Source: Cyanidioschyzon merolae
Lineage: Eukaryota
Assembly (NCBI GenBank): GCA_000091205.1
Contig: AP006499.2
Length of the DNA stretch: 64,000 nucleotides
Strand: one strand, 5' to 3'
The translations under genes were made by a program, and so were the position numbers. The notes beneath the pieces are model-generated. The model ran no database searches. It saw only the letters and a list, made by a program, of their open reading frames with translations, and was not told the DNA's origin. How positions within the stretch are numbered: position 1 is the first letter of the stretch; each line of letters starts with the position of its first letter. This document shows, one piece after another, positions 1-64,000 of the stretch.

Positions 1-652
1 ACTGCGAGCGTCTACAAAACACTACCACTGCGAACGCTCAGTGAGCGCACCGGCTTGTCGCGTTCGGAGATCGCGCAAGTCATTCAGGATCTGCGTTCAG
101 GGCGGTGCTGGAGCCAGAGCGCAGGTGCTTTATGGACTCGCTGGTTCACAACGCTCGTTACACTGGACGCGAATGGCGAGCGGGTTTCGTTCAGGCGGCA
201 CGCTGATACAAGGACCGAGTCTGCTGGAGCTGTAGCGGTACCAGGGTCTTGCGGCATCTACCTGTCCCGTGCGATGTTGGTGGATGCTGGAGTGCATGCA
301 GCGTGTGCAGCAGATTTCTCCCGCAAATGCGCTTGGTTTCCCTGAGTATCATCGTCGTCGTCATCCTCATGATGACAATCGGAGGCTGGAATGCCTCGGT
401 CTATACCAAAACCTAATTCTATGACGTTCACCGTTTTCGAACGCCGTCGTCCACTGTTACGACACGACGAGAGTAGCTGCTCAGAAGCTCTCTGAAAAGC
501 GGATCGATGCACAGGAAGTTGCAACGCACACGAATCCTGCACTGTGCGTTGCAGCGCATCGCGGAGACCCTTCATGACCTAAAAAGGATGATGAGCCCCG
601 CGTCCAAGCGAATGTTCAGCTCGTGTACCGGTATTGCGCTATCTAGGGTCCG

Positions 653-1687
653 CTATCCGAACAATCGCCGTCGCTTGCGCGCACTGCGGGTATACGGCGC
701 AAGCCTCCACTCATCATCAGCATCTTGTTGCTCGAGCGTTCCGAGACGTATGCGGAACAGTCCTAAATCGAAACGGGGACCCAGTTCGATGAGTGCTTGG
801 TGCTGCTGGTGACCCTGGATTCGACCCGCACTCGATGAAGCGGTCGCAGTTCCCGCTTCTTCGTCGTCTGATGAATCATCCGCAGCGGCGGTGCGCCTCC
901 TCTCAACAATGTAATGTCGGAAAGATAGAATACCATCATATCCCTTATCAATGAATGCTACAATACGCTTCGAGTCTGGCTTGGGAACGGGAAACAGAAA
1001 TCGAAGCATGTTCTTCACCCGCATGCCCAGTCTACTCTGAAAGCTGCCCTCGAAGATCACATGGGGATACGCTTCGCTGAGTGGCGGCAGCGCAGCGTCC
1101 GGGCTGTTTTGGTGTTCGTGTCGAAGCATCTCCGCTACATCGTGTCGCATGACGACATTGGAGAGTGCGAAGTACGCCGTCGGACCCAGCGGCAAATGAC
1201 ATACGATGAGCGCATCGGGTTCGCCGCGCGTCTCGTGCAGCAACACCAAGTCCGTGAGCTGTTGCGCTCTGCCGAGCTCGATCAGGTCCTTTAGGATGAG
1301 ATTGCCGCGGTTCAGCCGCTGAGCGTTCGGAAAGAGGAACCGGACCTCTTTCGCAAACTGGCATAAGCGACTCGAGGGGTTCCTCGAGGTCGTGATCACG
1401 ATCTTCGGATCCGCAACGCCCGCTGTGGCGTACTCGTCATCCAGCATCAACCGTGTTGTTGCTAGCATTCGTATCGGATGACGAAGTGCCTCCTCGGTTA
1501 TCTGGACTTTCTCGTCTGCGTCGCTCGTGTCTCGCCGAGCGGACGGCGTCGAGCTCGCACCACCAGGGCGAGCAAGTCCTGGGGGTCCGCGCTGGCGGCT
1601 CGTCTCCGCCCCTGCTGCCGCTATTTCGAGCGCTCTTCTGTAAAGGTACTCTCGACGCAAACGAGCTTGCCTCTTTAGTGATATCAT
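653..1687 (-). CDS. IMP4: U3 snoRNP protein IMP4 (Brix domain)
   Basis: ORF 653..1756(-). Residues from internal ATG MISLKRQARLRREYLYRRALE... match IMP4 end to end (RLRREYLYR N-term; KIVITTSRNPSSRL...FPNAQRLNRG; HLPLGPTAYFALSNVVMRHD; FLFPVPK; C-terminal ELGPRFDLGLFRIRLGTLEQ...WRLAPYTRSARKRR). Start set at internal ATG 1685-1687. Track start 1756 is an upstream alternative start. Confidence 0.85.
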   Translation of the reverse strand: MISLKRQARLRREYLYRRALEIAAAGAETSRQRGPPGLARPGGASSTPSARRDTSDADEKVQITEEALRHPIRMLATTRLMLDDEYATAGVADPKIVITTSRNPSSRLCQFAKEVRFLFPNAQRLNRGNLILKDLIELGRAQQLTDLVLLHETRGEPDALIVCHLPLGPTAYFALSNVVMRHDVAEMLRHEHQNSPDAALPPLSEAYPHVIFEGSFQSRLGMRVKNMLRFLFPVPKPDSKRIVAFIDKGYDGILSFRHYIVERRRTAAADDSSDDEEAGTATASSSAGRIQGHQQHQALIELGPRFDLGLFRIRLGTLEQQDADDEWRLAPYTRSARKRRRLFG

Positions 1688-1991
1688 TGAAGTGTTCGGT
1701 TCGTAGTTGACTGAGGTAAGATGCAGCACGCAGTGTGTTAGCGCGATGCGCTGCACAAACGCCCGTGACGCGCCCTAATACCACGCCGCTGGACTCAGAA
1801 GCGGCTGCAACGGTTCTTTTCCGTGCAGATCTCGAGTGTCTCTTTGCGGGTGGATTGTTTTTCGCTGCCTGTACAAGCGCTGGTGACAAGCGTTCCTTCA
1901 AGCGTCCTTATCGAGTTAAAGAAGCGGTTCGCAGGAGAGAAGTTGTGCAGCGACAGCGCAACGCAGTTGGAGCGCTTTACATGAGACATGA

Positions 1992-4103
1992 TTGTATCTA
2001 AATGGAACAACAGAAACAAAAAATCCCTTGCCCCCAAGGCGTTGCCGTTCCTCCGCACTCTGTTCCTGCACGAGCGTAAGGTACCGCGTCCCAGCAGCAC
2101 GAAAACAACTGCAGCAGCTACTGGTGCCGCCACAACTTGTTGTTGCGTCCATGGCAAACAGCCTCGGCCTACCAGCAGTACCGCTGGAGCCGCGTCTGGT
2201 GCCGGATGCTGCGACTTGGCTCTCGGAGCGCTTCTCCAATGACGATGAAGAGGAGGTGACGCGGCTCGAGGAAGCGGTGTGTCTGCAGCTGGCGGCGCTG
2301 CGAGCGTTGCGGGCACCCCTGCCCCAGGGCATTGCTGTGTACCGGTGTCGAGCGCCCGGTTCACCGTCACGAAGTGCTGACGCTTCCTCAAGTCGTGGAA
2401 CTCGCAGCGTGCGTAGAACTGTGCAGCTTCGCCAGCGGACGCGAAGCGCTTACCGGCAGGCCAGCGGCACTACAGCAGCGAACACTGGCTTGCGCACCAA
2501 CCTCGACACGAGTATTGGTGCCGTTGATGAACACATCAACGACGAGTTGATCGATAGTCAAGAACTCGAAGAAGCAAGCACCGGTGAAACAGAGCCGCGG
2601 CCGGCGCACCGAGCGACGACAGTTGCGCATCGAGTGTTTATTCCACCGCGTTACGTCCTCCCGCATCATGCGCTGATATACGAACACACGGACTGGTATC
2701 GAGAACGAGTGCGTCTGGCCATGGAAACAAACAGTGGCCAGTACGCCTCCGCTGAGGCAAGCTCGGGTCGCGCGCCTGCTCCGCGGGCGCTCACGGTGTT
2801 CCCGGCACCTGCTGGTCGCGACCGCGAAACAGACTCATCGCCCAGGAGACCACGCGAGCGTCGGTTTCGTACACGCTTTTCCGGCCAACGTGAGGGTATC
2901 CTCGAAGATGCACTTGCAACCATACTTTTCCGCGATGAACGCACGGGCGCGGGAACCCCTCCCGCTGCAGAGATGCCTCTGGATCGGCAGCTAGATCGAG
3001 GACCTGGCCTGCCTGACAGTGCCGAGAGACTGCCGGCTCCTTTGCTTGGCTATCGCGAAGAGGTTCGTTCTCATCAGCGACGCGCATATGCGCAGCGTGA
3101 AGCGTTCGGCAGCCCGCCAACGTCCATGGTCCTCAGTGACTGGCTAGAGAGCCGTCGTCGCGACGTCGCGGACCCAGGCAGTGTATCACCAGCCGACGCA
3201 ATGTCGCTGTGGAGCGCACCCCGCGCACCTCAGAGGCACATACCAGGCCGTGGCGACGCAGCGCTCGGCGTCTATCGAGAGCCACGCACGGGGCAGCGGA
3301 GCCTCCAGAGACGCTCGACAGAGGTGTTGTCCACGTCTGTGGATACGGGTCGCATTCGAGGCCCGATAACAGCGAACGAGTCGGCGCCAGAGCTTTTACA
3401 TTCACCGCCTTTCCGAGCTGGATCGATCGGTGACGATTCCTTTGATGCCGGGAGCCTGCGGCTGACTGCCCGAGGACCGAGTCGAGCGCGCCTCTCGGGG
3501 CATGTGGCATCACGCACTCGTGGACTCCCCGTAGATCACATTTCGCCAGCAGATGCGTCTCTGCCCTTAGACGAATCGTTACAGACAGATGAAACGAGCG
3601 GGCGCGTTCATGGACGCGCTGCGCTTCATCGCATGAGGCGTAGCGGTCGAGAGCTCGACGTATCCTCAGTCGCGGATACGTTCCATAGCACATCGGCAGG
3701 CAGCGCGAGCCACCACGCTTGGACGAGGGCGCCCATGGACACTGCACGTTCGACAAGCACAGCTTTTGCATCGCCGTTAACCCTGGAGCACAGAGATTCC
3801 GCAGGTAGCTCGCCGGGTGACTTTGTTGTGAACGATTGGATGTCTGCAGGGGATCGTTCCTCGCGCACCGACCAGAGCCGAGGCGGTTTCCGGACGGGAA
3901 CCGGGTCAGCCGGGGATACCACCACGATAGAAGCGCTTGGTGGTCGACGGCATCGCGGACCCAGGGATCTGGTTGTGCGCATAGAAGAAACGCTGCGCAC
4001 GCGAGCCTGGGAACGATCCACCTCTGCGGATGCATCAGCGCGAGCTTCGGGTACTGCCCGCGCTCAGGTTCGCAATGAACGGCGGCATCTGGATTCATCG
4101 TAA
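1992..4103 (+). CDS. hypothetical Ser/Arg/Ala-rich low-complexity protein (coding status uncertain)
   Basis: 703-aa ORF with no recognisable domain. A 400-aa ORF (3133..4335) overlaps antisense. Length alone favours the + ORF. GC-rich DNA makes long spurious ORFs common. Confidence 0.25.
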   Translation: MYLNGTTETKNPLPPRRCRSSALCSCTSVRYRVPAARKQLQQLLVPPQLVVASMANSLGLPAVPLEPRLVPDAATWLSERFSNDDEEEVTRLEEAVCLQLAALRALRAPLPQGIAVYRCRAPGSPSRSADASSSRGTRSVRRTVQLRQRTRSAYRQASGTTAANTGLRTNLDTSIGAVDEHINDELIDSQELEEASTGETEPRPAHRATTVAHRVFIPPRYVLPHHALIYEHTDWYRERVRLAMETNSGQYASAEASSGRAPAPRALTVFPAPAGRDRETDSSPRRPRERRFRTRFSGQREGILEDALATILFRDERTGAGTPPAAEMPLDRQLDRGPGLPDSAERLPAPLLGYREEVRSHQRRAYAQREAFGSPPTSMVLSDWLESRRRDVADPGSVSPADAMSLWSAPRAPQRHIPGRGDAALGVYREPRTGQRSLQRRSTEVLSTSVDTGRIRGPITANESAPELLHSPPFRAGSIGDDSFDAGSLRLTARGPSRARLSGHVASRTRGLPVDHISPADASLPLDESLQTDETSGRVHGRAALHRMRRSGRELDVSSVADTFHSTSAGSASHHAWTRAPMDTARSTSTAFASPLTLEHRDSAGSSPGDFVVNDWMSAGDRSSRTDQSRGGFRTGTGSAGDTTTIEALGGRRHRGPRDLVVRIEETLRTRAWERSTSADASARASGTARAQVRNERRHLDSS

Positions 4104-4408
4104 AATGAATGATGCATCGTGGTAGTCGACGAGCTGACGCGTGAGAAAGACACTGGGAAGCTGTTTTGTAGGCGCAGGGCGACCCCGGTGGCGGCGCTCC
4201 GAGCGTCCGCGGCAGGCACGATGAATACGATGCACCGGTGCCCTTCAATCGATGTTGCCTGTAGATTTTAAAGAATGGCAATTTTAGGATTGGTAATGCG
4301 TAGCAGCATCTCGAAGGGAATGGTGGTGCTTTCATGGTTCACCGACGGCAACCGGGAATCCCTTGGATTCTCGTTACACCGGTGTCAGAATAAAATGCAA
4401 CGGATCGT

Positions 4409-5038
4409 TCAAATTGGGCGTACACTGTACGCCCTGGGTATCGTTCTAGTGTCATCGACACAGGCCTGTGGAGACTTTTTCATTTCTGAGACCGCTTCCT
4501 TCATCGCCCTCTTGTCTACGGCTCGAAATGAGGCGGGCTCTCCGGTCCTTCCTGCTCGGTTGTCGGCAATGGAAAGATGTTGAAGGCAGCGTTTCAAGTC
4601 CAGATTTCGCAGATTCGGACTGCTGCCAACGCAGTTCATGCAGAGGCGGAAGTTGCGCTCTACGCTTCGCTTGCCATTTTCACCTGATTGGTAGGGAGCC
4701 ATGGTATGCGCTTCGCAACGGTGACAGTAAAATGTACTCTTGTGTTCTGGTATGCCCATTATACGTTCTGCGTCGAGGAGCCTCCTGTGGTGCGTGAAGA
4801 CTTGCTCCATAGCTCGGTACATGACAGGTACCGAGGACTCGCATCGATGCCAGCTTCCGTTTCCGTACCGAGTCCTAGACGCTTTGATGACGGTAATCGT
4901 CTGGATGATCTCTTCGACAAGCTCTCCGTCTGCTGCACACGCAAGCGGATGCTGTACAATTGGATAGAGGATTTGTTCAACGCGACATTGCCCATTAGAG
5001 AACAAGTACCCGGAAGAAAATCCAGGCTGGAGAAACAT
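4409..5038 (-). pseudogene. possible TnpB-like relic (family C) lacking RuvC-III signature
   Basis: ORF contains LVEEI (RuvC-II-like), W(x11)YRA, and HKSTFYCHRCEAH(x23)CMNC zinc ribbon in TnpB order and spacing. Where D-NAA-NI is expected it reads RNLDLKRCLQHL. Lies in an AT-richer island immediately downstream of family A copy A1. Confidence 0.3.
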
Positions 5039-5344
5039 TCGAGAAAATTTGAACCGTGTACACTCACCTCATGCAAAGCGGTGATGCGCTCTGCACAGGA
5101 AGCGATCGCTGTGATGCCTGCATTCCTAGTCCAAGGCCCTTTTCCATGGAAAAGGAGGCAATGGGTGCTTCTGAAAGCATTTCCCGTTGGATATTTCATG
5201 CTGCTGTTGCGCTCAGCTTCGTCGATAGCGATAAATAGAAAAAGGAGGGATTGGTCTTTCGGATAGAATCGACGTTGATTGGACGTGACAAGTTTCGTCA
5301 ACTTCCGGCATGAGCTTGTGAGCAAGCCGATAAAGAACGACGTG

Positions 5345-6815
5345 GCATAATAATCTATGTAAATGCATTGTTCATGAAACAAAGAAAATGTCTCACGACC
5401 ATGAAGGTATATATACATACTGACGAGCAGACGCCTCCGAATCTTCTTTGATCGGCGGCTTGCCTTAGGTATCAGTTTCTCCCCATACACTTCGAGACTG
5501 AGAAGCTGCCCTACAAAGTTTGCTCGCGTCAGCTCATCGGGTCTTGTCTCCAGAACCGCACATCGTATGATATTGATGGCGGCGTTGAAGTCTTTGTTCG
5601 CGAACTCCATGCGTTTGTTGCCGCTGTTTGAACTCATCAATGCAAGGGTTGCTAGAACCCGCGTCCTGTGTGCCACCTGCTGCTCTTTCAGCAATCCGTG
5701 CTTTTCCATCGCCGAAGCCCTCCGCTGTGTTCTCCCTATCTCGACCATCTGGTGTGTATAACCCAGCTCATGCCTTAGATTTTTCATTTCTCAAAATGAA
5801 TGGGCTTCTTTATGCCCGTAGCTAAGGACCTTCCCCGAGGAAGAAGGACATGTTCAAGAAAAACGACATATGCCTCGGCGTGCCATCGTGTGCTGAAAGC
5901 TTCGGCAATTCGCCCCGTGGAGCGATCATTGCGTTTCAGGACAGAATACACTCCTTCAATGGGGCTGAATCACGGAGCGTATGGAGGAATGGAAGGCAGC
6001 TCTACTCCCAGATAGTATCGGCAAAATCTGGAACTCAAGGGGAATGGTAAAATACTACGTTGTTCAATAGAAGGACGTTGCCGGACTTGAGGAAAAAATG
6101 TTCAACAATTCGACAAAGTGTTCGCTGCTATTGAATGAGCCTTCTCAACGAGCGAATATGAGGACGCCAAATGAATCCACTCCAGCTAGAACAGATGATG
6201 ATGTCCTCGTTCTCCTCGAGCTCGATCTTGTATACAATGAGCTCTATCTCCGAGAAAATAAACATATACGATTGGACCGTTTCGTCTGAAGCAGTTCTCA
6301 TCGGCTGAAAAACAAACCGACGTGCCTGTGCTTCACACGAATCGAGAGGTCCCATGCATGTTGTCGCTGCGATCTCGGTGGAAGATAGCCGTTTTCGTGA
6401 ACCAGGACTGGTTTTGTATGAATGTATCCCGAGTTTCCAGGATCACACGAGCAAGCTGGTGAGAAACAGAGACACCCGCAATAACTACTATTATCGCGTC
6501 GCTTTCCTTAAAGCAATCAAGTGGTCGTTTTTCTAACATGGCCGACAACAAAGTTTTTACCAGTACCTGTTTTTGGAGCAGAGCGCGCATACCTGTTTCT
6601 TTCAGTGTTCTCGACCATCCTAGTATAGTAGTATGACTGACCTGAAGAAGGAATGCAGCCCTCGTTACCATGATCAGTAAATAATATGTATCGTGCATGC
6701 ATTTCGTCTACGATCGAATCGATACAAAGCATAGAAATGTCGATCTCGTACGATACACTGCGAAGAGGCATTTGATGACACGCAGCAGGCGCGAAACAAA
6801 ACTGACGTGAAAGAC
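5345..6815 (-). mobile_element. TnpB/Fanzor-like RuvC nuclease relic, family A copy A1 (frameshifted pseudogene plus about 240-bp 3' tail)
   Basis: Minus-strand translation gives KRMEFANKDFNAAINIIRCAVL (RuvC-III D codon at 5590-5592). Upstream are decayed Zn-finger, VPDFADTIW (6008-6034) and AGVDSFG (6166-6186) blocks in different frames. About 75-80% DNA identity to copy A2 over more than 1.2 kb, including the non-coding tail 5345-5590. Confidence 0.6.
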
Positions 6816-6853
6816 TATAACAATATGCATATAATTGCTACAATCTGCCTTTT

Positions 6854-8806
6854 TTGAGACAATCGCTCCTGAACGTCCCTGTGCGCTTACCAGCGAGCGT
6901 CAGCAGGCGCGCGCCTTGTACCCAGATCCGCCGTGGGGCGCCTGTCGGAGGTCGCCGCTACGCGACCGTATCTGCGAGCCACCACGCTGACCTGCACACT
7001 GCTGCATGCGTAGACGGTATGAACAGTGGAAACGAGTACGCCAGAGTGAGTCCTGGCGCTACGAGTGCCCCAGACGCACAAAGTGGACTTGGCGTGACGA
7101 CTGCTGGTAGCGAGGTAACCATAAAGGCGTGGAAGCAGACGGCAGGCGAGCGCTGCGCCGTGGGAAACGCGCTCGTGGCTGCCCACGAGCCGCACTGCCC
7201 GGTCTGCCCCGAGCCGACGAACAAAATTGTGCCTCGTCGGAAGATGGTACCCAGCTCGATGGCTGTGCAGCCGCAGCCTTTTCCGCACCAAGTCGGGGGT
7301 CACGGTGCGCTGGCACTCCACGGCGCTGGGCTGGTCAAAAAACCCCTGGTAGAGCGAGAGCTGGCCTTTTACGAGTACGTTTGGGGTGATCTAGTCGACA
7401 TATTTGAGAGACTGGATGACACGAGTGAAGACGGGCTGAATTTGCGCAGGAAGCTGGTGGCCCCACACAGCCCACGAAAACTCGAACGACTGCTATCGTC
7501 AGAGACGCGGGGGCGTGCGCTCGCAAACTTGCGCGACAGGCTTCAGTACCGCCGAATGAAAGCGGAGCGTCGCTGCGCTTTATGTCGACAAAACGCACCG
7601 GTTGGTTGTGGCTCGAGCGCTGGCACCAACAAGCTCTGTACGATGCAGTTCTCTGACCTGGTGGTTCAGACGCTGCGCGAGTTCACCGCCCGCTACTATG
7701 GTATCGTTTCCCTCTACCGAGTACGCGGCGAATGGAGGTACACCCGCGAGCTCCCATCATCTAGTGCTATCGAACTCGAAGCCAATGACTCGAGTGACTC
7801 GGCGATAACAGGCCTGCCTGATGCCGCGGAGCGACGTTCTCCAGCCTCCTCCGAAGACACCAGTTCGGGACTCGTAGAGCTGTGGCATGCGGAAAACGGC
7901 AAGGCCCTGGACGTGAACCCGTGGGCGCGAGTCTGCTTCGAGCGCTCGTTTGCGTCCTATGCCTCGCACCGTGGGACACGGAGTCCTCGCGTCGGCACGA
8001 CCCCCGGGGCTGACGCGAACCACATGGACCCTGACCGAGGCGTCGTAGTGGAAACCGGCGTCACGAGCTCGGACCCAGACGATGCCGTGCAACATGATTT
8101 TTTAGTGCTCGAGGATCTGACGTTTCCTTTTCGTTACCCGTCAGTTCTGGACGTTAAGGTTGGTACGCGGGACTATGACGACGAGGCAACCGAGGAGAAA
8201 CGCCGTCGGCACATCGAAAAATGCCGGATGACGACGAGCGCTCGCTATGGCGTGCGGTTAACCGGTATGCAAGTATTCCAGCCAGAGCGACGCACCTACC
8301 TTTGCCATGATAAGTACCATGGCCGTCGCTTAAAGGATGAAGAGCAGCTGCAGGAGGAGCTGCAGCAGTACCTCGACAACGGCCAACGGAGTCGCGTTGC
8401 TGCCCTGCGCGCCGTTCAGGTTGCGAACGCCTTTCGACAACGCCTGGAAATACTGCGTGATTTCGTCGCCAGACAGGAAGAATGGCGGTTCTACAGCTCG
8501 AGCCTTTTATTTATCTACGAAGGAGACAGCGTTGAGGCACAAGACGCTCCTGTGCAGCCTGCAAGCGACGCGAACGCTGCGACTGCCTCCGAAGTGGCGT
8601 CCGCGTGCGCTGCCCGGAACGGCAGCAAAAGCGGAAACGCTACCTCCGTTTGCCTGAAAATGATTGACTTTGCCCATACCCAGCGGAGCAACTGCGATGA
8701 TGGCCCAAACGATGACGGCTATTTGCTCGGTATCGAAACCATGATTCGTTTATTTTTCAACGCGGCGCAACGATTCGCCGAGCGCGGAAACCAGTGGCAT
8801 CCGTAA
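6854..8806 (+). CDS. inositol polyphosphate kinase (IPK/IP6K family)
   Basis: QVGGHG; PSVLDVKVGTR (P-x-x-x-D-x-K-x-G signature); SSLLFIYEGD; MIDFAHT. Start uncertain: 6854 is a non-ATG track start, first ATG near 7019. Confidence 0.8.
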   Translation: MRQSLLNVPVRLPASVSRRAPCTQIRRGAPVGGRRYATVSASHHADLHTAACVDGMNSGNEYARVSPGATSAPDAQSGLGVTTAGSEVTIKAWKQTAGERCAVGNALVAAHEPHCPVCPEPTNKIVPRRKMVPSSMAVQPQPFPHQVGGHGALALHGAGLVKKPLVERELAFYEYVWGDLVDIFERLDDTSEDGLNLRRKLVAPHSPRKLERLLSSETRGRALANLRDRLQYRRMKAERRCALCRQNAPVGCGSSAGTNKLCTMQFSDLVVQTLREFTARYYGIVSLYRVRGEWRYTRELPSSSAIELEANDSSDSAITGLPDAAERRSPASSEDTSSGLVELWHAENGKALDVNPWARVCFERSFASYASHRGTRSPRVGTTPGADANHMDPDRGVVVETGVTSSDPDDAVQHDFLVLEDLTFPFRYPSVLDVKVGTRDYDDEATEEKRRRHIEKCRMTTSARYGVRLTGMQVFQPERRTYLCHDKYHGRRLKDEEQLQEELQQYLDNGQRSRVAALRAVQVANAFRQRLEILRDFVARQEEWRFYSSSLLFIYEGDSVEAQDAPVQPASDANAATASEVASACAARNGSKSGNATSVCLKMIDFAHTQRSNCDDGPNDDGYLLGIETMIRLFFNAAQRFAERGNQWHP

Positions 8807-9362
8807 CCGGGCAGCAGAATCACCGACCGTGATATTGTAGAGCGCTTTACTTTTTCGACATTGATGAGCAGCAACTGCTGCTCGACGCGCAGGTCTGCTT
8901 GCGAATACGGATGCACCTGACGACAACCGACAGCGGATGCCCGCAAAACCTCGTGCAAGCACGGCGGCGCCAACCCGCCGGGAAATGAGGCTCACAGCGT
9001 CAACAGTCGTTGCGCTGCTCGGTGCCCGCATCTTCGCTCTTGTCGAACTGGTGTGCACTGCACGGGGATACGAGGACAACCCGATGACAATGAGTACGTA
9101 GATGTTGGTCGATTCTGCACAGATAAACCTACCCGATCTCCTGGACGTATCACGCGCTCGATTCCCTGTCAGTGTCGTTGTTGCGCATCGCCACCGCATC
9201 GACCGAGGCCGACTCGCAAAGACGGCAGCGGCGGCGGCGGCGGTCGGGAACCCAGCAAGTCACGCTTCAGCATCGTGGTGACTGCGGCGTGCACATCGTT
9301 GCGCCTGGCCCACCGTTGGTACTACGACCTGCGTAGAAAACTCCGCTCTCCGCACTTTTTAC

Positions 9363-9914
<552 letters not shown>

Positions 9915-10185
9915 CTAGTCTGCGTGATATAAAACACTCGCTGTGAACTGAACAGCACGACCGCAGGCCTGCTCCCTCGGACGGCACTCGTTTAAGCAAG
10001 GCGCGCTCTGGGACCCGTCACAAACGTTCTGTTTGGCTACCGGTTACAGCGCTCGTTCGGCAGTAGCTTCCACGTGTGCGATTGGTCGGTTTACGCTGTC
10101 GTACAAGAAGCGCCTCTCGCTTGTCTTTGCAGGGGCTGCAGGCACTGTCGACGCAGAGCCGACAAACTGTGCACGGATCGAGAAG

Positions 10186-10188
<3 letters not shown>

Positions 10189-10216
<28 letters not shown>

Positions 10217-10221
10217 CCCAA
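10189..10221. repeat. (CACG)n microsatellite, followed by (GAC)6 at 10280-10300
   Basis: gcacgcacgcacgcacgcacgcacgcacgcac read directly. gacgacgacgacgacgac follows. Confidence 0.9.
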
Positions 10222-10399
10222 CGTGACAGCAAGGCAGCAGCGCTGCGCGCCCGCATCGTTGCCCGTCCGCAGTGACTCGGGCGTCGACGACGACGACGAC
10301 GGCGAAGAAACGGAACTCGAGTGCTGCGGGCGCGTGACGGCGGGAGCGCTGGGCGCGCGCGCGCGCTGAGATCATCTTGCCGGACTCGTCGTTTTCGAC

Positions 10400-11800
10400 G
10401 TGCAGCAGTGAGGGTCTATCGATATATGTAGGTGGATTTGGGATTTTTGGGTCATCTTTTGGGGTGGTTCGCTTGACGCTTTGCGGTTGGAATGAAGTTA
10501 GGTTACCGTAAACGAGCTGATTCGCAGTGCCATGGAACAGGGTTCGAAAACGATCTGGTATTATGATGCAGTACACAAGGTGCACAGCGCCACGCTTCGC
10601 GTTGTTTTCCCGTGAATCATGCATTACACGAGCATTCTTCGAGATTTTTACGGCTGTGTTTCATGGAAACCCGTAGGCACAGTGATTCGGGCCGATGGAT
10701 TTACAAGAAAAACGTTCGGCCTCGTTTCTTGACGACTTGTTCACAAGCTCTTGTCGAATGTTCACTGAAATACGAAGGTAAAATAATCGACTCCGTTCGA
10801 GAGAAAAATCCAAGGCTCTATGTGGCCATGGATGAAGCGGCGTTCGATAGCAGCATGATGCCTCTTAGGGGCTATGCTGCCGGAGGCCCTGGTGTCTTCA
10901 GTTTTCATGGAACGGGGTCTTGGACCTCGACTTGAGTCATCGAAGCGATCGTTACCAGGGGAGCGCGCGTCACCGCTTCGCAAAAAAGGAGCATGAACGG
11001 ATCGAAATTACTCGATTTTTCCTCCAAACTGGATTTCTGTTTTCGCACTTGTTCCATCGCAGAAAACATTGCGCTCCATAAACCCTCAGTAGAATGGAAC
11101 AACGTGCGCCGGATTGTGCGATCGATAGAGAACTTGTCGGGGAATCGTCCAGAAAAAGCCCGTGATCGCTGGTACAGCGTCGAGGGCGTTATCGAAGGAG
11201 GGTATCGACCATCATCCGCTGTGCTCGTCAAGGGCATGTACCGAGTGATAAAGCGTGCCTTTATGCGCCATAGGCCGGTGCCCAGAGAAGTACATACGGT
11301 GGACATGTCGGAACGCATTCAAGTTTCGCGGCTGCGACAGATTCTATACAAAGAAGATAAAAACGAGAATCGAATCGTAGATTGCAACTTTTGCATCTGC
11401 ATGAAATGCGTAAACAACATACGGAAGCCGATTAGGTATGCCGGTAGCACTCGTATGAATATCCTTCGACTGCTGACAAAAGAGCAGGAGCAACGAGAGA
11501 ATCCGGCGGATTGAAAGCCCGGCATAAGAGAGAGGGGATGAAAACAGTCGTAGAAAAAGCCGGCAAACGCTGGTTCGATGACAATGTGAAGAGACCAATA
11601 CCCTTGCGCGTACACCCGAGTTAGCAAAGTGGACCGGTTCCATTCCATTCTGGAATGGGTGTATCTCAGTGCTCGCGTGTTGATGGCACTGGGAAGCGAC
11701 CCAACGTTCAATGTGTACGTCCGAGCTGGAACACCTCTTCCACGCTAGTCTGGCAAGAGAGTATCTCAGATTTCGCGTATTGCCAGAGTCGGAGCGGGCG
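10400..11800 (+). mobile_element. TnpB-like RuvC nuclease relic, family B copy B1
   Basis: ORF 10993..11514 reads ...RIVRSIENLSGN (RuvC-II-like E), W(x11)YR, C-NFC-ICMKC zinc cluster, then STRMNILRLLTKE in place of D-NAA-NILR. Upstream ORF has YVAMDEAAFDS (RuvC-I-like). The 3' tail 11514-11780 is about 75% identical to the B2 tail. AT-richer than flanks. 5' boundary approximate. Confidence 0.5.
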
Positions 11801-12470
11801 TCCCGCGCACTACCGACGGCCCAGGGAATGCGCCTGATCACCGCATCGCAGCTACAGCTGGAGCCTGCAGCCTGATGCACAGAAGCGTGGCGCATCTGGA
11901 TCGCTACCCTGCGGCTACCGCTGCCATCGTTCTGCACCTGTGGTCCTATTGTCCATGCAGGGTACACCATTTACCACGCGACGACGGCTACTGGATACCG
12001 CGCCTACGGATGTGGCTGGCCCCCAGCCGACCACGCGTTGCATGTTGGCAGCCCGCTGTGGCATCGAAACCGCGGGTTCCGCGGCAAACGGCCGTGCCAA
12101 TGTCGCGCCCTGATCGGGCCTCGCACAGCCTGCACCAGTGTGCACGCTCCAGCACGGCGCCAGCACGGCACTTGACGTGTTCACCGGTAACCCGCCATTC
12201 AATGTTAAATGCAAATTTAGCTTATCTCGTCGTTCCATTTAGTATTTCAGCAGCACAAAACATACGAAACGCCCAGCGTCAACGCAAACGATCCCACGAC
12301 GCGATCCATGGAATGTTGTGTGCAGTGATGTGTACGCGTGAACACATGTCACGACCTAGCCAGCATCCGTCAACTGCGTACCAGGATTGAAGCTCGTCCG
12401 CGATTCGACGGACGTATTGGCATCCATAGAAACCCCGTGCGCGTTGCCGCTACTCACAGTGTCGCGAGGA

Positions 12471-15400
12471 TCACAATACAGTCGTCAACGTCGACGATGG
12501 CGCCACGGACACTGCGACGCCAGCCTCGCGCACACGCATCGTTCCGGGTGACGTAACCGCACGTGCGGTGCTTGCGTCCTTTCCGGTACTTGGGTCCAGG
12601 CGCAGCGCACGATACCGACCCTGACAACGAATGAGAAGACGCCTCCCATTCGAGGATGCATCCATCCAGGCCGCGCACGCACGCATCACCACGAGCTCGT
12701 GATCGCCCGCATCGACGAGTGCGTGCACCTCCGCGGCGAGCACCGCCGCCGCATCGCCGATTGCCGCACGAACGCTCTGCGTTACCGCTGGAGGCACCGC
12801 AGTCGCGGCGGACGCGGTACCCGTACGGAGCTCCGTGTCGAAGCGCACCTCGGCGACATATGTGCCGTCGTCGAAGCGTGACGTCAAGGCAGGTATGCCG
12901 CCGCCCTGTCGTGCATTCAGAATCTGGATACCAATGGTGACAGGCGCAGCAGGCGGCGTGCTTGTCGAGTAGGCCTCGCGGAGGCACCGCGCGAACGCTG
13001 CATCGCGTTGTATGTTGCACGACAGGAATGCAGCCGTGCGAGACGATGCGCTGCAGCGGAGCGATGTGACGCAGAGCCACTGCACGCTGCAGTCGGGGCG
13101 CTGCAGCGTCAGCACCGCAACCGCTTTGGGTAGGGCGCTTGCAAAGCGCCTGAGCTCCTCGGCTCGTTCAGCGGGTTCGCTTGCAGGTGCTCGGGGTACA
13201 CAACGCAGCTCGATCGTTCCGAGCTGATTCTGGAAATAGAGCAGCAGCCGCATCGGGTCTGGTGTGCCGAACGTCAGCTGCTGAACCTCGGCTACCACGA
13301 GATATTCGCCGAATTCTGGTGTCAGTGGATGCGTACGACGGACGTTGACCTGTAGCGCTGGTGCGCTAGGCAGCGCATCGCGTTCCAAGTTCAGGTCCGT
13401 GAGGTGCACCAACGAGCCGCAGGCCTGGGAAGCGCCGCGCATTCGGGCGAGCGCGAAGATTCGCTCGACCAGTGGCTGATGCGCATTCGTTAGAAGGTAC
13501 AGGGACAGCGCATCGGGTAAACCAATGTGACCGTGAGCGCTCAGCGCGACGTCTTCATGGATAGGCTTCTCGTCGCCACTGCAGGTATCTGCGGGTTGCG
13601 TGCACGACCTCACGTCATCGACAACCATGTGAAAAGAAACGCACGGCGGTGAAAGCGAACAGACTGCAACCGTGTCGACGAGTGCAATTCCGAGCGTATT
13701 CGTTGATGGCAGCGCTGCGACGACAAGAAATAGGACACGCGGTAGGAGCGCTGCTGCCGCTGAGCAGGCCATGAAACCGGTCTTCAACTCGGGTAGGATG
13801 CGCGGGCTTGCCGCACGCGGTGTGCTCTCTATGCGCGGCCCCTTTTCGAATTCAGACCGCATCAGAACGGCAACCGAGGGTAATGGCTGAAACGGAGGCA
13901 CATAAAAGACGCTTCGCTCGCTTTTCGCCGCGTTCTTGGAGTATATCTGCCTCGTGACCAGACAGTATGCAAGAACTTGTGGGTGCCCTTGCAACCATTC
14001 AGCCGCGTCCGATGCCTTCTGAAACGTCATTGCTGCGGTGGCCAGAGCGTCCGCTGTGGCTGCATCCTTTGCAAGCACCGTCGCCGACGCTATCGAATCC
14101 TTGGTGGCCCGCTGGACGCGTCTCGTGAGCGGGCACAATATATGATAGAAGCCGAAACGCTCCATCTGGTAGTAATCTCCAGACGTAGCGAGTCCGAAGC
14201 CTTCATCACTGTCTTCGAATGCCAGCGAAAAGGCTGCATCCTTGAGGCACGGTATCCACGTCCGCGCTCCGTGTTTCCATCCGGAAAACAGTTGCTCTAG
14301 CGGTGGCGGGCGAATCACCAGCGTTCGCCACGGGCGACCACTGGGATGTCGTCCCCAGGCCCTAATTTCGCTACCCCAGTCCAGAAATGCTCCAACAAGT
14401 TGATAAGCGCCCTCCGGCGAATCAGCGGATACTGCTGCGCTCTCCGCACCAGAGACACTCGATTCAAGGCCGCCAGCCGCCGGCGATATCCTATTCTCTA
14501 GCGATTTTCCATTATTATCTGTTGCTGGTGCTGCTGCAGGAGCAACAAGTTCGCTAGATTGTAGCTTTGATTGATCGTCCAGCCGCAGACGCTCTGCTCC
14601 AAAGCGCTCTCGCAAAGTCCTGTCAATCTGATCAATGATCCAGCCTTTCAGCATCCCATCCAGATCGATACACACACCGCTGCGCGTCAGCACAAGCGCA
14701 CCGGGGTGTCCCGGGCGCGGTGCTTGCAACCGCACGAGCTCAGACCATCCGACCTTTTCCCAATCAAGTTGAAAACGCTCTTCCTTGGGGGGGGCGCTGC
14801 AGAGCACTGCTGCGCAGCGTCGCCCTGAAACCACGCCACAGCGCACCGCATGTCGGATCGAAACGCCCACCAGTGACCCGATGCAAACGATGCGCCTCTG
14901 CCAACAATGCGTACAAAATTGTACCAACTTCGACAGCCTTTTTCGGATGCGCGCTGCTGCACGCTGCGCTCAGCTCCGAGTCGGGATTCCACCGATTCGC
15001 GATGCGTTCGCAAGCGTGCATGTGGGCGCGCAAGCACGCGTGCACTGCGCGTAAGAGCGACTCGGGAACGCAAGCGTCCATCACGCATTCGGGTGCAGCG
15101 GACGATGCACCCAAAGCCGCCCAGTGCATCTGAAGTTGCAATGCGATTCCGAACGCCTTGCCTGAAAACACGACAAGCACGCGATCTTGGTAAGCTTGCT
15201 GGACAACGGAATCGAGCGATAGATCGAGCGGCGACGGGGGCGCGCCGATGCCGCCCGCCGCCGCTCCCTCGTTCGTGGCATCTGATGTAGCATCGAACCG
15301 ACACCAGGCGTCATCGTGGGCGTTAAGCACCTCCTGGTGCACCGCTGCGCCATCTTCCGCAACGAGGTCCGCTGAGGAATCCTCCATACTATACGCTGCC

Positions 15401-15528
15401 TTGGGCTGACGCTCATCGTGCAAGTCATCAATGCCAGACGCGGTGGACAACGAATCATAGGCGCCGGCAGAGCGCTCTTCGTTAACTTCGAGATATCCGC
15501 CTTCCGGTACTGAGAAGAGACAACCCAT
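12471..15528 (-). CDS. ApbE-family FAD:protein FMN transferase fused to about 480-aa C-terminal domain of unknown function; reading frame broken at a G8 homopolymer (14787-14794)
   Basis: ORF 14764..15543(-) carries the ApbE N-terminus (LVVFSGKAFGIAL; SELSAAC...GGRFDPTCGALWRGF). ORF 12471..14927(-) in another frame continues with IDLDGMLKGW, TSGDYYQMERFGFYHILCP, SATVLAKDAATADALATAAM. The frame switch falls at ccttgggggggg. N-terminus from ATG 15526-15528 reads MGCLFS (Gly2/Cys3 acylation-type motif). Confidence 0.7.
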
Positions 15529-16378
15529 GACCGCCAAGCTCAAGCCCTAAAACGAAACTCTTGTTCAAGAGTCTCTCGCAAAGCGAGCACTAATCACGCT
15601 GCAAACCACCAACACACATGCACGATCTATGTCTTTGTCAACTGAACGAAGCTCCATGCCAGGGCGAGCCACGTGTACGAGGACTGCGAGCGCGACGCCG
15701 CACGTCCGTCCGCCGCTCGAACACGACATGCGGCACGCGTGCGAAACGACGCCTGGCACCGGCTGCAAACACGCGATCGCCACGCGCGGCACACGCTGGG
15801 AATCGCTTCCGAGAGCAGTGCATGGTGATTATGGGCGTTTGTTACCATGAAGTTCAGAAAGGTGGAGATTCGTGATTCTAGCTCTGCGATTCGTCGAACA
15901 GTGCCCAGTGCGCAGCGCGCACGATGGGGCAACGCCGGCTGTCATCAGCGCCTCGAAGCAATTGAACAGCAGCTCGAAGGCACGACGAGTAGAAACTGAC
16001 CATTTACTAGGAACGAAGGGAGAGTGCTTCGTTATCCATGCGCGGCAAGGGATGAGAGGTGGTAGATTTTTGCGTGAATAGGAAACTTTACTTGGTGGGC
16101 GTAAGCTCCCGCGATCCGGGCTCGTACGCGGTGCGTACCCGCAGTGGCGAGTGCGTTGGCGACGCCCGAGCAGTTCGTCCGCAACCCAGTGTTTTCTGGG
16201 ACGAGGAGAAAGGTGCCTGGCGTCTGGGCATCGCCCTGACCTCTATCGTCCTGTAGCGTGTCGTTTCGTGCTATCTCGAGCACTAGGTCTATTTGAGCGG
16301 CCTGCGGGATCCCGGGATAACGAAGCAATTCGAACACGAGTCTCATGAACCACACCTCGAGCTGGCGCCTTCCGTAGT

Positions 16379-16840
16379 ATGGCGAAACCGCTCCGTATTC
16401 TTGCTGTGTCCGTAGCGGTGCCACAGGTGCTACTGGGAGCGCTCAAGCCAAGCTCGGCGCACGATAAAACGTACGAAAAGAAGTATCTCCGAGAGGAAGT
16501 ATGCGAAATCGAACTGGGAGGTCTGGGGCCGTATAATGGTCGCTTTCCAGAATACGAATATCCATCGCGCAATCGAGGATCTCTGGTCGGTGGAAACGTT
16601 ACGCTTATCGAGAACATCAACGGCCGCACGTCGCTCAGGCGAGCAGTGTTTCCCAGTGTGCTGCTCATCCTGCGCTGGCAGCGTCACCGGTGCACGCAAC
16701 GCGCACGTGCAGTTGCTGGACGCCAAGAACGCCCAGAGCGTGCCCTGAAGCGGACAAGGTATCTAACAGGCCTCACACTGTCCAGAACAGTTGTAAAAAG
16801 CCGTTGGCCATGCCCACGCGTACCAATCCCCTGCTCCTGA
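16379..16840 (+). CDS. hypothetical small protein with N-terminal hydrophobic segment
   Basis: 153-aa ORF, MAKPLRILAVSVAVPQVLLGAL... No recognisable homology. Sits in an otherwise gene-free gap. Confidence 0.15.
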   Translation: MAKPLRILAVSVAVPQVLLGALKPSSAHDKTYEKKYLREEVCEIELGGLGPYNGRFPEYEYPSRNRGSLVGGNVTLIENINGRTSLRRAVFPSVLLILRWQRHRCTQRARAVAGRQERPERALKRTRYLTGLTLSRTVVKSRWPCPRVPIPCS

Positions 16841-17266
16841 TACGAGCAGACGCGGACCGAGCGACACACAGTCGGCACAGCGCGCTGCGCTGTAGCCTGG
16901 TCCGAAACTTGAACCCTGGTGTCGGTCGGCGGCCAAACTGGCTAAGCTGCAGCGTTCGAGTCGGGTACCACGGCAACGATCTGCAACGAGCTCGACGGAC
17001 CGCAGAGGCTCCTGCATCATCTCTAGAGCCGGCGCGAGCGGGCAGGCAAGCGAGCTCGTGCGTGCACTCGACAGACGGTGCTCGCTGAAACGGCGTGACA
17101 CCTCGAAGGCACCTAGCGCACGCGCCGTACGAACTCGTTCACCATCGTGCGGCAGTGACGTCATGCATTGGATGTAGACCAGATCGCAGACCTCGACATA
17201 CGCTGCGCTCAATGTGATCCTTCAATCTCTCAAGCTCGAGCATGCGCGTGCGAACAAGCACCAGAC

Positions 17267-19921
17267 TCACAGAATCATGTACTGTGAATAGACCAGATCG
17301 CGAACGTCAAAGTACTCTGCGCTGAGTGATCCTTCAATCACCAAATCGTGCTGACGCTTCCGAACGAGCACAATACTCGGAGGCCGATCGTTCTCGACGC
17401 AAAGCGCCCCACCGGCAAACTCCGCCGGCATCAACGATTTGGTCATGATTTCCTTCAAATCGGAAAGTCGCAAATCTCCGACGAAAACATTAAGGTGTCC
17501 GACCTGCGTCCTTTCTGTTACGAGCGCGAACGTCGTCGTGTTAGCCGTGCGATCGCCATCGACTAGCGCTGTCGCTGCAGAGGCTGCGTCTGTTGTCTTC
17601 GCTGCCAACCAGGCTGCATCGACTCCGGACTCCGTGCCTTCGGGGAGCTGCTGCTCCTGCTCCGTCTGTCGCTCGACGGATACCAGGCGTAGCTGGCCGT
17701 CGGGATCGGTCTGGATATAGCCATCAAACCAGGCCAGTTCGTAATCCTGCATCCGCCGCCAGAAGCAACGTCGCAGCAGTGAATCATCGAGTTTGATCCG
17801 GTATACCGACGTGTCCGACGAGACATCGACCATCTCGCGCGCACGTGGCGCGTATAAACGCGTAAAGTTCTTCTTGCCCAGGTACTCGGTGAGCGCAGCC
17901 GTTTCGCGCTCGCTTCCGTGAATGATAATCACTCGCTGAGGTGCCATACTGACGATAAGTTGACGCAAGGAACGGCCATCAGCAAGCCCGGCCATATCAA
18001 AGTTGCGAACCGCGCACCGAATCGTTAGGTCATTGACGACATAGCGAACGAGTTTCGTGGGCAACGTTTCCAGCGCTCGACTCGTTGTCGAATCCGCAAC
18101 AGCCGCATCGTTGTCGTGGGCGGAGCTCCGGAAACGATCGCGACGGTGATAACTCCCCGGAGCATCAGCCGATGTTCTCTCTGGTCGCACAGACGGGGAC
18201 ACAGATGGCGACGGAGCTGTCGCCATGCGCTCGTCGTGGAACCCGTCGATGTTGTCAGTTTTGTGCGGCTCGAGGTCCATCGGCTCACCTTGGTCAGGCG
18301 CATGACGACTGAATGCGTTGTCCGCGCTCTTCGCGAGGCCCTCAAACGCGTCACCGTCGATGGTGCGGTCACCGGGGTCCTCTCCGATCATGTACCTAGC
18401 AGGATCGATGACCTCCCCGTACGCATCGTGGGGCGGTGGCTCGGGCTCCACATGCGGTAGCAGCAGACCAGCCTGAACGAGAGCTTGGTACCGCTGATTC
18501 ACATCATCCTCTTCCTCATCTTCGGCGACTCCGGGAAAATCCGGACCAAGCGCCTCATGGAGCTGGGCTGCATCACCAGCAACAAGCGCCTCGCCGAGCG
18601 GGCCCGAGCTAACGACCCGACCGCCACGCAACTTCTCGGCGACGGCCGTCGGAGCTACCATCGGCATCTCAGCGCTTTCCAGAGCAACTTCTGCTCCGAC
18701 AAAACGGGCTTTCTCTTGCTCCCGTTGCCATCGCTCAAGCTCCTCGCCCTGGAGTGGAACCCGCTCAGCATACGTGAGCGGTTCACGCACACGCAGTTTC
18801 TCCTTCTCCACTGCCAAGCGAAAGGCAAACGTGCCCGACTCGAGGCGATCGCTCATCAGCACCATAGCGCGTGGATCCGCTGCAATCCGTTGTAAGAATA
18901 GAACACGCGAGAATCCATAGTCAAGCGACGGCAACGGTGCCATGACGACTTTGGGACTCGGCAAGGCATCGGCCTGATCCAGCCCGTGAACAACCTGCAC
19001 GTGTCGCAAGCGGAAAGGATTCTCGCGCCTGCTATCAAAGGCACTCACCACCGCGTCGCTCATCCATTCAATCAGTGATTTGGCAAATTCAATGGTGTGG
19101 ATACCAACGTGTTGTGCAAACACCACCGGATAGAGCGCAGCAACATCCGGGTGTGCAGTCCAGAATTCATCAGCGGCTACCAAGAGCTCCAGACAACGAC
19201 CAGCAGAGTCCACAGGCATGAGCACGTCCCCGCCTCCGCGTAGCGTTTCGACAACTGCCTCCCACAGGTCTGTTTCTTTCTTCTGGGATGGAGCAGTGAG
19301 TACGCCGCTTGCGCCCACAATGAGGTGGCTCGGTTTGGTGATCAACTGCGGCGTGGAGGCGCAGCCGTTCAGCAGGCGCTCCCTCCGATGGTTGACATCC
19401 ACACAGTAAACGATCTCTTCGGACTCTTTCTGGAATTTCCATATCGCACCACCGAGTAGGTGTCCCGCGGGATACGCCGTAGCGAAAACGTTCTGAGCGA
19501 GCTCAATGACTTGCTGGTACTTAACAGGGCGCATCCGTTCGAAGGCTTCATCGACGTCATCGAGGGTGAAGGTTTCAAAGTCTTCACCGTAGTACCGGTG
19601 CTGGTGTGCGTCGTAAAGAAACATCTGCCCTAGGATCTGCACTGGTGTTGTTGCATAGATGGGTACGCTCGCTGGGAGGCCGAGCTTCCCCACGAGGTAC
19701 GGCAGCGCACCCAAGTGAGCCAAGTCGGGATGCGTCAGGAAAACCGCATCAATACCACGAGTAATGACCGGCCGAAGTGGTTCCAGAAGAGCAACATCAA
19801 AGCGATCGTTCCACCCGCAGTCCAGGAGAAAAACCCCGTCGTCGATCTCGAGCACTGTGCAGAGCGGCGGTGCGGACGTGTGCGCTCCGTACAAAGGCGT
19901 TACGCGTATCGATGAAGCCAT
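17267..19921 (-). CDS. CPSF2: cleavage and polyadenylation specificity factor 100-kDa subunit (CPSF2/CPSF100)
   Basis: 884 aa. LTHPDLAHLGALPYLVGKLGL (histidine-less MBL motif typical of CPSF100), AGHLLGGAIWKF, beta-CASP region. C-terminus CVENDRPPSIVLVRKR...YFDVRDLVYSQYMIL matches the CPSF100 tail. ATG 19919-19921. Confidence 0.9.
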   Translation of the reverse strand: MASSIRVTPLYGAHTSAPPLCTVLEIDDGVFLLDCGWNDRFDVALLEPLRPVITRGIDAVFLTHPDLAHLGALPYLVGKLGLPASVPIYATTPVQILGQMFLYDAHQHRYYGEDFETFTLDDVDEAFERMRPVKYQQVIELAQNVFATAYPAGHLLGGAIWKFQKESEEIVYCVDVNHRRERLLNGCASTPQLITKPSHLIVGASGVLTAPSQKKETDLWEAVVETLRGGGDVLMPVDSAGRCLELLVAADEFWTAHPDVAALYPVVFAQHVGIHTIEFAKSLIEWMSDAVVSAFDSRRENPFRLRHVQVVHGLDQADALPSPKVVMAPLPSLDYGFSRVLFLQRIAADPRAMVLMSDRLESGTFAFRLAVEKEKLRVREPLTYAERVPLQGEELERWQREQEKARFVGAEVALESAEMPMVAPTAVAEKLRGGRVVSSGPLGEALVAGDAAQLHEALGPDFPGVAEDEEEDDVNQRYQALVQAGLLLPHVEPEPPPHDAYGEVIDPARYMIGEDPGDRTIDGDAFEGLAKSADNAFSRHAPDQGEPMDLEPHKTDNIDGFHDERMATAPSPSVSPSVRPERTSADAPGSYHRRDRFRSSAHDNDAAVADSTTSRALETLPTKLVRYVVNDLTIRCAVRNFDMAGLADGRSLRQLIVSMAPQRVIIIHGSERETAALTEYLGKKNFTRLYAPRAREMVDVSSDTSVYRIKLDDSLLRRCFWRRMQDYELAWFDGYIQTDPDGQLRLVSVERQTEQEQQLPEGTESGVDAAWLAAKTTDAASAATALVDGDRTANTTTFALVTERTQVGHLNVFVGDLRLSDLKEIMTKSLMPAEFAGGALCVENDRPPSIVLVRKRQHDLVIEGSLSAEYFDVRDLVYSQYMIL

Positions 19922-21665
19922 GAGTTTTAACAGTTAGACTAGCGCATGAGAACGTTTCCGCGTTGACTCTGCAGACAAACGCCCAGGTATCACCGTCAAC
20001 AGGCACCTCCGGGGCGCTAAGACGCAGGTTCGCTCCCAGGTTCTGCTCTCTCAGAAGGGCTAGCGTAACGCCGCTTCGTTTGCTGGCTCGTGACGGCTCC
20101 AGCGCGCCGCACCTGCAGGTACACGAAACCGTTCACAGTGCTGAAGATTACGCTTTTCCAGGTGCAACGCTCTTTGAGGTTGAACAGTCTTGTGATCCGC
20201 TCGTTTAGACGAATACACGCGAGCACGCGTCGAGATGTTCGAAGTTGTCCAACAGTGGATTGTTCTCGCGATGGGCAACGGCCTTGATACGAGACGCTGC
20301 AGAGGATACGACATTGGGTGCATGGGGTTCCCGAAGGAACGCATATTCGTTGTTGATGGAACCTGAGTGGTTTAGAGCTGACTGGTGGTTCTTTAGCCGG
20401 ACACCGATAACATTCGCATTGTTGGGGAACCCTGGTCAGTGCGACCCGATCTCCGACTTCAAAATACGTACGTTGCAGATTTCCGAGGTCAATGAAGCAA
20501 TGTCTGACGCAAGTAAACGGGTCATCTACATAGTCTACAGCAGTGTGTAGCGTTGCGGCGCACGCGGCTGGCCCTACGGAGTCAACGAAGGTGTTTGGAG
20601 CGGCAAGGCCACTGCGCGCGGTTGCTTGTGGTCGACCTACTGTTCTGAGAGCGTGCACTAGACATCGAAACCAGTACGATGAACGCAAGTCCGGCGATGC
20701 CAGGTTCCCGCAAAGTATTCGTAAGTTTCGAATCGATCCGTGCGTACACGAAACAGGTGCGTAGCGGGCATGTACGCTGTCCTGGGGTTGCTGAAACTCG
20801 CTTGTGTTTTCCGAGCGTATTGTCGACCCCGGTCAGCCACCGGTCGAAGTTTATTGTTCGAGAATGGACTGTGAGGTCCTGGCAGGACTCGGACGTGTCT
20901 GGTGAAGCGCATCACGTTTCGCGAAAGCAAGTCATATCAAGGGGTCTACGCTATATACGTCCTGGCAACAAGGCTACGGAATATCTGTAAGAGACTCGTG
21001 CATGCGTTCCGCCTAGACCTTTCCGCTGCCCGATGAGGAGCCGCCTCATGCTGAATTCTTCTGTTCCTAAAACAAGACTGAGTCGTAGTGGGTTTACCAC
21101 CCGTGATTTGCCCTAGAACATGCTACGAGAGCGCACGTCTCCGCGAGAGCCAAACCATGAGCATATATGCATCTTGCAGACGCTTTCAGGTCGCAGCTGG
21201 TGATTTCAAATCATAGCTCTGGTTATGGGGCATCTCATATCAACCAGTACCTCCCGGGGCCGGGTCCTCTGATCACGCGATGCACAAACACGTCGGATCC
21301 GTTCGATAGGAACCAAGGGGAGATGCTGATGGTCAGCACAGATGCTCCTCCATTCGAGCGCACAATCGCTGTTATCTTCGCAGCCAGCACCTGCCCATAC
21401 GTAAGGCCTGCTAAGAAACATGGTGCCCGAACACGCGTCGCTTCGTTTCCTAGGCATAAACGCTTGCCGTAAACCGGATCAACATGCACCTCCAGAATCA
21501 ACGAGCCGCCAGTACCTATTCGATGCACTCGCGTCCCGAGTCGGGCCAGCAGCGCGCTCCGTGCAGGTGTTTCCGTGACAACGCCATGAGAGACTAACCG
21601 CCGAGACCGTGGCCTCAGAACGCGACTGCCATTGCCGGGGCATGTGGATGCTCGAACGTCGGTAT

Positions 21666-22361
21666 TCAAAAGGTCATGCGATGCGGATATTGGCCCTTGG
21701 TCAGCGTGAACCGGCTCGAAAGGTATTCGCGGAGCAAAGGAATTCCTTCAACAGCTTTCATCACCTGTCCGTCGATCTGCTTCTGTAGGTTCTTCTTTTC
21801 CTCCGGGAGGCACTGTTTTACAGTCGATTCGCCACCGGAACCGTCCGCGCCGCGCAAGCGGGCTTTCTTTCGCTCCTCGCGAGCCTTGCGAGCACCCTTT
21901 GTGAACCACGTATCGTCAACGGAGCTCGTATCGATACCACTTATATCCACCCGCGTTTTCGTCGCAATCACATAAACCTGATTAACTCGTCGAAGCGGTA
22001 CGCCGTTCAGTGCAAACGGTCCCGTAACCAGCAGGAGGCCAGAGTGCTCCAACTGCCGCAGAAACACCACCCGTTTCCCTCGAAACCGCCCAGCCAACAT
22101 GATAAGAACCGTTCCAGGCTGTATCGAGTTGCGCAACCGCGTGCGCTGCTTCTGGGAACGCTTCTTTGCGCTGGTATGCAGCCGACGCACCCGCGCATCA
22201 ACTGGATAAAAGCTTGGTTTCCGCTTCGGTGCGCGCTCAGAAGGCTTCAGCTCGATGACATTCCCTGTGCCGGAAATGATGGCCGCCTGTTCTTTGATCG
22301 CAGCCTGCAGTGCTGCATCACGTTCGGCACGTTCGGAGGAACCTTTTGTGAAGACGCTCAT
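21666..22361 (-). CDS. RPL6: 60S ribosomal protein L6e
   Basis: PSFYPVDA...PGTVLIMLAGRFRGKRVVFLRQLEHSGLLLVTGPFALNGVPLRRVNQVYVIATKTRVDISG. Start at internal ATG 22359-22361; track start 22403 is TTG. Confidence 0.9.
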   Translation of the reverse strand: MSVFTKGSSERAERDAALQAAIKEQAAIISGTGNVIELKPSERAPKRKPSFYPVDARVRRLHTSAKKRSQKQRTRLRNSIQPGTVLIMLAGRFRGKRVVFLRQLEHSGLLLVTGPFALNGVPLRRVNQVYVIATKTRVDISGIDTSSVDDTWFTKGARKAREERKKARLRGADGSGGESTVKQCLPEEKKNLQKQIDGQVMKAVEGIPLLREYLSSRFTLTKGQYPHRMTF

Positions 22362-24030
22362 GCCGAAGTGTAGACTCCTTTTCGGACTCTGCTCGAGGCA
22401 CAATACTCCTAAACGAGGAGGTCACAGATAATCCGCGTGCGAACATTCCCGGCCTCGGCGGCTGCGTCCGATCGGCGAAGAGGAAATCCCTTAAATAGGC
22501 GAAGGTAAATTCCATATTACATGGCGCGTCCAACTTTAGCCCATTTTCCGCCGTAGAAAGACGCAGGATCGAGCCAGGCTCATTCGAATACGCAAATGCA
22601 GCCGGGAACCACAGAAGAGGCCTCGAATGCTCTCCAGATGCTTCAAAGCTCCATGAGCCGAAGCGCAGACTTCCCGTTGGTCGTCCTGGTTCGATCAGTC
22701 TTACGATGCTTGTCCTCTGGGAGACGCACCAACCGTCAATGGTTGTTTCGGCGCTTGAAGCCGCAATGCCATACTCGTCGTGTGGAAACAGAGCGCTTTT
22801 CGTCTTCCTGACGGAAGCCTGCCTGAGACTTGCACCCATCTGTGAAGTCAACGAAGCGACTTCGAGCCGCACCAGTTGAAGTTGCCCGCAGGAGGAAGCG
22901 GAGGATACCACACGCCCAAACGTTTAGCGTTCAGAGGTCCGTAACGAGGCATGAACTCTGGATACACCTTGAGCATATCGCAGCTGCCGGGCACAGTTGC
23001 TGGTGCTGGTTCGGACAAAACGAGCGATGACGCTGGACGCGTGGCTCGCCGTTTACGAGGATCAAAACTGAACATGTGTTGGCGAGGGGCGTTAACCATG
23101 TGCGAACCCGCGTACCCTGATCTTCCGAGACTCGCGATGCCCCAGCTTAGCCAGGCGCACTCCGTCGCCCATGTTCCCGAAATAGTGTCGCATGCGGGCG
23201 TCTCTTTGGTCTCTGAGATCGGAGGAGTCTAATTGCGTGCGAGGATAATCGACAGGGATGTGGCTTCAGATCAAGTGCCAACGAGCGGCAAGCTCCAGTT
23301 AAGAGACGAATCTTCATGAGCGCCGAGCCGACTGCCACGGACATGTAGCACCGCTTTGCAAACAGAGGGATAATCGGGAATGATGCTCTTGTGCACAGAA
23401 TTCTCTATCGTGCAACGATACCGCTAATGGTGTTGCGAATACGACCATGGTCAGTCGCTTCTGCTCTGGAGACCGAAGCTCAGGCCCGCGCTTCGTGCGG
23501 CAAACCCTCGTCTGCCGAACGATACACTGTCCTGAGCTCATTGGAAGTATCGGTGGCGTCGCAGCAGAGCTGGGTAGAATCTCGTGCATGTCGGGCGGGG
23601 AGCGGGCCTCATCAAACGGATCCAGGAAACACCAACAATGGACATGATTGTCCCTATACTCAATCTAGATGGACGCGGATGCATGCGATGACGCGTGATT
23701 CGCAGACATAAACTGGAATGTCATAAGACATAAATATACAAAACTACCAAGAGTCCGAGAGCGCGCTTCTGCGCCCCGTAGCGCTAGACGCAACGTGCGG
23801 CACATATTCGAACGCGGTTGCGCTTTCGGACACGTATCCACCAGGTGTGCCCGAGAGATCCTGCGTACTTCTTTTGTCGCAAACAGAGCGAAGAAGCGTC
23901 TACTGTCACCGAAGGCACGCAGTTGGCGGAACCTGGTGTGCAAGCGTCAGCGTGCTGTCACTCTTGGACCAGAGAAGCAGTGCTGTTGACGAGCGCTGGT
24001 GTTTCGGGGTCACCTGCTCCGGGAGCCGCC

Positions 24031-27000
24031 ATGTCGGCGGCTGTGCACTACAAGTTCCGCTCTGCGAAACACTTTGGTCGGGTGCAGTTTGAGGGGGACT
24101 TTATTCAGCTCGCAGAGCTAAAAGTAGCCATTGTGGAGCAAGAAAAACTGCAGTTTGGCGAGGACTTTGACTTACAAGTAGTTGACGCACAAACCCAGGA
24201 AGAGTACTACGACGAAGAAACCTTGATACCGAAGAACACTTCGGTTATCGTGAAACGAGTGCCTGCTGGCCAGAAGCAGGGCATATTGAGTCAGATCGCA
24301 CTCGCAAGGAAAAATGAGCGCTTCGCTGAGATTCTCGACCGCTCAACCGGCGGCACGGGTGCCACAGCGGGCGCTATTGCTGCAGCTGCACGGCAGGTGC
24401 TTGCTGGCAACCTGGGACCCAGCACAACCGCGAACACAGGCATGACGGGCAGTGAACCTGTCCGGCTCCGTCGAGGTGACGAAGACACGCGCCTTGCCTC
24501 CGTGGCCCTCGCAGCTGGCGCAGGAGACTCGGGCCCGAATCCACGAAACATCCAGCGTCCAGGCGGCCGCGTAACGGCCTCGGGAGCGATGGATGGGCCA
24601 CCGCCGGGTGCGCAGCCACCGCCAGGTTATATCTGTCACCGCTGCGGAGAGCCAGGCCATTATATCCAACACTGCACGGCAAACCTGGAAGGCGATGTGA
24701 ATATCATTCGTGTGAAGCGACCAACTGGCATTCCGCGGAGCATGCTAAAAACGATTGATGCACCTGTAGATGGAGGGACCGAGCTTCAGCTTCCAGGTGG
24801 TAAATTCGTGACCCTAGCCACAGACGATCGTGAGTTCAGCAAAGAACCCCTGGCGGTGCGAATGGCGCGCCTTGCGGAAGCACGAGCGGGGGCACGCGAG
24901 GACAATACCATCGCTTCCGACGTTACGACGATACAAGGATCCGAGACGAAGCAACCAGTGCCCATGGATAAAAAGGAATCGGAAACAACTCGTCGCCAAG
25001 TTGCTGCTTCCGATGCGCCATCGGAGAGCGCGGCGTCATCGCCGCGAGGCTCCACGCCAACAGACTCGGTGGAAAACGCTCAGCTGTTACCAGCAGATAT
25101 ACGCCCCGATTTACCCTACTTCCCGTTACCAGGAATGGATCAGAAGGAACATTTCTTTGGGACAGGCGAACTGCCCACCGCGCGTGAGTTCCAGGAAGTA
25201 ATCTGGGGTATTATTTTGATGAATAGGGATCAGCATCCAGAACTTGGGCATGACATGGAGACGGGAACTCAACGCGATGTGACGCGGGATTCGGCGGCAG
25301 CGCTCCAGCCTGAGCCCAGATCCATGGAAAGCGCTGAAGCGCCGAGCACGACAAATGAGCGTGCTGTATCAGCACAGCCGCGGCCGCGGATGACTGCTTC
25401 TGCAGAAGGAGAAAGCTACCAGGAGCGCCGGCCGCAGGCGCACGAACGAAAGACACCCACGCATGTGCAGGATGTATCCAAGCGTTCTCCAACATCTGAA
25501 GCACAAAACGTACCCGAACGAGGCGACAGAGATCCCGACAAATCAGCGCCTCGAAGTGGAAGCGTCGCCAATGCGCGTCCGATACCCTCCAGCTTCAAAT
25601 CCACAGAGACCGCGAATCATCATCTAGACGCAGAAAGGCCAAGACCAGGGCGTCGATCGTCGGCGCTCCAGGTGACGTCGATGGAACCCTCAGGTGCACC
25701 ATTTGGCGAAATCGAGTACTCGCGTGTGTCGACCAAGAATCAGCGCTTGCTACCGCCGGATCGGAAGGCTACTGAAAGCGCTCAAGCAACAGCCCCGAAC
25801 TACGGAAATTCATTGCCGAGGAAACAAGCTGCCTTTGCCCGCAGTGGAAAGATGACTGGGAATACCACGAGACCGGGGCTGCCTCTTGCGCCGCTCCAAA
25901 CGCAGCAGCAGCAGCAGCACCAGCAGCAGCAGCAGCACCAGCAGCGACAGACGCATGTGCAACGCTTTCAGGCTGCAAACCAACACGGCAACGAGGCAGC
26001 GAGCGTGGATAAACAGCACCCCTTGGACAGAGGTCAGCATGCCATGCAGAGAACGGAGCCTGCGCGAGAACGTCGACAACCTACTGTTGCAGCCGCCGAC
26101 AGGAATGCGGTATCGCGAGGCGTTCCGACTTCGAGGGCGACCTCTTCTGGTGTCACAGCAACGGGCTCTACCGCGCCCGTTCGTACCAAAATGCCGCCAC
26201 GAATGCCGCATCAGAGACCAGATGAGGATACGCTGGGTCACAGGCATCATGCAGCGTCGGACACGGAGCAAAAACCTGCCCAGTTGAACGCAAACCTCTC
26301 TCAGCCGCAACCGCTGAGCGTGTCGCGTGCTCGAGAGCGATCAGGTCTGGGAAAAAGCGCTCGGCACTCGCCGGCACCCGTGGCACCTGCTCTGCATGGA
26401 ACAACCCGAAAGCACCCGCGGGCTAGCGACTCGTCACCAGGAACCGAGACGCGCGACTCAAGACCGATTCCAGTTTTTGCTCGTCTGGGCACGAGAGCAG
26501 AAGCTGCAGCGTCTACGCGCGCCCCAGCCTCTGTGCCCCAGCGGAGCACTACCGGGAGCATCGGGTCCGCGGAACGGAGGACGGTGCCGCCAGCGCATCC
26601 GCCTCCTGCAGACGCGTCGCAGCTCAAAGGCAAAAACTCCTCCCCGATGAATCAACAAGGCGAATATCTACACCGAGCGAGTGTACGCGCACCACCAAAG
26701 GTTCCGGAAAAGCGTCCGGCAGCGACAGCAGCTGTTGGCGACGACAAGCGCTCCCGGAACACGCCGAGCTCAGCCGAGCGGGCCGCCGCTAACGTCTTTG
26801 AACGATTAGGACCAGCGATACCGGTGCCTCCTCGTCTTGCTGGGCGTATTTCGAGCGGAAAAGTCAGCGACGGTGAACGCGGAGCGAACGCCTCTACCGG
26901 TGCATCTGGTGTGGTCGCCAACGACGCCTCGAAAACGAAAACGAACCTACGGGCAGTGCACGCGAAGCAGAGCGTCCCTATGACACAGCAAAAAACACCC

Positions 27001-27072
27001 GTGCCGACATATTCCTCGAGTGAAACAGGTTCAAGTCGTGCCCGGAACAGGGCTGCAAACTTGCCGTGGTAA
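24031..27072 (+). CDS. RBBP6/Mpe1-like protein: DWNN ubiquitin-like domain plus CCHC zinc knuckle, no RING detected, long disordered tail with polyQ
   Basis: MSAAVHYKFRSAKHFGRVQFEGDFIQLAELKVAIVEQEKL...LIPKNTSVIVKRVP (DWNN). YICHRCGEPGHYIQHC (CCHC). RVKRPTGIPRSMLKTIDAP matches the RBBP6 linker. ATG at 24031; track ORF starts 23818. (CAG)n at 25903-25946 encodes QQQQQHQQQQQHQQ. Confidence 0.8.
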   Translation: MSAAVHYKFRSAKHFGRVQFEGDFIQLAELKVAIVEQEKLQFGEDFDLQVVDAQTQEEYYDEETLIPKNTSVIVKRVPAGQKQGILSQIALARKNERFAEILDRSTGGTGATAGAIAAAARQVLAGNLGPSTTANTGMTGSEPVRLRRGDEDTRLASVALAAGAGDSGPNPRNIQRPGGRVTASGAMDGPPPGAQPPPGYICHRCGEPGHYIQHCTANLEGDVNIIRVKRPTGIPRSMLKTIDAPVDGGTELQLPGGKFVTLATDDREFSKEPLAVRMARLAEARAGAREDNTIASDVTTIQGSETKQPVPMDKKESETTRRQVAASDAPSESAASSPRGSTPTDSVENAQLLPADIRPDLPYFPLPGMDQKEHFFGTGELPTAREFQEVIWGIILMNRDQHPELGHDMETGTQRDVTRDSAAALQPEPRSMESAEAPSTTNERAVSAQPRPRMTASAEGESYQERRPQAHERKTPTHVQDVSKRSPTSEAQNVPERGDRDPDKSAPRSGSVANARPIPSSFKSTETANHHLDAERPRPGRRSSALQVTSMEPSGAPFGEIEYSRVSTKNQRLLPPDRKATESAQATAPNYGNSLPRKQAAFARSGKMTGNTTRPGLPLAPLQTQQQQQHQQQQQHQQRQTHVQRFQAANQHGNEAASVDKQHPLDRGQHAMQRTEPARERRQPTVAAADRNAVSRGVPTSRATSSGVTATGSTAPVRTKMPPRMPHQRPDEDTLGHRHHAASDTEQKPAQLNANLSQPQPLSVSRARERSGLGKSARHSPAPVAPALHGTTRKHPRASDSSPGTETRDSRPIPVFARLGTRAEAAASTRAPASVPQRSTTGSIGSAERRTVPPAHPPPADASQLKGKNSSPMNQQGEYLHRASVRAPPKVPEKRPAATAAVGDDKRSRNTPSSAERAAANVFERLGPAIPVPPRLAGRISSGKVSDGERGANASTGASGVVANDASKTKTNLRAVHAKQSVPMTQQKTPVPTYSSSETGSSRARNRAANLPW

Positions 27073-27077
27073 ACACA

Positions 27078-28310
27078 GCAACTGAATATGTTGGCGATGG
27101 TGTACCAGGAAGCGAAAACGTATCGCGAACATGGGGTAAATGAATATCCACCCGGAGACATGTGCCTGCCTTTTTCGACCGGGCTCCTGCTGTCGGCTTT
27201 CGTTTTCTCCTTGCACACTTCGAACATCAGAGGCGGTGCGACGAAGTTAGGTTTCGTCAGCTCTGCGTGTCTCGTCTTGAGCGCTGCACATCTCCTGATA
27301 TTGATAGCAGCGTTGAAGTCTCGGTTCGCAGACTCCATGCGTGCAGTGCCTCTGGAGCTACTCACTCATGCAAGGAATGGTACAACTCGCGCCCTGTGTG
27401 CCACTACAGTCTCGTGATCGTCTCGTCGATGAAACACCTTTGCTCTCCGATTTCCCCTCATCTTCATCGTCAGTTGCTCTTCTTCGCTCGACGGTCGCAC
27501 AGAAGAGGATGTTTTCCGGTTTTATCGGATAGCCAGCGATGTCGGTCCTTCAGAATCCCCGAATTCCATGCTCATACCTTTCCCTTCTATTTTTATTTCT
27601 TCAAAAAAACACAGTTGTTTATGCCCTCAGATGAGGACCCTCCCGGAAGGAGACGGTCTTGCAGAAGAACGACGAAATGTGCCCTGGTATCACCGTGTGG
27701 TGAACGCTTCAGCGCTTGGCGCAGTGGCGCAATCACTAGGTTTCGTCATAGAAACGCCTGCTCTTCATAGGACTGAACCACCGAATGTACGGAGGAATAA
27801 AAAGCCGCTCTACCCTGACAGAATCAGCGATAGATCGAACGCAAGTGGAATGGAGAAATACCACAATATCCAACGGAAAGACGTCGTCAGACCTCAGGGA
27901 AAAGTCTTCAATTGTTCGATAAAATGGTTCGTGCTGTTGTATGAGCCTTCTCTACGAGCGAAACTGAGGTCGCCGAATGGTTCCACTCCCGCACGAACAG
28001 GTGGTGTCCTTGTTATCTACGAATTCGTTCGTTGAGAATATCAGTTTTTGGCGCTGATCGCATACGCTTCTTTCTTTCAGTATTCCTCAACTACCTGAGT
28101 TCGTATGGTATGGCTGACGTAAATGATGCATGCAGTCCTCCTTGCACTATTCAGTAAAAATATATCTCTGATAGACGATTCAATTACGATCCACACAGTA
28201 CATTGCATCGTGAGTCCGATCTCCTGCTCTGCACTGCGAAAAAAGCATTCGTTGACACGCAGGAACGTCGGAACGGAATTGACTTGAACAAATTCGCAGC
28301 TGAACATCAG
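27078..28310 (-). mobile_element. TnpB/Fanzor-like relic, family A copy A2
   Basis: ARMESANRDFNAAINIRRCAAL (RuvC-III motif near 27320). Collinear DNA homology to A1 from the 3' tail (27080-27320) through VRSIADSVR and AGVEPFG blocks to about 28310, with a roughly 325-bp indel relative to A1. No intact ORF. The 3' end lies within about 10 bp of the RBBP6-like stop codon (27070-27072). Confidence 0.55.
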
Positions 28311-28761
28311 CACCGATGCGCTGAGGTGAAGTGCCGCACAATGCAAAGTCGAGTGTCAGCGCTTGGCAGACGCAGTACTAGCTGCCGCAACGACCACAGG
28401 TTCTCGAGTTCGTGTCTGTGTGTCTGTGTGTGTGTGTCGGTAACCGTGACGTTCGAAACCTTCCGGAACACGCTCGCCGCAACGTGTTTCGAGTTCGTCG
28501 TCCCGTACTGACGTTTTCTGACGACAGAGTAGCGAGCTGGCGTTGACGTTTTGTTCGTGCCGTTTGGAAAGCGGCACCGGAAGCCGAGCCTTCCCCACGA
28601 CGCCCAGTTCCGCTGCGTGTTGTTGCGGTTCCGCGTAGCAGCTCGTTGAACGAGAAAACTGGGGTAGGGGCGCGTCAACGAGCACAGAGGTGGGTCAGGT
28701 TTCGCTTGTGAATAGCCGCACGCAGCCTGCACAACGTCTGCAGGTCGAGTGAACCGTCATT

Positions 28762-29646
28762 ATGGCTCATGAACCGTTAGAACCTACTGTAATCCAAGAG
28801 GATCATACAGTGAGCGTTCCTGTCGCGGAACAAGTGACACTGCGAGTTTTACCAGAGTGGGAGCAGATCTTTCCACCACCGACACTACGCTCTGCGAAAG
28901 AGAGCGACGCGCTCTCCGCCCTGGCTTCGATTCGTCTCTGTGTCTCCTTGGATAGCACTATCTCCGACCTTGAGGAGCAAGTCAGGCGCGCATATCTCCC
29001 CCGCTGCTGTGCGTGCCTGTCGCTTCCTGAAGAGCGCATCCATGAGGCCCTCGAGAGCGCACACATCCGCTATACCGCATCTGTATTAGATCCGCAGTGT
29101 ACACTCCGAGCGCTCCGTTTGGCATCTGGGACCACGCTACGGTGGTTACGAATCCATGACCCGGAATCGCCAGAGGCATCCGCGGCAGCGGTGCAGTTGC
29201 AGACAAGCGCTCCGCAGCAGCGGCGACGAAGAACAACCGTTCAGCGCTTGGAGCCGAATACTGGCTTGACCAGCGGCGGCGCTCGTGTTCTCGTATTTGG
29301 AGAGCACTTTCCCCCGGTAGCCAGAGTTCGTTTTGGACGGGTGGTGGTGAGCGCAAACCGCATCTCTGCGCAGTGCCTATCGTGTATAGCCCCAGCACAT
29401 GAGCCGGGTGTAGTTTGCGTCGAGGTAAGTACCAGGGCGACGACTGCTTCGGAGCAGGATGCGTGGACGCATGATCGCGTCACCTATACTTATGTGGGAT
29501 ACGAACGTCTGTCCATGATCCTTGCGGTGCATGCCGCGGAACGAAGAGCCGCTACCGCCCTCACTGAGACCCAGTCGCCGTGCAGAAGCTCGAGCGAACC
29601 CCTCTCCTGGCTGCGTCGCGACCCCGACGATGAAGACCGTCGTTGA
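28762..29646 (+). CDS. hypothetical protein with IPT/TIG-like domain
   Basis: LEPNTGLTSGGARVLVFGEHFPPVARVRFGRVVVSANRISAQCLSCIAPAHEPGVVCVEVS fits the IPT/TIG pattern. Clean ATG start. Confidence 0.45.
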   Translation: MAHEPLEPTVIQEDHTVSVPVAEQVTLRVLPEWEQIFPPPTLRSAKESDALSALASIRLCVSLDSTISDLEEQVRRAYLPRCCACLSLPEERIHEALESAHIRYTASVLDPQCTLRALRLASGTTLRWLRIHDPESPEASAAAVQLQTSAPQQRRRRTTVQRLEPNTGLTSGGARVLVFGEHFPPVARVRFGRVVVSANRISAQCLSCIAPAHEPGVVCVEVSTRATTASEQDAWTHDRVTYTYVGYERLSMILAVHAAERRAATALTETQSPCRSSSEPLSWLRRDPDDEDRR

Positions 29647-31497
29647 GCTACCCGGAACTGTGCATTTTCTCTCCACATGAGTCTCGGATGTGTACACGTC
29701 TCACCGGTAATGAGATCTAGATCTCCAGGTCCGAGCGCAAATACTAGCCGCATCCAAGCGAAGTAGTCGACGCGTAATGTTTACGAAAGGCGCATGCATT
29801 CATTCGTTCGCTAACGCATGGGCCGGTCGAGTCGCTATAGATCTGGGAGGCTTGCGTTTTCTCTGCAAATATCCAGAAATTCCATGATACCTGTGTTACC
29901 CGCGCGGGCATCTCCTGTGGTAGCGGTACGTGCTTGGCCGTATCGCGCCGCAGACAAGTTGCACAATCGAAAGCAGACTCAGGCAAACTGATCCAAACGA
30001 CACGAGGATCATCGACAGGGTAGTGCCGGGCGTTGGCCGCATCCCTGTTACGGAAATCGGTACCTGGTTCTGCCCAGTATCGAGTGCTGGACAGGTGCGT
30101 CTGGTAGACACGGACGTTTCTCTCGACAAAGCGCTGCAATCATACATCGGCAGTGATGTCGAAAGCGTAAACCACGCACACCACCGTCTGGCGCGGTGGT
30201 ATGGCGAAATCACGTTCAATGACAGAGACGTTACTGCGGGTGCTTCGTGCGTTGAACGCTCTCCGGGCATGTTTCTCGAGACAGCAAACAAGTCGATGTC
30301 GTATGCACGGGGCGCAGTGCTGGAGCTGCTGGTGCCAGCACCTGAACGGAACACACAAACGATTCGTTTCCATTTTGCACTGGGCAGACGCTGGGCTGCA
30401 GGTGCCATAAAAGTGACTGTGCAGTAATGGCAAGCACGCGTCCCGACTGCAGGGTGTGTGCTGTGCATGGGACACGGCCTTGTTCCATGTTCCCGGATGA
30501 ACAATTTAAAACCAGTTCCGATTCGTGTCTCTTGTGGTGTCCCGAAGCCGGAGATGCGACTCCGCCGAACATACGTCACCCACGGAAATTTTGCAGTGAG
30601 AATGCTCCTATGCTACGCAGTCGCTGCACTGTGGCCGCTGCAACGCTTCAACCAAGTGATGCCGCATACCGGCACCCTGAACACTTCCAGAAGCTTGAAC
30701 CTGATGCATATCTGTCCAGGTGGATGCGGATGTACGTTGCCTGGTCCATTACCTGGCACCCTCGACAACGTGTTCGCCCTGAGCCGCTCCATTTCGCATC
30801 CATAGTAGCTGGTAGTGCGCTTAGGCACCCATGAATATGTTCCCTGAAGACAGCGCGGTGCGGGAAAGCACACGTGCCTACCATACGGGCGTCTGTTTTG
30901 ATCAGCCATACCTTAGAGGTAAACAGGAAGCCACTTGGTGTTCAGTGCTGGTGCTCACGGTGAGCGGCACCCGTGCTCTTTTTTCATCATGCATGCCCCA
31001 GGGATTCTAGTTGTACGAGGCCACCTCACACGTGGGGTGTCTGTTTCGTGGCGAAATGGTGTTTACCTTGACCGTGTATATGGTAGCGTATGGTTCTGCG
31101 GTTGCCGCCGGCGATGCCCAACGTCAAAAACGCTTGCAGCAGCAGAGAACGGTTTTTTCGCGACTTGCTCCCAGGACCAAAGGCACTCGAAGACGTACCG
31201 TAGACGGCAGCGATGATCACGCGAAACCACGGCATCAGGAAGCGTAGGTGTAGGGTTGCCAGTGTCCGGGCGAGCGCTTTGGACTTGAAACCTGCATCTG
31301 CTCATGAACGTAACCGTTCGCTATGAAACAATGCAACAGGATTCCTCGGCAAATTCCAAGTCGGACTGGTGGCATAGCACACGTTCTTGGAGCGAGAAGC
31401 GTGTCCTCGGAACAATGCTGCTGTTGTTGTTGATGATGATACGCTTGCAAACCTCGTTGCAGACCTGGACGATTTGCTTGCGCTACTAACGAGCTCT

Positions 31498-32919
31498 TTA
31501 CGAATCCTTTTGTAGACGCTGCTTGGCGGCGCTGGCATGCGCGTCCAACCGCTCTGCAGCGGCAATTTTCTCAGCAGCTGCGGCGACTTCCCGCGCTGTC
31601 GACTTGTCCAAAGCAATAACGCTGGTGATTTTCACAAAATCCCATACGTTGATGGGGCTCGCATAACGGGCACTACCACCGGTCGGCATCACATGACTCG
31701 GGCCGGCCACATAGTCGCCGAGAACCTCACCAGAACTCTCTCCGACAAAAATGCCACCGGCGTGATGGATCCGAGAGACCAGGTCCCACGGCTGGTTGAC
31801 ACTCAAGGAGACGTGTTCTGCAGCAAAGTCGCTGCAGAGCTTCGCACATGCTTCGAGATCATCGCACACGACGAGTCCGCCCTGGCGTTGAATCGCGTGC
31901 TGGGCACGCTGCCTTGCAGCAGCCGTCGGTAACGAAGCAAGTTGTCGATGGAGCGCTTCGCGAACCTTTTCAGCAAACGTCCGCGTTGGCGTCAAGAGGA
32001 TTGGTATCGCTGCTTCATCGTGCTCCGCTTGAGCGAGCAGATCCGCAGCAACCAGCTCAGCGTTGGCGAAGGCATCTGCAACGACAATTGCCTCGGTTGG
32101 TCCATAGATTCCATCGATGTCACAGATCCCGTACACCTCTCGTTTCGCCAAAGTGACGTACAGGTTGCCAGGTCCAACGATTTTGTCGACACGGGGTAAA
32201 GTCTGTGTGCCATACGCCATAGCCCCGATAGCTTGTGCGCCGCCCAGACGAAAGACCTGGAACGAAAGCGCCTCATCACGCTTCGTGAGAGCATGACGAT
32301 GACGCTCCTCGAGCATTTGCTTGCAGAGGGCGCACGCAGCGAGCGTTACGGGGCTAATGTCATTGCTTTCGCGGGAAGGCGGCGAGGTCACCACGAAACG
32401 TCGACACCCCGCCACAATGGCGGGAATCATCGTCATCAGCGCTGTGCTAGGGAGCGCTGCGTTACCTCCGGGAACGTAGAAACCAACAGCTTGAAGAGGT
32501 CGCACCAGCTGCCCTACTTGGCCCCCGAGTTTCGTCGTAAACCAGGAGTTGACGGGCTGCTCTTCATGGAACGCTGCGATACGTCGTGCTGCAATGTGCA
32601 ACGCCTCATATAGGGACGGTTCGGTCTTTTCCAAACTGCATAGGGCGTGATCCAGCTCCGCCGCAGGTACCTCAAGCGCTTTGGGTGAGTCCACGACAAC
32701 TCCGTCTAGCCGCGCGGTCCAGTCCAGGAGTGCGATGTCACCTTGCGTGCGTACGGATTCTAGGATTCGCTGCACTGCCTCCCGGGGGGAAAGTGCCTCA
32801 CCGAAGATTTTCAGGATTCTTTCCTGTTGCAGTGCGCTTACTTGATTGAGATCGAGCGGCTTCCGTTGAAGAATGGAGCCAAGAGCCTCCTCCGCAGTAT
32901 AGATAGGCACGGGAACCAT
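31498..32919 (-). CDS. hisD: histidinol dehydrogenase
   Basis: 473 aa. GNAALPSTALMT; SPP...; CDIDGIYGPTEAIVVADAFANAELVAADLLAQAEHD; GDYVAGPSHVMPTGGSARYASP. No N-terminal extension. ATG 32917-32919. Confidence 0.9.
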   Translation of the reverse strand: MVPVPIYTAEEALGSILQRKPLDLNQVSALQQERILKIFGEALSPREAVQRILESVRTQGDIALLDWTARLDGVVVDSPKALEVPAAELDHALCSLEKTEPSLYEALHIAARRIAAFHEEQPVNSWFTTKLGGQVGQLVRPLQAVGFYVPGGNAALPSTALMTMIPAIVAGCRRFVVTSPPSRESNDISPVTLAACALCKQMLEERHRHALTKRDEALSFQVFRLGGAQAIGAMAYGTQTLPRVDKIVGPGNLYVTLAKREVYGICDIDGIYGPTEAIVVADAFANAELVAADLLAQAEHDEAAIPILLTPTRTFAEKVREALHRQLASLPTAAARQRAQHAIQRQGGLVVCDDLEACAKLCSDFAAEHVSLSVNQPWDLVSRIHHAGGIFVGESSGEVLGDYVAGPSHVMPTGGSARYASPINVWDFVKITSVIALDKSTAREVAAAAEKIAAAERLDAHASAAKQRLQKDS

Positions 32920-33439
32920 TTCCGGTGCAGGTTCCCAGACCTAACCGCCGACGCCCAGTGCTGCGTTTTCCCCCGCTAGTCAAAACCTAAGGTTTGCAGG
33001 CGTGTCTGCGAGTTTTTTGTCGAACTTCACCCCGCACCCGCGAGACTTGAACACAGAACAGGACGAGTGACTCTGGCGGTGGCGAGTAGTGCCTCGTGCT
33101 GCACTCGTGCTCACGCGCTCCGGGTTTCCAGGCAGGCGCGTATCCAGGCCCTACGGCGGTTAATGCTGGAAGCGCACGCTCCACGGGCGTTGTGCGCTCA
33201 CGCTTTGTCGGGTGAACGAGCAGCGCAGTACTCGTCCCTGGTTCGCAACGCTATGTGTCTACCGCTGTCACCTACACGGTTTTTAGTGATGTAGAACTGA
33301 CAGGTAGAAACCGAGGCCCTTGGATACGCGATTGCTGTGTATCGGGAGAACAACAGCTCCACATTGATTGCGCTGCACACCGAACAGCGCCGCCGATTTT
33401 TTTCATTGACAAAACGTGTACTTGTGCCAGCGTTCTCCG

Positions 33440-36400
33440 ATTATGCGGGTTCTCCTTTCTTTTTTGTGTGTTTTCTTTCAGTGCGCGGCGACGTATCCAC
33501 CAACCCCCTACCTCCAAGTTACATACCCTTTACTGATTCCAGGATATTCTGGTCGTTTCATACGTCCCATCGCGTGTGCCTCGTACCTGCCGTTCCGTAT
33601 TCGCCTTTGCGCTTGAACGCTGGAGCAGATAGTTCATGGAGCTGGAACAGCTTTTCTACACCACAGAGGGCGTCGGCTCGAGGCGTGCTTCACCCGACGT
33701 AGAATCGGATCTCGTCGTCAGTTTGTGCTCGGACAGTCTGCGGATGCAGGCTTGTCTTCGCTGCACGACACGCTGGAGAAACTTGGTTGTTAGGATATAT
33801 CGTGGAAGCCGCCTCTCTCCTTTGTGATCATGCATGGAATGCGTTGTTGTCGGTTGGCAATGCGGGTTTGTGCTTGACACCCACCACAGTGGGTAGGCGC
33901 AAAGAGCGCACTGAGCCCATGTGCGCATCCGATTCGCTGGACCTTCCGCCTAGAAGGTAGCATGTGAGTTTGTTCGCCACTAATGAGCGCTGAGGCTCGG
34001 TTAGCGGACCATCAGTTGCCAGTGCTACACTCAGGGTGAGTGTCCGGCCTTTTGCTATCACGGTGATGTCCAGCTGCTGCTGTCCTTCAAGGAGCTCGCT
34101 GCGCTCCTGCTTCGAGCGCGGGCACTGTAAGCCCAAATATGTCAGCGTCTCGGGGGTCTGGTCTCCAGAGCAGGGACAGTGTGACTCCCAGTGCGACTCC
34201 AGTGTTCCTATACGGCTTAGAGCCGGTGCTGGTAGCCAGATGCCACCAACGCGGATTTTGGCGAGCCACTGGGTACCTCGAGCAAGTCCCGGGAATTCCA
34301 GCGCCTCCCACCAGTACTTGCACGTGTTTGCTAGGTTGTAGTTCCGGTATACAGTCAAGCCGGCGTTAAGGGCGCGATTTGTTCCGTGTCTACGTTCCCA
34401 TATTGTTTGGACCGTTCGCTTGAGGCGGCGGGAGCCTTGTACATTTCTGGGGAACGATTGGAGCGCATTTTCGCCTAAGAGGCGCTTCAGCCAAATCTGC
34501 GCTGATTTCATCCAAGTGTTCTAGCGGTGCGTTGGGGTCTGCATGAAAATCCGACTCAAAGAGGTGCGCATAGTGGGCCCTTTGGCCCGTATACATGCCC
34601 GGCAGCCTGCTGCTATCGCTTCTGTCGAGGCTATTTGGAGTTCAAGTCCGAGTGCCAGCGCGGTGGTTGCTCTGCTCTGCACTGAGCATCCAACAACAAC
34701 GAGTCGCATTGCCCTGTTGGCGGCTGTCTGCGGACGCGAGGCATTTGTGTGCTTCATGCCGCACCACCCAGCACCCCAGGTCGTAGGCTGGATGATACAC
34801 ATCCTTAGTGCCCTCGTACGGATTGCTAAGGGGATAGAGGGGTCGGATAGGACTGGGCGTGCGATCGCTGTACGTCTACGCATCTTGGCGATCATCTCGT
34901 TAACGTGTGCCTTTTCGTCGAGCGTCAGCATGCGACAGACCCTGCAGATAGCGATATTTTTCCCCGATCGGACTTTCCTGATTCTGCAACCGCCACGAGC
35001 GATTGCGAATGCTCTGCGAGTCTCCATGGATGACCATGACGCCGCACTTCGATGCTCCTACGTTCATCTTCCAGCGATCGACCCAGGCGCTGACTTGTTC
35101 CATGCTACCCGCAAGCGTTTCCGGGGCGGGTGCCAACAACACGACATCGTCCGCGAATAGAAGGCCTGCGAGGCGGTTCCTATGCGAGGGCTCTTTACCG
35201 GGCTCTCCGCAGTCTATCCACGGCACCTCAAGTCCGTATTGTCTGCAGTTGTTCAGCGGATCGTTGATGAAGATGTTGAAAAGGAGCGGGGATGCGGGGT
35301 CGCCCTTTTGTAGTCCACGGCGGATTCTTATACAAGGGGTTCTTGAGCTGTCGCCCAGTCGGATGCGCATCCATGAGTCTGCATAGAGCGCACGGAAGAA
35401 CGCTAAGCACTTTCCGGAGACTACGGCACGTTCCATCTTCAAAAATAGAACCTCGTGCGGGACCGTGTCAAAGACCTTTTGGAAGTCGGTGAAGCATACG
35501 TAAGTTGGTTGTCGGTCACGAATAAAGCGACGTTGCGCCACTTCAATGAGGGTCAGGGCATGGCTCATGTACTCCTCGCGGCTCCGGAATCCAGCCTGCC
35601 CTGGGGCGAAGAACTTGCGTTGCTCGAGGCCCCTCTGAGTCCGGTTCGTGGGAATGGCGCAAAGTAGCTTTATGATTGACGGGATGAGGCGCATAGTCCG
35701 GTAGTTGTTCATGTCTGTGTGGGAGTCTTTTTTGAGGATCGGTACGACTTCGGCAGTCCTCCATACATCCGGGATGTACGTTTCTTCGAACATGCCTTGG
35801 ATGAGCTCCACAAGGCGTTTGCCTAAGCTTGTGTCAGGTTCATCTGGTATCGATGGTGTCCCTGTTGTCCCGTCTTTTGGGGTCGTCAGTTTCATCCACT
35901 CCGCAGGGATACCGTCGATGCTAGGTGTTTTGCGGTTGCATGACCTTAAGAGGGTCCGAACAGATTCAGGCCAGAAGATTGGCTCGTTCCATTCCGGTAC
36001 CGGGTCGAGGCGCGGTAGTTCTGCGGCATACTGGTGCCAATAGATTCGGTTTTGGCAGTGCCCAGTTGCGTCTTCATGTAATTCTGTGCCGTGGTCCGTC
36101 CAGGCCTCATTCACTGAGGCACCCTCCGTCCTCAGCGCTTCCTTATAAACGATTGGTGTGAGCCCCAGACACTTTTTTGGTGGGTCAAGTCTCGATCGGA
36201 TATAGCGCTAGGTCTCATCTTCGTTGGTGCTCTCGAGCATAGATTTCGCCAGGGAGGCGATTTTGCGGTTTCGATCCTCCTGTTTGTCTTCTCTGGAAAG
36301 TTTCTTCTTTCTTTTGATAGCTTCCTCATGTTGCGCCTGTAGCGCCGGTAGCGCTGCCTTCGCTTCCTTGTCTCCGGCGTTGGCGCGTATGGCGGTGCGT

Positions 36401-36750
36401 TTGACGATCTTATAGAGTCGGTGGCATTCATCAATCCGAGTTTTGGTACATCGTTTCAGGTACTGCGGTTTGCAACTGTTGCGTTCTGGTGCAAGCCGTC
36501 CCGGTTGGTCTAATGATTTGCATGCACGGCTTTTCGGTTCTTCAGCGCTGTGGGTAGGTGACTGAGTTGGGTGACGGCTTTCTTGAGTTCCTGCAGGGGT
36601 GCCCTTTCGGGGGATGACTTGTGATGGGCTCGTTTCGGAGTTCTTCTTTCTAGTCTTCTGTTTTTTCTCGTTGGGCTTCTTCTTCTTCGGGCGCTTTCCT
36701 GAGCTGCTTTCTCTGGATATTTTGCATCTAGGTGGATCATGAGGTTTCTG
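33440..36750 (-). mobile_element. L1-like non-LTR retrotransposon relic (RT plus zf-RVT), 5'-truncated and frameshifted
   Basis: ORF 34900..36114(-) is an RT: FFAPGQAGF, FTDFQKVFDTV, GLQKGDPASPLLFNIF, LLFADDVVL. ORF 33828..34511(-) has the zf-RVT motif HCPCSGDQTPETLTYLGLQCP. The two are in different frames with a bridging fragment (34521..35027). No APE domain upstream. An A-rich (minus-strand) stretch near 33450-33480 is a candidate 3' tail. Boundaries approximate. Confidence 0.6.
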
Positions 36751-37026
36751 TGCCTCCTTCTCCGTATCTGGTTGGGTCTCTTTCGCTATTGTAGAGTCCT
36801 CTATTGGTGTCTCTTCTTCGTTAATGTACTGATATTTCGTTAGCTTTTCTCGGAAGGCTGCAAGTGACCTGTTGGTTACTCTCCGGGCTTGGTGGTATGA
36901 AGCGATGCACTGCGTTGCACCGGCGCGCCGCTGCTACCCAGAGGCCGCGCCCTCGACCAGCGTCGCCGCCAAACCGTGCGCGCCCTATCTTGTACTTCGA
37001 GTCGGTTTCATCGTTCTTGTCGAAAA

Positions 37027-37523
37027 TGGCAGACGACGATGCTACTTTCGAGCAGGTATTACGCATGTACGGCAGCAAAACACCAAAATCACAAAAGATG
37101 CTCGCGTTTGTAGACTCCTTGATCCTTTTTCTCGTACCGCTGCTCGCGTACTGCGGGTTTCTGTTCCAGGTGGACGGACGCGATCCACTAATACTGGGAA
37201 CGCTGCTCACCAGTGCGTTGATTGTTATTCCGCTGCTATGGGTTTCTCACATTCGGTATGCACGTGCTAAGCTTGTGCAGCTCCAACGCACTGCAGCCGC
37301 GCCCCAGTCGGACGAAAAGCGTCTGGTACAAGTTGCCATGCTGCGGGCACTCGCTAGCAACAACATCTGGTACTTGGGACTCGTCGCGCTCTGCTGCGGT
37401 CACATTTTTAACGGGCGCTTCTTCGATGCGCTGAACTTTGGCATATCATCGTTGCTGGGAGCGTCGTTTCTTCTGGTAAACGCCTCTGCAGCAATGCAAG
37501 TTGCTCGCGAGAAACGTGCGTAG
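37027..37523 (+). CDS. hypothetical small multi-pass membrane protein
   Basis: MADDDATFEQVLRMYGSKTPKSQKMLAFVDSLILFLVPLLAYCGFLF...; three to four hydrophobic helices. ATG at 37027. No family assigned. Confidence 0.4.
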
Positions 37524-37801
37524 GAGCCGCTGAAGCACTTCCGTTCGACTCTGGAAACAAGGCGAATCGCGCGTGTACCAGTTTTACATATGGAAAATCT
37601 CGCAGTTCATTCGTTCATTCAACAGATGCAGCCATTCGAGGATGATGCGTCCCGCTGCCGCGCTGAACACGCAGCCAGCAACAGCCAGCCTTTGGCGAAC
37701 GCACAAAAGAAAAAGCACGAGAGCACCCCAGACTTAACAGGATGCATTGAATGCAACGGATAGGTCTTGTATTTGGACGACGGATGTGCATGTCGCGGAA
37801 G

Positions 37802-38419
37802 CTATCGAGTAATGCCATGCGAGAGGTCCACGAGGCCGCGATTGGGCTCCAAGCCTTTGGCCTTTAGCAATTCCAGAACCTTGGGCAGGGAGTCTCGTTG
37901 GCGCTTTCTATGGAGCTGACTCGCAACAGCGGTAAAGTGCGACGGTCGCAGACAGCTCGGTGGACTCTCCTCCAAAGCTCTCAAGGCGACTGCGGGGGCC
38001 TCTAGCTGACACGCTCGTCGCACGAAGTCTGAAACAAGAACCGAGTTCAGCAGCTTGGCGTTACAAAGCGCTTCCCAGAGCTGCGCAAGCGCCTCGGCGT
38101 CTTGCAACTTCGCAACCGTATAGCGGAGTGCTTGCGTGGCGATCAAGTTCTTGCAACCGAACTGTTCGGGGTTTTGTACAAGTTCTAAAATGCGATCGAA
38201 ACGTCCAGCGCGCAGGCAAGCACGCACGTATAGGCTCCAGGTATACTTGCTTAGCGGGATAAAGCGCCGGTGAAACTCCTTCTGTAAACGCGTGGCAGTG
38301 TCCAGGTCCTCTGAGTTTTCAACTTTTCGCAGAATCTCGCGAAAGACCTTTCTCCCAGGAGCTTGATCAGCAACCAGGCTTCTTTGTGCACGCTGAACTA
38401 GCTCAACCAGACTTCCCAT
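37802..38419 (-). CDS. hypothetical alpha-helical repeat protein
   Basis: ORF 37802..38533(-); internal Met MGSLVELVQ... Helical-repeat composition with no confident family match. Confidence 0.3.
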   Translation of the reverse strand: MGSLVELVQRAQRSLVADQAPGRKVFREILRKVENSEDLDTATRLQKEFHRRFIPLSKYTWSLYVRACLRAGRFDRILELVQNPEQFGCKNLIATQALRYTVAKLQDAEALAQLWEALCNAKLLNSVLVSDFVRRACQLEAPAVALRALEESPPSCLRPSHFTAVASQLHRKRQRDSLPKVLELLKAKGLEPNRGLVDLSHGITR

Positions 38420-38848
38420 GCAAGCTCTAGGTATATTTGGGTGCTGCAGGGTGCCAACAGCCAACTTTGCAACCAGTGCTCGGGGCAAGGCACTGGAACG
38501 GAGCGGGGGGCGCCCAGGGTGCCGCGGACGCATTCGGCGTCGTCAGCGCCACCGCCGAGAATGCAGGGCATGTGGGCATTACGCTCTTGCGGCGTGTGGC
38601 GTTGTGCTTCAGGAAACGAGGACTGGGTACAGAGAACGGGGCGGGGAGCAGGGTTGCAGGGTAAGCAAAGGCATCTTGTGGCTGTTTCTGTGCGGGCTTA
38701 CGTCGGACAGTCGCCGCAAGCCAGCCGAGACGCGAGACCTTGCGGTAAAACGGCCACAGCTGCTGCCTCTGCAGCAAGCCGCGCGATCCCACGGAGTAAG
38801 ACGAACGCCTGCGACCGTGGACGCTACTAGCGCCATTAAGGTTTCCAG

Positions 38849-38992
38849 TCCGTGCTGGTGACCTATGTATAGTGTGTCGTAGACGCCAGGGTAGATGCTG
38901 CTGCGTTCTGGAGCGCCCATGCCGTGCTGGCAACCTATAAATCGCATTTCGTGGACGCCGAGGTAGATGCTGCTGCGTTCCTCTGCCAGCCT
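38849..38992. repeat. 2 x 72-bp tandem duplication
   Basis: ccgtgctgg..acctat...tcgt.gacgcc.gggtagatgctgctgcgttc occurs at 38849 and again at 38921 with a few substitutions. Confidence 0.8.
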
Positions 38993-40178
38993 TTTTTCGA
39001 ACAAAGCAGCGACTGCATGAAGCGCTTCACGGTCTCAAAACCGCTTCAAGTAGCAGCCTTGGAAGCGACCGACTTGTCTTCTTGTTTTCCAGCGCATCAA
39101 GACATACACGTGCACGAAGGACAAGCCAGGAACGCACCGTAGCCCCATGGTACTGGCAGCCTCGTAATCAAGCCGCTCCCGCATGCAACCAGAGCGCGCT
39201 GCAAGTGATGAAAGCTTTACGATACTCAGCTCACCCCGAGTATTGCATACAGTGAAGACCGTATGTGACAAGCATATGTCTGATGCAGGTGCGCGAATAG
39301 TTGTTCAGGGCTGAGCCACTCCAACCATGTAAGCGACATAGAGTCTATGACCCTTGTCCGGACAGCGCGTCTCCGTATGCATCTGTTACGATGATGCTCA
39401 TGACGTACTGCCATCAGTCCAGGTTCCTGGTTGGACCGCAGCCGGCACCGTGCCGCCTGTGCGCTGCTGGACTCGTCTGAGCCCTTGCTAGAATGATCGG
39501 TTCAACGTTCGTGGCGGGCGCTTGCATGCCGTATGCCTCTCTCAAAAAAGAGACCCGCCTGGAGAACCCGGGGGCGCCTCCATTTGGTCAGCTCGAAGGG
39601 TCGATACGCCTAAACTGGCTCATTTGGATACACGAACGCCGTCGTTCCCTGGTACCGCGATTCTCATCACTTGTTCCGCCGACGCCTGGCGACGCCGAAG
39701 ATCCGAACGAGTGGAGCGCACCCGCGCTCCACCAGCGAAATTCCTCAAGTGTCACGAGAAGCCTACAAAACAAGCTCGACGTCTGGTAGTCGCCTCGTGT
39801 CGTCGGAATGAGCTCCAACAGCGGAATCCCGCGACTATCGCGAGGATCTTCCGCTTCAGGCTCGCCATCGAGCCATAGACCCCTGTCATTGCATCCAGCA
39901 AGCCTCTATCGCCGACTGGATGATAATGCGCGGGCTCATGGAAAGCGGAAGCGTCCAGAGCGGCATCATGGTCGCTTGACCGGCCACCGACAGATATCAC
40001 GCGCATCCTAGGGGTCCTCGCTGGATTCATAGATCGTGCCGCATAAGGAGCGGTATTCCCGGTATGCTCGATTCCGAGACGCTCCTCTGAACGTGAAACA
40101 TTCACAGGCGTGTGTCGCACCGGGTGACAGCGTTTCTTTACGGGGAAAGCGGGATTCGACTCGGTTCACTGAACCACG

Positions 40179-41087
40179 CTAAGCGTTACAGGGCGGCGCT
40201 CTCCAGAATGCAATCGGTTGCTCTTTCCAGAAACGCCTATCTCCAATATCCGTAACGACGACACGCAGCATATAATGGACAGAGAAGAGACCACAAACAT
40301 CTTCATAGGTTGGTGTAAGGTCATCGAATTGTCTCAAGAAGATGCGGATCGGTAGCTTGCAGGCTGGTTTCGGTGAGCCAGCGAGTACCTGAAAACTCCC
40401 CACGAGCACAGATTGCATCGGCAACGAGAAACCGCTTTCCTGCCGCCGTATCTCGATATCCGCTCGGCGAATGGCGATATGGTTGTCTAGGAAAGTGAGT
40501 GAGCCAACGATGACGTCCTCAATGGAATACGCTCGGCGATCTAACTGTAGCTCCAGGTTCAGAATATCTTCGAGACCCGCGTTGAAGTGAATGGCGGGGA
40601 AGAACCTGGGGGCTCGCTGCGATAATCGAACTACAACTTCCACACCAGTACTCCGTGAAGATAGACCGGAATATCCGTGAAAACTCAACACCACTCGATA
40701 TACGCAGCGAACTCGTGTGCTCTCGTAGGTGTCGTGGACGAGTTCTGCGCACCGGAAAGCGAACGGCAAAGAAACGGCCGCGTGAGGCTCCAGCTTCACG
40801 GACTCCGGTTTAAAGCTCAGTGTGCGCGAAAACACCTCCCAGTCACGTTGAGAAATGCCATACCCAACCGAGACCAGCGCCACCAGCTTCACTGTCAGGA
40901 GCGTGCACGGAAGCGGAAACGTTACCCGAGAGCGCACCACCGCACAGCCCGTGATTTGATCGCCCGTCGTGTAGATAGCCCGATTCTTGGGGTCTCGGGA
41001 CCTGAACGATCCCTCATCTAGCGATATCTGGAGATCAACGCGGTTTTGCAACGCCCAGCGGTACCGCAAGTGACGAAACAAAGACAT
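40179..41087 (-). CDS. VPS26-family (retromer / DSCR3-like arrestin-fold) protein
   Basis: LELQLDRRAYSIEDVIVGSLTFLDNHIAIRRADIEIRRQE and C-terminal TPTYEDVCGLFSVHYMLRVVVTDIGDRRFWKEQPIAFWR match the VPS26 pattern (KDVIVGKIYF...; FSVRYFLNLVL.DEEDRRYFKQQEI.LWR). ATG 41085-41087. Confidence 0.75.
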   Translation of the reverse strand: MSLFRHLRYRWALQNRVDLQISLDEGSFRSRDPKNRAIYTTGDQITGCAVVRSRVTFPLPCTLLTVKLVALVSVGYGISQRDWEVFSRTLSFKPESVKLEPHAAVSLPFAFRCAELVHDTYESTRVRCVYRVVLSFHGYSGLSSRSTGVEVVVRLSQRAPRFFPAIHFNAGLEDILNLELQLDRRAYSIEDVIVGSLTFLDNHIAIRRADIEIRRQESGFSLPMQSVLVGSFQVLAGSPKPACKLPIRIFLRQFDDLTPTYEDVCGLFSVHYMLRVVVTDIGDRRFWKEQPIAFWRAPPCNA

Positions 41088-41465
41088 GGTTGCCGCCTCT
41101 AGAGCCGAGACTCCCCGCGCGGACGCGAGCGTTGCATACGCACTGGTGTCCGCGGTTCCCCCACGCATACCGCACTAAGTTGGCGCGATCCACTCAAACT
41201 GACTCAGAAAACAGTCCGGACTCATGTTCCCAGATGCCACGCGCAGCGCTCACCACTGCTCAACAACAATCAATCGTTACGAATGCATCTGCACACCAGG
41301 GACTGTAGCACCAGCCTGCAGATCGCGCTCCCGAACGGCGACTGTGTCAGGCGGCAGCAATCGGGCATCCCGCCGATTCCTGCGCCAGGATGATCCCGCA
41401 GGCTCGTCGATGCCGTCGATCTTCCGCGCATCGTGTGCACCGCCGCTCGCGCGACGCCGCCGTCG

Positions 41466-41472
41466 CTGCGAT

Positions 41473-41500
<28 letters not shown>
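41466..41500. repeat. (GCAC)8 microsatellite
   Basis: gcacgcacgcacgcacgcacgcacgcacgcac read directly. Same motif as 10189. Confidence 0.9.
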
Positions 41501-41509
<9 letters not shown>

Positions 41510-41829
41510 CGGCGTTTGTAGACGGCGCTTCGGAACAAGGCGGTTTGTGAGCACTCCTTACATTCCCGACTCGGAGAGCAGCTTCGAAAAGAGCGGGGTT
41601 GGGAGCGGAACTCAAGTCGCACGAGTAAACGGGTGCTAAGGAGCGGTCCCGCATAACCGGTGAACGTCCCTGACGCTGAAATTGCGCACCAGCGACTGTT
41701 TTTCGGCAACCAAGTGCGCAGTTCAGTTGCGCTGTGCGTAACCTTTGGAGTCTGCTGGTTTGTACAAGCGAGATACTATATTTTGCACGAAGTGTGACAT
41801 ATTTTCTGGTCGCTCTTGAACCGATTAGA

Positions 41830-42924
41830 ATGCAGGCTTTTGTGGGCACCTTTACTGCCGCACGAGGCGGCTTCGTTTCTGCAAGGCGTGACGCGTTCCT
41901 GTGCGGTGCGGGACAGGTGCGCCCCGCAGCGCCGGTCGTACAGGCCGCGCCTCAGACCCTTGTCATGTCCGGGAAGACGACGGCGCTTCGTGGTAGAATC
42001 CGCACGATAAAAAACACCCAGAAAATCACAGAAGCAATGCGCTTGGTGGCTGCTGCGAAGGTGCGACGCGCACAAGATGCTGTTTTGAGGACGCGTCCAT
42101 TCTCAGATACACTGCAGAAGGTGCTCGGTGGCCTGCTCAGCCGCTTGAACTCTACGGAATACTTCGACCTGCCTTTGCTGAAGCAACGCGAAACAAAAAA
42201 GGTTCTGCTGGTAGCCATCAGCGGCGATCGCGGTCTCTGTGGCAGCTACAACTCGAGCATTCTCCGCAAGCTTCAGCTACGTATCAATGAACTCAAGGCG
42301 CAGAGCCTCGAGGTTGAGCTGGTCACGGTTGGAAGCAAGGTGACGCAGTGGGCACGTCGCCGAAACTACAAGATTCGACGCTCATTTTTATGTACGCAGC
42401 AGCCGACGTCATCCCAGGCGACGGAGATAGCGGATGTTTTGCTGGCGGCGTATCTGGGCGACGATGTGCAGCGGGTGGAGTTGCTCTACACGCGTTTCGT
42501 GTCATTGATCAGTTCCAAGCCCAGTATTCGGACAATGTTACCGCTAACTCCAGTAGGTCTGGAAATGGAAGGTGATGAGATCTTCCAGCTGACAACCGAG
42601 GAGGGCAAGTTCGCTGTCAAACGTTCGTTCCAGAAGCCGTCGCCCGAAGCGATCGAGATTACGCCTGACATGATCTTCGAGCAGGATCCGCTGCAGCTGC
42701 TCAACGCGCTACTGCCGCTGTACTTCAATGGGCAGCTCCTGCGAACGCTCCAGGAATCTGTGGCGGGAGAGCTTGCAGCGCGCATGTCGGCCATGTCGAG
42801 CGCCAGCGACAACGCCAAAGAACTCGCTCGCAAGCTCAACATCGAGTTCAACCGCGCACGGCAGTCCGCGATCACATCGGAACTTGCGGAGATTGTTGGC
42901 GGTGCTGCGGCCCTGGAGGGTTAA
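41830..42924 (+). CDS. atpC: ATP synthase gamma subunit, plastid/cyanobacterial type, with N-terminal presequence
   Basis: LRGRIRTIKNTQKITEAMRLVAAAKVRRAQDAVLRTRPF; EQDPLQLLNALLPLYFNGQLLRTLQESVAGELAARMSAMSSASDNA; ...ITSELAEIVGGAAAL. RRAQ/RPF and EQDP blocks are chloroplast/cyanobacterial signatures. No Cys-pair regulatory insert between TMLPL and EEGKF. First ATG 41830 (MQAFVGTFTAARGG...). Confidence 0.85.
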   Translation: MQAFVGTFTAARGGFVSARRDAFLCGAGQVRPAAPVVQAAPQTLVMSGKTTALRGRIRTIKNTQKITEAMRLVAAAKVRRAQDAVLRTRPFSDTLQKVLGGLLSRLNSTEYFDLPLLKQRETKKVLLVAISGDRGLCGSYNSSILRKLQLRINELKAQSLEVELVTVGSKVTQWARRRNYKIRRSFLCTQQPTSSQATEIADVLLAAYLGDDVQRVELLYTRFVSLISSKPSIRTMLPLTPVGLEMEGDEIFQLTTEEGKFAVKRSFQKPSPEAIEITPDMIFEQDPLQLLNALLPLYFNGQLLRTLQESVAGELAARMSAMSSASDNAKELARKLNIEFNRARQSAITSELAEIVGGAAALEG

Positions 42925-44025
42925 CAACAGTGCCTTAATGGGAGGCGGCTTCAGCAAGTAGACCATGCGATGCATACGGAACGAAGGTAAACATACATAA
43001 CACTCGCGAATGCGCAGTACGCGTGCTGCCGCCAGCGCGATGCATCACCTACCGCTCCACCTGAGCCGGCGACCCGGAGCCCGGCAACATGCCCGACGGC
43101 GTGTGTGCGTCTTGCCCTGGGCTTACGTCCTTGATGCCGCAAAAGCGACCGCATATGGCAATACTCCCGCTTAGCTACACGTGTGGTTACCTGGTCGATG
43201 TCTGCATCGCTCAGGTCTAAGAAACGCTGCGCAGCACATCGAGGCGAGCGGGTACAGCAGTGCGAAATGCGTCGAGCTGGTCAGTACGCAGCGTGCAGTC
43301 GAGTGCGGCATGGTGCGCGCGCAGGCAATCAAGCAGCGTTCTCCAGAACGTCGACGCATATGCGCAGAGACAGCACTGGGTTTGCGTATCATCGCCCAGC
43401 GTGTCGATGCTCGCTGTCACCGGCTCTAGTGGATACCAAGCGGCGGCGACCTGGCGTCTCAGCGTAGGCCGCGCCGGCTGTGTTGCCGCCTGCCTCAGCG
43501 CGACACGCAGCGTATACACGTTACCAGCCCCGGTATCCTGGCGCCAGGCACAGCACACGCGTCCCGAAACCTCCGGTCAGAACCACCTAGCCCATTCCGG
43601 AAACAGCGTTCCGGACTCCTTCGATACCACGCAGTGCAGGGCTCTTAGCGCTCTGTCACTATTGCCGAATAGTAAGCCTCAAAATCGATGAATCTATTCA
43701 GAGTAATCCCGATGCGCCGTATTCCATCCGAGATCAGGGTACGAGCTCCCACCTCTGCACCAGCCCAGTCATGCACCAATGAAAGCAGTGGATATAACTG
43801 CTTGGCATTCCTCGAGTGTCACTCGCGGCGACTGCCGCCTCATGAGGCGTCTCGCAGGCCGCGGGGGCGTCGCCGCAAAACGGCGCGCTTCCGCGGCGAT
43901 CGTCGCGGCAATCTCGATCTGCGGTGCGCCCGGTGCTCGCCTCTACGCCGATGCTTCTGTGCAGGGCGAAGGCGTAGGCGTACGTTTCTCCGGGGTTGCC
44001 GGTGCTGTGCTCGTGGACGCACGTC

Positions 44026-44898
44026 ATGCTAACAGCGTCGTCACCTGCAAAGACACAGACGGAACGCATCAAAATCATTAGGCCCAGTGGTATGACACTG
44101 GGCCAATTGCACACGCTCATAGAGTATGAGCCGACGATACGAACCCCCTTGGAAACTGTTGCAAGCGATTTCGCAGAGGTGCTCGGTGAACAGGTGGTGC
44201 TAACTCGCGGCGCTGAGGTGGTTGAAAAAGCGCCACCGGTCAAACGGGACGTGCTAGGAGAATGGTTGACCAGCTCTGGTGGCGGTGGCGGTGGCGGTGG
44301 TATTCTGACGCAGCTGCCGGCCTCACAGCGCTTCACCACAGCACCCGACGCGGCGCCGCTGGTGCTGCTGTCGGGCTCTTTCAACCCGTTGCACGAAGGG
44401 CATCGCCAGTTGCTCGAGGCGGCACGGAAAATGGTGGCGTGGGATGCTCGTGGCGGCTTTGAAATATCCGTGCTCAACGCGGACAAGGGGGCTATCTCCG
44501 AGGGGGAACTGCACCAACGCCTGCGCCAGTTCGCAGGCTATCGACCCGTGACCCTTACCAGAGCACCGCTGTTTACCGACAAGGCAAAGATTCTTCCTGG
44601 ACGAGTTTTCGTCATCGGAGTCGATACGATGCTACGGCTCGTCGATGCACGATACTACGGAGGCAACGAAACGAAGATGCGCGAGGCGCTCGAGGAAATC
44701 GAACGCTGCGGTTGCCGCTTTCTGGTAGCGGGACGCAAGGACCCGCGCGCTCCAAACCAGAACGACGCCCCGTTCCTGACCCGTGACGACGTCAGCATCC
44801 CACTGGGGCTCGAGTCGCTCTTCGGCAGCATTCCAGAACGACTGTTCCGGGTCGATTTGCGGTCAACAGATTTGCGCGAGGCGTTTACGCGCTCCTAA
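44026..44898 (+). CDS. NMNAT/NadD-like nucleotidyltransferase with N-terminal extension and poly-Gly tract
   Basis: LLSGSFNPLHEGHRQLLEAA (HxGH motif) and C-terminal DLRSTDLREA (SST-x-IR-like). (GGT/GGC)n 44278-44306 encodes SSGGGGGGGG. First ATG 44026. Confidence 0.55.
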   Translation: MLTASSPAKTQTERIKIIRPSGMTLGQLHTLIEYEPTIRTPLETVASDFAEVLGEQVVLTRGAEVVEKAPPVKRDVLGEWLTSSGGGGGGGGILTQLPASQRFTTAPDAAPLVLLSGSFNPLHEGHRQLLEAARKMVAWDARGGFEISVLNADKGAISEGELHQRLRQFAGYRPVTLTRAPLFTDKAKILPGRVFVIGVDTMLRLVDARYYGGNETKMREALEEIERCGCRFLVAGRKDPRAPNQNDAPFLTRDDVSIPLGLESLFGSIPERLFRVDLRSTDLREAFTRS

Positions 44899-44917
44899 TT
44901 GCCAGTCGTTCAGTCGC

Positions 44918-47900
44918 TCAGAGGTTGCCAGCTGCTGCGATGACCAAGGCATCGGGGTCTACCCAGCGGCGAATCGCGGTGTTCACCTCGTCGACGGTCA
45001 GGGATCCGATGCGATCCACGTAGTCGTCAACCCAGGTCAGAGGTCGGCCTTCATCCAAAGTGCTCATGATTGCACCAGCGAGACCACGAGTAGTGGCAAG
45101 ACCCACCTGATAACTACCATACACCGTTGCTTTCTTGGCGTCCAGCTCCGCCTGTGTAACACCATCATGATACCAGCGTTCGACCTGCTCCAAAGTAGCG
45201 GCTACGCCTCGTTCGACGTTCGTGGATCCAAAGGTTGCGCCGATCCGCCACAGGCCGTCGGTACCGAGTTCAGCACCTTCAACACCTGCGCCTATACCGT
45301 AGGTTAGACCGAGCTCGTCGCGAACCACTTGCATTAAGCGCGAGGAAAAGTTTCCACCGAGAATAAAGACGCCCATAGCGAGTGCGTAATACTCGGGGTG
45401 GTTGGAATCCATGCCCAGGGACTGCCCGATCTGCACGTCGACGCTGTCCTTGTCTGGTACACGATACGTTCGCCAGCTGGAAACCGAAGATGGATGTTTT
45501 GTGCTCGCGTTCGCCACGGTGACGCGGTCTAACGCGCGGAGTTCCAGGGGCAACGTTGCGGGAAACCCGCTGCGGCGCCATCCGCTTGGGCAGGTTGCTT
45601 CCAACAGGGACCGCGTTTCCTGCGGATCGACGTCACCTACGGCAATAAAGCGTGCATCGCTACCAAAACCATACATACGAGCGAAACGCTCCACATCGTC
45701 CACCTTGAGTGCACGAAGCGATTCTATGAGCTCCTCCAAAGGATATACAAAGTTGGGATGGCCGCGCGGAAACAGCGCCGCTGAGAAAAGCTCATCGGCC
45801 CGACGGCCTGTACTCTCTTTGGAGGCCTCGAGGTCGCCCAGAAAGCGCAGCTTGGCCATTTCAAAGTCATTCATGTCCAGACGAGGTTCGGTAAGCTGTT
45901 CCATCAGCAAACTTGCAACAAGAGGGAGATCCTTGCGCAAGCAGCGCCCGCGGAAGCGCAAGCGATTGCGGGTAACACCAAAGCTCACACGCGCGCCGAC
46001 ATTCTCCAGGAGTTCCGATATCGCAAACTTGTCCCGGTGGCGTGATCCCTGATCAAACATATCCGACACCATCTCCGCTACCATGAGCGAGCCAAACGGT
46101 TCGCGATCGCCATGATCTGTACCACCGGCTAGGGAGCCGACCAGCGTCACCACCTCCTCGGCTGCAGTGCGTAGCGTGAACTGCGTCAGGCCGCCTTCAA
46201 ACAGCATCTCACGATGTGTTCGCGCTGCTATGCGACTTCGAGGCACAGCCGGAGCTGGGCTCCCCGAAGCCTCCGCACCCGCTGTCGTCGACCGTCGCTT
46301 CTGCGTCGTCAGCGGGAGCGCTGTTGGCGCCACTCGGGTCGCTTCACGCCGCTGCGCGTCCATGGAGCTCTCTGCGTCTTCTACGATCCGACCGGCTGGC
46401 GCTGCTGCAGCGTCTTCATGATCGATAAACGCAGGATCCTCTTGGACATCGTCGTCTTCTGAGCGAAGCGGTACGAACCATCCGGTCGTACTCGCGTCCT
46501 CGCGGAAATATCGTTGAGCAGCTCTCTGAACGTCCTCCAGGCGAACCGGCTCGATACGATTCCGACAGAAAGCCGTCCAGTCGCCCATGGCAAGCGACTC
46601 GTTCAGGCCGTCGGCGATCCCGAACGTACCATCGCGGGAGAACTTGAGATACGCATTCACTTGTGATTTCGCGCGTTCGAGCTCTGCCAGCTCAATACCC
46701 TCCTTCTTGATCTGCTCTATCTCTTCCCAAAGTATTCTCTCTACCGTGGGAGAATCCGCCTGAGGGGTCAGGAAACAGTATATCTGAAAGAGGCCAGGAT
46801 CTCTGAAAGAACTCTCCCAAGCGTAGACGCGCGTAGCCAGTCCCGCATCCACAATGCGTCGATAGAGTCGTCCGGTCTTGCCGCCGGACAGTGCAACAGA
46901 CAGTACCGCTAACGCCGGAGCGTCCTCGTGCAGCCCCGGTGGCGCCTTGAATGCAATACCGATAATATGTTGTCGTCCGCTGCGTTTCACGATGAGTCGC
47001 CGCGGCCCGCGTTGCACGTCCTCTTGCGGGACGACCTGCTTCTCTTGTATCGAATGCGTTGAAGCGGGTAAAGGTCCAAAATACTGAGCTACCCATCCGA
47101 GTACCGTACAGGTGTCAGGTATATCTCCGATGATAGAGAGCGTCGCATTATTCGGATGATAAAAGGTATCATAAAACCTTCGCAGCGCAGCAGCGGTCGC
47201 ATGCTCGATATCGTCTCGCCAGCCGATTGTCGGATGGTGGTACGGATGGGCTTGATACGCCGTTGCCCATATCTCCTTGTCCAACGCTTGGAAATTATCA
47301 TTTTCGCCTCTTTCATATTCGTTTCGGACCACGGTTTTCTCAGCGAGAAGGTCCTCTTCGCGAAGCAGGGCATGACGCATGCGATCGGCTTCAATGGCAA
47401 TGGCCTCTTCGATGAACTCCGACGGCAGGACTGCGTAGTAGTTTGTTCGATCGAACCAGGTGGAGGCGTTAACATTTGCGCCAATGTTCTGGAGCACTGT
47501 CCATATGGGTCGTCCGGTTTCCTTGTTGTAGTGGCGGGAGCCCTTGAACATGAGGTGCTCCAGCAAATGCGTGCTGCCGGTGATCCCCGCAGCTTCGTTC
47601 CTGGACCCGACGAGGTACGTGATCATGACCGTGGCGACCGGTGCAGCGGCGTCCCGACGCAGCAGGACTCGCAGTCCGTTGGCATCGAGCTGGTACTCGC
47701 TGATGCCCGCCACCTGCTGAACGAAGCGGAAAGCGGGGTGTCCCTCGTTCGTCGGCAACGCACTCGCCCCAGTTGATGTTACTTGGTGCGCGTTTTCAAC
47801 AGCTCCGCTGGTGTCTGACGCCGAAGTACGAGGCGTATGGTCCCCTGCGCACGCGCTGATGTGGCGGCTCGTCTCTCGAGCACGTCCACGGCAGCAGCAC

Positions 47901-48070
47901 GAACAACAGCTGCCGCCTTGAGGTGACTGGAAACCTTTCCGAGCGTACTGGGCGCCACGAAAGAGCCGATATGGCAAAGATCGCGCTGCTTTACTCAACA
48001 AGTGTTTGCATGGAATAAAATGCGCAAACATGAGCGCTTTTCTTCGAGTCGAAACCTCTTGACGCTGCAT
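44918..48070 (-). CDS. M16 (pitrilysin/insulinase family) zinc peptidase with two tandem M16 domain pairs and a basic N-terminal presequence
   Basis: GSTHLLEHLMFKGS (inverted HxxEH). A second half from about residue 700 has its own M16-like pair. Track ORF runs to 48679, but the likely start is the internal Met MQRQEVSTRRKALMFAH... near 48070. Confidence 0.75.
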   Translation of the reverse strand: MQRQEVSTRRKALMFAHFIPCKHLLSKAARSLPYRLFRGAQYARKGFQSPQGGSCCSCCCRGRARETSRHISACAGDHTPRTSASDTSGAVENAHQVTSTGASALPTNEGHPAFRFVQQVAGISEYQLDANGLRVLLRRDAAAPVATVMITYLVGSRNEAAGITGSTHLLEHLMFKGSRHYNKETGRPIWTVLQNIGANVNASTWFDRTNYYAVLPSEFIEEAIAIEADRMRHALLREEDLLAEKTVVRNEYERGENDNFQALDKEIWATAYQAHPYHHPTIGWRDDIEHATAAALRRFYDTFYHPNNATLSIIGDIPDTCTVLGWVAQYFGPLPASTHSIQEKQVVPQEDVQRGPRRLIVKRSGRQHIIGIAFKAPPGLHEDAPALAVLSVALSGGKTGRLYRRIVDAGLATRVYAWESSFRDPGLFQIYCFLTPQADSPTVERILWEEIEQIKKEGIELAELERAKSQVNAYLKFSRDGTFGIADGLNESLAMGDWTAFCRNRIEPVRLEDVQRAAQRYFREDASTTGWFVPLRSEDDDVQEDPAFIDHEDAAAAPAGRIVEDAESSMDAQRREATRVAPTALPLTTQKRRSTTAGAEASGSPAPAVPRSRIAARTHREMLFEGGLTQFTLRTAAEEVVTLVGSLAGGTDHGDREPFGSLMVAEMVSDMFDQGSRHRDKFAISELLENVGARVSFGVTRNRLRFRGRCLRKDLPLVASLLMEQLTEPRLDMNDFEMAKLRFLGDLEASKESTGRRADELFSAALFPRGHPNFVYPLEELIESLRALKVDDVERFARMYGFGSDARFIAVGDVDPQETRSLLEATCPSGWRRSGFPATLPLELRALDRVTVANASTKHPSSVSSWRTYRVPDKDSVDVQIGQSLGMDSNHPEYYALAMGVFILGGNFSSRLMQVVRDELGLTYGIGAGVEGAELGTDGLWRIGATFGSTNVERGVAATLEQVERWYHDGVTQAELDAKKATVYGSYQVGLATTRGLAGAIMSTLDEGRPLTWVDDYVDRIGSLTVDEVNTAIRRWVDPDALVIAAAGNL

Positions 48071-49151
48071 AGAAGTCGTCCTTGCACAGCAAAAGTGGAC
48101 TTGGACGGGAAAGTCTCCGCCGAGGCGCATCGTGCGAGCGCGCACGAACGCTTCATGGAGGCACGCTACGTAGGCACATGTGTACATCGGCAGGTTTCTT
48201 TGGCAAGTAGGCAAACAGTTACGGTGGCAGGCAAGCACACGGGCACACGGGCAAGCACGAGTGTAACGAGTACGCAAGGTACTTGCTGCCAGGAACCCGT
48301 GCGGCACTTTACGGAAACGTAACAAGGGTGCAGGTAGCCTGTGAACCTGTCTGACTGCGGGTACTCGTGTCTCGCCCGCTGGAGGGTTTACGGACCTTCG
48401 GACAAGGTCCAGTTGCTTAAGCGTACGATCATGGTGCGCAAACAGGGAGTTATAGCACACCTTGCACCCGCTGAGCGCAACTGCAACAGCGAAACGTGTA
48501 CCGATGTTTTCGGAACTGCAAAAAGTGACCGAGGGTAGTACGGGAGCCCTGGATGAGGCGCATCTGCTGCCCGGCGCCATGCGAGCTCCAAGGGACAGCG
48601 TGCGCAGGGCCAGCACCAGAGCGCTTCTCTCCGCTTCGCGTGTGCGAACAGACTTGTCGTGAAGCTGTCTGAAATTCAAACAAAAACTCTCCAGTTTCTT
48701 GCAACGCCACGTCGCAATACGGTTTCATAGAGCGCCTCTGACCGATCCGTCCTGGCGTCGGCAAGTGTGCGAGCGCTTGTGATATCGGAGGTTTACGCAA
48801 ACGGCAACCAGCACTGAGCCCGTCGCCGCTCCGGCCTATGCGATGGACCAAATGCGACGTGATGCTTCAAACGTATGACGGCGTTCTTGGCAACTGGTTA
48901 CCAGCAGTAATGTCTGTGTAATTTGCCGACAATGTTTTTCTAGGTTTCATGATGAACTCTTGCACACAGCGCCAGCAAGCCTGGGCGCTGAATACCTCCT
49001 TCGTTCTCGACACGCAGAAGCGGCCCTGCGTGGTATCGCCACCGTGACCCGCGGCCCCATACTCAAGGGCTATAGCGCATCAGCTCTTCTACGATTCGAT
49101 TGGGCGCAAAAAGAGCTTTTCAGAATCCATTCCAATGCGCCTATATATCCG

Positions 49152-49940
49152 CTAAAACTCCGGGGGTGCGGGTGCATCCTCGAGGCGGTTGTGGCGCTGA
49201 AACCGTCGGTGCCCTCGGCGGGGCGTCAGATGAGGTGGCCAAATCGTGCCCGGTCCAAGCTCATCTTGTACTTCTTCTCGCCCCGCACTAGTTTCCAGCT
49301 GGCGGAGCTGACGACTAGATACCTCATTATCGGTTCTGGCTACAGCCAATTCGGTTTTTAGGTGAGCAATCTGCCGCAACAGGTTCTCTTCGCGGACAGA
49401 TGCCTCTTCTCGGACTCGTTGGAGCTCCTCCTGCAGAACTCGGAGTGATTCTCGCTGGTTGCGCACCAGTTCCTGCATGAAGCCTTGCAACTCAGAGCGT
49501 AACACTTCCTGCTGGGTGCGTGCGTCGTCAGCAGGGGTCGTAGCCGCTGGCGCTGCTGAGTCCAGCAAACGCGACTGCAGCGCAGCGAGTTGCTCTTCAA
49601 TGCGTGTGCTGCGCCTGCGCTCCGTCTCCAGTTGCTCCTCTAGCGCCTTTTTTGTCATCTGAAGACGGTGGACCTCGTCATCAGATTCGCGTAAGTAACT
49701 TGTAGCCAAAGCATAAGTTTCACGAATTAGCGCCTGTTCACTGTCTTCCCAGAACTGTTGTAGCTTCGCGGTGGCGTCGTGCACCACTTGCTTCCATTGC
49801 TCCAGGTTCTCTGGTTTGGCCTGTTCCACAGCTTGACGGACCAAGTCTGCGTCCAGCCTCTCGGCACTTGATATTCTCTCCTCTTCGAAAGCGTTTGCAA
49901 GACTAGTGAGCTCAGCTCTGAGCGAAGCGGCTCGGCTCAT
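49152..49940 (-). CDS. coiled-coil protein (hypothetical)
   Basis: 262 aa, heptad-rich Glu/Leu/Arg/Gln composition throughout. Clean ATG. Confidence 0.45.
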   Translation of the reverse strand: MSRAASLRAELTSLANAFEEERISSAERLDADLVRQAVEQAKPENLEQWKQVVHDATAKLQQFWEDSEQALIRETYALATSYLRESDDEVHRLQMTKKALEEQLETERRRSTRIEEQLAALQSRLLDSAAPAATTPADDARTQQEVLRSELQGFMQELVRNQRESLRVLQEELQRVREEASVREENLLRQIAHLKTELAVARTDNEVSSRQLRQLETSAGREEVQDELGPGTIWPPHLTPRRGHRRFQRHNRLEDAPAPPEF

Positions 49941-50103
49941 GGTGGCGGCTGAGCACGCACCAGCACCGCCGCTCTAAGTCGAACGACGCCAACGGTGCAC
50001 AGTAGTGGCGATAAACCCTCCCTAGACAAAACGTCTCCAACTGACGTGTAGACGCCTCCCCGTGTTTTTTGACCGGCCACCCACTACTGTTTCCAATTTC
50101 TTC

Positions 50104-51310
50104 TCATATAGTTAACCTTTTGGGAGGTTGTCTCACAAAATTCTCTCTTGTCATCTCTGGAAGTCTTTTTTCCATCACCACACATTTCCTGATATTAATT
50201 GCGGCGTTAAAGTCTCGGTTCACAAACTCCATCCGTTTCTTGCCATCATTGATTGTACTTACTAATGCAAGTCGCCCATGAACGTTCGCCCTCCTTTCCA
50301 TTTGCTATCCCGTCAGCGGTCCGTATTTTTCATATCCTCAGGGCTCCGCTGGCACTTTTCCATCTCGAATCTCTGAAGTGTGCATCCCAGCTCATGGTGT
50401 ATATACAATGCTCGGAACTCATCGATCGGTAGCGGAACGAAACGCCTTGCGCACTCCTTGTACGTTCTCGCCGGTGGAGCTGGTGTAGTCCCTTTTTGGG
50501 TCTTCCAGCGTCCTGCTCCGTATGCCACTACGAGCCTCTGACGTTCATCCTCCTTCAAGCCACTCAACTGATTGAAAAAGTTGGCAAACGCCCGCTGCTT
50601 CCCACAATACAGATTCATTCGCAGACGAGCCCACCGAGGCTTTGTATACCCTTTCCACAGCGCATCCCAATGAGCAACGCGACCTTCCATGAATTTTCGA
50701 AAAGCTTCAAAGTCCGCTCCTCGACTCGTCACCTTGCTCAAAGCCTCCAGGTGCTCTTTCACTTATGCGTTCCACGTCTCGATTTTATTCCTTGCATTCA
50801 TGATTCTGGAGTCTCGATAGTATCTTGCTCTCGAGAACTTTAAAATACTCATGCCTTTCTGAAGTAAGTTGCCGTGGATACCATCTTCCGCACGCTTGGG
50901 TACTGCGATGGTTATGATACTTGTGCCCCAGGGTCCGCGCCAACGACAAAGTCGTTATCCTGCACTTTCTGCGTCGCAGAATCCGCCTCCTTCTCATCTT
51001 CATGCTTCGTTACGGGCGAGGCCGAGCATGGAACAAGACGATCCGCCTTCAAGCGCCGACGGTGTACACACATGGATACCCCATCGGTTTCGATCACCCC
51101 AGTGAATACCTTTTGTTCGCTGACTTTCAAACGTTTGATTTCGAAGATATTCTTCTGGTACTTCTCCCGGTTTACACCGGTGAACTCCTTCCTGCTAACC
51201 TTGAACTCCGGACAGATCTCCCTCATGATGCCATGAAGGACTGCGGAATCGATGGTCACGAAATGTGCCCTGATGTTGCACAACGGAACCACGTTGAAGC
51301 GCTTCTCCAT
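50104..51310 (-). mobile_element. TnpB/Fanzor-like relic, family A copy A3 (diverged subfamily)
   Basis: Three consecutive minus ORFs in different frames: ...[12 protein letters not shown] (RuvC-I-like, near 50920-50950); RLVVAYGAGRWKTQKGTTPAPPARTYKECARRFVPLPIDEFRALYIHHELGC (50313-50762); KKRMEFVNRDFNAAINIRKCVV...NFVRQPPKRLTI* (50104-50301). 12-bp frame break at 50301/50313. May extend 5' to about 51900. The 3' end is about 160 bp from the coiled-coil gene ATG. Confidence 0.6.
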
Positions 51311-52299
51311 TAGGAACGCTTCCGTCTCTCAGACGCTTCATTGTTCCCGCGATTCAGCTCCATCTCCGCCTTGGGTTCGAGCTCTCGGTCTAGGTGCACG
51401 AAATAGCGCATAATTAGGGGATATCATCATTTTTTCACCTTTTTTCATATCTGATACCTTTTCTGCTGGGTTGACCGGCCTCAAGGGTGCACGGTGCTCA
51501 TGAATAGTCGCACGGATTATAGAATCCTCATTCGTGCACCTGCGTGATGTCTTCTTGTCGACGAACTCGATCTCCTGTTCAAGCTGGCGATCGTCCGTCA
51601 TCCCATTGGTGATGGCCCATCTTTCCTTCGCGAGAGAGACCCGGTTGGAGTGCAAACACGGCGCATATCATGAAGCCCTGGAGGTTCATGGTTAAACGGT
51701 CTCCAAGTTCGTTAGGTACCGCATGGCCCCGTGGGTGTAAATATTCCAGTCCCTCTGCATCGAGTACCGTAGAAGCTGTAGAAGGGATGCTTTTCGTGGA
51801 GGGCATGCACCCGCTCATTTCCCCTCGAGGTTTCCCCTGTGGCGAGCACCAGGTGGCGGAGAAGGGTCCTGCTGAAAAATTCTTCCGGAACCTCGGCTGT
51901 TTCGATGTCGGCCACGTCTTCATTCATCTCCTTCACCAAATGCATTAGCCCTGACGAAGCCTTTATAACACTCATGGAGTAAGACGCAACACGGTTTCTG
52001 GGAGTCTCTTGCAACGCTTCCTTGGACGGATGCTTGATATGTATAAGATGGCAGGCTTTGACAACCATCACGTCGTTGTGCCGTCTTTCTTGCAGCCTTT
52101 GACGTCGGGCCTCCTTCATTCGCTTCTTTGTCTCGTCCTGTTCCTCTTCGCACTGGACTGTGTGTTCGTTTGTATCCGCCAGCTGGCGACACTGGGCCTC
52201 CAGGAGCCTCCACTTTCACTCGCATAACTTTCCTTTTTAGTTTTTTTTCTGAGAAAGAACGCACTTTGAATGCTTCAGGTATAAACAGCGAAAAATCAC

Positions 52300-53620
52300 T
52301 TGAATACACTTACTTGAGGGTTGGAATACGATTGAACTGAAAAGCATACTTTGCTACGACTTCAATGCAAATACACCGCGTGCAGCAGAACAACACGCTC
52401 TTGATACCGATCGCGTTTCCGTTCAAGAGCAGCATGCGCGAAGTGTCTCGTGTAACTGGCTGATGTCTCTGGTGCACGTGTCCAGCCCCCTACAGAAAAA
52501 AAAACAGAGACTCACGACTAACTGGCAACGATATGACAATTTCTTTCCCCCCTCTAAGGTAAACGTTAAAAGGCGAAAAGGTTTCCATATTGTCGAAAGT
52601 TTATTTTATAGGCGAAACGTCCCGCGAGCCGGACGTGTCTGCCAGACCAGTGCTTCATGCGACCCCAGTGGAAGGTGCTTGCTGGAAACCCGAGCAACTC
52701 GTGCGAAATGCAGTTTATTATGGGACTAGGAGCGGGTATGCTGCGTCAGGGCGTCGGCCTGGTCGCAGTTATCTCCTTACATATCGCTTGGCGCTGCCGC
52801 AGGCACTAGGTCTGTCTGCAGAGCTTGCAGGCTCCCAGAAAGATTATGTACTCTGGCGCTGTATCGGGAAAAGCGCTCCTCGATTGGACGCCCTCTGTGG
52901 TACGGTAACGCGGTTTTGTCTCCGCGATCCATCTGTTCCAGCGGTTTAGGCGCCACTACGGGTGCTCATGGTAGGTACTCGCGCTCGCTAGAACGTAAAA
53001 ACCGACCAGTATGTCCGCGATGAAGCATAGGTAATGTAACTTGGGAGTAGGGAGTTTGATGGATACTTCAATGCGCACTGAAAAAAATAGGAAAAGAAAA
53101 AGCGCATAATCGGCGAACGCTGGCCAATGTCAACGTTTTGTCAATTAAAAAAATCTGCGAATACCTGACCACAACGAAATGGCACCGATGCGACGGGCGC
53201 GCTCAGTTTCCACCCCGAAAAGACGGGAATGACAAGCGCTGCACAAACCGCAACGACCGCTTGTGCGTGATACGTATGAGCAAGAGCCTGGAGCAGTGAG
53301 ATAGGGACCTGGACGCTGCCATCAACATTCTTCGACTGCTGCGAATGAAGCTGGAGTCAAAACGAGAGACCAACGAATTAAAAACCGGAGGTATGAGGGA
53401 GCGAAAGGAGGCTATTGCAGAAAAGGTCCACAAATCCAAAGTATCAATGACTACAGGAAGAGACCAAAACTCTAGCGTGCGCACCCGAGTGAGTAACGCG
53501 GAACCTTCCATGGTAGTCTGCCGTGGGTACCGGGGAGCCCCGTGTCCATCGCGAGACACTCTCGCAGAGCGTCCGCCTTGTTTTCGGAGGAAGCAGGCGG
53601 AAAAGCGGCAACGCCATGCA
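52300..53620 (+). mobile_element. TnpB-like relic, family B copy B2
   Basis: + strand 53300-53341 translates DRDLDAAINILRLL (near-canonical TnpB RuvC-III) preceded by HRCDG...KRCTNRNDRLC (decayed Zn finger) in the same frame after a stop. Upstream GFHIVESLFYRRN (RuvC-II-like E, about 52595) and W...VEG...AVYY in a second frame. Tail 53350-53600 is about 75% identical to the B1 tail. Carries about 0.4 kb extra internal sequence relative to B1. Confidence 0.5.
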
Positions 53621-54438
53621 AGCCTCGTTATGGCGGTCACGTCGCGGGAACATACACACAGCAATGACCCAGCAGTCACGTGCCGTCCGCGGAACCTTCC
53701 GCCAAGGCAGCCACGTTCGAGTGTGGCCATCACGAACGAGCGCTGCAACTCGGGCACGATGACGGCATCCAGTGGGCACAACGGCCATTCACACCCAGTC
53801 TGCGTTTCGCGTTACTTCTGAGGCCTGGAATGGAGTCGAGCTCAGTTCCCCGGAGGCCAATGGAAATCGACTATTCGGCGGATTTCCGGTCCCGCGAGTA
53901 TTGGTCCTACACCACAAGAAAATCGCCATGAGCGCTCCGACGCTCAACCGTATCCCCCTCGTGGGCTCTGTCGGAGCCCTGAGGCACACAACCGGACACC
54001 CGAGTTCTGACCCAGCCACCGGGCAGCTTGGACGGCAAACGCTCAGCGAGCTTAACGCATCGCATCGCTCTGACGACCACATGCACATCAAGCTGGATGC
54101 AACCGAAAACGAAATGCGTGAAACGCCTACTCATGGCGTTCAGGGGATCCCAACGACCACGACGCGGAAGCGACGAAGCGCTCCGCAATCCGGTCGCGTT
54201 TCCGACACATCTGCAGTAAACTTAGGAATCATCGTCGTTTACGCGTATTGCGAACCCGATATGTCAGTATAATTCCGTCCTTCTGATGCCGCTGCGATCA
54301 CGTTAGAGGTACCGGGAGACACCGTCCATGGCTCCAAACGTCCACAGGCAGCGTGCAAGAAGCGTGAGCTTCGCCGGAGTGCGCACACTCGCCACCACGA
54401 GTACCAACGCCGCTGTGTTGGGTGTTCGTGTCGTACGC

Positions 54439-54963
54439 TTACGGCACGAGCTCGGGCAGATTCTCCGTCAGGAACTGGGTAAGTGCGGGTTTGCCTATAG
54501 CCCCTTCGTGTCGCGCAACAACATCCCCTTTTTTCATGAGAATTAGGGTTGGAAGCCCTGAAATGCCGTACCGAGTCAAGAACTTGGGGTTCGTATCCGT
54601 ATCCAATTTGTATACCTTCATCTTTCCCGAAAATTCGTTCGCCGCCCAGTCGATCAACGGCGCAATCAGCTTGCAGGGCCCGCACCACTCCGCGTAAAAG
54701 TCTACCAAGACAGGCACATCCGCCTGAAGCACCTCCGATTCAAACATATCATCCGTTAGAGTCGGCGCTTTGCAGACCAGAGTGCGCGCCGAGCCAGCTA
54801 CTCGCCTCTTCTCAAAAGCAGGTACACGACGCGAAGCCCAGCGTTGGCGCTGCGACTGGTTTCGCACCACTGGACAGTGCGAGCTCATCGGCCGTGAGCA
54901 CACTGCTCGCGTACCAGCGTTCCTTCCGCTTGGAGAACTTGGTGCGTTGCCTATGACGAACAT
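54439..54963 (-). CDS. thioredoxin (m-type-like) with organellar presequence
   Basis: VLVDFYAEWCGPCKLIAPLIDWAANEF...GLPTLILMKKG. About 70-aa Ser/Arg-rich N-terminal extension. ATG 54961-54963. Confidence 0.9.
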   Translation of the reverse strand: MFVIGNAPSSPSGRNAGTRAVCSRPMSSHCPVVRNQSQRQRWASRRVPAFEKRRVAGSARTLVCKAPTLTDDMFESEVLQADVPVLVDFYAEWCGPCKLIAPLIDWAANEFSGKMKVYKLDTDTNPKFLTRYGISGLPTLILMKKGDVVARHEGAIGKPALTQFLTENLPELVP

Positions 54964-56322
54964 TCTCGAGAAGTGAACTGTTTACCTCGACGCGTGCAGA
55001 GGCGCGTTCAGCGGCTCACGATTCAGAGCCTACACACAACGCAGAAGACCCGCGGAGGCGGACGACGAGGAGGAAGGGTTCCAGGTCGAGAATCCGCGCG
55101 CTCGGCGGATGCGACGCCTCTTTGCGAGCGCGCCTCGTCAGCCGTGCTCGAAGTGCTTTTGCCGATAACGAAGTGTTTACATTGACCACTGGATCCCAGA
55201 TTATGGGGTGTGTATTACGATTCATGTAGTCGTCCACCATGATGCATCATACCTCCCAGTTCCGTTTCCTGTTTTCGGATGTACCGGTCGTTTTGTACAG
55301 TCTATTGTGCGGCGAGTGCCAGCCGTGCGTTATCCGCCTTGGCGCCTGAACACTGCTGGCGCGGATCCGTCTCGGAGACAGAAGGGCCTAGCCATACCAC
55401 TGAGCGCGTCGGCTCGAAAGGTCGTTCACTAGTCACAGAATTAGGATTCTTTATCGTTCTGGGAGCCTGCAAGCTGCGCAGAGAGACGTACTGGCTGCGG
55501 CAGCGTGTAGCGATATACTGGGAGACCACTGCGACCAGGCCGACGCCCCGACGCTCCCTAACTGCCCTAGTCCCAGAATAAACTGCGCTGCGGACGAGTT
55601 GCTCAGTTGCCACTACAGCACGCGCCACTGCAGCGCCGCATGAAGCACGATCCGAGCAGACTCGTCCGGCTCCCGGGGCCTTCCGCCCATGAGGTAAATT
55701 GTCGACAATGCGGAAAACTTTTCCCCTATTTGGAGTTTACCGTAGAACAGGGAAAGAAATCGTAATCTCATTCCTAGCTACTGATTCGTTTCTCTTTTTT
55801 GTTTTCTATAGCGCGCGCTCGATACGCGCATTTACGTATCTGATAGACTTGAGATATGACGCCACAGAGTCTATGACGTTTCGATCTTGCACTGGGAAAA
55901 GCTTCGGTGCATTTCACACTGCAGGCGCACCCGCTCTCGGTGTCACGTTTCAGGGCAGGGTTGCGGTGCGGCTCACGTCGCCGCGTCTGTTTTCTGCAGG
56001 CGCAGCACGAGGTACCTGCGGAACCCCATAATGGATAATTCTGGACCGCTGGTGAGCCCGCATAACGCAATACCTCTACCAACTGGCACGGATCCGATGG
56101 GTATGCCTAGAACACTGCGAACAGTTGAACTCGTCGTTGCCATGTGCTCGAGCGATGCCCCCGGTATCAGCTTCTTTCCATGCCTGGAAACGTGATCGCA
56201 AGAGGCGGGCCATTGATGCCACGAAATCGGGGTCTCTGGTGGGACAGGCTGCTGTCGTATAGCGCATCGTACCCAGAAAACGCGTATGGGCATGGACATG
56301 CCTCTATGACTGCGTTCCTCAT

Positions 56323-56393
56323 TGTGTGTGTGTGTGTGTGTACCTGCCTGCCTGCCTGCCTACTTGCGTACTTGCTTGCGTGCCCTACAGACC
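56323..56393. repeat. compound microsatellite (GT)n-(CCTG)n-(CTTGC)n
   Basis: tgtgtgtgtgtgtgtgtgtgtacctgcctgcctgcctgcctacttgcgtacttgcttgcg read directly. Confidence 0.9.
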
Positions 56394-56649
56394 GTCCATG
56401 CATACGCTGCTTGGACGCACGATGGCGCACACACTGGACAACAGTCGCACGTGGAATCCACTCCCGCCGAGGTCAGTCCAGACGCAAGACGTATCTGGTC
56501 GAGCTGGTATCGCGCACACCCCGTGTATAACGTTCGTTGCGCTTGTCCAGCATGCGTCGACTCTGGACGCGAGCAGTGAAGTTTATCGTGCGGCGCAATA
56601 CGCGTTCACGGAATTTGCCGTTCGAAGCGTAAGACTTTCCAAGCCGTTT

Positions 56650-58488
56650 TTACTTGCCGCGCTTCTTTCGTTTATCCACGATCTCGGCGAGATGCGCGGG
56701 AACATGGTACGTACCCGTGAGCAACTCCACAACCTCATCCGCGAAAGAGCCCTGCAAGGTGACTTCGGTGTCAGGGATCCCGCCTTTCTTGGCGCTTCCT
56801 GCGATTTCCGACACGGTTGCTGCTGCGGCAAAACGCCGCTGGGCATCGGCGGCAAACTGCTGGTCGTCAATACCGTACACGCGCATGCGCTGAATACGGG
56901 TGATATGCTTGCGACCTCCCTGGCGATCCTCGACGATAACTTGTATTGGTTTCACACGTCCGCGTTGCAGTTTGCCATCACGACCGATACGGTGCCAGAT
57001 CTCCATGCTTTCCAGCATTCGATCGAAAAGTTCACGGAAGGGCAGTTGCCGCGGTGAACCGGTCGGTGCGCATTGCAGAAACGAGCAGAGATCCTCATTC
57101 ATCTCGACGATGTTCCTGGGGCGCTCGAGTCCATGAGCACGTACGTAGTGTTCAAGCAGCTTGAACAACTGGTCGCTTTGGAAAAACTCAGCGCCCTGGC
57201 TGGTGTCAGCGACAGCGTCCATCACCGAGGGCATCCCAGCAGCGAGTGCCTCGAGGAATGCTCTCTGGTGGGGTTTCGCTTTGAACCATTCCTCGACGTG
57301 AATGACTCGTTCCGTTTCAGCCAGTGACTGCGATTCCCGTGTTTCCGATGCGCTAAACGCCGCGCTATTATGGGACTCGAACGACTGCAAAAGTTCGTGG
57401 TTGCGATCAACCTCAACAATGAGGATGGCACCGCGCTGTTCCTTCGTTTTGATCAGCTTCCGCTTCACCATCGCTTTGAGAAATGCTCCTAGCTTCTTAT
57501 ATGAGGTCGCTTTCAGATCTAGGGCAGTGCCTGCCGGGCGACTTGGCACCACGAACTCAGTGTAAAACTTGCTCGCGTCAATGGGTAGCGCGAGACTGGG
57601 GTGAATTTTCAGCGCTTGCAAAAAGCTCTGGATCAACAACTGATCCGGTTCTACATCGAGAGCGCGTTCGTTCTCCGTCTCAGCTGTGTCGATAATGTGC
57701 TGCGCTTCAAGGTCTTGCGCCACTTCATCGATAGCATGGTTTGCATCCACCGTGGATGAGGCACTCGTTGTGGCGGCGTTATCGTTCCTGGACGGAGGCG
57801 GCGCCTCACCCGCTTTCATGGTGGACGTCTCCAGGCCCGCTTCCTCGCCGCCGGCATTGCGGTCGTTGTCGTCGTCGTCGTCGTCGTCGCCAGGCACTGC
57901 CTCAACGACCTCACCCAAGATAAAGCCACGATTCGGGACTGCTTTCGAACCGTACTCCCAGAGCGCATCGCCAAAAAAGTGCTCTACTGCAAGCACTTTT
58001 CCTTTGGTGTTCTTGTCCGCGCTATCCGAGCCGATCAGTGTCGTCCCAACGGCGAGCGCACACGGGTTGCCCCGCACGCGTACCGCGATTACTTGGGTGG
58101 CACGCCAGGTTAGCGCTGGGTCATCACGAAAAACGCCAGGAAGCATCAGATCGGCACCGCCCAGGAGAAACTTGCTAACTTGAGAGATGGTCTCGAGTGC
58201 GGGCCAGCGCCGCACCTTCCACAGCGTGTATACCGTTGGGTAGTAGAGCGATGAGCGCGCAGGTTGAAACAGCACCGGATCCTGCTCCACGACGTAGACG
58301 CTTGCCTTGGGCGTCGAACACTTGACCAGAATGATGTTTTTAGACTTTGAGTGCGGTAGGATTTGGTCGACCTCCTCTTCCGTTATCCAGTGCGCTTCTT
58401 GGAGCAGAAGCTCCTGGCGCAGTTTCCGCACATCGGATGATCGTACTGGGTTGCTCGTCGAAACTTCAAGGCGTTTCCATGCACCCAT
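56650..58488 (-). CDS. EIF2D: eIF2D / ligatin (PUA, SWIB, SUI1 domains)
   Basis: N-terminus MGAWKRLEVSTSNPVRSSDVRKLR...YPTVYTLW...LLGGADLMLPGV matches the eIF2D N-terminus. C-terminal SUI1 block KPIQVIVEDRQGGRKHITRIQRMRVYGID...TLQGSF. Poly-Asp from (GTC)9 at 57868-57895. Confidence 0.85.
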   Translation of the reverse strand: MGAWKRLEVSTSNPVRSSDVRKLRQELLLQEAHWITEEEVDQILPHSKSKNIILVKCSTPKASVYVVEQDPVLFQPARSSLYYPTVYTLWKVRRWPALETISQVSKFLLGGADLMLPGVFRDDPALTWRATQVIAVRVRGNPCALAVGTTLIGSDSADKNTKGKVLAVEHFFGDALWEYGSKAVPNRGFILGEVVEAVPGDDDDDDDNDRNAGGEEAGLETSTMKAGEAPPPSRNDNAATTSASSTVDANHAIDEVAQDLEAQHIIDTAETENERALDVEPDQLLIQSFLQALKIHPSLALPIDASKFYTEFVVPSRPAGTALDLKATSYKKLGAFLKAMVKRKLIKTKEQRGAILIVEVDRNHELLQSFESHNSAAFSASETRESQSLAETERVIHVEEWFKAKPHQRAFLEALAAGMPSVMDAVADTSQGAEFFQSDQLFKLLEHYVRAHGLERPRNIVEMNEDLCSFLQCAPTGSPRQLPFRELFDRMLESMEIWHRIGRDGKLQRGRVKPIQVIVEDRQGGRKHITRIQRMRVYGIDDQQFAADAQRRFAAAATVSEIAGSAKKGGIPDTEVTLQGSFADEVVELLTGTYHVPAHLAEIVDKRKKRGK

Positions 58489-60382
58489 ACTTGGAGTCTC
58501 CTAAAAAGGCATTAGCGACAGGAGTCTGGCTTGCGATATCACAAAACGAGCTGTGAGTGTAGCAGCCGCAGATCCTTGTCCAGCGGTGGTGCGTCGCCCG
58601 CGCCGGCGACGTTTTCATTCGGTGGGCATCGCTGCTGTCGTGCGCTGCGTTTATGCGTCTAAGGAGTACGCCCATACCAGAAGTATACAGAATGGAGACT
58701 CTGACCGTACTCGGTCGCCAAAACGCTAGCATTCCGCTCTCCTTCTATCTATTTTCATCAACATCAGCCTGTGCGGGCTTTGAGTGCGACTGATTCCTGT
58801 CCCTCTCGCTGATCACTGGGCTTACAAATGCCGATGTCTGCATTCGCGTCAGCCGCGCTGCAGCAGTCGAGATACGGTGATGCCAGCGTTCGAGTCCGGC
58901 GTTCGCTGTTTCTGGTTCATCCGCAAGCACTGCATCCACAAGCGGTCGTTACGATCCGTGCGTTGCTGGCCATTTGGAGCCCACGTCTCTGGAGCTTCGG
59001 TGCGGCTGCCGCAGCGATGACGCCTGACTGCGTTCAGGTGCTTCCATGGGTCTGACGCCACACACGTGCTCCTTCGAGCACCGCCTCGTGGCACGTGAAC
59101 GCGCGCGTCATCGCTCCTTGCATGCCACTGACCGCTGCAAAAGGCTGCCTTGGATGCCGTACCCAAAGAGCACGGACTTGTTCTGGGCGATCGCCTTGGC
59201 GAGCACGCTATCGACTGCGTATGCAAGCGACCGCTGCCCCGTTCGACAGAGGATTTGCGGTAAGCGACGTCGTTCGGGATCAGGTATGTACCGGGGGCGG
59301 AATCCAGACTGGAGCGCACGCCCAGCAATGTCGATCGGTCTGCGCTCCCTTCTTCGTGCACAGCGGTGACACGCGCTCTGCTGGAAGCGATCGCTACGAT
59401 GCCTGACGTCCGACTCCAGGGCCCTTTGTAATGCAAACAAGGGAGACGAGCACTTGTGGGCGTATTTTCGCATGAGAGGTATGTTGCTGACGATGTTGCA
59501 TGGTGTGTTGTCGATGCCCACAGAGGGAGAGGGCAGGATTTGTCACTGGAGTGAAATCGATGATTTGACGGAACGCGTTCAGAGAGGGTTCGGTATGCGC
59601 TTGAGACGAAGCCTCACAGGCTCGCCGTCGACTTCTCCTTCACTCGCGGAGGCGGTGACCCGAATCGCCCCGCCCGCGAGTCGCCTCGCAACGGACGGAT
59701 CGGGAGCTTGGAGAACGCGGGATCGCAGGATGCTGTTCGTAAGGGAAGCGGAAGAGCAGAGGCTCGCACGCGTACAGCGGGTAACGAAAGCGGATACTGG
59801 ACAAACCATTCTGGATTGCGTCGCGAATGGTCTTGCTTCTAGTCACGTAACGAATTCCTGCTATGAAAGCGGTAGGAACTACTCCGAGGGTTATCACCGA
59901 AAATCCTAAAAGTGCATGCAAATCCCTGAGCCCCAATCGCTGCACGTGGAATGTCGATGCTATGCTTCTGAATAAAAAACTCGGTGAAAATCACGAGGCA
60001 GGAACAGAGCAAACAATTCAGTGTTCCATTTTCACCTGGCGCAAAACTCGCGGTCGCTTTCAGACACTATCTCCGGCAAGCAACGAACAAGGCGAGTGTT
60101 TTCTATGGATCGTGCTGGCAAGTGACAGCGGTCTACACGATACCGTACGCTGAGGTATGCGTTCAGTCTCATTGAACACATCTCCTGGGACTCTCCGAAA
60201 GCATGTACAATGCCCAGGGCCAAGTCGACTTGTAAAAGATCTCTGCGGGCCAATATCCATCCCTAGAAACACGGCTCTCGTCGTGGTGCTTTTCCAGAGA
60301 GCCCCCCGCTTATCCCGAATGTCATTTCCCTCATCCCGAAAGCTGCGCGAACACATGGCGGAGCTTCCCAACGGGACCTTAT

Positions 60383-61285
60383 CTAGCGATCTGCATCCAA
60401 GTAGCAGCGGTGCGATGCGATGACAGCCTCCACAATGCGTTTCTCTATTTCCGTGTCCGACTCGGGACACTCGATTTCCTCCATTCGCCCGTTCTCCAGA
60501 ATCCATACCCTATGATGGCGTTCGTGCAGCAGGTTCGCAACCATGATATGGGCTCCGCTGCGGCTAGCAGTCAACTGTGCTCGTTCGTGCAAAGTCTCCA
60601 TACTGGTTTCGAGTTTGAAAGCAACGACAAACGCCTGTGGCGCCCAGAGCTCACGCAACAGGTCCAAAAGCTTTGGTGTGCAGCTCAACTTCAACACCAA
60701 CGCAGAGTCCGAGGTTCGCTTATGACTCTTGAAGTCTTCAAACCGCAGGTAAAAGTCGGAAACTGCCGCAGCCATGTACAGGATAGCATTGCGTTCGAAA
60801 ACAGCAGATGCACTCGCAATCAACTCCAAATACTGTGCGTACTCATAGACGGTGCAGAACGGCACTTCGAGAACTCGCTCCTCCTTGAGCGCGCGTTCGT
60901 ACTGCACAAGCGCTGCCTGCGCATCCGCCGTGACTCGGAAAGACGCAACCCCTTCCTTAATATGGCCCTCTGACACCAAAACAGTGACGGGATCCGTGAC
61001 GAGTTTCGCCAAGCGCCGCTGCAGCGGCCGTAACGAGCCCTCCCTATACAGAAAAACCACTGCGTACTCTGACTCCAGAAAGTATTCGGCTGAAGCAGCT
61101 CCTCGACGCCCTGTAGAAAAGTTGTCCAAAAACCGTACGGTATGCTTCTCCAACGGTACCGTGGTGCCTCCAGAACTCACCACCGCTAGGTTGCGCTGGA
61201 AGCGTCTCTGCCGCTCCAAAAAGTTGCGTATGCTGCTCTGGAGAGGCAGTTCTGCGACATAGTACGCAGTAAACGATGGATCCAT
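60383..61285 (-). CDS. PPCS: phosphopantothenate-cysteine ligase
   Basis: LAVVSSGGTTVPLEKHTVRFLDNFSTGRRGAASAEYFLESEYAVVFLYR; LYMAAAVSDFY; PKLL...WAPQAFVVAFKLET; HIMVANLL. ATG 61283-61285. Confidence 0.85.
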   Translation of the reverse strand: MDPSFTAYYVAELPLQSSIRNFLERQRRFQRNLAVVSSGGTTVPLEKHTVRFLDNFSTGRRGAASAEYFLESEYAVVFLYREGSLRPLQRRLAKLVTDPVTVLVSEGHIKEGVASFRVTADAQAALVQYERALKEERVLEVPFCTVYEYAQYLELIASASAVFERNAILYMAAAVSDFYLRFEDFKSHKRTSDSALVLKLSCTPKLLDLLRELWAPQAFVVAFKLETSMETLHERAQLTASRSGAHIMVANLLHERHHRVWILENGRMEEIECPESDTEIEKRIVEAVIASHRCYLDADR

Positions 61286-61721
61286 CGGTTCATATGAATC
61301 GTGTGGCTCAAGCCAGTAGCGGTACCAGACGAATCGCCGCTCTTTACGGGATCAGAGCACACCAACAAAGCCAGCCTTGCCGGGTATCGAAGCGCTTGGC
61401 GTCCGTAACGACGTCGCCAGTAACCCTTAATAACGCTACAGCATCCACTGGGTATCCTTGGCGCAATACCTACGAGTATTCTGCCTCTAACTGCTAAAGC
61501 AAGTGCTATATTCCAGGTGGCCAGGTTGCTTCTCGAGTTGCGGCAGCTGGGCGTCGAGCGTTCGGCCGCGACGTCCTTCGGGGCCGCCCCCCGCGCAGCA
61601 GCGCCGCTCTCCCGGTGGGCATGTCGTCACTGCGAGAGCCTTTGAACAGGTTGTTTTTCGTGGCTCTTCACTTTGATCCTTGACGAAAGGCGTCAGAAGA
61701 TCGCTCTACGGCAGCGGTACT

Positions 61722-64000
61722 ATGATCCTGCAGCGAGTGCTGCGCTCAGCGCGGCCGGAGCGGTACGCTGGCAGCCTCGAGCGACTCACTCGTCTGACGC
61801 AGCGTCGACAGTGGACGCTTCCTTTGCGACAGTCTCGCGGGTTTAGCAGCGAGTCTGATGCCGCCGCAGCGGAGAACAAAGAGCCACCAAGCCAACCCAG
61901 TGAGCATTCTGCAAGTGACGCTGTTGCGCAGCCGCCTTCGATTGTGCAACGGGTCCCGTTTCGGGAGCTGGTACTGCCTTGCATCCCGCTGTACCGTCGG
62001 CCGCTCTTTCCCGGAATTGTTGCGCCAATTCTGGTCCAAGACTCGGCTGCATGTGAGGCGTTCCTTGCAATGAAGGATGGTGGTAACCGGTTCGCTGGCC
62101 TCTTCCTCCATAAAAGCGCAGGTCAGGGTCGCCAACAGGGTGGCGGCGAAGCGCCCGGGGGCATCACCGCGCTCCCCGCTGACGGACTCTTGCGCGGAGC
62201 GCCGGATCCGGATCAACTGTTCAAAGTTGGGGTTATTGGTGAACTGCTGCGTATGGCTCCGCGACCGAAGGGTCTCGAGCTCACCTATATGTGTCACCAT
62301 CGAATCCGCGCCACCGGGGTTGCTCGCCGCGAGGCGTTGCTGTTCCTCCACACGGAGCCCGTCCAGGAGGAGAAGGTGGAACAGACCACCTCCATTCGAG
62401 CGTATTCTCTTGCGGTAGTTGAAACACTGCGAGAGCTCTTGTCTGCGGGATCGCTGTACAAGGAACAACTGGAGCTGCTGCTCGAATCCGTGGATGTGAA
62501 CAACCCCTATCATCTTGCAGATCTGGGCGCTTGCCTCGCCTCGACAGCAGACGCTGCCGCTTTGCAAGAAATTCTCGAAGAGCCACGACTGGAAGAGCGT
62601 TTGAGCAAAACTCTTGGACTTCTCAAATCCGAGCTGGAGACCATTCGCGTGCAACGCAAGATCAGTCGGCAAATCGAAGAGAACGTCTCCAATGCGCAGC
62701 GCAAGTTCTTTCTCAACGAGCAATTGAAGTACATTCGCAAAGAACTTGGCTTAGAGAAGGATGAGCGCGAGTCAGTGAAATCCAAACTTTTGGCTCGACT
62801 GGAGCAGAAGCAAGTACCAAAGCAGGCGGCCAGCGTCATCGACGAAGAGATGCAGAAACTGAGCGCCTTGGACCCGGCCAGCTCCGAGTACAATGTGACG
62901 CGCAACTACCTCGACTGGCTGACCATCATACCCTGGGGTGTCTACTCGCAGGATAACCTCGATATCCAGAATGTACGTGCGGTGCTAGACGAGGATCACT
63001 ATGGAATGGATGATGTGAAGAAGCGGATTCAGGAATTCATCGCCATTGGCAAACTCAAGGGCACCGTCGAAGGCAAGATTCTACTGCTGAGCGGACCCCC
63101 CGGGGTCGGCAAGACAACCATTGGCAAGTCCATCGCTCGCGCACTGGGCCGCAAGTGCTACCGTTTCTCCGTCGGCGGTATGAGCGACGTCGCTGAAATC
63201 AAAGGTCATCGGCGAACGTACGTGGGCGCTATGCCCGGCAAGTTCATCCAAGCGCTCAAAGTTGCGCAGACTCAGAATCCGCTCATTCTCATCGACGAAA
63301 TCGACAAACTCGGCCGAGGCTGGCAAGGAGATCCCTCGTCGGCACTCCTCGAAGCACTGGATCCCGAGCAGAATAACGCTTTCCTGGATCATTATCTGGA
63401 TGTGCCGGTGGATCTCAGCAAAACCCTCTTCATCTGCACGGCCAACGTAATCGATTCGATCCCGTCACCGCTTCTAGACCGCATGGAAAACATCTCCCTA
63501 CCTGGATATATTCTGGAGGAAAAAGTTGCCATTGCCCGACGCCACCTGGTACCGCAGGCTCGCAAGGCAGCTGGCCTTACAGCTCGTCAACTGGTGATCC
63601 GTGAAGGCGCTCTGCGGGCGCTCGCACGCGATTACTGTCGCGAGGCTGGCGTCCGTAGTCTTCAAAAACAGATTGAACGCATCTGCCGCAAAGTAGCGCT
63701 GCAGATCGTGAACCAGGACATCGGCCAGATGGTTGTCAACAGCGAATCGCTCCCGGAACTCGTCGGAAAGCCCCCGTACGCAAGCGAGCTCGCTTATCGC
63801 CGCATGCCGTCTGGGGTAGCGCGGGGTCTCGCCTGGACACCTCTGGGCGGAGCAGTCCTCTACGTTGAGAGTATTGATACCGGGCATCAAGGTAGTGGAG
63901 GCGCTTTTACTGGTGGTCCACGCCTCCATACGACGGGCCAAATCGGCAGCGTCATGAAAGAGAGCAGCGATATTGCGCTCTCTTTCGCTAGACGCTTTCT
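61722..64000 (+). CDS. LONP1: Lon protease, mitochondrial-type (LonP1), 3'-partial (runs off window)
   Basis: Absent from the ORF track because no stop lies in the window. Frame with ATG 61722 is open from 61677 to 64000: MILQRVLRSARPERYAGSLERLTRL (Arg-rich presequence), Lon N-domain, Walker A GPPGVGKTT, LILIDEIDKLG. The proteolytic serine lies beyond the window. Confidence 0.9.
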   Translation, partial: MILQRVLRSARPERYAGSLERLTRLTQRRQWTLPLRQSRGFSSESDAAAAENKEPPSQPSEHSASDAVAQPPSIVQRVPFRELVLPCIPLYRRPLFPGIVAPILVQDSAACEAFLAMKDGGNRFAGLFLHKSAGQGRQQGGGEAPGGITALPADGLLRGAPDPDQLFKVGVIGELLRMAPRPKGLELTYMCHHRIRATGVARREALLFLHTEPVQEEKVEQTTSIRAYSLAVVETLRELLSAGSLYKEQLELLLESVDVNNPYHLADLGACLASTADAAALQEILEEPRLEERLSKTLGLLKSELETIRVQRKISRQIEENVSNAQRKFFLNEQLKYIRKELGLEKDERESVKSKLLARLEQKQVPKQAASVIDEEMQKLSALDPASSEYNVTRNYLDWLTIIPWGVYSQDNLDIQNVRAVLDEDHYGMDDVKKRIQEFIAIGKLKGTVEGKILLLSGPPGVGKTTIGKSIARALGRKCYRFSVGGMSDVAEIKGHRRTYVGAMPGKFIQALKVAQTQNPLILIDEIDKLGRGWQGDPSSALLEALDPEQNNAFLDHYLDVPVDLSKTLFICTANVIDSIPSPLLDRMENISLPGYILEEKVAIARRHLVPQARKAAGLTARQLVIREGALRALARDYCREAGVRSLQKQIERICRKVALQIVNQDIGQMVVNSESLPELVGKPPYASELAYRRMPSGVARGLAWTPLGGAVLYVESIDTGHQGSGGAFTGGPRLHTTGQIGSVMKESSDIALSFARRF

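What the first reader, a model, noticed from the sequence alone, without database searches (positions are those of the whole stretch)
5345..6815. Family A TnpB/Fanzor-like RuvC-nuclease relic A1, head-to-head with the IPK gene
Minus-strand translation gives KRMEFANKDFNAAINI, the D-x-NAA-x-NI RuvC-III signature of TnpB/Fanzor/Cas12. Farther upstream, in shifted frames, are a decayed CxxC region, VPDFADTIW and AGVDSFG (RuvC-I-like) blocks. The same signature recurs in two other minus-strand copies in this window. Eukaryotic TnpB homologues (Fanzor) are RNA-guided nucleases, so a multi-copy family in this genome deserves a search for intact paralogues and a guide RNA. A1 ends about 40 bp from the IPK ORF start, so IPK 5' regulatory DNA may be element-derived.
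Basis: partly seen in the sequence, partly recalled or inferred. Interest (0 to 1): 0.8.

Follow-up and report, generated by a model that had tools for sequence, protein, structure and literature searches.

The report
Dead Fanzor transposon fragment, already known
This is a broken, non-functional copy of a jumping-gene family (Fanzor1 "CMe-1") described in this red alga in 2013; only the tail of its nuclease gene survives, and the upstream blocks read as nuclease motifs belong to a second dead gene, a Tc1/mariner-type transposase.

Summary
The window is Cyanidioschyzon merolae 10D. The DFNAAINI motif is real at 5569-5592 (-) and recurs at 27297-27320 and 50191-50214. It belongs to Fanzor1 family CMe-1/CMe-1A, published by Bao & Jurka 2013 (about 150 copies). 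Membership of the family in Fanzor1 is solid: profile hits to solved Fanzor1 structures (E 3.8e-20), an AlphaFold model whose seven best PDB matches are Fanzor1, and an invariant D/E/D triad.

A1 is not a frameshifted full-length relic. Only the last ~135 codons (5416-5772) are Fanzor. RuvC-I, RuvC-II and the 3'-terminal hairpin module are absent.

A1 and A2 are different internal deletions of a transposase+Fanzor1 element, also seen in environmental relatives (L070, L083). That link may classify the previously unclassified CMe-1A.

The annotated IPK start codon is ~200 bp from A1, not 40 bp. A1 is ordinary dead transposon DNA.

The parts
5416..5772 (-). A1, Fanzor1 C-terminal relic. It covers the last ~135 codons plus part of the 3' UTR of a CMe-1-type element and matches CMe-1A consensus positions 2736-3092. 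The frame is open over 5377-5778.
   Evidence: nhmmer E=1.5e-53. Protein HMM E=9.5e-37. tblastn E=1.7e-30. blastn to the published consensus 72% identity, E=3.5e-48.
5569..5592 (-). RuvC-III motif D-F-N-A-A-I-N-I. It is the only catalytic motif left in A1.
   Evidence: It aligns to the column of D559, which is 97% conserved in the Fanzor1 clade alignment.
5773..5810 (-). Remnant of the Fanzor 5' UTR and start-codon region. The internal-deletion junction lies at about 5772/5773, at a CATGAGC microhomology. It joins the UTR/ATG region directly to ...HELG and removes RuvC-I and RuvC-II.
   Evidence: Four-way DNA alignment of A1, A2, L070 and L083. Homology to the consensus starts exactly at CATGAGCTGGG.
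5868..6686 (-). Relic of a ~300-aa Tc1/mariner-type transposase (HTH + Pfam DDE_3, DD34E), with at least 3 frameshifts and several stops.
   Evidence: Stitched translation vs Pfam DDE_3: E=9.1e-10, 39 bits against a 28.6-bit cut-off. Unstitched frame: E=7.4e-4. tblastn of the intact 303-aa homologue P0384: residues 14-284, E=1.3e-10. Coordinates.
6749..6821 (-). 5' terminal segment of the A1-type element (TATAGTCTTTCACGTCAG...). It is homologous to CMe-1A consensus positions ~785-857 and to the 5' ends of A2, L070 and L083. Similarity among the copies stops upstream of it.
   Evidence: nhmmer hmm 127-199, E=0.0016. Four-way alignment.
27154..28288 (-). A2, a sister copy of the same DDE+Fanzor element type with a different internal deletion (Fanzor profile position 414 joined to 2326) and a ~340-bp deletion inside the DDE relic.
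49962..53051 (-). A3, a near-complete CMe-1A element (consensus positions 84-3145, 84% identity) with a few frameshifts and stops. It has the 5' TE-N2 part and the 3' hairpin module and carries no DDE relic. Its 3' end lies about 30 nt upstream of the ATG of a same-strand host ORF.
   Evidence: blastn; nhmmer; CM hit 49962-50022.

Best explanation
A1 (about 5416-6821, minus strand) is a dead, internally deleted copy of a two-gene DNA transposon of Cyanidioschyzon merolae.

The progenitor carried two genes in the same orientation. Upstream was a ~300-aa Tc1/mariner-type (HTH + DDE_3, DD34E) transposase gene. Downstream was a ~734-aa Fanzor1 gene of the published CMe-1 family. Fanzor1 is a TnpB-like RuvC nuclease that, in characterised relatives, is guided by an omegaRNA transcribed from the element's 3' end.

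In A1 the transposase gene has decayed through frameshifts, stop codons and a change of the second catalytic D to N. A deletion at a CATGAGC microhomology fused the Fanzor 5'UTR/ATG region to codon ~600 (...HELG). This removed the REC/WED region and the RuvC-I and RuvC-II residues and left only the RuvC-III tail. The last ~65-75 nt of the element, which hold the conserved terminal hairpins, are also missing.

A1 therefore can encode neither a nuclease, nor a transposase, nor the putative guide-RNA scaffold. It is neutral transposon debris fixed in the CMQ072C-IPK intergenic region.

Shown: the homologies, the boundaries, the missing parts, and the presence of A1 at the same site in six environmental strains. 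Inferred: the RNA-guided activity of intact family members, and that the DDE enzyme once mobilised the element.
For: Organism and family. Exact protein matches identify C. merolae 10D. The CMe-1A consensus and CMe-1 protein from Bao & Jurka's supplements match A3, A1 and A2.

Fanzor1 identity of the family. The 78-sequence clade profile hits PpFz1 9cf0 at E=3.8e-20, SpuFz1 8gkh at 1.9e-12 and GtFz1 9cer at 4e-6. D318 and E490 are invariant, and the RuvC-III D559 column is 97% conserved. The AF2 model (pLDDT 82.9) has Fanzor1 chains as its seven best PDB matches (E 4e-13 to 3.5e-9), followed by TnpB and Cas12.

Only the C-terminus is present in A1.

DDE relic. (Pfam DDE_3). In one search the reconstructed consensus finds 68 proteins down to E 9e-46, nearly all of those outside the Cyanidiales-type metagenome group annotated PF13358, some also PF01498. 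(tblastn of P0384, E=1.3e-10). (P0384 and P0390 are HTH + DDE_3).

Same arrangement in independent loci. A1, A2, L070 (DDE relic at 1558-2546 directly upstream of a full-length Fanzor ORF starting at 2592) and L083. Database proteins P0381 and P0383 read through from the DDE C-terminus into Fanzor sequence.

Same gene order as the published Mariner-Fanzor1 element PUl-1, whose transposase is homologous (pairwise E=9e-8).

3' module absent from A1 and A2.

A1 is present at the orthologous site at ~99% identity in six metagenome strains. Its 342-aa chance ORF is broken in some of them.
Against: No terminal inverted repeats or TA duplications could be found for A1, A2 or A3, although Tc1/mariner transposition requires TIRs. 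The 3' end of the DDE-bearing subtype was never seen intact: A1 and A2 are truncated, and L070 and L083 are cut by contig or locus ends.

Most CMe-1A copies, including A3 and 50 full environmental elements, have no DDE relic. The DDE gene could therefore be a secondary acquisition rather than ancestral.

No intact DDE gene of this lineage was found in Cyanidiales-type data (best is P0379, itself decayed). No expression data were available, so a regulatory or RNA role for A1 is not excluded.
Confidence: 0.85

Rival explanations
1. A1 is a full-length Fanzor/TnpB gene decayed by frameshifts, with RuvC-I (AGVDSFG), a zinc-finger remnant and RuvC-III all still recognisable along 5345-6815.
For: The RuvC-III motif is genuine. 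The AGVDSFG string superficially resembles the family's RuvC-I motif VGADPGN.
Against: Family and clade HMMs, run with --max at E<=100, and tblastn at word size 2 find nothing colinear upstream of 5778. The DNA profile jumps from position 2204 straight to the 5' UTR. The blocks in question match Pfam DDE_3 and an intact 303-aa transposase. The family has no CxxC zinc finger that could decay.
Confidence: 0.03
2. The DDE relic and the Fanzor fragment are two unrelated transposons that became neighbours by nested or adjacent insertion. The DDE gene was never part of, and never mobilised, the Fanzor element. CMe-1A would then move by another mechanism, for example a hairpin-dependent, Helitron- or IS605-like one.
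For: No TIRs or TSDs were found (Bao & Jurka). Most copies lack the DDE relic. The family has a conserved 3'-terminal hairpin, a feature of Helitron and IS200/605-type ends rather than of mariners.
Against: At least four sequenced loci in different genomic contexts share the same 5' terminus, the same DDE-to-Fanzor-UTR junction and the same orientation. Two more loci are implied by read-through proteins. The composite therefore multiplied as one unit. The sequences flanking the DDE relic (consensus ~785-857 and ~870-905) are contiguous in DDE-less CMe-1A. This is what a deletion of the DDE gene would produce. Published Mariner-Fanzor1 elements have the same layout.
Confidence: 0.15
3. A1 has been co-opted. 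It would supply promoter or 5' regulatory DNA to the divergent IPK gene, or produce a functional small RNA or peptide from the 342-aa ORF at 4759-5787.
For: A1 is fixed at the same site in all six environmental strains examined. Its 5' end lies ~200 bp from the IPK ATG in a compact genome.
Against: Sequence identity in A1 (98.6-99.7%) is no higher than in the neighbouring non-coding DNA and slightly lower than in the flanking genes. The 342-aa ORF is split in several strains and is absent from the C. merolae annotation. There is no Rfam match. The family's RNA module is absent.
Confidence: 0.07

Closest known systems
Fanzor1 family CMe-1 / element CMe-1A of Cyanidioschyzon merolae (Bao & Jurka 2013, Mobile DNA 4:12; PMC3627910)
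   Same: Same genome and same family. A3 is 84% identical to the published 3169-bp consensus over 3076 bp. A1 and A2 match its 3' part. The protein sequence is that of the published 734-aa CMe-1.
   Different: A1 and A2 carry about 1 kb and 0.7 kb of DDE_3 transposase relic between consensus positions ~857 and ~870. The published consensus lacks this. They lack the TE-N2 5' part and the last ~65-75 nt. They are more diverged (72-75%) than the ~80% typical of the family. The paper lists the family's class as unknown and mentions no transposase.
Mariner/Tc1-Fanzor1 composite elements (PUl-1, PUl-2, PGv-1; Bao & Jurka 2013)
   Same: Same gene order and orientation: a ~300-aa DDE transposase at the 5' end and Fanzor1 at the 3' end. 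The transposases are homologous in the D...E region (pairwise E=9e-8).
   Different: PUl-1 has 24-bp TIRs and TA duplications (supplement table). None could be found here. Here every transposase copy seen is dead.
Solved Fanzor1 nucleases SpuFz1 (8GKH), PpFz1 (9CF0) and GtFz1 (9CER); Saito et al. 2023 (PMC10432273)
   Same: Intact relatives of A1 share the fold (Foldseek E 4e-13, TM up to 0.62), the RuvC D/E/D triad and an ORF that runs close to the element's 3' end, where those enzymes' omegaRNA is encoded.
   Different: Only 13-15% sequence identity. The CMe-1 clade lacks the CCCC zinc finger of the NUC/TNB domain (1 of 78 members has any CxxC there). No RNA or cleavage data exist. A1 itself retains only the final fifth of the protein.
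Bacterial TnpB (ISDra2, 8H1J) and Cas12f
   Same: RuvC-III motif and core RuvC fold (Foldseek E 4e-3).
   Different: The relationship is too distant for sequence methods. There is no Pfam Cas12f1-like_TNB (formerly OrfB_Zn_ribbon) hit for the CMe-1 proteins. There is no TnpA Y1 or serine recombinase partner.

Membership tests
Fanzor1 (the CMe-1 family as a whole, judged on near-intact relatives) | RuvC catalytic triad: D (RuvC-I) ... E in DEFRTS (RuvC-II) ... D in RD-x-NAA-x-NI (RuvC-III) | tested here: met
   D318 and E490 are invariant, and the D559 column is 97% conserved, in 78 clade members. They align with the motifs of PpFz1 and SpuFz1.
Fanzor1 (the CMe-1 family as a whole) | Sequence or fold similarity to experimentally characterised Fanzor1 | tested here: met
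   Profile vs PDB: 9cf0 at E=3.8e-20, 8gkh at 1.9e-12, 9cer at 4.3e-6. The AF2 model's seven best Foldseek hits are Fanzor1 chains.
Fanzor1 (the CMe-1 family as a whole) | C4 zinc finger between RuvC-II and RuvC-III (part of Bao & Jurka's defining motif; CCCC in SpuFz1) | tested here: not met
   Only 1 of 78 clade sequences has any CxxC in that interval. No conserved Cys or His columns are present. Pfam PF07282 reaches only E=0.0023 in one distant member.
Fanzor1 (the CMe-1 family as a whole) | omegaRNA scaffold encoded at the element's 3' end | tested here: inconclusive
   A 62-nt two-hairpin terminal module is found in 78 copies. 79.5% of cells are paired against 35-61% for slid controls. 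9 pairs change on both sides, and the covariation score is reached by 1 of 500 shuffles. However, the alignment was fitted to the model. Thermodynamic z-scores are mixed, from -0.3 to -4.5. There is no Rfam hit and no RNA data.
Fanzor1 (A1 itself as a functional member) | Possession of RuvC-I and RuvC-II residues and of the REC/WED domains | tested here: not met
   A1 matches only profile positions 508-642 of 678, equal to consensus nucleotides 2736-3092. The DEFRTS codons lie 24 nt upstream of the deletion junction and are absent.
Fanzor1 (A1 itself as a functional member) | 3'-terminal RNA/hairpin module | tested here: not met
   The covariance model R1 finds no match in A1 or A2 at E<=0.01. 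The only window hit is A3, at 49962-50022. nhmmer stops at profile position 2563 of 2628.
Fanzor1 | RNA-guided double-strand DNA cleavage | not testable with these tools
   This needs biochemistry. It is inferred only from homology to SpuFz1 and relatives (PMC10432273).
Tc1/mariner (IS630-Tc1-mariner) transposase, for 5868-6686 | DDE_3 catalytic domain with DD34E spacing, preceded by HTH DNA-binding motifs | tested here: met
   Pfam DDE_3: E=9.1e-10 for the stitched translation and 7.4e-4 for a raw frame. The four-copy consensus restores LLLDN...(34)...PIEG and finds ~300-aa DDE_3 (+HTH_Tnp_Tc3_2) proteins. tblastn of P0384 residues 14-284 covers its HTH region. In A1 itself D2 is mutated to N and the frame is broken.
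Tc1/mariner element (the whole transposon) | Terminal inverted repeats and a TA target-site duplication | tested here: not met
   No inverted repeat sits at the termini of A1, A2 or A3. The 5' flanks of the four copies share no TA. The 3' end of the DDE-bearing subtype was never recovered, so the test is incomplete for that subtype.
CMe-1A (Repbase-type family of Bao & Jurka) | Nucleotide similarity to the published 3169-bp consensus | tested here: met
   A1: 72% over 359 aligned columns, E=3.5e-48. A3: 84% over 3076. A2: 75% over 143.

The most novel reading that the evidence does not exclude
A1, A2 and their environmental sisters L070 and L083 preserve the ancestral autonomous form of the C. 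merolae Fanzor1 element: a Tc1/mariner-type DD34E transposon carrying a zinc-finger-less Fanzor1 as its second gene. This would assign CMe-1A to a superfamily, since it was left unclassified in 2013 (no TIR, no TSD). It would imply that the ~150 DDE-less copies are deletion derivatives that kept spreading, or were kept, with only the Fanzor gene and a hairpin-bearing 3' end.
Probability: 0.5. Interest if true: 0.35.

Novelty: already known. Interest (0 to 1): 0.18.

Why it matters
For the finding as stated, it matters little. Fanzor1 in C. merolae, its copy number and its consensus have been public since 2013, and A1 is one of its most degraded copies.

Two by-products may interest transposon and genome-editing specialists.
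- Transposase link: a minority subtype links this unclassified Fanzor1 family to a Tc1/mariner transposase. This adds a red-algal case to the known pattern of Fanzor1 riding on DDE transposons.
- No zinc finger: the whole clade, with at least 78 representatives at 50% clustering, lacks the C4 zinc finger treated as part of the Fanzor/TnpB signature. It nevertheless keeps the catalytic triad and a confident Fanzor1 fold.

Near-intact copies from acidic hot-spring metagenomes could be candidates for thermo- or acid-tolerant RNA-guided nucleases. That is speculation until it is tested.

Tried and rejected
- **Direct family scans.** Pfam and NCBIfam scans of the stitched A3, A1 and A2 translations and of five near-full-length homologues gave no TnpB/Fanzor hit. 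The precomputed label PF26935 is only a DUF (DUF8286).
- **Narrow profile vs PDB.** A profile of close relatives (75-95% identical) found nothing in PDB. Success needed the exhaustive representative search and a broader alignment.
- **Fanzor residues in 5800-6800.** I looked with the family HMM, the clade HMM and tblastn at word size 2. Only noise-level, non-colinear hits appeared, including a tempting DPGNSGYI at 6444-6421 (E=7.6). I rejected these.
- **Empty-site search for A1's termini.** All six environmental strains recovered carry A1. The exact-match look-up of the window's own IPK protein found no contig.
- **TIR search.** Nothing at the termini.
- **RNAalifold on a MAFFT alignment of the 3' ends.** It missed the terminal hairpin because the variants are out of register. 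I replaced it with single-sequence folds and a covariance model. Support is modest, not decisive.
- **An alternative helix.** CGCCA...TGGCG, seen by eye, conflicts with both modelled hairpins. I did not pursue it.
- **Rfam.** No family matches in 4100-7020 or 49800-50500.
Full report
**Where the window comes from.** Five long ORFs of the window are identical, residue for residue, to annotated proteins of Cyanidioschyzon merolae strain 10D. These include BAM81998, BAM82002, BAM82004, BAM82010 and BAM82011, all on a 1,232,258-bp record. The gene left of the finding is CMQ072C (BAM81994, 2151-4103). The 'IPK' gene is BAM81995 (595 aa) and starts at ATG 7019. The genome is intron-poor and about 56% G+C, which explains the long uninterrupted frames.

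**Checking the observation.** On the minus strand the translation ...GNKRMEFANKDFNAAINIIRC... is present, with the D-x-NAA-x-NI motif at 5569-5592. The same motif occurs at 27297-27320 (A2) and 50191-50214 (A3). DNA repeats connect the three sites.

The match is far beyond chance:
- An HMM of 120 database relatives hits 5377-5778 at E=9.5e-37.
- A nucleotide profile of 50 complete elements hits 5772-5416 at E=1.5e-53.

The strings VPDFADTIW (6034-6008) and AGVDSFG (6189-6166) also exist. The finding's upper boundary of 6815 agrees with where similarity to sister copies begins, at 6811-6821.

**What the family is.** A3 is the best copy. Stitched across two frameshifts, it finds 185 proteins at 51-78% identity, almost all unnamed predictions from JGI metagenomes. 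Pfam and NCBIfam give no hit for it or for near-full-length homologues. A narrow profile finds nothing in PDB.

An exhaustive HMMER search with that profile found 1438 relatives. I built an alignment of 78 of them at 29-42% identity. It has D318 and E490 invariant and the D559 column 97% conserved (P0004 numbering). These lie in the GxDPG, DEFRTS and NRDxNAAxNI motifs.

Three lines of evidence then place the family in Fanzor1:
- The profile hits solved Fanzor1 proteins: Parasitella 9CF0 at E=3.8e-20, Spizellomyces 8GKH at 1.9e-12 and Guillardia 9CER at 4.3e-6.
- An AlphaFold2 model of P0004 (mean pLDDT 82.9, pTM 0.79) has seven Fanzor1 chains as its best Foldseek PDB matches (E 4e-13 to 3.5e-9, TM up to 0.62). 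ISDra2 TnpB and Cas12 enzymes follow.
- The RuvC triad aligns with that of PpFz1 and SpuFz1.

The family is therefore a bona fide Fanzor1 clade, with one departure. Only 1 of 78 members has any CxxC between RuvC-II and RuvC-III, so the C4 zinc finger is missing. That finger is part of the published Fanzor/TnpB signature (PMC3627910) and is present in SpuFz1 (PMC10432273).

**It is already published.** Bao & Jurka (Mobile DNA 2013, PMC3627910) list one Fanzor1 family in C. merolae, CMe-1A. They report about 150 copies, each ~80% identical to a 3169-bp consensus, and a 734-aa protein. They found no TIRs, could not determine TSDs and left the class unknown. The 5' 635 bp equal another repeat, TE-N2_CMe.

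I took the consensus from their supplementary file and mapped it onto the window:
- A3 = 53051-49987: 84% identity, consensus positions 84-3145.
- A1 = 5772-5419: 72% identity, positions 2736-3092.
- A2 = 27395-27256: 75% identity.
- Solo TE-N2-like copies lie at 55163-55862, 16082-16600 and 33507-33959.

**What A1 really contains.** Fanzor similarity in A1 is confined to the last ~135 codons. The family HMM, the clade HMM (both with --max, E<=100) and tblastn at word size 2 give nothing colinear upstream of 5778.

The nucleotide profile shows why. A1 matches profile positions 2204-2563 at 5772-5416. The only other match is positions 127-199 at 6819-6749.

The roughly 1 kb in between is shared with three other sequences:
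- A2, at 70% identity.
- The environmental locus L070 (1558-2546). There it sits directly upstream of a full-length Fanzor reading frame that starts at 2592.
- The environmental locus L083 (6777-7619).

This 1 kb is a dead transposase gene. The evidence is:
- A natural 143-aa ORF in L083 matches Pfam DDE_3 at E=2.3e-5, and the frame-stitched A1 translation matches at E=9.1e-10 (39 bits, cut-off 28.6).
- Raw single frames of A1, L070 and L083 each hit the same model at colinear positions (7e-4, 4e-4, 2e-4).
- A majority consensus of the four copies restores ...LLLDNVVFYHS...(34)...FIPPYAPWFNPIEGVFS....
- That consensus finds 68 proteins. Among them are many ~300-aa DDE_3 proteins at 35-42% identity, some also carrying HTH_Tnp_Tc3_2.
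- One intact example, P0384 (303 aa), aligns by tblastn to window 6686-5868 over its residues 14-284 at E=1.3e-10.

VPDFADTIW lies between the second aspartate (mutated to N in A1) and the glutamate.

**How A1 and A2 arose.** The four-way alignment shows a common 5' terminus (TATAGTCTTTCA...). The transposase relic follows, then ~40 nt that correspond to the Fanzor 5' UTR and start codon.
- In A1 this UTR runs straight into CATGAGCTGGG (= HELG, consensus position 2736). The sequence ATGAGC occurs at both deletion endpoints, which indicates a microhomology-mediated internal deletion. It removed about 1.8 kb, including RuvC-I and RuvC-II.
- In A2 the N-terminal ~55 codons remain (27612-27402 = profile 214-414). 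A different deletion joins them to profile position 2326.

A1 and A2 are thus independent deletion derivatives of an L070-type element.

The sequences on either side of the transposase relic (consensus ~785-857 and ~870-905) are contiguous in ordinary CMe-1A. The simplest reading is that CMe-1A lost the transposase gene. A secondary capture cannot be excluded.

Database proteins P0381 and P0383 read from the transposase C-terminus into Fanzor sequence, which implies further loci with the same junction. The layout, with transposase 5' and Fanzor1 3', is that of the published Mariner-Fanzor1 element PUl-1. The PUl-1 transposase is detectably homologous (pairwise E=9e-8). Against a classical mariner, no TIRs or TA duplications were found.

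**The 3' end and the guide-RNA question.** Across environmental copies, similarity ends sharply ~260 nt after the NRD codons. The last ~60 nt form two hairpins. The terminal one keeps pairing through different sequences: TTCGA/TCGAA, TTCTA/TAGAA, TTTTC/GAAAG and TTTTG/CAGAA.

A covariance model of this module finds 78 copies in the loci. On the resulting alignment:
- 79.5% of cells pair, against 35-61% for slid controls.
- 9 of 15 pairs show changes on both sides.
- Only 1 of 500 shuffles reaches the covariation score.

The alignment was fitted to the model, and single-sequence z-scores are mixed. I therefore rate a structured 3' RNA (or DNA) element as likely but unproven. Rfam has nothing here.

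In the window the module occurs only at A3 (49962-50022). A1 and A2 stop ~65-75 nt short of the element end. The region 5345-5590 proposed for a small RNA therefore lacks the conserved scaffold end.

**Context and selection.** A1 fills part of an unusually long (2.9 kb) intergenic region together with an unrelated repeat at 4519-5329. Six environmental strains carry A1 at the same place with 98.6-99.7% identity. This is no better conserved than the adjacent non-coding DNA and slightly worse than the flanking genes. The 342-aa ORF (4759-5787) that runs out of the Fanzor tail is split in some strains and is absent from the annotation. A1's 5' end is ~200 bp from the annotated IPK start codon. 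An effect on IPK regulation cannot be tested here.

**Verdict.** The observation of a TnpB/Fanzor RuvC-III signature in three copies is correct, and the family assignment is right. The family is already known in this very genome. A1 is one of its most degraded members, with one catalytic motif of three, no N-terminal four-fifths and no terminal module.

The new points are corrections and side observations:
- The upstream 'RuvC-like' blocks are a dead Tc1/mariner-type transposase.
- A DDE-bearing subtype may explain the origin of the unclassified CMe-1A.
- The clade lacks the canonical zinc finger.

Interest is low.

Noticed in passing
window 55163-55862 (+), 16082-16600 (-), 33507-33959 (+): Three solo copies of the ~650-bp repeat that forms the 5' part of the published CMe-1A consensus (TE-N2_CMe). 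They are 71-79% identical to it and have no Fanzor sequence attached. They explain the inverted repeats I1-I4.
   Followed up: partly
window 53300-53329 (+), within about 53246-53485: A possible fourth, very decayed Fanzor C-terminal relic on the plus strand (DRDLDAAINIL), just beyond A3's 5' end. HMM E-values are only 0.11-1.7, so it is unproven.
   Followed up: partly
alignment A2 (78 clade members); P0004 residues 490-559: The whole Fanzor1 clade containing CMe-1 lacks the C4 zinc finger between RuvC-II and RuvC-III. Only 1 of 78 members has any CxxC there. The catalytic triad is kept and the AF2 fold is confident.
   Followed up: partly
window 4519-5329, with copies at 10902-11411 (opposite strand) and 59354-59427; loci L007, L009, L010, L034, L037, L038, L045, L048: An unrelated, unclassified ~0.8-kb repeat abuts A1's 3' side. 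Its 209-aa ORF (4409-5038, minus strand) has no Pfam match and is not an annotated gene.
   Followed up: partly
window 49962-49930 and L004 5998-6055: In A3 and in L004 the element's 3' end lies within ~30-60 nt upstream of the start codon of a host gene in the same orientation (a coiled-coil ORF in the window, an SMC gene in L004). This could reflect target preference or promoter activity of the element end. Only two cases were seen.
   Followed up: no
window 34900-36114 (-); L004 814-2710: A reverse-transcriptase (RVT_1, E=5e-20) relic of a retroelement. A related copy lies next to a Fanzor element in L004.
   Followed up: partly
L084 2373-2421, L023 4878-4924: Some environmental copies end in a different, much longer perfect hairpin (CCGGCGAGCACGCGC-TCGT-GCGCGTGCTCGCCGG, -35 kcal/mol) instead of the usual terminal stem. 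They may be a variant 3' end subtype.
   Followed up: no
L014 2575-4908, L010 831-3146: Among 80 environmental loci only two have Fanzor frames open for more than 700 codons, and both are defective at the N-terminus (lost start codon, or a frameshifted first ~90 residues). Truly intact copies are rare in this sample.
   Followed up: partly
window 41734-42924 (+): A chloroplast-type ATP synthase gamma subunit with an N-terminal extension (MQAFVGTF...). It was the clue that the window comes from a photosynthetic eukaryote.
   Followed up: no

Follow-up and report, generated by a model that had tools for sequence, protein, structure and literature searches.

Fanzor1 remnants in the window

The window, i.e. 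the whole stretch of 64,000 nucleotides that was analyzed, has a GC content of about 56%. In tblastn searches, matches to one nuclease family are confined to three places in it: 5467-5772, 27149-27413 and 49972-52264. The first two are the remnants of 5'-truncated nuclease genes, A1 (5373-5772) and A2 (27099-27413), and the third is a nearly full-length pseudogene, copy 3 (49962-52225). All three lie on the minus strand. The genomic context is eukaryotic, as can be seen from the neighboring long ORFs for an inositol polyphosphate kinase (IPK, 6854-8806) and a DWNN/zinc-knuckle (zf-CCHC) protein (23818-27072), and from the eIF5B-like, ORC5 and uL30 genes on related contigs. Between the end of A2 and the stop codon of the DWNN/zinc-knuckle gene, which runs in the opposite, convergent direction, there are 27 nt.

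The preliminary description of this DNA spoke of a TnpB/Fanzor-like gene, and this can now be narrowed down. A profile built from 38 diverse full-length family members matched the solved Fanzor1 structures of Parasitella (PpFz1, 9CF0, E 1.3e-17), Spizellomyces (SpuFz1, 8GKH, E 7e-13) and Guillardia (GtFz1, 9CER, E 1.5e-5). On the strength of this broad profile match, A1, A2 and copy 3 are assigned to Fanzor1, the eukaryotic TnpB-like nuclease family. A narrow profile gave no significant match to the solved Fanzor1 structures (E 2.9), single family sequences gave none in Pfam, NCBIfam, PHROGs or the PDB, and no TnpB model of Rfam or Pfam was matched. The repaired translation of copy 3 has 190 homologs of 60-77% identity, all of them unnamed metagenome proteins. 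The wider family comprises 1544 clusters in a profile search, and at least 500 copies of it are present in a few JGI metagenomes. The family protein of ~730 aa is encoded by one long ORF and has a basic N-terminus, for which the translated consensus DNA reads MKKQ..ARKKQK..KKKRKGE (putative NLS-like).

The three split RuvC catalytic residues, D (GxDPG), E (DEFRTS) and D (RDxNAAxNI), are found in copy 3 and in its homologs. In copy 3 the motifs read VVGADPG (RuvC-I), IDEFRA (RuvC-II) and NRDFNAAINI (RuvC-III), the sequence near 50238 being ...KRMEFVNRDFNAAINIRKCVVMEKRLPEMTRENFVRQ..., and the gene is broken by two frameshifts and in-frame stops. A1 and A2 keep RuvC-III as their only RuvC motif (NKDFNAAINI and NRDFNAAINI, respectively) and are therefore fragments and not genes. 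An intact ORF, as a Fanzor1 gene would have, is present in none of A1, A2 and copy 3. The window thus holds relics of the family and no working members.

In A1 the Fanzor homology begins sharply at 5772, and family homologs cover 5772-5467 with 56-57% amino acid identity (E 6e-30, tblastn). A1 lacks the N-terminal three quarters of the gene: only residues ~302-402 of a 425-aa reference are aligned, leaving the last ~100 codons. On the minus strand (...KRMEFANKDFNAAINIIRCAVLETRPDELTRANFVGQLLSLEVYGEKL...) the first part of the remnant consists of the last constrained Fanzor1 codons with RuvC-III (5533-5772, ...HELGYTHQ...KRMEFANKDFNAAINIIRCAVLETRPDE), as placed by tblastn and the motif. They are followed by the relaxed C-terminal 'tail' codons (5412-5532, LTRANFVGQLLSLEVYGEKLIPKASRRSKKIRRRLLVS), homologous to the family tail TRENFVGQPLKVELYEKKLEAVVGGRSKKTGRRLHVS, and by a terminal module at 5373-5411, delimited by an nhmmer boundary and by the alignment of eight copies of the same type (subfamily B). 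The element ends with ...GTTTCATGAAC at 5373. Upstream of the Fanzor codons lies a part that is not Fanzor-coding, called U (5773-6818, minus strand, blastn).

A2 (minus-strand reading: ...RMESANRDFNAAINIRRCAALKTRHAELTKPNFVAPPLMFEV...) is shorter. Fewer residues are aligned to the reference, the last ~75 codons are kept, and family homologs cover 27413-27195 with 51-53% identity (E 3e-17, tblastn). The last constrained codons (RMESANRDFNAAINIRRCAALKTRHAE) are found at 27261-27413, with an in-frame stop upstream. The relaxed tail codons and the B-type terminal module occupy 27099-27260 (nhmmer boundary and alignment), and the U part extends over 27414-28288 (minus strand, blastn).

The truncated unit and its dispersal

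The preliminary description had singled out a conserved non-coding tail at 5345-5590, shared by A1 and A2 at about 75% identity. The similarity is real, but it is neither as high as claimed nor limited to the tail. In global alignments A1 and A2 are 69% identical over the terminal 39 nt (5373-5411), 62% over the tail codons (5412-5505) and 73% over 5506-5676. Blastn pairs 5476-5676 with 27204-27404 (72.6%, E 9e-27). The two strings given as an example are 36/50 (72%) identical, and one letter of the A1 string was wrong (it should read 'tacacttcg...').

The 3' boundary common to both remnants, at 5373 in A1 and 27099 in A2, was located by nhmmer with a profile of eight related copies. Past it (beyond 5372) the identity falls to about 41-57%, and the last 28 nt of the proposed tail (5345-5372) lie outside the repeat. 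In the other direction the similarity continues through the whole shared unit of ~1.2-1.4 kb, up to ~6818 in A1 and 28288 in A2. The Fanzor codons are 67-73% identical and the U part 66-69% (global alignment). Blastn pairs 5773-6227 with 27583-28030 (70%) and 6569-6811 with 28044-28288 (67%), and an insert of ~340 nt between these two segments of A1 (6228-6568) is absent from A2.

Divergence is hence uniform along the unit. Tail conservation no higher than the neutral expectation had been named earlier as an outcome that would speak against a functional tail. This is the outcome here: at 62-69%, tail identity is not above the 66-73% seen elsewhere in the unit, i.e. the tail shows no excess conservation. 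An identity of 62-73% in every sub-block of the unit points to neutral decay, and the A1-A2 resemblance can be attributed to descent from one truncated progenitor. The other option of the preliminary description, that of simply one ancestral insertion unit, accounts in full for this similarity.

Relatives of the unit are found elsewhere. A1 and A2 depart from the consensus of the main family five codons before the canonical stop, and their terminus of about 40-45 nt differs from that of the main family. It is common to six other distinct copies (L003, L012, L031/L073, two copies in L036/L037, and L063/L067), and the 3' boundary is the same in all eight B-type copies. In 96 kb of contigs that were searched, no further B-type copies were found. 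The U part occurs also in the metagenome loci L012 and L075. The junction between U and the Fanzor part is common to A1, A2 and L012, and the flanks are different at each. Because the flanking genes differ from site to site, the unit is a dispersed ORF-less derivative and not the result of a local segmental duplication. The possibility that U is decayed Fanzor coding sequence was rejected, as none of 268 family proteins gave a tblastn match upstream of 5772.

The coding status of the tail

The word 'non-coding' turned out to be only partly justified. Read on the minus strand, the two strings of the example give ELTRANFVGQLLSLEV and ELTKPNFVAPPLMFEV, and 5533-5590, about a quarter of the proposed interval, is conserved coding sequence with the RuvC-III motif NKDFNAAINI. 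From ~5532 downward, codon-periodic constraint is absent in the family. In 46 relatives it ends at '...RPPE' (~5533 in A1), which makes the statement that the tail lies downstream of the last conserved codons a fair one.

For the analysis of the family, 80 loci of the at least 500 metagenome matches were used, and 57 3' ends were aligned after dereplication. In the main family, conservation stays level at 0.80-0.87 up to and including the canonical stop (...GRRLHVSWRRFV*, TAG), lasts for about 55-70 nt past it and then collapses, which places the 3' end of the element there. The candidate scaffold is thus positioned as expected of an omegaRNA, on the sense strand, at or across the 3' end of the nuclease ORF and reaching to where the element stops; this concerns the position only. 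The earlier statement that a scaffold would be encoded at and beyond the 3' end of the ORF agrees with the interval being the 3' end of the gene and reaching the element boundary.

Third-position diversity divided by that of positions 1 and 2 gives a ratio of 2.0-2.35 for the ORF, which drops to 1.21 for the tail and to 1.18 for the sequence past the stop. The value of the tail is below that of all 221 equal-sized ORF windows (1.58-2.82). Intact relatives often stay in frame for ~42 codons past '...RPPE-x', and those copies whose upstream ORF is intact over the greatest length end anywhere from +17 to +104 codons past the RuvC-III anchor. In some of them the stop follows RPPE immediately, at a codon that is hypervariable among the copies (CTG, TGG, TAG, TCG, TTG, TGA...). 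An ancestral stop (TAG/TGA) at this codon was rejected, since the spectrum centers on TTG/CTG and all one-step neighbors are present. The low ratio and the scattered ORF ends bear out that the tail is not constrained as a protein, and from the aligned family sequences the C-terminal tail is judged not to be selected as protein.

Diversity in the family amounts to 0.21 in the tail, compared to about 0.26 at the third positions of the ORF (a neutral proxy) and 0.31 in the 51 nt after the canonical stop, at or above that proxy. Sequence constraint on the tail is therefore weak, and between A1 and A2 the identity of the tail does not rise above the neutral level of the element.

These data also bear on a reading in which the tail is a poorly constrained, probably disordered C-terminal extension followed by a 3' UTR, with no RNA function. 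Many copies hold the frame through the canonical stop, the tail diversity follows the coding order of positions 2 < 1 < 3 (0.173, 0.220 and 0.238), and overall diversity is near neutral. The tail is moreover basic (RSKKTGRRLH), as is often the case in nuclear proteins. However, its codon periodicity is below that of every ORF window, and the most intact copies stop at widely varied places, including directly after RPPE. Such an extension would also leave unexplained the strand-biased folding and the hairpins that survive full sequence replacement, which are described below. It is regarded as rather improbable.

Folding of the 3' module

A G.U-rich helix, P1 (GAGGCGUCU/AGACGUUUU), is common to the main family and subfamily B, with different loop contents. 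The main-family arms pair around a much shorter loop than those of subfamily B, where GGAGGCGUCUG... pairs with ...GAAACGUUUUC and encloses a hairpin of 5-7 bp (RNAalifold, 8 copies). In A1 the 5' arm (GGAGGCGTCTGC) lies inside the tail codons at 5427-5438 (+ strand coordinates) and the 3' arm (GTGAGACATTTTC) at 5384-5396. The small hairpin, GTATG/TATAC at 5407-5420, runs just past the terminal module (alifold). In A2 the arms are found at 27154-27166 (5') and 27112-27127 (3'), and the hairpin GGTGGAT/ATTTACC at 27135-27152. Several P1 pairs are broken in A2, as judged by eye in the B-type alignment.

Compared to column shuffles with repeated prediction, the alifold z score is -2.9 for the terminal region of subfamily B, -2.5 for the main-family P1 and -2.45 for the main-family tail. 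The covariance term of the B terminal 76 columns was reached in 3 of 200 shuffles. Pairs with double changes number 8 in the B-type copies compared to 3.7 after shuffling (0/500), with the structure derived from these same 8 copies. Folded one by one, the B-type tails are unremarkable (z from -2.7 to +1.7), and the fold of the whole A2 tail has a z score of +0.22. In 50 of 53 main-family termini (-12.5 vs -7.1 kcal/mol) and in all eight B copies, the fold of the sense strand is more stable than that of the antisense strand; since the copies are related, these counts are not independent trials.

The terminal 82 nt of the main family contain a hairpin GGCGGG/CUCGCC, for which compensatory variants can be seen by eye (AGCGUG/CACGCU in L048 and GGCGCG/CGCGCC in L002). 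A competing pairing, CGCCA/UGGCG, was discarded because it is disrupted without compensation in several copies (by eye). The terminal hairpin also occurs in two unrelated versions at the same position, CGUCGUUCGA/UCGAACGGCG and CGUUUUUC/GAAAGGCG, both with G.U pairs. A three-hairpin covariance model, R1, has 82 sense-strand instances. One of these is the 3' end of copy 3 (49962-50042, 75.8 bits), and no such main-family hairpins are found by R1 in A1 or A2.

The raw main-family alignment gave no RNAalifold structure, owing to misaligned hairpin variants, and was replaced by a covariance-model alignment with a column-shuffle null. With this alignment, which is itself fitted to the model, 80.6% of the terminal hairpin positions are paired compared to 77.5% after shuffling (0/500), double-change pairs number 13 vs 8.3 (9/500) and further pair types 35 vs 28.6 (2/500). 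For the coding-like tail, the predicted structure covaries no more than the shuffles do (87.6% vs 87.2% paired). On the compensatory changes that the preliminary description proposed to look for with RNAalifold, the results are mixed. The main-family terminal hairpins have moderate support, and in subfamily B the z score and the double changes point the same way, but for 8 sequences only and with a structure taken from them; the coding-like tail and the raw main-family alignment give nothing. The signs of conserved, strand-specific folding in the 3' module are modest.

A search of the whole window against Rfam 15 gave no family at the gathering score, and in 5200-5800 only chance-level matches. 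As Fanzor omegaRNAs may be missing from Rfam, this negative result counts for little.

Origin and possible role of the tail

Taken together, the interval is probably the 3' end of a decayed, 5'-truncated mobile unit derived from Fanzor1, with a likely omegaRNA role in its ancestors. The progenitor would have been one truncated unit of ~1.2-1.4 kb, made up of an unrelated upstream part and the last ~400 nt of a Fanzor1 element. Copies of it would have come to lie at different loci and decayed neutrally since, to about 65-70% identity. On the minus strand, the order in the interval is that of the RuvC-III codons, about 40 relaxed C-terminal codons and the subfamily terminus, which ends at 5373 (at 27099 in A2).

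In intact relatives, a sense-strand omegaRNA transcript may overlap the end of the ORF. It is predicted to fold into the G.U-rich helix and one to three stem-loops, and the putative guide would be read from the flank just past the end of the element. By analogy with known systems, it is somewhat favored that the 3' stretch encoded an omegaRNA scaffold in the ancestral, active elements. In A1 and A2 the tail is a non-functional relic, without a cognate intact nuclease in the window. For the candidate omegaRNA scaffold of the preliminary description this means that the location and the modest signs of folding are retained as arguments. Against it stand the lack of excess conservation, the state of A1 and A2 as truncated relics, and the covariation of their subfamily, which rests on 8 copies and on a structure derived from them.

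The hairpins and the terminus could instead work at the DNA level, as subterminal structures for a transposase provided in trans, of the IS200/IS605 or Helitron type, with no RNA scaffold involved. No hairpin is more than about 80 nt away from the element boundary, the element has at least 500 copies although it carries no transposase gene of its own, and a strand-specific hairpin that tolerates G.T pairs fits single-strand DNA transposition equally well. The B-type 3' terminus also weakly resembles the 5' regions of main-family copies. This resemblance is not significant, however (E 1.6), so that a B-type terminus copied from the main-family 5' end is not supported. Neither an HUH nor a serine nor any other transposase was seen adjoining the copies. 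As for Helitron-type ends, no CTRR terminus is visible after the terminal hairpin. Signals of this kind without an RNA are deemed unlikely; the explanation is also not exclusive, since TnpB/Fanzor systems use one end sequence for the two roles.

That A1 and/or A2 are still-functional omegaRNA genes, transcribed into a scaffold with a guide from the flank and serving in trans a Fanzor1 protein encoded elsewhere in the genome, is very improbable: the unit does keep exactly the 3' ~400 nt where a scaffold is expected, with a sharp boundary common to 8 copies, a terminal region of 76 columns that scores well (z and covariance term) and a better sense-strand fold in each copy, but the tail identity equals that of the non-Fanzor part and so gives no sign of purifying selection, A2 has several broken P1 pairs (by eye) and an unremarkable whole-tail fold, the window has no intact Fanzor1 ORF (copy 3 being a pseudogene), and the B terminus is unlike that of the main family, whose protein may therefore not recognize it.

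For annotation, the three loci of the window are to be described as minus-strand relics of Fanzor1. The long ORF at 4759-5787 is not to be treated as a gene, nor the 'tail' as a proven RNA. Should the 3' module of the ancestral elements encode an omegaRNA, a compact scaffold could join those known, from a Fanzor1 family that is abundant and apparently unannotated, and the truncated derivatives of this family would show how guide modules can outlast the lost nuclease.

A further, decidedly doubtful proposal is that A1/A2-type units are ORF-less, non-autonomous mobile Fanzor1 satellites, which keep only the omegaRNA module and the 3' end and are fused to unrelated DNA. Were this true, they could spread, or provide extra guides, by means of a Fanzor1 nuclease and a transposase in trans. 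They would then be the eukaryotic counterpart of the guide-only derivatives of bacterial IS200/IS605 elements.

Comparison with known systems

The omegaRNAs of Fanzor1 (SpuFz1, PpFz1 and GtFz1) were reportedly described by Saito et al. 2023. As in these systems, the present candidate is located at and beyond the 3' end of the ORF, up to the element boundary. Its stem-loops are small (5-10 bp), and the last of them is followed at once by variable flank. In the solved Fanzor1 omegaRNAs, a 7-bp SL1 is joined by one to three more stem-loops and the guide follows on the 3' side; the smallest scaffold consists of SL1 and a 4-bp SL2 (Xu et al. 2024, PMC11423790). The position and the set of small hairpins are compatible with these omegaRNAs, with SL1 and SL2 not assignable. 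In contrast to the described Fanzor1 systems, the copies in the window are truncated or frameshifted relics. Alignments also suggest that in the present family the stretch from RuvC-II to RuvC-III has no CxxC zinc-ribbon cysteines.

In TnpB elements of the IS200/IS605 group (e.g. ISDra2), the scaffold of the omegaRNA (or reRNA) takes in the 3' end of the nuclease ORF and extends to the right end of the transposon, with the flank supplying the guide. Nuclease elements that stand alone, with no transposase, are common in this group. The present family is similar in that the candidate module lies at the 3' end of the ORF and the element has no transposase of its own. It differs in its eukaryotic host, in its protein of ~730 aa with a basic N-terminus and in matching none of the TnpB models of Rfam and Pfam.

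Non-autonomous derivatives of IS200/IS605 elements (PATE/MITE-like) keep the element ends. The A1/A2 unit resembles them: the nuclease ORF is gone, the 3' ~400 nt remain with a sharp 3' boundary, and the unit is present at several unrelated loci, both in the window and among the metagenome relatives. For this comparison, the mobility of A1 and A2 is deduced from the distribution of the copies only. Unlike in the PATE/MITE-like derivatives, the upstream ~1 kb of A1 and A2 is unrelated to the 5' part of the autonomous element.

The 3' limit of the coding constraint

The codon lying directly 3' of the conserved RPPE is hypervariable in this Fanzor1 family, which was compared over the window copies and metagenome loci L001-L080. 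In the window it is found at 5530-5532 in A1 and at 27258-27260 in A2, the two 5'-truncated remnants, and at 50152-50154 in copy 3, the third Fanzor1 copy. CTG is encountered 13 times at this position, followed by TGG (10), TAG (9), TCG (8), TTG (7) and TGA (2), besides other codons; about one-fifth of the family copies carry a stop here. It is also at this codon that the codon-periodic constraint in the family ends.

Copy 3 and possible related motifs at the element ends

Copy 3 (49962-52225, minus strand) is a nearly full-length Fanzor1 pseudogene, which retains all three RuvC motifs and carries two frameshifts as well as in-frame stops. About 20 nt downstream of its 3' end, the minus-strand ORF that follows (49152-49940) begins with an ATG at 49940. 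The only match for this ORF was in a Logan assembly built from run SRR6049666.

Copy 3 is directly preceded, on its upstream side, by an inverted repeat region (52568-53159), whose counterparts at 55453-55730 and 33391-33697 match it in blocks of 65-113 nt with 72-81% identity. These repeats are possibly solo fragments of this element family, derived from its 5' part. The 5' regions of main-family elements (loci L002, L024, L026 and L045; window ~52400-52500) hold segments such as GTCGTGAGTCTCTGTTCTTTGTTCTA and AGACGTTTTGTCAT, resembling the 3' terminus of the B subfamily (GTCGTGAGACATTTTCTTTGTTTCA) and the main-family hairpin (AGACGTTTTGTCT). This likeness hints at related motifs at both ends of the element, but nhmmer gave it no significance (E 1.6).

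Surroundings of the family copies

A second repeat family (4519-5329; inverted at 10902-11411; also 59354-59437) adjoins the 3' end of A1. More than 15 metagenome loci contain it as well, in most cases at a distance of a few kb from a Fanzor copy, and its ORFs gave no Pfam match. An ORF of 342 aa (4759-5787, minus strand) runs from A1 across the element end into this neighbouring repeat. It is longer than chance favours at this composition (~0.05 per window, a rough estimate); no Pfam match was found for it either. In the non-Fanzor part that A1 shares with A2 upstream, ~340 nt (6228-6568) are missing from A2; they were either inserted into A1 or deleted from A2.

Family-bearing contigs among loci L081-L093 carry compact eukaryotic genes (eIF5B-like, uL30, ORC5 and alpha/beta hydrolase). 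In the window, the DWNN/zinc-knuckle gene contains a CAG/CAC run at 25890-25945, giving a polyglutamine/histidine stretch.

The region between RuvC-II and RuvC-III

In protein alignments A2 (not the genomic copy of that name) and A7, the family reads VDEFRTSYTHHELGC...EKC...RGLLALVST between RuvC-II and RuvC-III (copy 3, ~50330-50440). Paired CxxC zinc-ribbon motifs appear to be absent from the family at the positions aligned to the cysteines of PpFz1. The TNB domain of the family may be altered or reduced.

Follow-up and report, generated by a model that had tools for sequence, protein, structure and literature searches.

To our knowledge, covalent phosphoester flavinylation in eukaryotes has been documented so far only for the fumarate reductase (FRD) of kinetoplastids, with some algal FRDs predicted. 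In T. brucei FRDg, flavinylation in cis is proven, and an N-terminal target motif is followed by an ApbE domain that is fused to the substrate enzyme; the published consensus for ApbE flavinylation targets is Dxx(s/t)(s/g)A(S/T). Bacterial ApbE/Ftp proteins (T. pallidum TP0796, E. coli, V. cholerae, Listeria FmnB) are periplasmic lipoproteins of ~310-350 aa whose targets, modified in trans, are NqrB/C, RnfD/G and FMN_bind proteins. The T. pallidum enzyme (Ftp_Tp) hydrolyzes FAD; its Mg2+ site includes D284 and T288, its catalytic residues are Lys165, Ser240 and His256, and its N55Y variant loses FAD hydrolysis and keeps transfer (PMC4436053). A further family that bears on the present locus, the NAD(P)H:flavin oxidoreductases HpaC, SgcE6, CtcQ and SMOB (PF01613), consists of homodimers of ~160-180 aa that bind their flavin non-covalently.

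We analyzed a 64,000-nucleotide stretch of Cyanidioschyzon merolae DNA (contig AP006499.2, assembly GCA_000091205.1; hereafter the window). Two open reading frames on its minus strand, 14764..15543 (259 aa from a TTG, or 254 aa if counted from position 15528, where the first ATG lies) and 12471..14927 (818 aa), are parted by a run of eight G, GGGGGGGG, at 14787-14794, which is the sole G or C run of seven or more within the window. Both frames are as described in an earlier note on this DNA, which had proposed an ApbE gene split at this run, and removing one G restores a single ORF of 1018 aa (MGCLFS...TTVL). The reference annotation of the gene consists of the 254-aa product only (BAM81997.1, C. 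merolae 10D, an exact match of ORF 14764..15528 on the minus strand), which retains W180 alone of the catalytic residues and leaves ~764 codons of the gene without annotation in the 10D reference. The locus is one nuclear C. merolae gene that in the species encodes a 1018-aa protein of four parts: a putative MGCxxS acylation signal, a predicted disordered arm bearing D25-SLSTA-S31, a complete ApbE domain, and two tandem flavin-reductase-like barrels. In the window, an extra G in a G7 run shifts the frame after Pro247 and leaves a 254-aa stump. The features are as follows.

12471..15528, minus strand: whole gene, 1018 codons after removal of one G (residue-coordinate map checked codon by codon)
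15511..15528, minus strand: MGCLFS, consensus for N-myristoylation (Gly2) and S-palmitoylation (Cys3), with Ser6, at the first ATG of the ORF
15436..15456, minus strand: putative flavinylation target D25-S-L-S-T-A-S31, fitting the consensus Dxx(s/t)(s/g)A(S/T)
15436-15438, minus strand: Ser31, last residue of the target motif and predicted FMN acceptor
13869..15216, minus strand: ApbE (FAD:protein FMN transferase) domain, aa ~105-553, from Pfam and Foldseek, with W180, K294, S449, H462, D493 and T497
14787..14794: run of eight G (C8 on the coding strand) that spans codons R245(c)-P246-P247 and a surplus base; seven in six wild alleles
14764..14766, minus strand: premature TGA in the shifted frame, ending the annotated 254-aa product (tail ...RPPQGRAFST)
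14412..14600, minus strand: low-complexity insertion in the ApbE domain, aa ~310-372 (alignment columns 510-575)
13188..13775, minus strand: barrel D1, aa ~585-780, with motif SLSPP at 13644-13658, from hhalign against D2; beta-rich in the AF2 model
12573..13187, minus strand: barrel D2, aa ~781-985, with motif GDH at 12699-12707, from Pfam PF01613 and Foldseek

The ApbE domain is broken by the frameshift after aa 247. The Pfam profile PF02424 matched the restored protein with 118.9 bits (E 3.7e-34; cut-off 25.6) over profile positions 13-262 in two stretches, the better of which (aa 162-308, profile 13-147) runs unbroken over the junction at aa 247/248; the separate pieces scored 43.5 bits (profile 13-85) and 65.6 bits. 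The overlap of the two frames and the continuity of motifs across them are therefore not due to chance: the profile stretch crosses the junction, giving one continuous match over both pieces. PF02424 is matched by all 16 homologues searched, and the NCBIfam ApbE match falls below threshold. Foldseek comparison of an AF2 model with the PDB returned 4xdt, 4ifu, 7esb, 3pnd and 6nxi (E 2.5e-13 to 1e-10), with target TM scores of 0.70-0.81 for the ApbE fold. In the alignment, K165, S240, H256, D284 and T288 of Ftp_Tp correspond to K294, S449, H462, D493 and T497, which are invariant in the 16 family members aligned. Ftp_Tp residue 55, where the isoalloxazine stacks (N55 or Y55), aligns with W180, an invariant Trp in the family; read from the Ftp_Tp N55Y variant, W180 would be an aromatic of the transferase type and not an Asn of the pyrophosphatase type. 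The insertion at aa ~310-372 is confined to C. merolae and the lineage of one homologue (P0002), and is predicted to be disordered at aa 331-372 (pLDDT <50).

The residues that follow the ApbE domain, ~480 in number and of unknown function according to the earlier note, match PF01613 at the curated threshold and, by Foldseek, NADH:flavin reductases. The C-terminal ~430 aa are, by sequence and model comparison, two tandem, diverged flavin-reductase-like barrels. PF01613 matched the restored protein at 27.1 bits, where the cut-off is 27, and only in part (aa 921-975, profile 99-152), and a 99%-identical homologue (P0001) at 26.3 bits; 15 of 16 homologues match it clearly (best E 1.4e-25), as do other members. 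D1 and D2 are homologous to one another (hhalign probability 95%, E 3.8e-8, 127 columns), and Foldseek matched the C-terminal part to SgcE6, CtcQ and SMOB (E 1e-8 to 2e-7, TM 0.66-0.78). The GDH motif of D2 lies at aa 941-943, with D942 invariant and H943 kept in at least 90% of the family alignment; a disordered insertion occupies aa 874-923 of the same barrel. With the PF01613 match only at threshold in C. merolae and this long insertion in D2, the barrels may no longer work as reductases.

At the other end of the protein, MGCLFSV fits the acylation pattern in having Met1-Gly2, Cys3, a small residue at position 6 and no Pro at 7. The earlier reading of MGCLFS as a dual-acylation consensus is borne out by the family: MGCxxS is kept in 30 of the 33 members with complete N-termini (MGN in the other three), and all 34 members pass the PROSITE-type pattern G-{EDRKHPFYW}-x(2)-[STAGCN]-{P}. 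In 29 of 33 members, where shuffling would give 0.18, the N-terminal region also has the motif [DE]-x-x-x-x-A-[ST]. Homologues that lack MGC, one of them from the diplonemid Lacrimia, carry it at the extreme N-terminus (MDGASSAT, MADATSSAT, MVDSEASAT). The fifth motif position is Thr in C. merolae, where the published consensus has Ser or Gly, and is T, A, V or M in many family members. In C. merolae the motif is set back by 25 residues from the N-terminus, instead of being found at residues 3-9. In the AF2 model of the full-length protein, which is of modest confidence (mean pLDDT 67.7), no part of the N-terminal arm other than the motif is ordered (pLDDT 63, strand 26-28); in a model of the ApbE part alone (Cyanidiococcus P0034, ~50% identical), it is disordered (pLDDT 23). 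That the motif is ordered in the full-length model and disordered without the reductase module is a weak hint that it might dock there. The likeliest flavinylation site is the motif D25-S31 in the N-terminal arm, which precedes the ApbE domain just as the target of the trypanosome fumarate reductase does. This differs from the earlier suggestion that the C-terminal extension could be the substrate: we noticed no canonical target motif in the extension, and the conserved motif is N-terminal.

Judged by sequence and by analogy, we infer that the protein functions as a membrane-anchored, self-flavinylating NAD(P)H oxidoreductase and that FMN is probably attached to its own N-terminal arm. In the mechanism that we propose, the ApbE domain would take FAD and move FMN through a phosphoester bond to Ser31 of the same chain, as happens at Ser9 of the kinetoplastid fumarate reductase; the tethered FMN would then be used by the flavin-reductase-like module, and the lipid anchors would hold this NAD(P)H-dependent oxidoreductase at the cytosolic face of a membrane. 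Taken as a whole, a split 1018-aa gene for a self-flavinylating, lipid-anchored enzyme is the best explanation, and we consider it likely. A bolder version, which we hold only tentatively and regard as doubtful, would make the family a new class of phosphoester-flavinylated eukaryotic proteins, in which the FMN, tethered to the flexible arm between lipid anchor and reductase pseudo-dimer, would swing to carry electrons from NAD(P)H at the barrels to an acceptor in or at a membrane; the widely used 10D strain would then be a natural knockout.

The kinetoplastid FRDs (T. brucei FRDg, L. pyrrhocoris FRD) share with the algal protein a eukaryotic intracellular ApbE domain, preceded on the same chain by Dxx(s/t)xA(S/T) with a Ser/Thr acceptor, fused to a redox module, and bearing the Mg-site motif ADALATA. 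By contrast, the algal redox module consists of two Flavin_Reduct barrels and not of FAD_binding_2 plus cytochrome-b5-reductase, for which there was no Pfam match in the restored protein or its homologues (ApbE and Flavin_Reduct were the only ones). Further, the algal motif follows the MGCxxS lipid-anchor signal whereas the FRD motif sits at residues 3-9, and the algal members are without glycosomal or mitochondrial targeting. The C. merolae protein is not an FRD; the likeness is one of layout and presumed mechanism. Bacterial ApbE/Ftp proteins share the fold (TM 0.7-0.8), the Pfam family, the K, S, H, D and T catalytic and metal residues and an aromatic flavin-stacking residue, but at a sequence identity of only 14-19%; unlike these short enzymes, the C. 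merolae protein is 1018 aa long, has a predicted cytosolic orientation with N-acyl anchors, and brings along a reductase module and a candidate target of its own. HpaC, SgcE6, CtcQ and SMOB have the same split-barrel fold (E 1e-8, TM 0.66-0.78), and of their motifs D2 keeps GDH and D1 one that resembles SxxPP, but the algal D1/D2 pair forms a tandem, diverged pseudo-dimer with insertions that is joined to a flavin transferase. The Met-Gly-Cys-x-x-Ser N-terminus, kept across the family, is that of dual-acylated proteins such as Src-family kinases, G-alpha-i and plant CBL/CPK; their payload is unrelated, and lipidation of the family is predicted from sequence.

Alternatively, the ApbE domain might act in trans on other proteins, the arm motif being a regulatory phosphosite or pseudo-substrate, or it might serve as an FAD pyrophosphatase feeding free FMN to the barrels. 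Bacterial ApbEs and the T. brucei domain are able to act in trans, T. pallidum Ftp hydrolyzes FAD, and many family members depart from the consensus at the fifth motif position. However, the motif occurs together with the architecture in 29 of 33 members, the subgroup lacking MGC has it at the extreme N-terminus, exactly where the proven FRD target lies, and the position of Asn55, which is decisive for the pyrophosphatase, is taken by an invariant aromatic, W180. We therefore consider these alternatives unlikely and favor flavinylation in cis. A different objection concerns the gene itself: the reference annotation, in carrying the 254-aa product alone, would agree with two separate genes, one for a short N-terminal ApbE-like protein and one for a distinct downstream protein. 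This is extremely improbable, since the 254-aa piece ends near position ~85 of the 266 in the Pfam profile and is without K294, S449, H462, D493 and T497, the first ATG of the downstream frame does not come before the middle of the ApbE domain, and all relatives have a single ORF.

If the gene is one, the extra G has to be accounted for. Six of six independent environmental contigs, 99.2-99.6% identical to the window, carry G7 and not G8, and this difference is the sole indel in the coding sequence between them and the window; at least 11 intact 1018-aa proteins with 99% identity stand among the matches listed. Because of these G7 contigs and intact proteins, we regard the 1-bp insertion as private to the reference. 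The earlier note had named a sequencing or assembly error and a recent indel as possible origins, and both stay live. Substitutions private to the window number only four (two synonymous, two non-synonymous), with no further stops or indels downstream of the shift, and because they are so few the downstream part is judged not to have decayed. Within-population pN/pS is only ~0.4-0.5, resting on very few sites, and dN/dS downstream of the shift, with few differences, carries little information on decay. We think it probable that a homopolymer miscall in the reference lies behind the extra G, and give a somewhat less than even chance to a G8 that is real in 10D, arising from recent replication slippage and making the strain or a wild ancestor a natural null; these weights reflect rough rate estimates. 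A real G8 would be an allele private to a reference lineage that, because it has four private substitutions of its own, is distinct and has had time for the mutation; homopolymer runs are slippage hot spots; and because the 10D reference is Sanger-based and finished, miscalling 8 for 7 should be less common in it than with pyrosequencing or nanopore reads. Against it, the private changes show no relaxation of constraint downstream, all wild alleles are intact, and the gene is kept in red algae, in glaucophytes and in a diplonemid. Recoding at the G run, whether by programmed +1/-1 frameshifting on the ribosome or by slippage during transcription, could in principle yield the full-length protein, with a homopolymer lying exactly where the frame changes, but we judge it very improbable: the six related alleles have G7 and one open frame in which recoding is unneeded, so that the frame change is not conserved in relatives, the run is absent from more distant orthologues (P0002 reads ...IQSPLDEK...), and the data need no conserved stimulatory element. 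The earlier note had called this option much less likely, and with all six wild alleles in frame it is effectively excluded.

Cluster members of 754 and 789 aa, considered as natural frameshift alleles, proved to be contig-edge artefacts: L003 opens only 11 nt ahead of the run, and L004 has a chimeric join at its beginning. In a collection of 15 billion proteins there was no exact entry for the restored 1018-aa protein, for the 254-aa piece, or for the downstream ORF from its TTG, GTG or ATG starts.

The family comprises ~40 clusters from red algae, glaucophytes and a diplonemid, and is an ApbE plus Flavin_Reduct fusion in eukaryotes that is undescribed so far. A homologue search from its euglenozoan-like member P0138 added no named relatives. 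The earlier remark that a membrane-anchored eukaryotic ApbE fusion is unusual agrees with the literature searched, in which a lipid-anchored fusion of this kind is not described; searches on C. merolae or algal ApbE, on ApbE with myristoylation or Flavin_Reduct, and on 10D frameshifts found nothing relevant. If the proposed mechanism is true, the family would be a second, widespread eukaryotic substrate class, lipid-anchored and built on another redox module, and Ser31 is predicted to carry FMN in a manner that depends on D493. The 10D reference proteome has a 254-aa stump in place of the species' 1018-aa enzyme, so that anyone working with this model alga has either a null strain or a faulty reference. 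A truncated annotation is also what the Cyanidiococcus orthologue has.

In the window, the ApbE gene of Cyanidioschyzon merolae is divided between two overlapping reading frames at a homopolymer:

14764..15543 (-): ORF of 259 aa from TTG, or 254 aa counted from the first ATG at 15528
12471..14927 (-): ORF of 818 aa, overlapping the first in a different frame
14787-14794: GGGGGGGG, inside the overlap of both ORFs

This run is the sole G or C run of at least 7 within the 64-kb window. Deleting one G from it yields an ORF of 1018 aa, MGCLFS...TTVL (the restored protein), whose residue-to-coordinate map we checked codon by codon. The Pfam ApbE profile matches the restored protein with 118.9 bits, and one stretch (aa 162-308, profile 13-147) runs unbroken over the junction at aa 247/248; the separate pieces cover only profile positions 13-85 and 150-262. 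The earlier note had placed a frameshift at this G8 run from the overlap of two ApbE ORFs, and the presence of both ORFs and the continuous match after deletion of one G bear this out. The 254-aa piece is identical to BAM81997.1/XP_005538033.1 of strain 10D ("similar to thiamine biosynthesis lipoprotein apbE"), including its shifted tail ...RPPQGRAFST. Together with the nature of the adjoining ORFs, this shows that the window is, or equals, the 10D reference, in which this stump alone is annotated.

To survey the G run we used the DNA of two intact members of the 90%-identity cluster around the C. merolae fusion (27 members) and a JGI metagenome scan with a pattern allowing 6-10 Cs. Among the cluster members listed, 11 of 15 are intact 1018-aa proteins reading ...LQRPPKEERFQLDW..., and a run of 7 is found in all six independent contigs that span the site (Logan SRR5248875, ENA ERZ27249350, JGI 3300050370, Ga0080006, Ga0078972 and Ga0207433). 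Across 7-19 kb these contigs share 99.2-99.6% identity with the window; all remaining indels lie in intergenic microsatellites, only four coding substitutions (two of them synonymous) are private to the window, and further lesions are absent. The gene split is private to the reference. Programmed recoding is excluded, because the six wild contigs carry the in-frame run of 7, and that same run, together with the intact 1018-aa relatives, excludes a reading of the ORFs as two genes. The frameshift is ordinary in kind, a 1-bp homopolymer difference specific to the reference. We found no independent 10D-derived assembly, and neither the restored protein nor any plausible fragment of it is on record as an exact match, so a miscalled homopolymer and a slippage mutation that is real and recent in 10D look alike here. 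Rough rates, of per-site finishing error at G runs versus slippage under selection, lead us to infer that the extra G is probably a miscall in the reference, with real slippage a credible but less favored origin. The reference entry needs correction or a flag, and strain 10D is worth checking.

Microsatellite lengths differ between the window and the wild alleles at 10190-10450 and 12131-12140, all of it intergenic; the polymorphic tracts are (GCGT)n, (GTC)n and (GC)n repeats and an A run, and there is one 10-bp indel. One environmental contig (JGI 3300050370, Ga0506604_002065; 1-30) starts 11 nt ahead of the C run with the sequence CTG TAG CGC CCCCCC, so that a stop replaces Gln244 and the run of 7 is kept; the stop may be an error at the contig edge or mark a natural nonsense allele of this gene.

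The ApbE domain of the restored protein occupies aa ~105-553, and in an AF2 model its fold matches solved Ftp/ApbE structures (Foldseek E 2.5e-13, target TM 0.70-0.81).

Residues of Treponema pallidum Ftp (Ftp_Tp) whose importance was shown by mutagenesis (PMC4436053), with their C. merolae counterparts by alignment
K165: K294
S240: S449
H256: H462
D284: D493
T288: T497
N55: W180

K294, S449, H462, D493 and T497 are unchanged across 16/16 aligned family members, and W180 is Trp without exception. In Ftp_Tp, position 55 is the isoalloxazine-stacking site, at which N55Y loses FAD hydrolysis and retains transfer (PMC4436053). By HMM, fold and catalytic residues, the restored protein is a bona fide ApbE-family member. 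Because W180 alone lies upstream of the frameshift and the other five residues downstream, the 254-aa product, judged by its sequence, cannot be active. A low-complexity insertion in this domain (window 14412-14600 (-), aa 310-372), predicted to be disordered, occurs among aligned members only in C. merolae and in P0002, a relative of the Cyanidiococcus orthologue. The prokaryote-like proteins that match the algal ApbE profile best (P0017, P0018, P0035-P0037) comprise lipoprotein-like ApbEs of 360 aa and FolD-ApbE fusions, sharing the HP(S/E)GRPW motif.

The C-terminal region, which the earlier note had called a domain of unknown function, instead comprises (over ~430 aa) two tandem flavin-reductase-like split barrels, D1 and D2, as identified by PF01613, Foldseek and profile-profile comparison. 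PF01613 matches just at threshold in the restored protein and clearly in 15/16 homologues (best E 1.4e-25), and the modeled barrels match the NADH:flavin reductases SgcE6, CtcQ and SMOB (Foldseek, AF2 model; E 1e-8 to 2e-7). D1 and D2 match each other (probability 95%, E 3.8e-8), and both have diverged within the Flavin_Reduct fold. Two motifs with functional meaning in flavin reductases are retained, SLSPP (SxxPP-like) in D1 and GDH in D2.

An exhaustive profile search recovered the whole architecture in ~40 clusters at 50% identity, including red algae (Pyropia vietnamensis, Bangiopsis sp., Timspurckia oligopyrenoides), Cyanidiococcus yangmingshanensis, glaucophytes (Cyanophora paradoxa, Gloeochaete wittrockiana) and the diplonemid Lacrimia lanifica. 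These proteins are an undescribed eukaryotic family. The suspected MGC acylation motif proved to be a conserved family trait at the sequence level: among 33 complete N-termini, 30 begin MGCxxS and 3 MGN, and all pass a PROSITE-type N-myristoylation pattern. The Cyanidiococcus orthologue P0034 (F1559_000968) is annotated at 484 aa, ending just past its ADAFATAAMTF motif, and its relatives P0002 and P0033 have 1013 aa; this gene may be mis-modeled in that second cyanidiophyte reference too. A subgroup of 790-950-aa homologues (P0080, P0138, P0170) starts MAQWD(P/A)RSYL... and has D-x-N/M-A-[ST]-A-T at residues 22-28; ApbE comes next, and after it degenerate barrels that score under the Pfam threshold.

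The segment that links the lipid signal to the ApbE domain is disordered except for a motif present in nearly all members, [YF]-[DE]-[STAG]-x-x-x-A-[ST]-[YFLW] (Y24-D25-S-L-S-T-A-S31 in C. merolae), after which F-x-G-L-L and then a DDS motif often follow. The tight pattern occurs in 29/33 members versus 0.18 expected from composition-preserving shuffles, and it agrees with the consensus published for ApbE targets, Dxx(s/t)(s/g)A(S/T). It is a predicted flavinylation target, with S31 the putative acceptor. [quoted passage not shown] The full-length AF2 model shows the motif as the sole ordered patch of the N-terminal arm (pLDDT 63, strand 26-28), and in a model of the ApbE-only P0034 orthologue it is disordered (pLDDT 23); this comparison, between different sequences about 50% identical, hints weakly that the arm may dock on the reductase barrels.

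We infer the following mechanism. Lipid anchors would keep the protein at the cytosolic face of a membrane, where the ApbE domain, acting in cis, would esterify FMN from FAD onto Ser31; once tethered, this FMN could occupy or visit the D1/D2 pseudo-dimer, which would oxidize NAD(P)H. The sequences establish which domains are present and that catalytic residues, motif and anchor signal are conserved; acceptor residue, action in cis, electron donor and location belong to the proposal. The main functional rival is that ApbE acts in trans on other proteins, or hydrolyzes FAD to supply the barrels. We regard this as unlikely because position 55 is an invariant aromatic (W180) and because motif and architecture strictly co-occur. 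The closest known system is the kinetoplastid fumarate reductase, which has the same layout of target motif, ApbE and redox module. Unlike that enzyme, the C. merolae protein lacks FRD and cytochrome-b5-reductase domains (Pfam) and so is not a fumarate reductase member. A 2025 review and the T. brucei study list no eukaryotic ApbEs beyond those of kinetoplastids and of some algal FRDs known by prediction, and our literature search, whose scope excluded many subscription papers, found no paper on ApbE-flavin-reductase fusions, lipid-anchored ApbEs or this gene. The protein hidden by the frameshift gives a sharp and cheap experimental prediction.

The gene has ordinary eukaryotic neighbors, the adjoining ORFs being those for Brix, inositol polyphosphate kinase, CPSF100, a DWNN protein, histidinol dehydrogenase, an M16 peptidase and eIF2D. 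Within 34-38 kb, a 404-aa ORF at 34900-36114 (-), in a stretch of strongly negative AT skew, is probably what remains of a retroelement, given its match to the reverse transcriptase family RVT_1 (E 5e-20).

What the first reader, a model, noticed from the sequence alone, without database searches (positions are those of the whole stretch)
24031..27072. RBBP6/Mpe1-like protein without a RING domain
DWNN domain and CCHC knuckle are clear and the post-knuckle linker matches RBBP6, but no C3HC4 RING follows. Instead there is a roughly 700-residue low-complexity tail with polyQ. RBBP6/Mpe1 is an mRNA 3'-end processing factor, and its partner CPSF100 is encoded 4 kb away (17267..19921). Loss of the RING would remove E3 ligase activity, unless the RING has diverged beyond recognition.
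Basis: partly seen in the sequence, partly recalled or inferred. Interest (0 to 1): 0.5.

Follow-up and report, generated by a model that had tools for sequence, protein, structure and literature searches.

The report
RING-less RBBP6/Mpe1 of red algae
This gene encodes the red-algal version of RBBP6/Mpe1, the protein that switches on the enzyme cutting mRNA 3' ends; it keeps every part known to be needed for that job but has cleanly lost the RING (ubiquitin-ligase) domain, as do the other red algae sampled.

Summary

There is no RING or U-box:
- The protein has only three cysteines, all in the knuckle.
- Pfam at E<=10, a family-specific RING HMM and profile-profile comparison all find nothing.
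- AlphaFold2 predicts disorder where the RING should be.
- The other reading frames are full of stops.

The loss is not an artefact. The same architecture occurs in Cyanidiococcus, Cyanidium, two Galdieria species and Pyropia. These span the deepest red-algal split, so the RING was probably lost in the red-algal ancestor.

The tail is not featureless. It keeps two short motifs, 'PLxxEF' and 'VFxRLG', which lie downstream of the RING in land-plant homologues, in the same order.

Residues shown experimentally to be needed for CPSF73 activation are conserved (F9, D45, R76, P78, P235, aromatic 269).

CPSF100 does lie nearby, but RPL6e sits between the two genes. That linkage holds only within Cyanidiaceae.

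Verdict: an orthologue of a known factor with a lineage-wide domain loss. I found no report of it in the searchable literature. Interest is moderate.

The parts
24031..27072 (+). Complete ORF, 1013 aa plus stop: RING-less RBBP6/Mpe1 orthologue
   Evidence: 99% identical to P0001. 72-75% identical over the N-terminal ~400 aa to Cyanidiococcus yangmingshanensis 'E3 ubiquitin-protein ligase rbbp6' P0002.
24043..24264 (+). DWNN / ubiquitin-like domain (aa 5-78), the part that docks on the CPSF73/Ysh1 nuclease
   Evidence: Pfam PF08783, E 3.4e-29. AF2 pLDDT 84-97. Foldseek matches human RBBP6 DWNN 2c7h (TM 0.84) and Mpe1 in the Ysh1-Mpe1 complex 6i1d_B (TM 0.82, rmsd 1.1). F9, D45, R76 and P78 are identical to the Mpe1 'FDRP' interface residues (alignment; PMC9380774).
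24280..24333 (+). Red-alga-specific motif GILSQIALARKNERFAEI (aa 84-101) directly after the DWNN domain; function unknown
   Evidence: The regex signature occurs in 43 of 333 collected family members. All 43 lack a RING, and every named one is a red alga. No RING-bearing sequence has it. AF2 predicts a helix at aa 85-104 with pLDDT ~60.
24475..24504 (+). Acidic motif GDEDTRLASV (aa 149-158), counterpart of 'EEE(R/K)I.A(M/L)' in Mpe1, RBBP6 and PQT3
   Evidence: Aligned (E151 nearly invariant in A4). AF2 predicts a helix at aa 151-162.
24619..24678 (+). CCHC zinc knuckle (aa 197-216; ligands C202, C205, H210, C215)
   Evidence: Pfam PF13696, E 5e-8. All four ligands are invariant across 44 aligned homologues. 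AF2 pLDDT 86-88.
24694..24888 (+). Pre-mRNA-sensing region (aa 222-286): core IRVKRPTGIPRSMLKTI, then helix DDREFSKEPLAVRMARLAEARA
   Evidence: Aligns to the Mpe1 PSR in 7zgp_F. R227 and K229 correspond to Mpe1 R207 and R209. P235 corresponds to P215, the RNA contact. F269 corresponds to the aromatic residue Mpe1 W257 / RBBP6 Y228 (PMC9380774, PMC8887125). AF2 pLDDT 72-83.
24889..25086 (+). Where the RING would be (aa 287-352): non-conserved, cysteine-free, predicted disordered linker
   Evidence: In 221 canonical homologues the RING starts a median of 60 aa (range 37-112) after the knuckle. Here that stretch has no Cys, no HMM hit and pLDDT below 50. The alignment shows low-complexity sequence in the RING columns.
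25087..25224 (+). Conserved block LPADIRPDLPYFPLP...FFG...LPTAREFQEVIWGIILMN (aa 353-398): proline-rich stretch plus 'PLxxEF' helix; not a RING relic
   Evidence: Invariant positions across Cyanidiaceae. hhalign against the RING gives probability below 1%. AF2 predicts a helix at aa 384-399, pLDDT 74-77. The equivalent motif 'P(L/M)(S/T)REEF..(L/M)Q' lies 200-330 aa downstream of an intact RING in 12 (strict) or 57 (loose) of 167 RING-bearing homologues, against 0 in shuffled tails.
25903..25950 (+). Q/H run QQQQQHQQQQQHQQRQ (aa 625-640)
   Evidence: TRF reports a (GCA)n array at 25902..25945. The run is 4 residues shorter in the 99%-identical P0001.
26473..26496 (+). First 'VFxRLG' tail motif (IPVFARLGTR, aa 815-822)
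   Evidence: Conserved in Cyanidiococcus.
26794..26817 (+). Second 'VFxRLG' tail motif (NVFERLGPA, aa 922-929)
   Evidence: Conserved in Cyanidiococcus and Cyanidium. The same motif ('SVFSRISFP') occurs in the tail of 74 of 119 long RING-bearing homologues (every example inspected is a land-plant protein), against 0 in shuffled tails.
17267..19921 (-). CPSF100/Cft2 gene, a nuclease-module partner; context only, not part of the feature
   Evidence: Pfam Lactamase_B_6, Beta-Casp, RMMBL and CPSF100_C. The order CPSF100(-), RPL6e(-), RBBP6(+) is also found in Cyanidiococcus L001 and the Cyanidium-like L002, but not in Galdieria L003.
21666..22403 (-). Ribosomal protein L6e gene lying between CPSF100 and RBBP6 (context)
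   Evidence: Pfam PF01159, E 9e-31.

Best explanation
The gene encodes the orthologue of RBBP6 (human) / Mpe1 (yeast) / PQT3 (plants) in a Cyanidioschyzon-type red alga.

Inferred mechanism, from the yeast and human work:
- The N-terminal ubiquitin-like DWNN domain docks on the nuclease domain of CPSF73.
- The zinc knuckle and the pre-mRNA-sensing region bind the WDR33/CPSF30 polyadenylation-signal module once RNA is bound.

Shown here:
- The RING/U-box that follows the PSR in canonical family members has been deleted and replaced by a disordered linker.
- The modules flanking it on both sides are retained in their ancestral order: DWNN, knuckle, PSR, [RING missing], 'PLxxEF' motif, 'VFxRLG' motifs.

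The protein therefore cannot act as a RING-type E3 ligase. It most likely works purely as the CPSF endonuclease activator or scaffold.

The deletion is shared by Cyanidiophyceae (Cyanidioschyzon, Cyanidiococcus, Cyanidium, Galdieria) and Bangiales (Pyropia). By parsimony it dates to the red-algal common ancestor.
For: - Domains and alignment to Mpe1 and RBBP6 structures.
- Only 3 Cys, all in the knuckle.
- No RING by Pfam at E<=10, while controls are positive.
- No hit with a family-specific RING HMM at E<=1000 with filters off.
- hhalign probability below 1%.
- AF2 predicts aa 290-380 as disordered, while DWNN, knuckle and PSR are confident.
- No RING in any frame of the window or of loci L001-L006.
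- RING-less orthologues occur in Cyanidiococcus (P0002), Cyanidium caldarium (P0319), Galdieria sulphuraria (P0108/P0252), G. phlegrea (P0111) and the Pyropia cluster P0092. The Pyropia transcript contig has no RING in any frame.
- Residues needed for activity in yeast or human are conserved: F9, D45, R76, P78, P235, aromatic 269 (alignment with PMC9380774 and PMC8887125).
- The post-RING motifs of RING-bearing homologues are retained in the same order.
- Human RBBP6 lacking the RING (aa 1-253, or an internal deletion of 253-326) still activates cleavage in a reconstituted system (PMC8887130). A RING-less protein can therefore do the core job.
Against: - No experimental data exist for this protein. 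Association with CPSF and absence of ligase activity are inferred.
- A second, RING-bearing DWNN paralogue elsewhere in red-algal genomes could not be excluded, because whole genomes could not be searched here.
- Six long RING-less sequences carrying the red-algal signature (P0110, P0179, P0185, P0220, P0231, P0245) are unnamed. 'All red algae' therefore rests on named Cyanidiophyceae plus Pyropia.
- In yeast the RING is reported as important for Mpe1 function (Lee and Moore 2014, cited in PMC9380774), so its loss may have required compensation that was not identified.
- The AF2 alignment is shallow over aa 290-400.
Confidence: 0.82

Rival explanations
1. The RING is still there but has diverged beyond sequence recognition, for example into a cysteine-free U-box-like fold somewhere in aa 287-400.
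For: U-boxes are zinc-free RING-like folds, and the RBBP6 RING is itself U-box-like (Kappo 2012, cited in PMC8887130). There is a strongly conserved block at aa 353-398. By eye, 'LPADIR' loosely resembles the 'IPDELL' that precedes the RING.
Against: - No U-box or RING Pfam hit at E<=10.
- The family RING HMM and hhalign find nothing.
- AF2 predicts only a single helix (aa 384-399) after a disordered proline-rich stretch, with no beta-hairpin plus helix core.
- Foldseek returns only ubiquitin-like folds.
- The same block ('PLxxEF..Q') coexists with, and lies 200-330 aa downstream of, an intact RING in many homologues. It is therefore a separate module.
Confidence: 0.04
2. Assembly error, frameshift or unrecognised intron hides a RING-coding segment.
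For: Some relatives have frameshifted or split gene calls, for example Pyropia L004 and L005.
Against: - The ORF is continuous for 1013 codons.
- The other frames have 26-27 stops.
- No RING scores in any frame of the window.
- The identical architecture appears in independent assemblies from at least 5 named species, and no RING is found within 6-10 kb of the gene in L001-L006.
Confidence: 0.01
3. This is a RING-less paralogue, analogous to the DWNN-only RBBP6 isoform 3 of vertebrates. A canonical three-domain orthologue exists elsewhere in the genome.
For: Whole red-algal genomes could not be searched. Truncated DWNN proteins do exist in other lineages (PMC1360078, PMC4201286).
Against: - The protein retains the knuckle, the PSR and both tail motifs of the full-length orthologue, in the same order.
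- Three database searches and one exhaustive HMMER search returned only RING-less proteins for every named red alga, and no second protein from Galdieria, Cyanidiococcus, Cyanidium or Pyropia.
- The family is single copy in most eukaryotes (PMC1360078).
Confidence: 0.08
4. The gene is a decaying pseudogene or non-functional remnant of RBBP6.
For: About 72% of the protein is low-complexity and poorly conserved. The polyQ length varies between near-identical strains.
Against: - The N-terminal 286 aa are 59-75% identical across cyanidiophycean genera, with nearly all functional residues invariant.
- The ORF is intact at about 1000 aa in two genera.
- Short tail motifs are conserved between Cyanidiaceae and land plants.
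- RBBP6/Mpe1 is essential for cleavage in yeast and in the human reconstituted system (PMC8887130, PMC9380774).
Confidence: 0.02

Closest known systems
Saccharomyces cerevisiae Mpe1 (CPF nuclease-module subunit; PDB 7zgp, 6i1d)
   Same: The UBL/DWNN domain, CCHC knuckle and PSR align over Mpe1 residues 1-245 (E 1.7e-25). The Ysh1-contact residues F9, D45, R76 and P78 and the RNA-contact proline are identical. The model superposes on 6i1d_B with rmsd 1.1 Å.
   Different: Mpe1 has a RING finger after the PSR, reported as important in yeast (PMC9380774). Here it is absent. This protein also has a tail of about 730 aa that the 441-aa Mpe1 lacks.
Human RBBP6 (PACT/P2P-R), especially the engineered RING-less fragments 1-253 and the 253-326 deletion
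   Same: DWNN (49% identity to 2c7h), knuckle and PSR are shared, followed by a long disordered tail. Engineered RING-less RBBP6 still activates CPSF cleavage in vitro (PMC8887130). That is the architecture found naturally here.
   Different: Natural RBBP6 has a U-box-like RING with E3 activity, plus Rb- and p53-binding regions. None of these is present here.
Land-plant PQT3 / PQT3-like (Arabidopsis AT4G17410 family, P0061 and relatives)
   Same: This is the best-scoring named non-red-algal group (E ~1e-33). It shares the post-RING 'REEFE' motif and the C-terminal 'SVFxRI(S/G)(F)P' motif in the same order.
   Different: PQT3 proteins carry a RING/U-box at aa ~283-352. The red-algal proteins do not, and they have an extra 'GILSQ..KNERYAE' motif after the DWNN domain.
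Other RING-less DWNN plus knuckle proteins found here (Tieghemostelium lacteum KYQ94140 P0237, Blastocladiella britannica KAI9220518 P0250, unnamed groups P0097/P0197/P0242/P0313 and P0158/P0165)
   Same: DWNN, knuckle and PSR are followed by a cysteine-poor disordered tail with no RING HMM hit. The P0097 group also carries the 'PLxxEF' motif.
   Different: They lack the red-algal signature motif and are not close relatives, so the losses are probably independent. Gene-model quality was not verified for these.

Membership tests
RBBP6 / Mpe1 / PQT3 family (three-domain form of Pugh et al. 2006) | N-terminal DWNN (ubiquitin-like) domain, found only in this family | tested here: met
   Pfam PF08783, E 3.4e-29, aa 5-78. 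Foldseek TM 0.84 to 2c7h and 0.82 to 6i1d_B.
RBBP6 / Mpe1 / PQT3 family (three-domain form of Pugh et al. 2006) | CCHC zinc knuckle (CX2CX3GHX4C) about 100-130 aa after the DWNN domain | tested here: met
   Pfam PF13696, E 5e-8, aa 197-215. C202, C205, H210 and C215 are invariant in 44 homologues.
RBBP6 / Mpe1 / PQT3 family (three-domain form of Pugh et al. 2006) | Pre-mRNA-sensing region with the conserved R-x-(R/K)-R-x-T-G-I-P core and a downstream aromatic helix | tested here: met
   Alignment to the 7zgp_F PSR. G233, P235 and L239 are invariant in 44 homologues. F269 is invariant in red algae.
RBBP6 / Mpe1 / PQT3 family (three-domain form of Pugh et al. 2006) | RING / U-box-like domain after the PSR | tested here: not met
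   No Pfam hit at E<=10. No hit with the family RING HMM. No Cys beyond aa 215. AF2 predicts disorder. On descent it is an orthologue of the family; on architecture it is a two-domain variant, not the canonical three-domain form.
RBBP6 / Mpe1 / PQT3 family (three-domain form of Pugh et al. 2006) | Physical association with CPSF73/CPSF100 and activation of pre-mRNA cleavage | not testable with these tools
   Only inferred, from conservation of the interface residues F9, D45, R76, P78 and P235 (PMC9380774, PMC8887125).
RING/U-box E3 ubiquitin ligases | Cross-brace zinc-binding RING, or a zinc-free U-box fold, able to bind an E2 | tested here: not met
   Database names such as 'E3 ubiquitin-protein ligase rbbp6' (Cyanidiococcus P0002) and 'Uncharacterized RING finger protein' (Galdieria GJD08191) are therefore misnomers transferred by homology.

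The most novel reading that the evidence does not exclude
The red-alga-specific helix immediately after the DWNN domain (GILSQ..KNER(Y/F)AE, aa 84-104) occurs in every RING-less red-algal orthologue and in no RING-bearing family member. It may be a lineage-specific replacement contact with the CPSF nuclease module, or with poly(A) polymerase, that compensated for RING loss. If so, red algae would run 3'-end processing with a rewired, ubiquitination-free RBBP6.
Probability: 0.1. Interest if true: 0.55.

Novelty: new variant of a known kind. Interest (0 to 1): 0.4.

Why it matters
[quoted passage not shown] The protein is routinely annotated as an E3 ligase.

Reconstitution work showed that the human RING is dispensable for cleavage in vitro (PMC8887130), whereas yeast work says it matters (PMC9380774). 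An ancient eukaryotic phylum that has lived without the RING, while conserving every residue needed for nuclease activation, is a natural experiment. It supports the view that the ligase function is an add-on rather than part of the core 3'-end machinery.

There are three practical consequences:
- Database names calling the Cyanidiococcus protein an 'E3 ubiquitin-protein ligase' and the Galdieria sulphuraria protein a 'RING finger protein' are misnomers.
- C. merolae is genetically tractable, so it could serve as a minimal system for studying RBBP6's non-ligase role.
- The tail motifs 'PLxxEF' and 'VFxRLG', shared between Cyanidiaceae and land plants, are candidate uncharacterised interaction sites.

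Tried and rejected
1. RING-relic hypothesis for the conserved block aa 353-398. By eye 'LPADIR...FFG...EFQEVIW' looked like a cysteine-less RING. I rejected this because hmmsearch and hhalign find nothing, AF2 shows a single helix, and the motif sits downstream of intact RINGs in other family members.

2. Frameshift or hidden exon. Rejected.

3. Functional clustering with CPSF100. RPL6e lies between the two genes. The trio is conserved in three Cyanidiaceae even where the flanks are rearranged, but not in Galdieria. I treat it as inherited synteny rather than evidence of function.

4. Rfam scan of the window found no RNA family, so nothing RNA-based explains the 4.1-kb gap.

5. The second and third word-index protein searches returned mostly short or plant sequences. 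They did not name florideophyte or porphyridiophyte orthologues. The unnamed signature-bearing proteins (P0110, P0179, P0185, P0220, P0231, P0245) therefore could not be assigned to taxa.

6. Exact look-up of the window proteins found none in the collection. The source strain is inferred as Cyanidioschyzon-like only from a 99% match to unnamed JGI proteins and a 72-75% match to Cyanidiococcus.

7. Literature searches for Cyanidioschyzon or red algae together with RBBP6 or Mpe1, and for 'DWNN' together with 'lacks the RING', found no prior report.
Full report
**What is in the sequence**

The window is compact, about 56% G+C and apparently free of introns. It carries ordinary eukaryotic housekeeping genes: Brix, inositol-polyphosphate kinase, CPSF100, RPL6e, histidinol dehydrogenase, Vps26, ATP synthase gamma, an M16 peptidase and eIF2D.

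The flagged ORF starts at ATG 24031, in the context GCCGCCATGT, and ends at TAA 27070-27072. It encodes 1013 aa. Orthologues start at the same methionine.

The nearest named relative is Cyanidiococcus yangmingshanensis, at 72-75% identity over the first ~400 aa. Unnamed JGI proteins are 99% identical. The source is therefore a Cyanidioschyzon-type cyanidiophycean red alga. This is an inference, because the exact proteins are not in the collection.

**Checking the observation**

- Pfam finds DWNN at aa 5-78 (E 3.4e-29) and the RBBP6-type CCHC knuckle at aa 197-215 (E 5e-8). It finds nothing else even at E<=10.
- A PDB sequence search aligns aa 1-267 to yeast Mpe1 (7zgp_F, E 1.7e-25). Aa 195-244 align to the human RBBP6 knuckle structure. 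[quoted passage not shown]
- The remaining 727 aa are rich in A/S/P/R/T/Q, and a Q/H run lies at aa 625-640.
- CPSF100 at 17267..19921 (-) is confirmed.

**Is the RING really missing?**

- The whole protein has three cysteines, all of them knuckle ligands. A zinc-binding RING is therefore impossible.
- Positive controls behave as expected. Arabidopsis PQT3 and Trichoplax RBBP6 give U-box/RING hits at aa ~283-354. In total 92 of 107 collected homologues match a RING regex.
- An HMM built from those 92 RING regions scores 74-87 bits on three canonical proteins checked. It gives no hit at E<=1000, with all filters off, on this protein or on five other RING-less homologues: three cyanidiophycean orthologues, the Pyropia-cluster sequence and one unnamed sequence.
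- It also finds nothing significant in the six-frame translation of the window, or of the flanks of related loci.
- The alternative frames across the gene contain 26-27 stops.
- AlphaFold2 was run on a 44-sequence alignment. It is confident for DWNN (pLDDT 84-97), the knuckle (86-88) and the PSR (72-83). It predicts aa 290-380 as disordered.
- Foldseek against the PDB returns the RBBP6 and Mpe1 DWNN domains and other ubiquitin folds. It returns no RING or U-box.

**The conserved block at aa 353-398**

I suspected that this block (LPADIRxDLPYFPLP...FFG...P.AREFQEVxWGIILMN) was a degenerate RING. That idea fails.

- hhalign against the RING alignment gives a probability below 1%.
- AF2 sees one helix, at aa 384-399.
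- The same motif occurs downstream of intact RINGs. Examples are P0120 (RING 243-318, motif from ~478) and Diphasiastrum P0235 (RING 275-351, 'RPLTREEFLELQ' at ~656).
- 'P(L/M)(S/T)REEF..' lies 200-330 aa after the RING in 12 (strict pattern) or 57 (loose pattern) of 167 RING-bearing homologues. Shuffled tails give 0.
- Likewise, the two 'VFxRLG' motifs in the tail match 'SVFSRISFP', which is present in 74 of 119 long RING-bearing homologues; every example inspected is a land-plant protein. Shuffled tails give 0.

The protein is therefore collinear with full-length family members except for a clean removal of the RING.

**Distribution**

An exhaustive HMMER search of 1.84 billion representative proteins gave 1725 hits. 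Among the best 150, the closest relatives are all RING-less:

- Galdieria sulphuraria (XP_005707390 / GJD08191)
- G. phlegrea
- Cyanidium caldarium (KAK4535070)
- a Pyropia yezoensis / P. vietnamensis cluster
- six unnamed long proteins

A Pyropia transcript contig has no RING in any frame. After an apparent frameshift it carries a Pro-rich and RS-rich tail.

All 43 sequences carrying the motif G(I/V)L(S/A)(Q/H)..KNER(Y/F)(A/S)E just after the DWNN domain lack a RING. Every named one is a red alga, and no RING-bearing sequence has the motif.

Cyanidiophyceae and the mesophilic red algae are the two sides of the basal red-algal split (PMC6811547 abstract). Parsimony therefore places the loss in the red-algal ancestor. 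This fits the roughly 25% gene loss reported for that ancestor (PMC6811547).

RING-less forms also turn up in a dictyostelid (Tieghemostelium), in Blastocladiella and in two unnamed groups. Loss has therefore probably happened more than once, although those gene models were not verified.

**How it most likely works**

In yeast and human, the UBL domain binds the CPSF73/Ysh1 nuclease. The PSR binds Pfs2/WDR33 and touches the polyadenylation-signal RNA through a conserved proline. Both contacts are needed to activate cleavage (PMC9380774, PMC8887125).

The residues mutated in those studies are conserved here:

- Mpe1 F9, D45, R76 and P78 are identical here.
- Mpe1 P215 / RBBP6 P195 corresponds to P235.
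- Mpe1 W257 / RBBP6 Y228 corresponds to F269.
- The knuckle ligands are intact.

Human RBBP6 without its RING (aa 1-253, or the 253-326 deletion) is active in reconstituted cleavage (PMC8887130). A RING-less protein is therefore sufficient for the core role.

I infer, without having shown it, that this protein is the CPSF endonuclease activator of the alga and has no E3 ligase activity.

**The CPSF100 neighbour**

The order CPSF100(-), RPL6e(-), RBBP6(+) is shared by the window, Cyanidiococcus and a Cyanidium-like contig. It holds even where the flanking genes are rearranged. It is absent in Galdieria. This is most simply inherited synteny.

**Comparison with what is known, and novelty**

By descent this is an RBBP6/Mpe1/PQT3 orthologue. 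By architecture it fails the RING criterion of the 'three-domain form in all eukaryotes' (PMC1360078). Names such as 'E3 ubiquitin-protein ligase rbbp6' and 'RING finger protein' on the Cyanidiococcus and Galdieria sulphuraria entries are misnomers.

Literature searches found no report of RING-less RBBP6 in red algae.

I rate it a new variant of a known kind, with moderate interest. It is a useful natural confirmation that the ligase domain is not part of the conserved core. It does not reveal a new mechanism.

**Remaining uncertainty**

- A RING-bearing paralogue elsewhere in red-algal genomes has not been excluded.
- Several signature-bearing sequences are unnamed.
- Function is inferred from conservation only.

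Noticed in passing
window 34900..36114 (-), within 34-38 kb: A 404-aa ORF with a reverse-transcriptase domain (RVT_1, E 5e-20) lies in a stretch of strongly negative AT skew. The equivalent interval between the histidinol dehydrogenase and Vps26 genes in Cyanidiococcus (L001) is about 2 kb shorter and has no reverse-transcriptase call. This is probably a retroelement insertion.
   Followed up: partly
L003 6603..8530 (-) (Galdieria sulphuraria contig BPMW01000034): The gene divergently adjacent to the Galdieria RING-less RBBP6 encodes a 391-aa protein with several CCCH zinc fingers. It might be the CPSF30/Yth1 homologue, another 3'-end processing partner. This was not checked.
   Followed up: no
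window 24280..24333 (aa 84-101): The motif GILSQIALARKNERFAEI directly after the DWNN domain is restricted to red-algal, RING-less family members (43 of 333 sequences). AF2 predicts a helix of moderate confidence. Its function is unknown.
   Followed up: partly
window 25903..25950: The Q/H run, encoded by a (GCA)n tract, is four residues longer than in the 99%-identical protein P0001. This indicates repeat-length polymorphism between strains.
   Followed up: partly
window 12471..14927 (-): An 817-aa ORF combines an ApbE (flavin transferase) domain with a C-terminal flavin-reductase-like domain. The Cyanidiococcus neighbour gene has ApbE only, at 484 aa.
   Followed up: no
window 17267..24031; L001 5080..10001; L002 2..2400: The trio CPSF100(-), RPL6e(-), RBBP6(+) is retained in three Cyanidiaceae. 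In L002 the Brix and IPK genes lie on the opposite side compared with the window, so the surroundings have been rearranged while the trio stayed together.
   Followed up: partly
L004 (Pyropia-cluster transcript contig, SRR14127538): The RBBP6 reading frame shifts from frame 3 to frame 2 after about aa 400 and continues into a Pro-rich and RS-rich tail. This is either an assembly frameshift or a real feature. There is no RING in any frame.
   Followed up: partly

Follow-up and report, generated by a model that had tools for sequence, protein, structure and literature searches.

The repeat copy A2, on the minus strand at 27090-28295 of the 64,000-nucleotide stretch of Cyanidioschyzon merolae DNA analysed here (the window), is very probably a dead relic of the Fanzor1 transposon family of this alga, that is, of CMe-1A and its relatives. 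It is described as an internally deleted copy of a putative element of the CMe-1 family that carried a DDE_3 transposase gene as well as a Fanzor1 gene, on the evidence of blastn, nhmmer, metagenome copies of the same subfamily and the additional length of the spacer in which it lies. Its 3' end falls somewhere in 27073-27102 and its 5' end in 28292-28296. Two other minus-strand copies in the window were used for comparison. A1 (5349-6820), likewise a relic of the subfamily to which A2 belongs, has other internal breakpoints and adjoins a repeat of family B (4373-5348), while A3 (49965-53085) is a copy of complete length with frameshifts and stops that possesses all three RuvC motifs and serves as the in-window reference for family A.

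Extent of A2 and its match to A1

Sensitive blastn within the window aligned A2 27114-28030 with A1 5384-6227 (63%, E 1e-80) and A2 28039-28288 with A1 6564-6811 (67%, E 4e-26). The two matches lie in order, bearing out the description of A2 in an earlier note on this DNA as a decayed repeat copy of the family of A1, collinear with it for about 1.2 kb. Between them 336 bp in A1 (6228-6563) face 8 bp in A2; the indel of about 325 bp reported in that note is real, while the A1 coordinates given for it were about 60 bp off. The motif RDFNAAINIRRCAAL, also reported for A2, was recovered on the minus strand with its R at 27323, inside the open reading frame 26652-27365. This minus-strand frame of 237 amino acids, which opens with ...NRDFNAAINIRRCAALKTRH..., had rightly been regarded as an artefact: its first 60 or so codons are the Fanzor1 C-terminus and the remainder is antisense to the coding sequence of RBBP6, so that it is a chimera and no gene. 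A2 does adjoin the stop codon of the RBBP6-like gene, tail-to-tail and directly after the TAA at 27070-27072, as had been stated; its supposed extension to 28310 was not upheld, the aligned 5' ends of the subfamily placing its 5' end at about 28292-28296.

Family A corresponds to CMe-1A

Fanzor1 is a eukaryotic TnpB-like RNA-guided nuclease. With its frames stitched together, A3 reads VGADPG ... IDEFR ... RDFNAAINI, and the metagenome copies of family A carry VGADPG, (I/V)DEFR and RDFNAAINI. The stitched A3 protein has 197 relatives of up to about 590 amino acids in hot-spring metagenomes, and at least 408 related loci were confirmed in a scan of hot-spring metagenome contigs. Coverage profiles of 80 loci gave a unit 3.1-3.3 kb long, whose sharp 3' edge lies about 150 bp past the end of the protein match. 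The 5' module of CMe-1A, about 650 bp (model 1-650), also occurs solo at 55209-55863 (plus), 16565-15983 (minus) and 33492-33963 (plus), and these solo modules together with the one in A3 explain the long inverted repeats I1-I4 of the window.

CMe-1A has been described as a Fanzor1-encoding C. merolae family of about 150 copies and about 3 kb with old, diverged copies, which has no terminal inverted repeats, whose target duplications are undetermined and whose 5' 635 bp are common with TE-N2_CMe (Bao and Jurka 2013, PMC3627910). Family A fits this description in its length of about 3 kb, its lack of terminal inverted repeats, its TE-N2_CMe-like solo 5' module and its occurrence in C. merolae. 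On the strength of the published description it is identified here as CMe-1A, already known since 2013.

The assignment to Fanzor1 was made with a broad profile, for which 79 remoter relatives were drawn from the output of an exhaustive HMMER search (1475 clusters). Across RuvC-I, RuvC-II and RuvC-III this profile matches two Fanzor1 proteins of solved structure, 9CF0 (E 1e-20) and 8GKH (E 4e-14); therefore family A encodes Fanzor1. A PDB search with the close-family profile gave no match, the red-algal proteins having diverged too far for it. Pfam likewise returned none for the single open reading frames of A1, A2 and A3, the stitched A3 protein and five full metagenome proteins; the family is too diverged for the OrfB/TnpB models, and PF07282 gave sub-threshold matches from two distant relatives only. 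An AlphaFold2 model from a 15-sequence alignment reached a pLDDT of 35 and was discarded.

The non-coding 3' end of CMe-1A, about 190 nt, is strongly conserved irrespective of reading frame and has hairpin potential, with 76% of cells paired versus 36-52% with slid partners. A consensus RNA structure for this end was sought and found no support: RNAalifold returned no pairs, and the covariation of hand-drawn helices was not above that of shuffles. A subterminal hairpin was noted there in two versions before GCGTT, namely CGTTCGA-ctt-TCGAACG and CGTTTTTC-tttt-GAAAGGCG, at the loci L004-L083 (e.g. L009 5636-5680 and L013 3596-3650) and in the window at 49965-50010. The 5' end of CMe-1A is TTTTTTCGATGACAAAACGTTTACATTGACCATGG, and about 22 nt of the second hairpin version resemble it in direct orientation. 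These end features recall HUH- or tyrosine-enzyme transposons rather than DDE elements. At L005 4789-5168 (protein P0092), units of 75 bp (25 aa) are repeated in tandem, in varying number, inside the Fanzor1 reading frame and just upstream of its RuvC-I motif (...VVDAMKHEEKKEASLETQKVQDN...).

Internal organization of A2

A full-length nucleotide profile of CMe-1A was built from metagenome copies and searched with nhmmer. All segments of A2 lie on the minus strand. Next to the host gene is a 3' tail peculiar to the A1/A2 subfamily (27102-27154; alignment of A1, A2, L058, L016 and L079), followed by a Fanzor1 C-terminal remnant with the start of the conserved non-coding 3' region (27155-27378; model 2965-3190, nhmmer E 1e-28) and by a segment corresponding to model positions of about 828-1027 (27402-27614; nhmmer E 4.5e-12, with which tblastx to A3 agrees). 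Beyond these are the decayed C-terminal part of a transposase of the IS630/Tc1-mariner DDE_3 type (27760-28032; tblastn with the L049 and L058 peptides, E 1e-13), the site of a deletion specific to A2 (28031-28038) and the 5' terminal region of the A1/A2 subfamily (28039-28295; blastn to A1 6564-6811, 67%, and aligned 5' ends).

The RuvC-III motif RDFNAAINI of A2 is located at 27323-27297 on the minus strand, and the fragment of about 30 residues around it was found by hmmsearch with the Fanzor1 profile of 79 relatives (E 2.9e-7). Model position 1027 is joined nearly straight to 2965, about 1.9 kb (1028-2964) having been deleted together with RuvC-I and RuvC-II; the complete triad (D of RuvC-I, E of RuvC-II, D of RuvC-III) is absent and RuvC-III alone is kept. 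The breakpoints differ between the two relics, as A1 keeps model positions 2843-2964, which A2 is without, and A2 keeps about 828-1027, which A1 is without. The second gap, of about 330 bp, represents a deletion in A2, since the segment is present in A1 (6228-6563), L058, L049 and L011, and it took out the N-terminal half of the DDE domain. The loss of about 1.9 kb of the Fanzor1 gene means that A2 is dead; judged from its sequence, it can neither transpose nor cleave.

A DDE_3 transposase head in the A1/A2 subfamily

The 5' part of A2, about 700 bp, is not part of CMe-1A and is common to A1, L058, L049, L011 and L079. In L049 this head stands directly upstream of a nearly complete Fanzor1 region on the same strand. 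Its conceptual translation reads ...FLMDNAVFH...YIRPYSPWLNRIEG..., and the conceptual peptide of L049 matches the Pfam family DDE_3 (PF13358) with 37.7 bits against a cut-off of 28.6 (E 2.3e-9). In tblastn, the peptides from L049 and L058 find A2 28032-27760 (E 1e-13) and A1 6310-5886 (E 5e-16); the DDE_3 fragment of A2 itself has no Pfam match. Inspection of the aligned copies of the subfamily revealed no inverted repeat between 5' and 3' ends. No TA target-site duplication was found, a 12-nt direct repeat being the only repeat that flanks A2, and a search for intact relatives of the DDE_3 remnant gave its own 90%-identity cluster, P0371, only.

The ancestral element may thus be pictured as a DDE_3 transposase gene followed by a Fanzor1 gene on the same strand, five decayed copies being the basis for regarding it as one element. 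The search brought up no copy in which DDE_3 and Fanzor1 are both intact, and therefore a nested insertion could also have made the two genes neighbours. The DDE_3 remnant links a C. merolae Fanzor1 family that has been unclassified to elements of the IS630/Tc1-mariner type and hints at how it formerly moved. If A1 and A2 do preserve an ancestral architecture with DDE_3 upstream of Fanzor1, the classification left open in 2013 would be settled.

Position of the element end with respect to the stop codon

When 56 independent CMe-1A 3' ends were made into a profile, it aligned A3 through to the family terminus (...TCGTTCGACTTAGAGCGGCGGT, 49965); its matches to A2 and A1 end at 27156 and 5419, respectively. 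All copies of the A1/A2 type lose similarity to CMe-1A at one place, model position 3190-3199, beyond which the tail of the subfamily itself is alignable to about 27102 in A2 and 5370 in A1. A1 and L016 may have about 20 nt further in common, equivalent to about 27082-27090 of A2, and across about five independent copies of the subfamily no convincing alignment was obtained for 27073-27101 of A2. The first 17 bp after the stop, 27073-27089, have no consistent similarity to other copies of the subfamily and form a spacer that is not assignable to the element. The earlier note had homology running up to or across the stop of the RBBP6-like gene; the subfamily alignment ends at about 27102, with the element end 10-30 bp past the stop. 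The A1 sequence 'gacgtggcataa' (5339-5350), put forward as the counterpart of the stop region, lies 20 bp beyond the last family homology in A1 (5370), on the end of family B. As far as the alignments of the copies allow the edge to be placed, the 3' end of the element stays clear of the stop by 10-30 bp.

A 12-nt direct repeat is a possible target-site duplication, with its left copy GCAACTGAATAT at 27078-27089 and its right copy GCAGCTGAACAT at 28296-28307, directly outside the 5' end of A2. The two copies match at 10 of 12 positions, which was equalled in 61 of 2000 shuffles. Were this marginal repeat a target duplication, the element would extend over 27090-28295 and would have been inserted 17 bp past the stop. 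Tc1/mariner elements make TA duplications, with which a duplication of 12 bp does not fit.

Family B was considered as a downstream continuation of A1 and rejected, as it has its own ends and many independent copies. It is a separate repeat of about 1 kb, found in the window at 4373-5348, 10695-11663 (inverted) and 58748-59613, with at least a dozen copies in metagenome loci. Its reading frame 4409-5038 (minus) contains paired CxxC motifs and matched neither Pfam nor the Fanzor1 profile. The window also contains, at 38845-38980, two 64-nt copies of a repeat family termed D5, 72 bp apart and 80% identical.

The host gene and the history of the insertion

The gene that A2 adjoins (24031-27072, plus strand, with its TAA stop at 27070-27072) belongs by Pfam and orthologues to the RBBP6/Mpe1 type. 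Its open reading frame of 1084 amino acids contains DWNN (PF08783, E 4e-29) and a CCHC zinc knuckle (zf-CCHC_2, PF13696, E 5e-8), and thus has the N-terminal DWNN plus zinc knuckle by which the RBBP6/Mpe1 family is recognized. Pfam detected no RING or U-box in it at E <=0.1, and the precomputed domains of the Cyanidiales relatives P0001-P0004 are DWNN and zinc knuckle only; it is because no RING/U-box is detected in either that the name 'RBBP6-like' is used. RBBP6/Mpe1 is a cleavage and polyadenylation factor. Among named relatives of the protein, that of the red alga Cyanidiococcus yangmingshanensis is the nearest. Near residue 660 a glutamine/histidine repeat differs in length between strains (1006, 1009 and 1013 aa). 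Downstream lies an IPT/TIG-domain gene (28762-29646, plus), identical to CYME_CMQ081C of C. merolae 10D, and the order ribosomal L6e - RBBP6 - TIG is the same in Cyanidiococcus (L001, L003) and C. merolae. One metagenome contig, L091 (JGI 3300050370, Ga0506604_000420), has plastid-type PsaA and PsaB after the nuclear TIG gene and is probably a chimeric assembly.

The spacer between the RBBP6-like and TIG genes measures 452 bp in Cyanidiococcus versus 1689 bp in C. merolae, and the additional 1.24 kb or so is the size of A2. The repeat-family profile found no CMe-1A-like sequence in the Cyanidiococcus loci or their spacer. The Cyanidiococcus proteins P0002 and P0003 end in ...ALPW-stop and that of C. 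merolae in ...NLPW-stop. It had been suggested that the insertion supplied or altered the 3' coding end of the gene; the orthologues keep LPW-stop before an element-free 452-bp spacer, and therefore the C-terminus and stop do not derive from the insertion. This comparison of the 3' end with orthologues, which the earlier note had itself proposed, returned just the outcome that the note had named as contrary to its view. Set against the orthologous sequences, the C-terminus and stop of the RBBP6-like gene are shown to be ancestral.

A2 is present in 10 of the 10 C. merolae-like contigs that span the spacer, all about 99% identical to the window, and no empty-site allele was found among the contigs reached through the TIG protein cluster, whose members differ by at most three residues, and through the relic reading frames. 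The spacers of C. merolae and Cyanidiococcus gave no alignment by which the insertion point could be mapped.

From these observations the following history may be proposed. The ancestral element would have carried a DDE_3 transposase gene of the IS630/Tc1-mariner type and, after it on the same strand, a Fanzor1 gene. A copy very probably landed tail-to-tail in the spacer between RBBP6 and CMQ081C, about 10-30 bp past the RBBP6 stop, at a time later than the separation of Cyanidiococcus and earlier than the divergence of the C. merolae-like populations sampled. It has lost about 1.9 kb of its Fanzor1 gene and about 330 bp of its transposase gene, and of the nuclease a RuvC-III fragment alone remains. 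The coding end of RBBP6 was left untouched, and the 3'UTR with the cleavage/poly(A) site is most likely now located in element-derived sequence.

The 3'UTR of the RBBP6-like gene and alternative readings

The poly(A) signal of C. merolae is UAAA, located 3-35 nt upstream of the cleavage site (PMC8831791). After the RBBP6-like gene TAAA is found at 27070, where an A follows the stop codon, and within A2 at 27137; the next one is not until 27798. Cleavage is therefore predicted at 27077-27108 or at 27144-27175, that is, at the edge or in the interior of the relic. Among eight near-identical contigs with 40 variable sites, 2 of 301 positions are variable in 27073-27373, an interval whose limits were set post hoc, versus 38 of 1388 elsewhere in the spacer (binomial p 0.018), the density being about four-fold lower than the roughly 2.7% of the rest of relic and spacer. 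This reduced variation, with its post hoc boundary and small sample, is compatible with constraint on a UTR. As the element starts at most 30 bp from the stop, the 3'UTR and poly(A) site are most likely in element sequence, and by geometry, UAAA positions and the lower polymorphism the RBBP6 3'UTR probably runs into the relic. Neither CMQ080C nor CMQ081C is listed in the supplement to the paper on polyadenylation in C. merolae (PMC8831791), and the short contigs L094 and L095, possible transcripts, carry no poly(A) tails.

Two alternative readings concern the effect of the insertion on the host gene. An element end that overlaps the stop codon, so that the insertion gave the stop or changed the C-terminus, would be expected were A2 to follow the autonomous CMe-1A collinearly to its 3' end, as the 86 or so model positions after 27156 would reach about 27070, and the 'GTGTTT' at 27076-27071 is loosely like the family-terminal 'GCGTTT'. 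This reading is nevertheless highly improbable, for the Cyanidiococcus orthologues share LPW-stop without an element, copies of the A1/A2 type end in a 3' tail peculiar to them and in no case match the final 60-70 nt of CMe-1A, and the A1 12-mer cited for it sits on a family B repeat. The other reading, which would add to the main explanation, is that the RBBP6-like gene has co-opted the 3' 300 bp or so of the relic as its 3'UTR and poly(A) region, and that these are under purifying selection. The four-fold lower density of variable sites in 27073-27373 (binomial p 0.018) and the UAAA at 27070 and 27137 (PMC8831791) speak for it; the interval was, however, delimited post hoc on 40 variable sites in eight closely related contigs, and cleavage at 27077-27108, if the UAAA over the stop is used, would leave hardly any element sequence in the mRNA. 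Such co-option is possible but rather doubtful.

The remaining readings would give A2 a product of its own. Two plus-strand reading frames inside it, 27088-27417 (109 aa) and 27568-28035 (155 aa), were annotated by metagenome gene callers on all orthologous contigs and might be taken for host genes. They are antisense to recognizable transposase and Fanzor1 remnants, have no Pfam family on record and are missing in Cyanidiococcus, where the entire spacer is 452 bp, and at 56% G+C long reading frames are expected by chance; that they are real genes is scarcely credible. A guide-RNA (omega-RNA-like) scaffold or an antisense regulatory RNA given off by the Fanzor1 3' end of A2 would agree with the conservation and hairpin potential of the non-coding 3' 190 nt or so of CMe-1A (76% paired versus 36-52%) and with the low polymorphism of the equivalent part of A2. 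Against it, shuffled controls show as much covariation and RNAalifold predicts no consensus structure, A2 is without the terminal hairpin region and its match to the family 3' profile ends at 27156, Rfam gives no match, and A3, the sole full-length Fanzor1 copy in the window, is frameshifted. The chance that A2 still has such a function appears slight in the extreme, and the reading of A2 as a dead relic is preferred to both.

For annotation, the interval 27090-28295 is best masked, as a transposon of CMe-1 type in decay, and neither the antisense frame 26652-27365 nor the plus-strand frames 27088-27417 and 27568-28035 should be annotated as genes. A2 is an ordinary decayed copy of a known family and matters little beyond annotation. 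Only 24 nt separate the 3' terminus of A3 (49965) from the ATG (49940) of a coiled-coil-like reading frame of 262 amino acids that follows on the same strand (49940-49152); the promoter or 5'UTR of this frame would have to be inside the transposon. With elements a few tens of bp from gene ends in a very compact genome, 3'UTRs and 5'UTRs of the host may derive from elements.

Comparison with known systems

The derivation of host 3'UTRs and poly(A) sites from transposons is a general phenomenon. A2 resembles such cases in lying within 30 bp of a stop codon and in having a UAAA inside it, and its sequence may be used in the mRNA. Compared with CMe-1A, both A1 and A2 possess its 3' 230-350 bp or so and A2 additionally the segment of model positions of about 828-1027, whereas in the A1/A2 variant a decayed DDE_3 transposase gene of about 1 kb takes the place of the TE-N2-like module at the 5' end, and the final 50-80 nt differ.

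The red-algal Fanzor1 proteins align with the solved structures from Spizellomyces punctatus (8GKH) and Parasitella parasitica (9CF0) at DPG, DEFRT and NRD.NAA.N. They differ in that a CxxC zinc ribbon is not clearly recognizable between RuvC-II and RuvC-III, and in A2 about 30 residues around RuvC-III are left of such a protein. Finally, Mariner/Tc1-type transposons with a Fanzor1 passenger have been described, among them SPu-1 and Mariner-2_PGv (Bao and Jurka 2013, PMC3627910). While terminal inverted repeats, TA duplications and an intact copy were not found in the A1/A2 subfamily, it is like these elements in having a DDE transposase of the IS630/Tc1-mariner type just upstream of Fanzor1 on the same strand, as seen in L049 and in the remnants A1 and A2.
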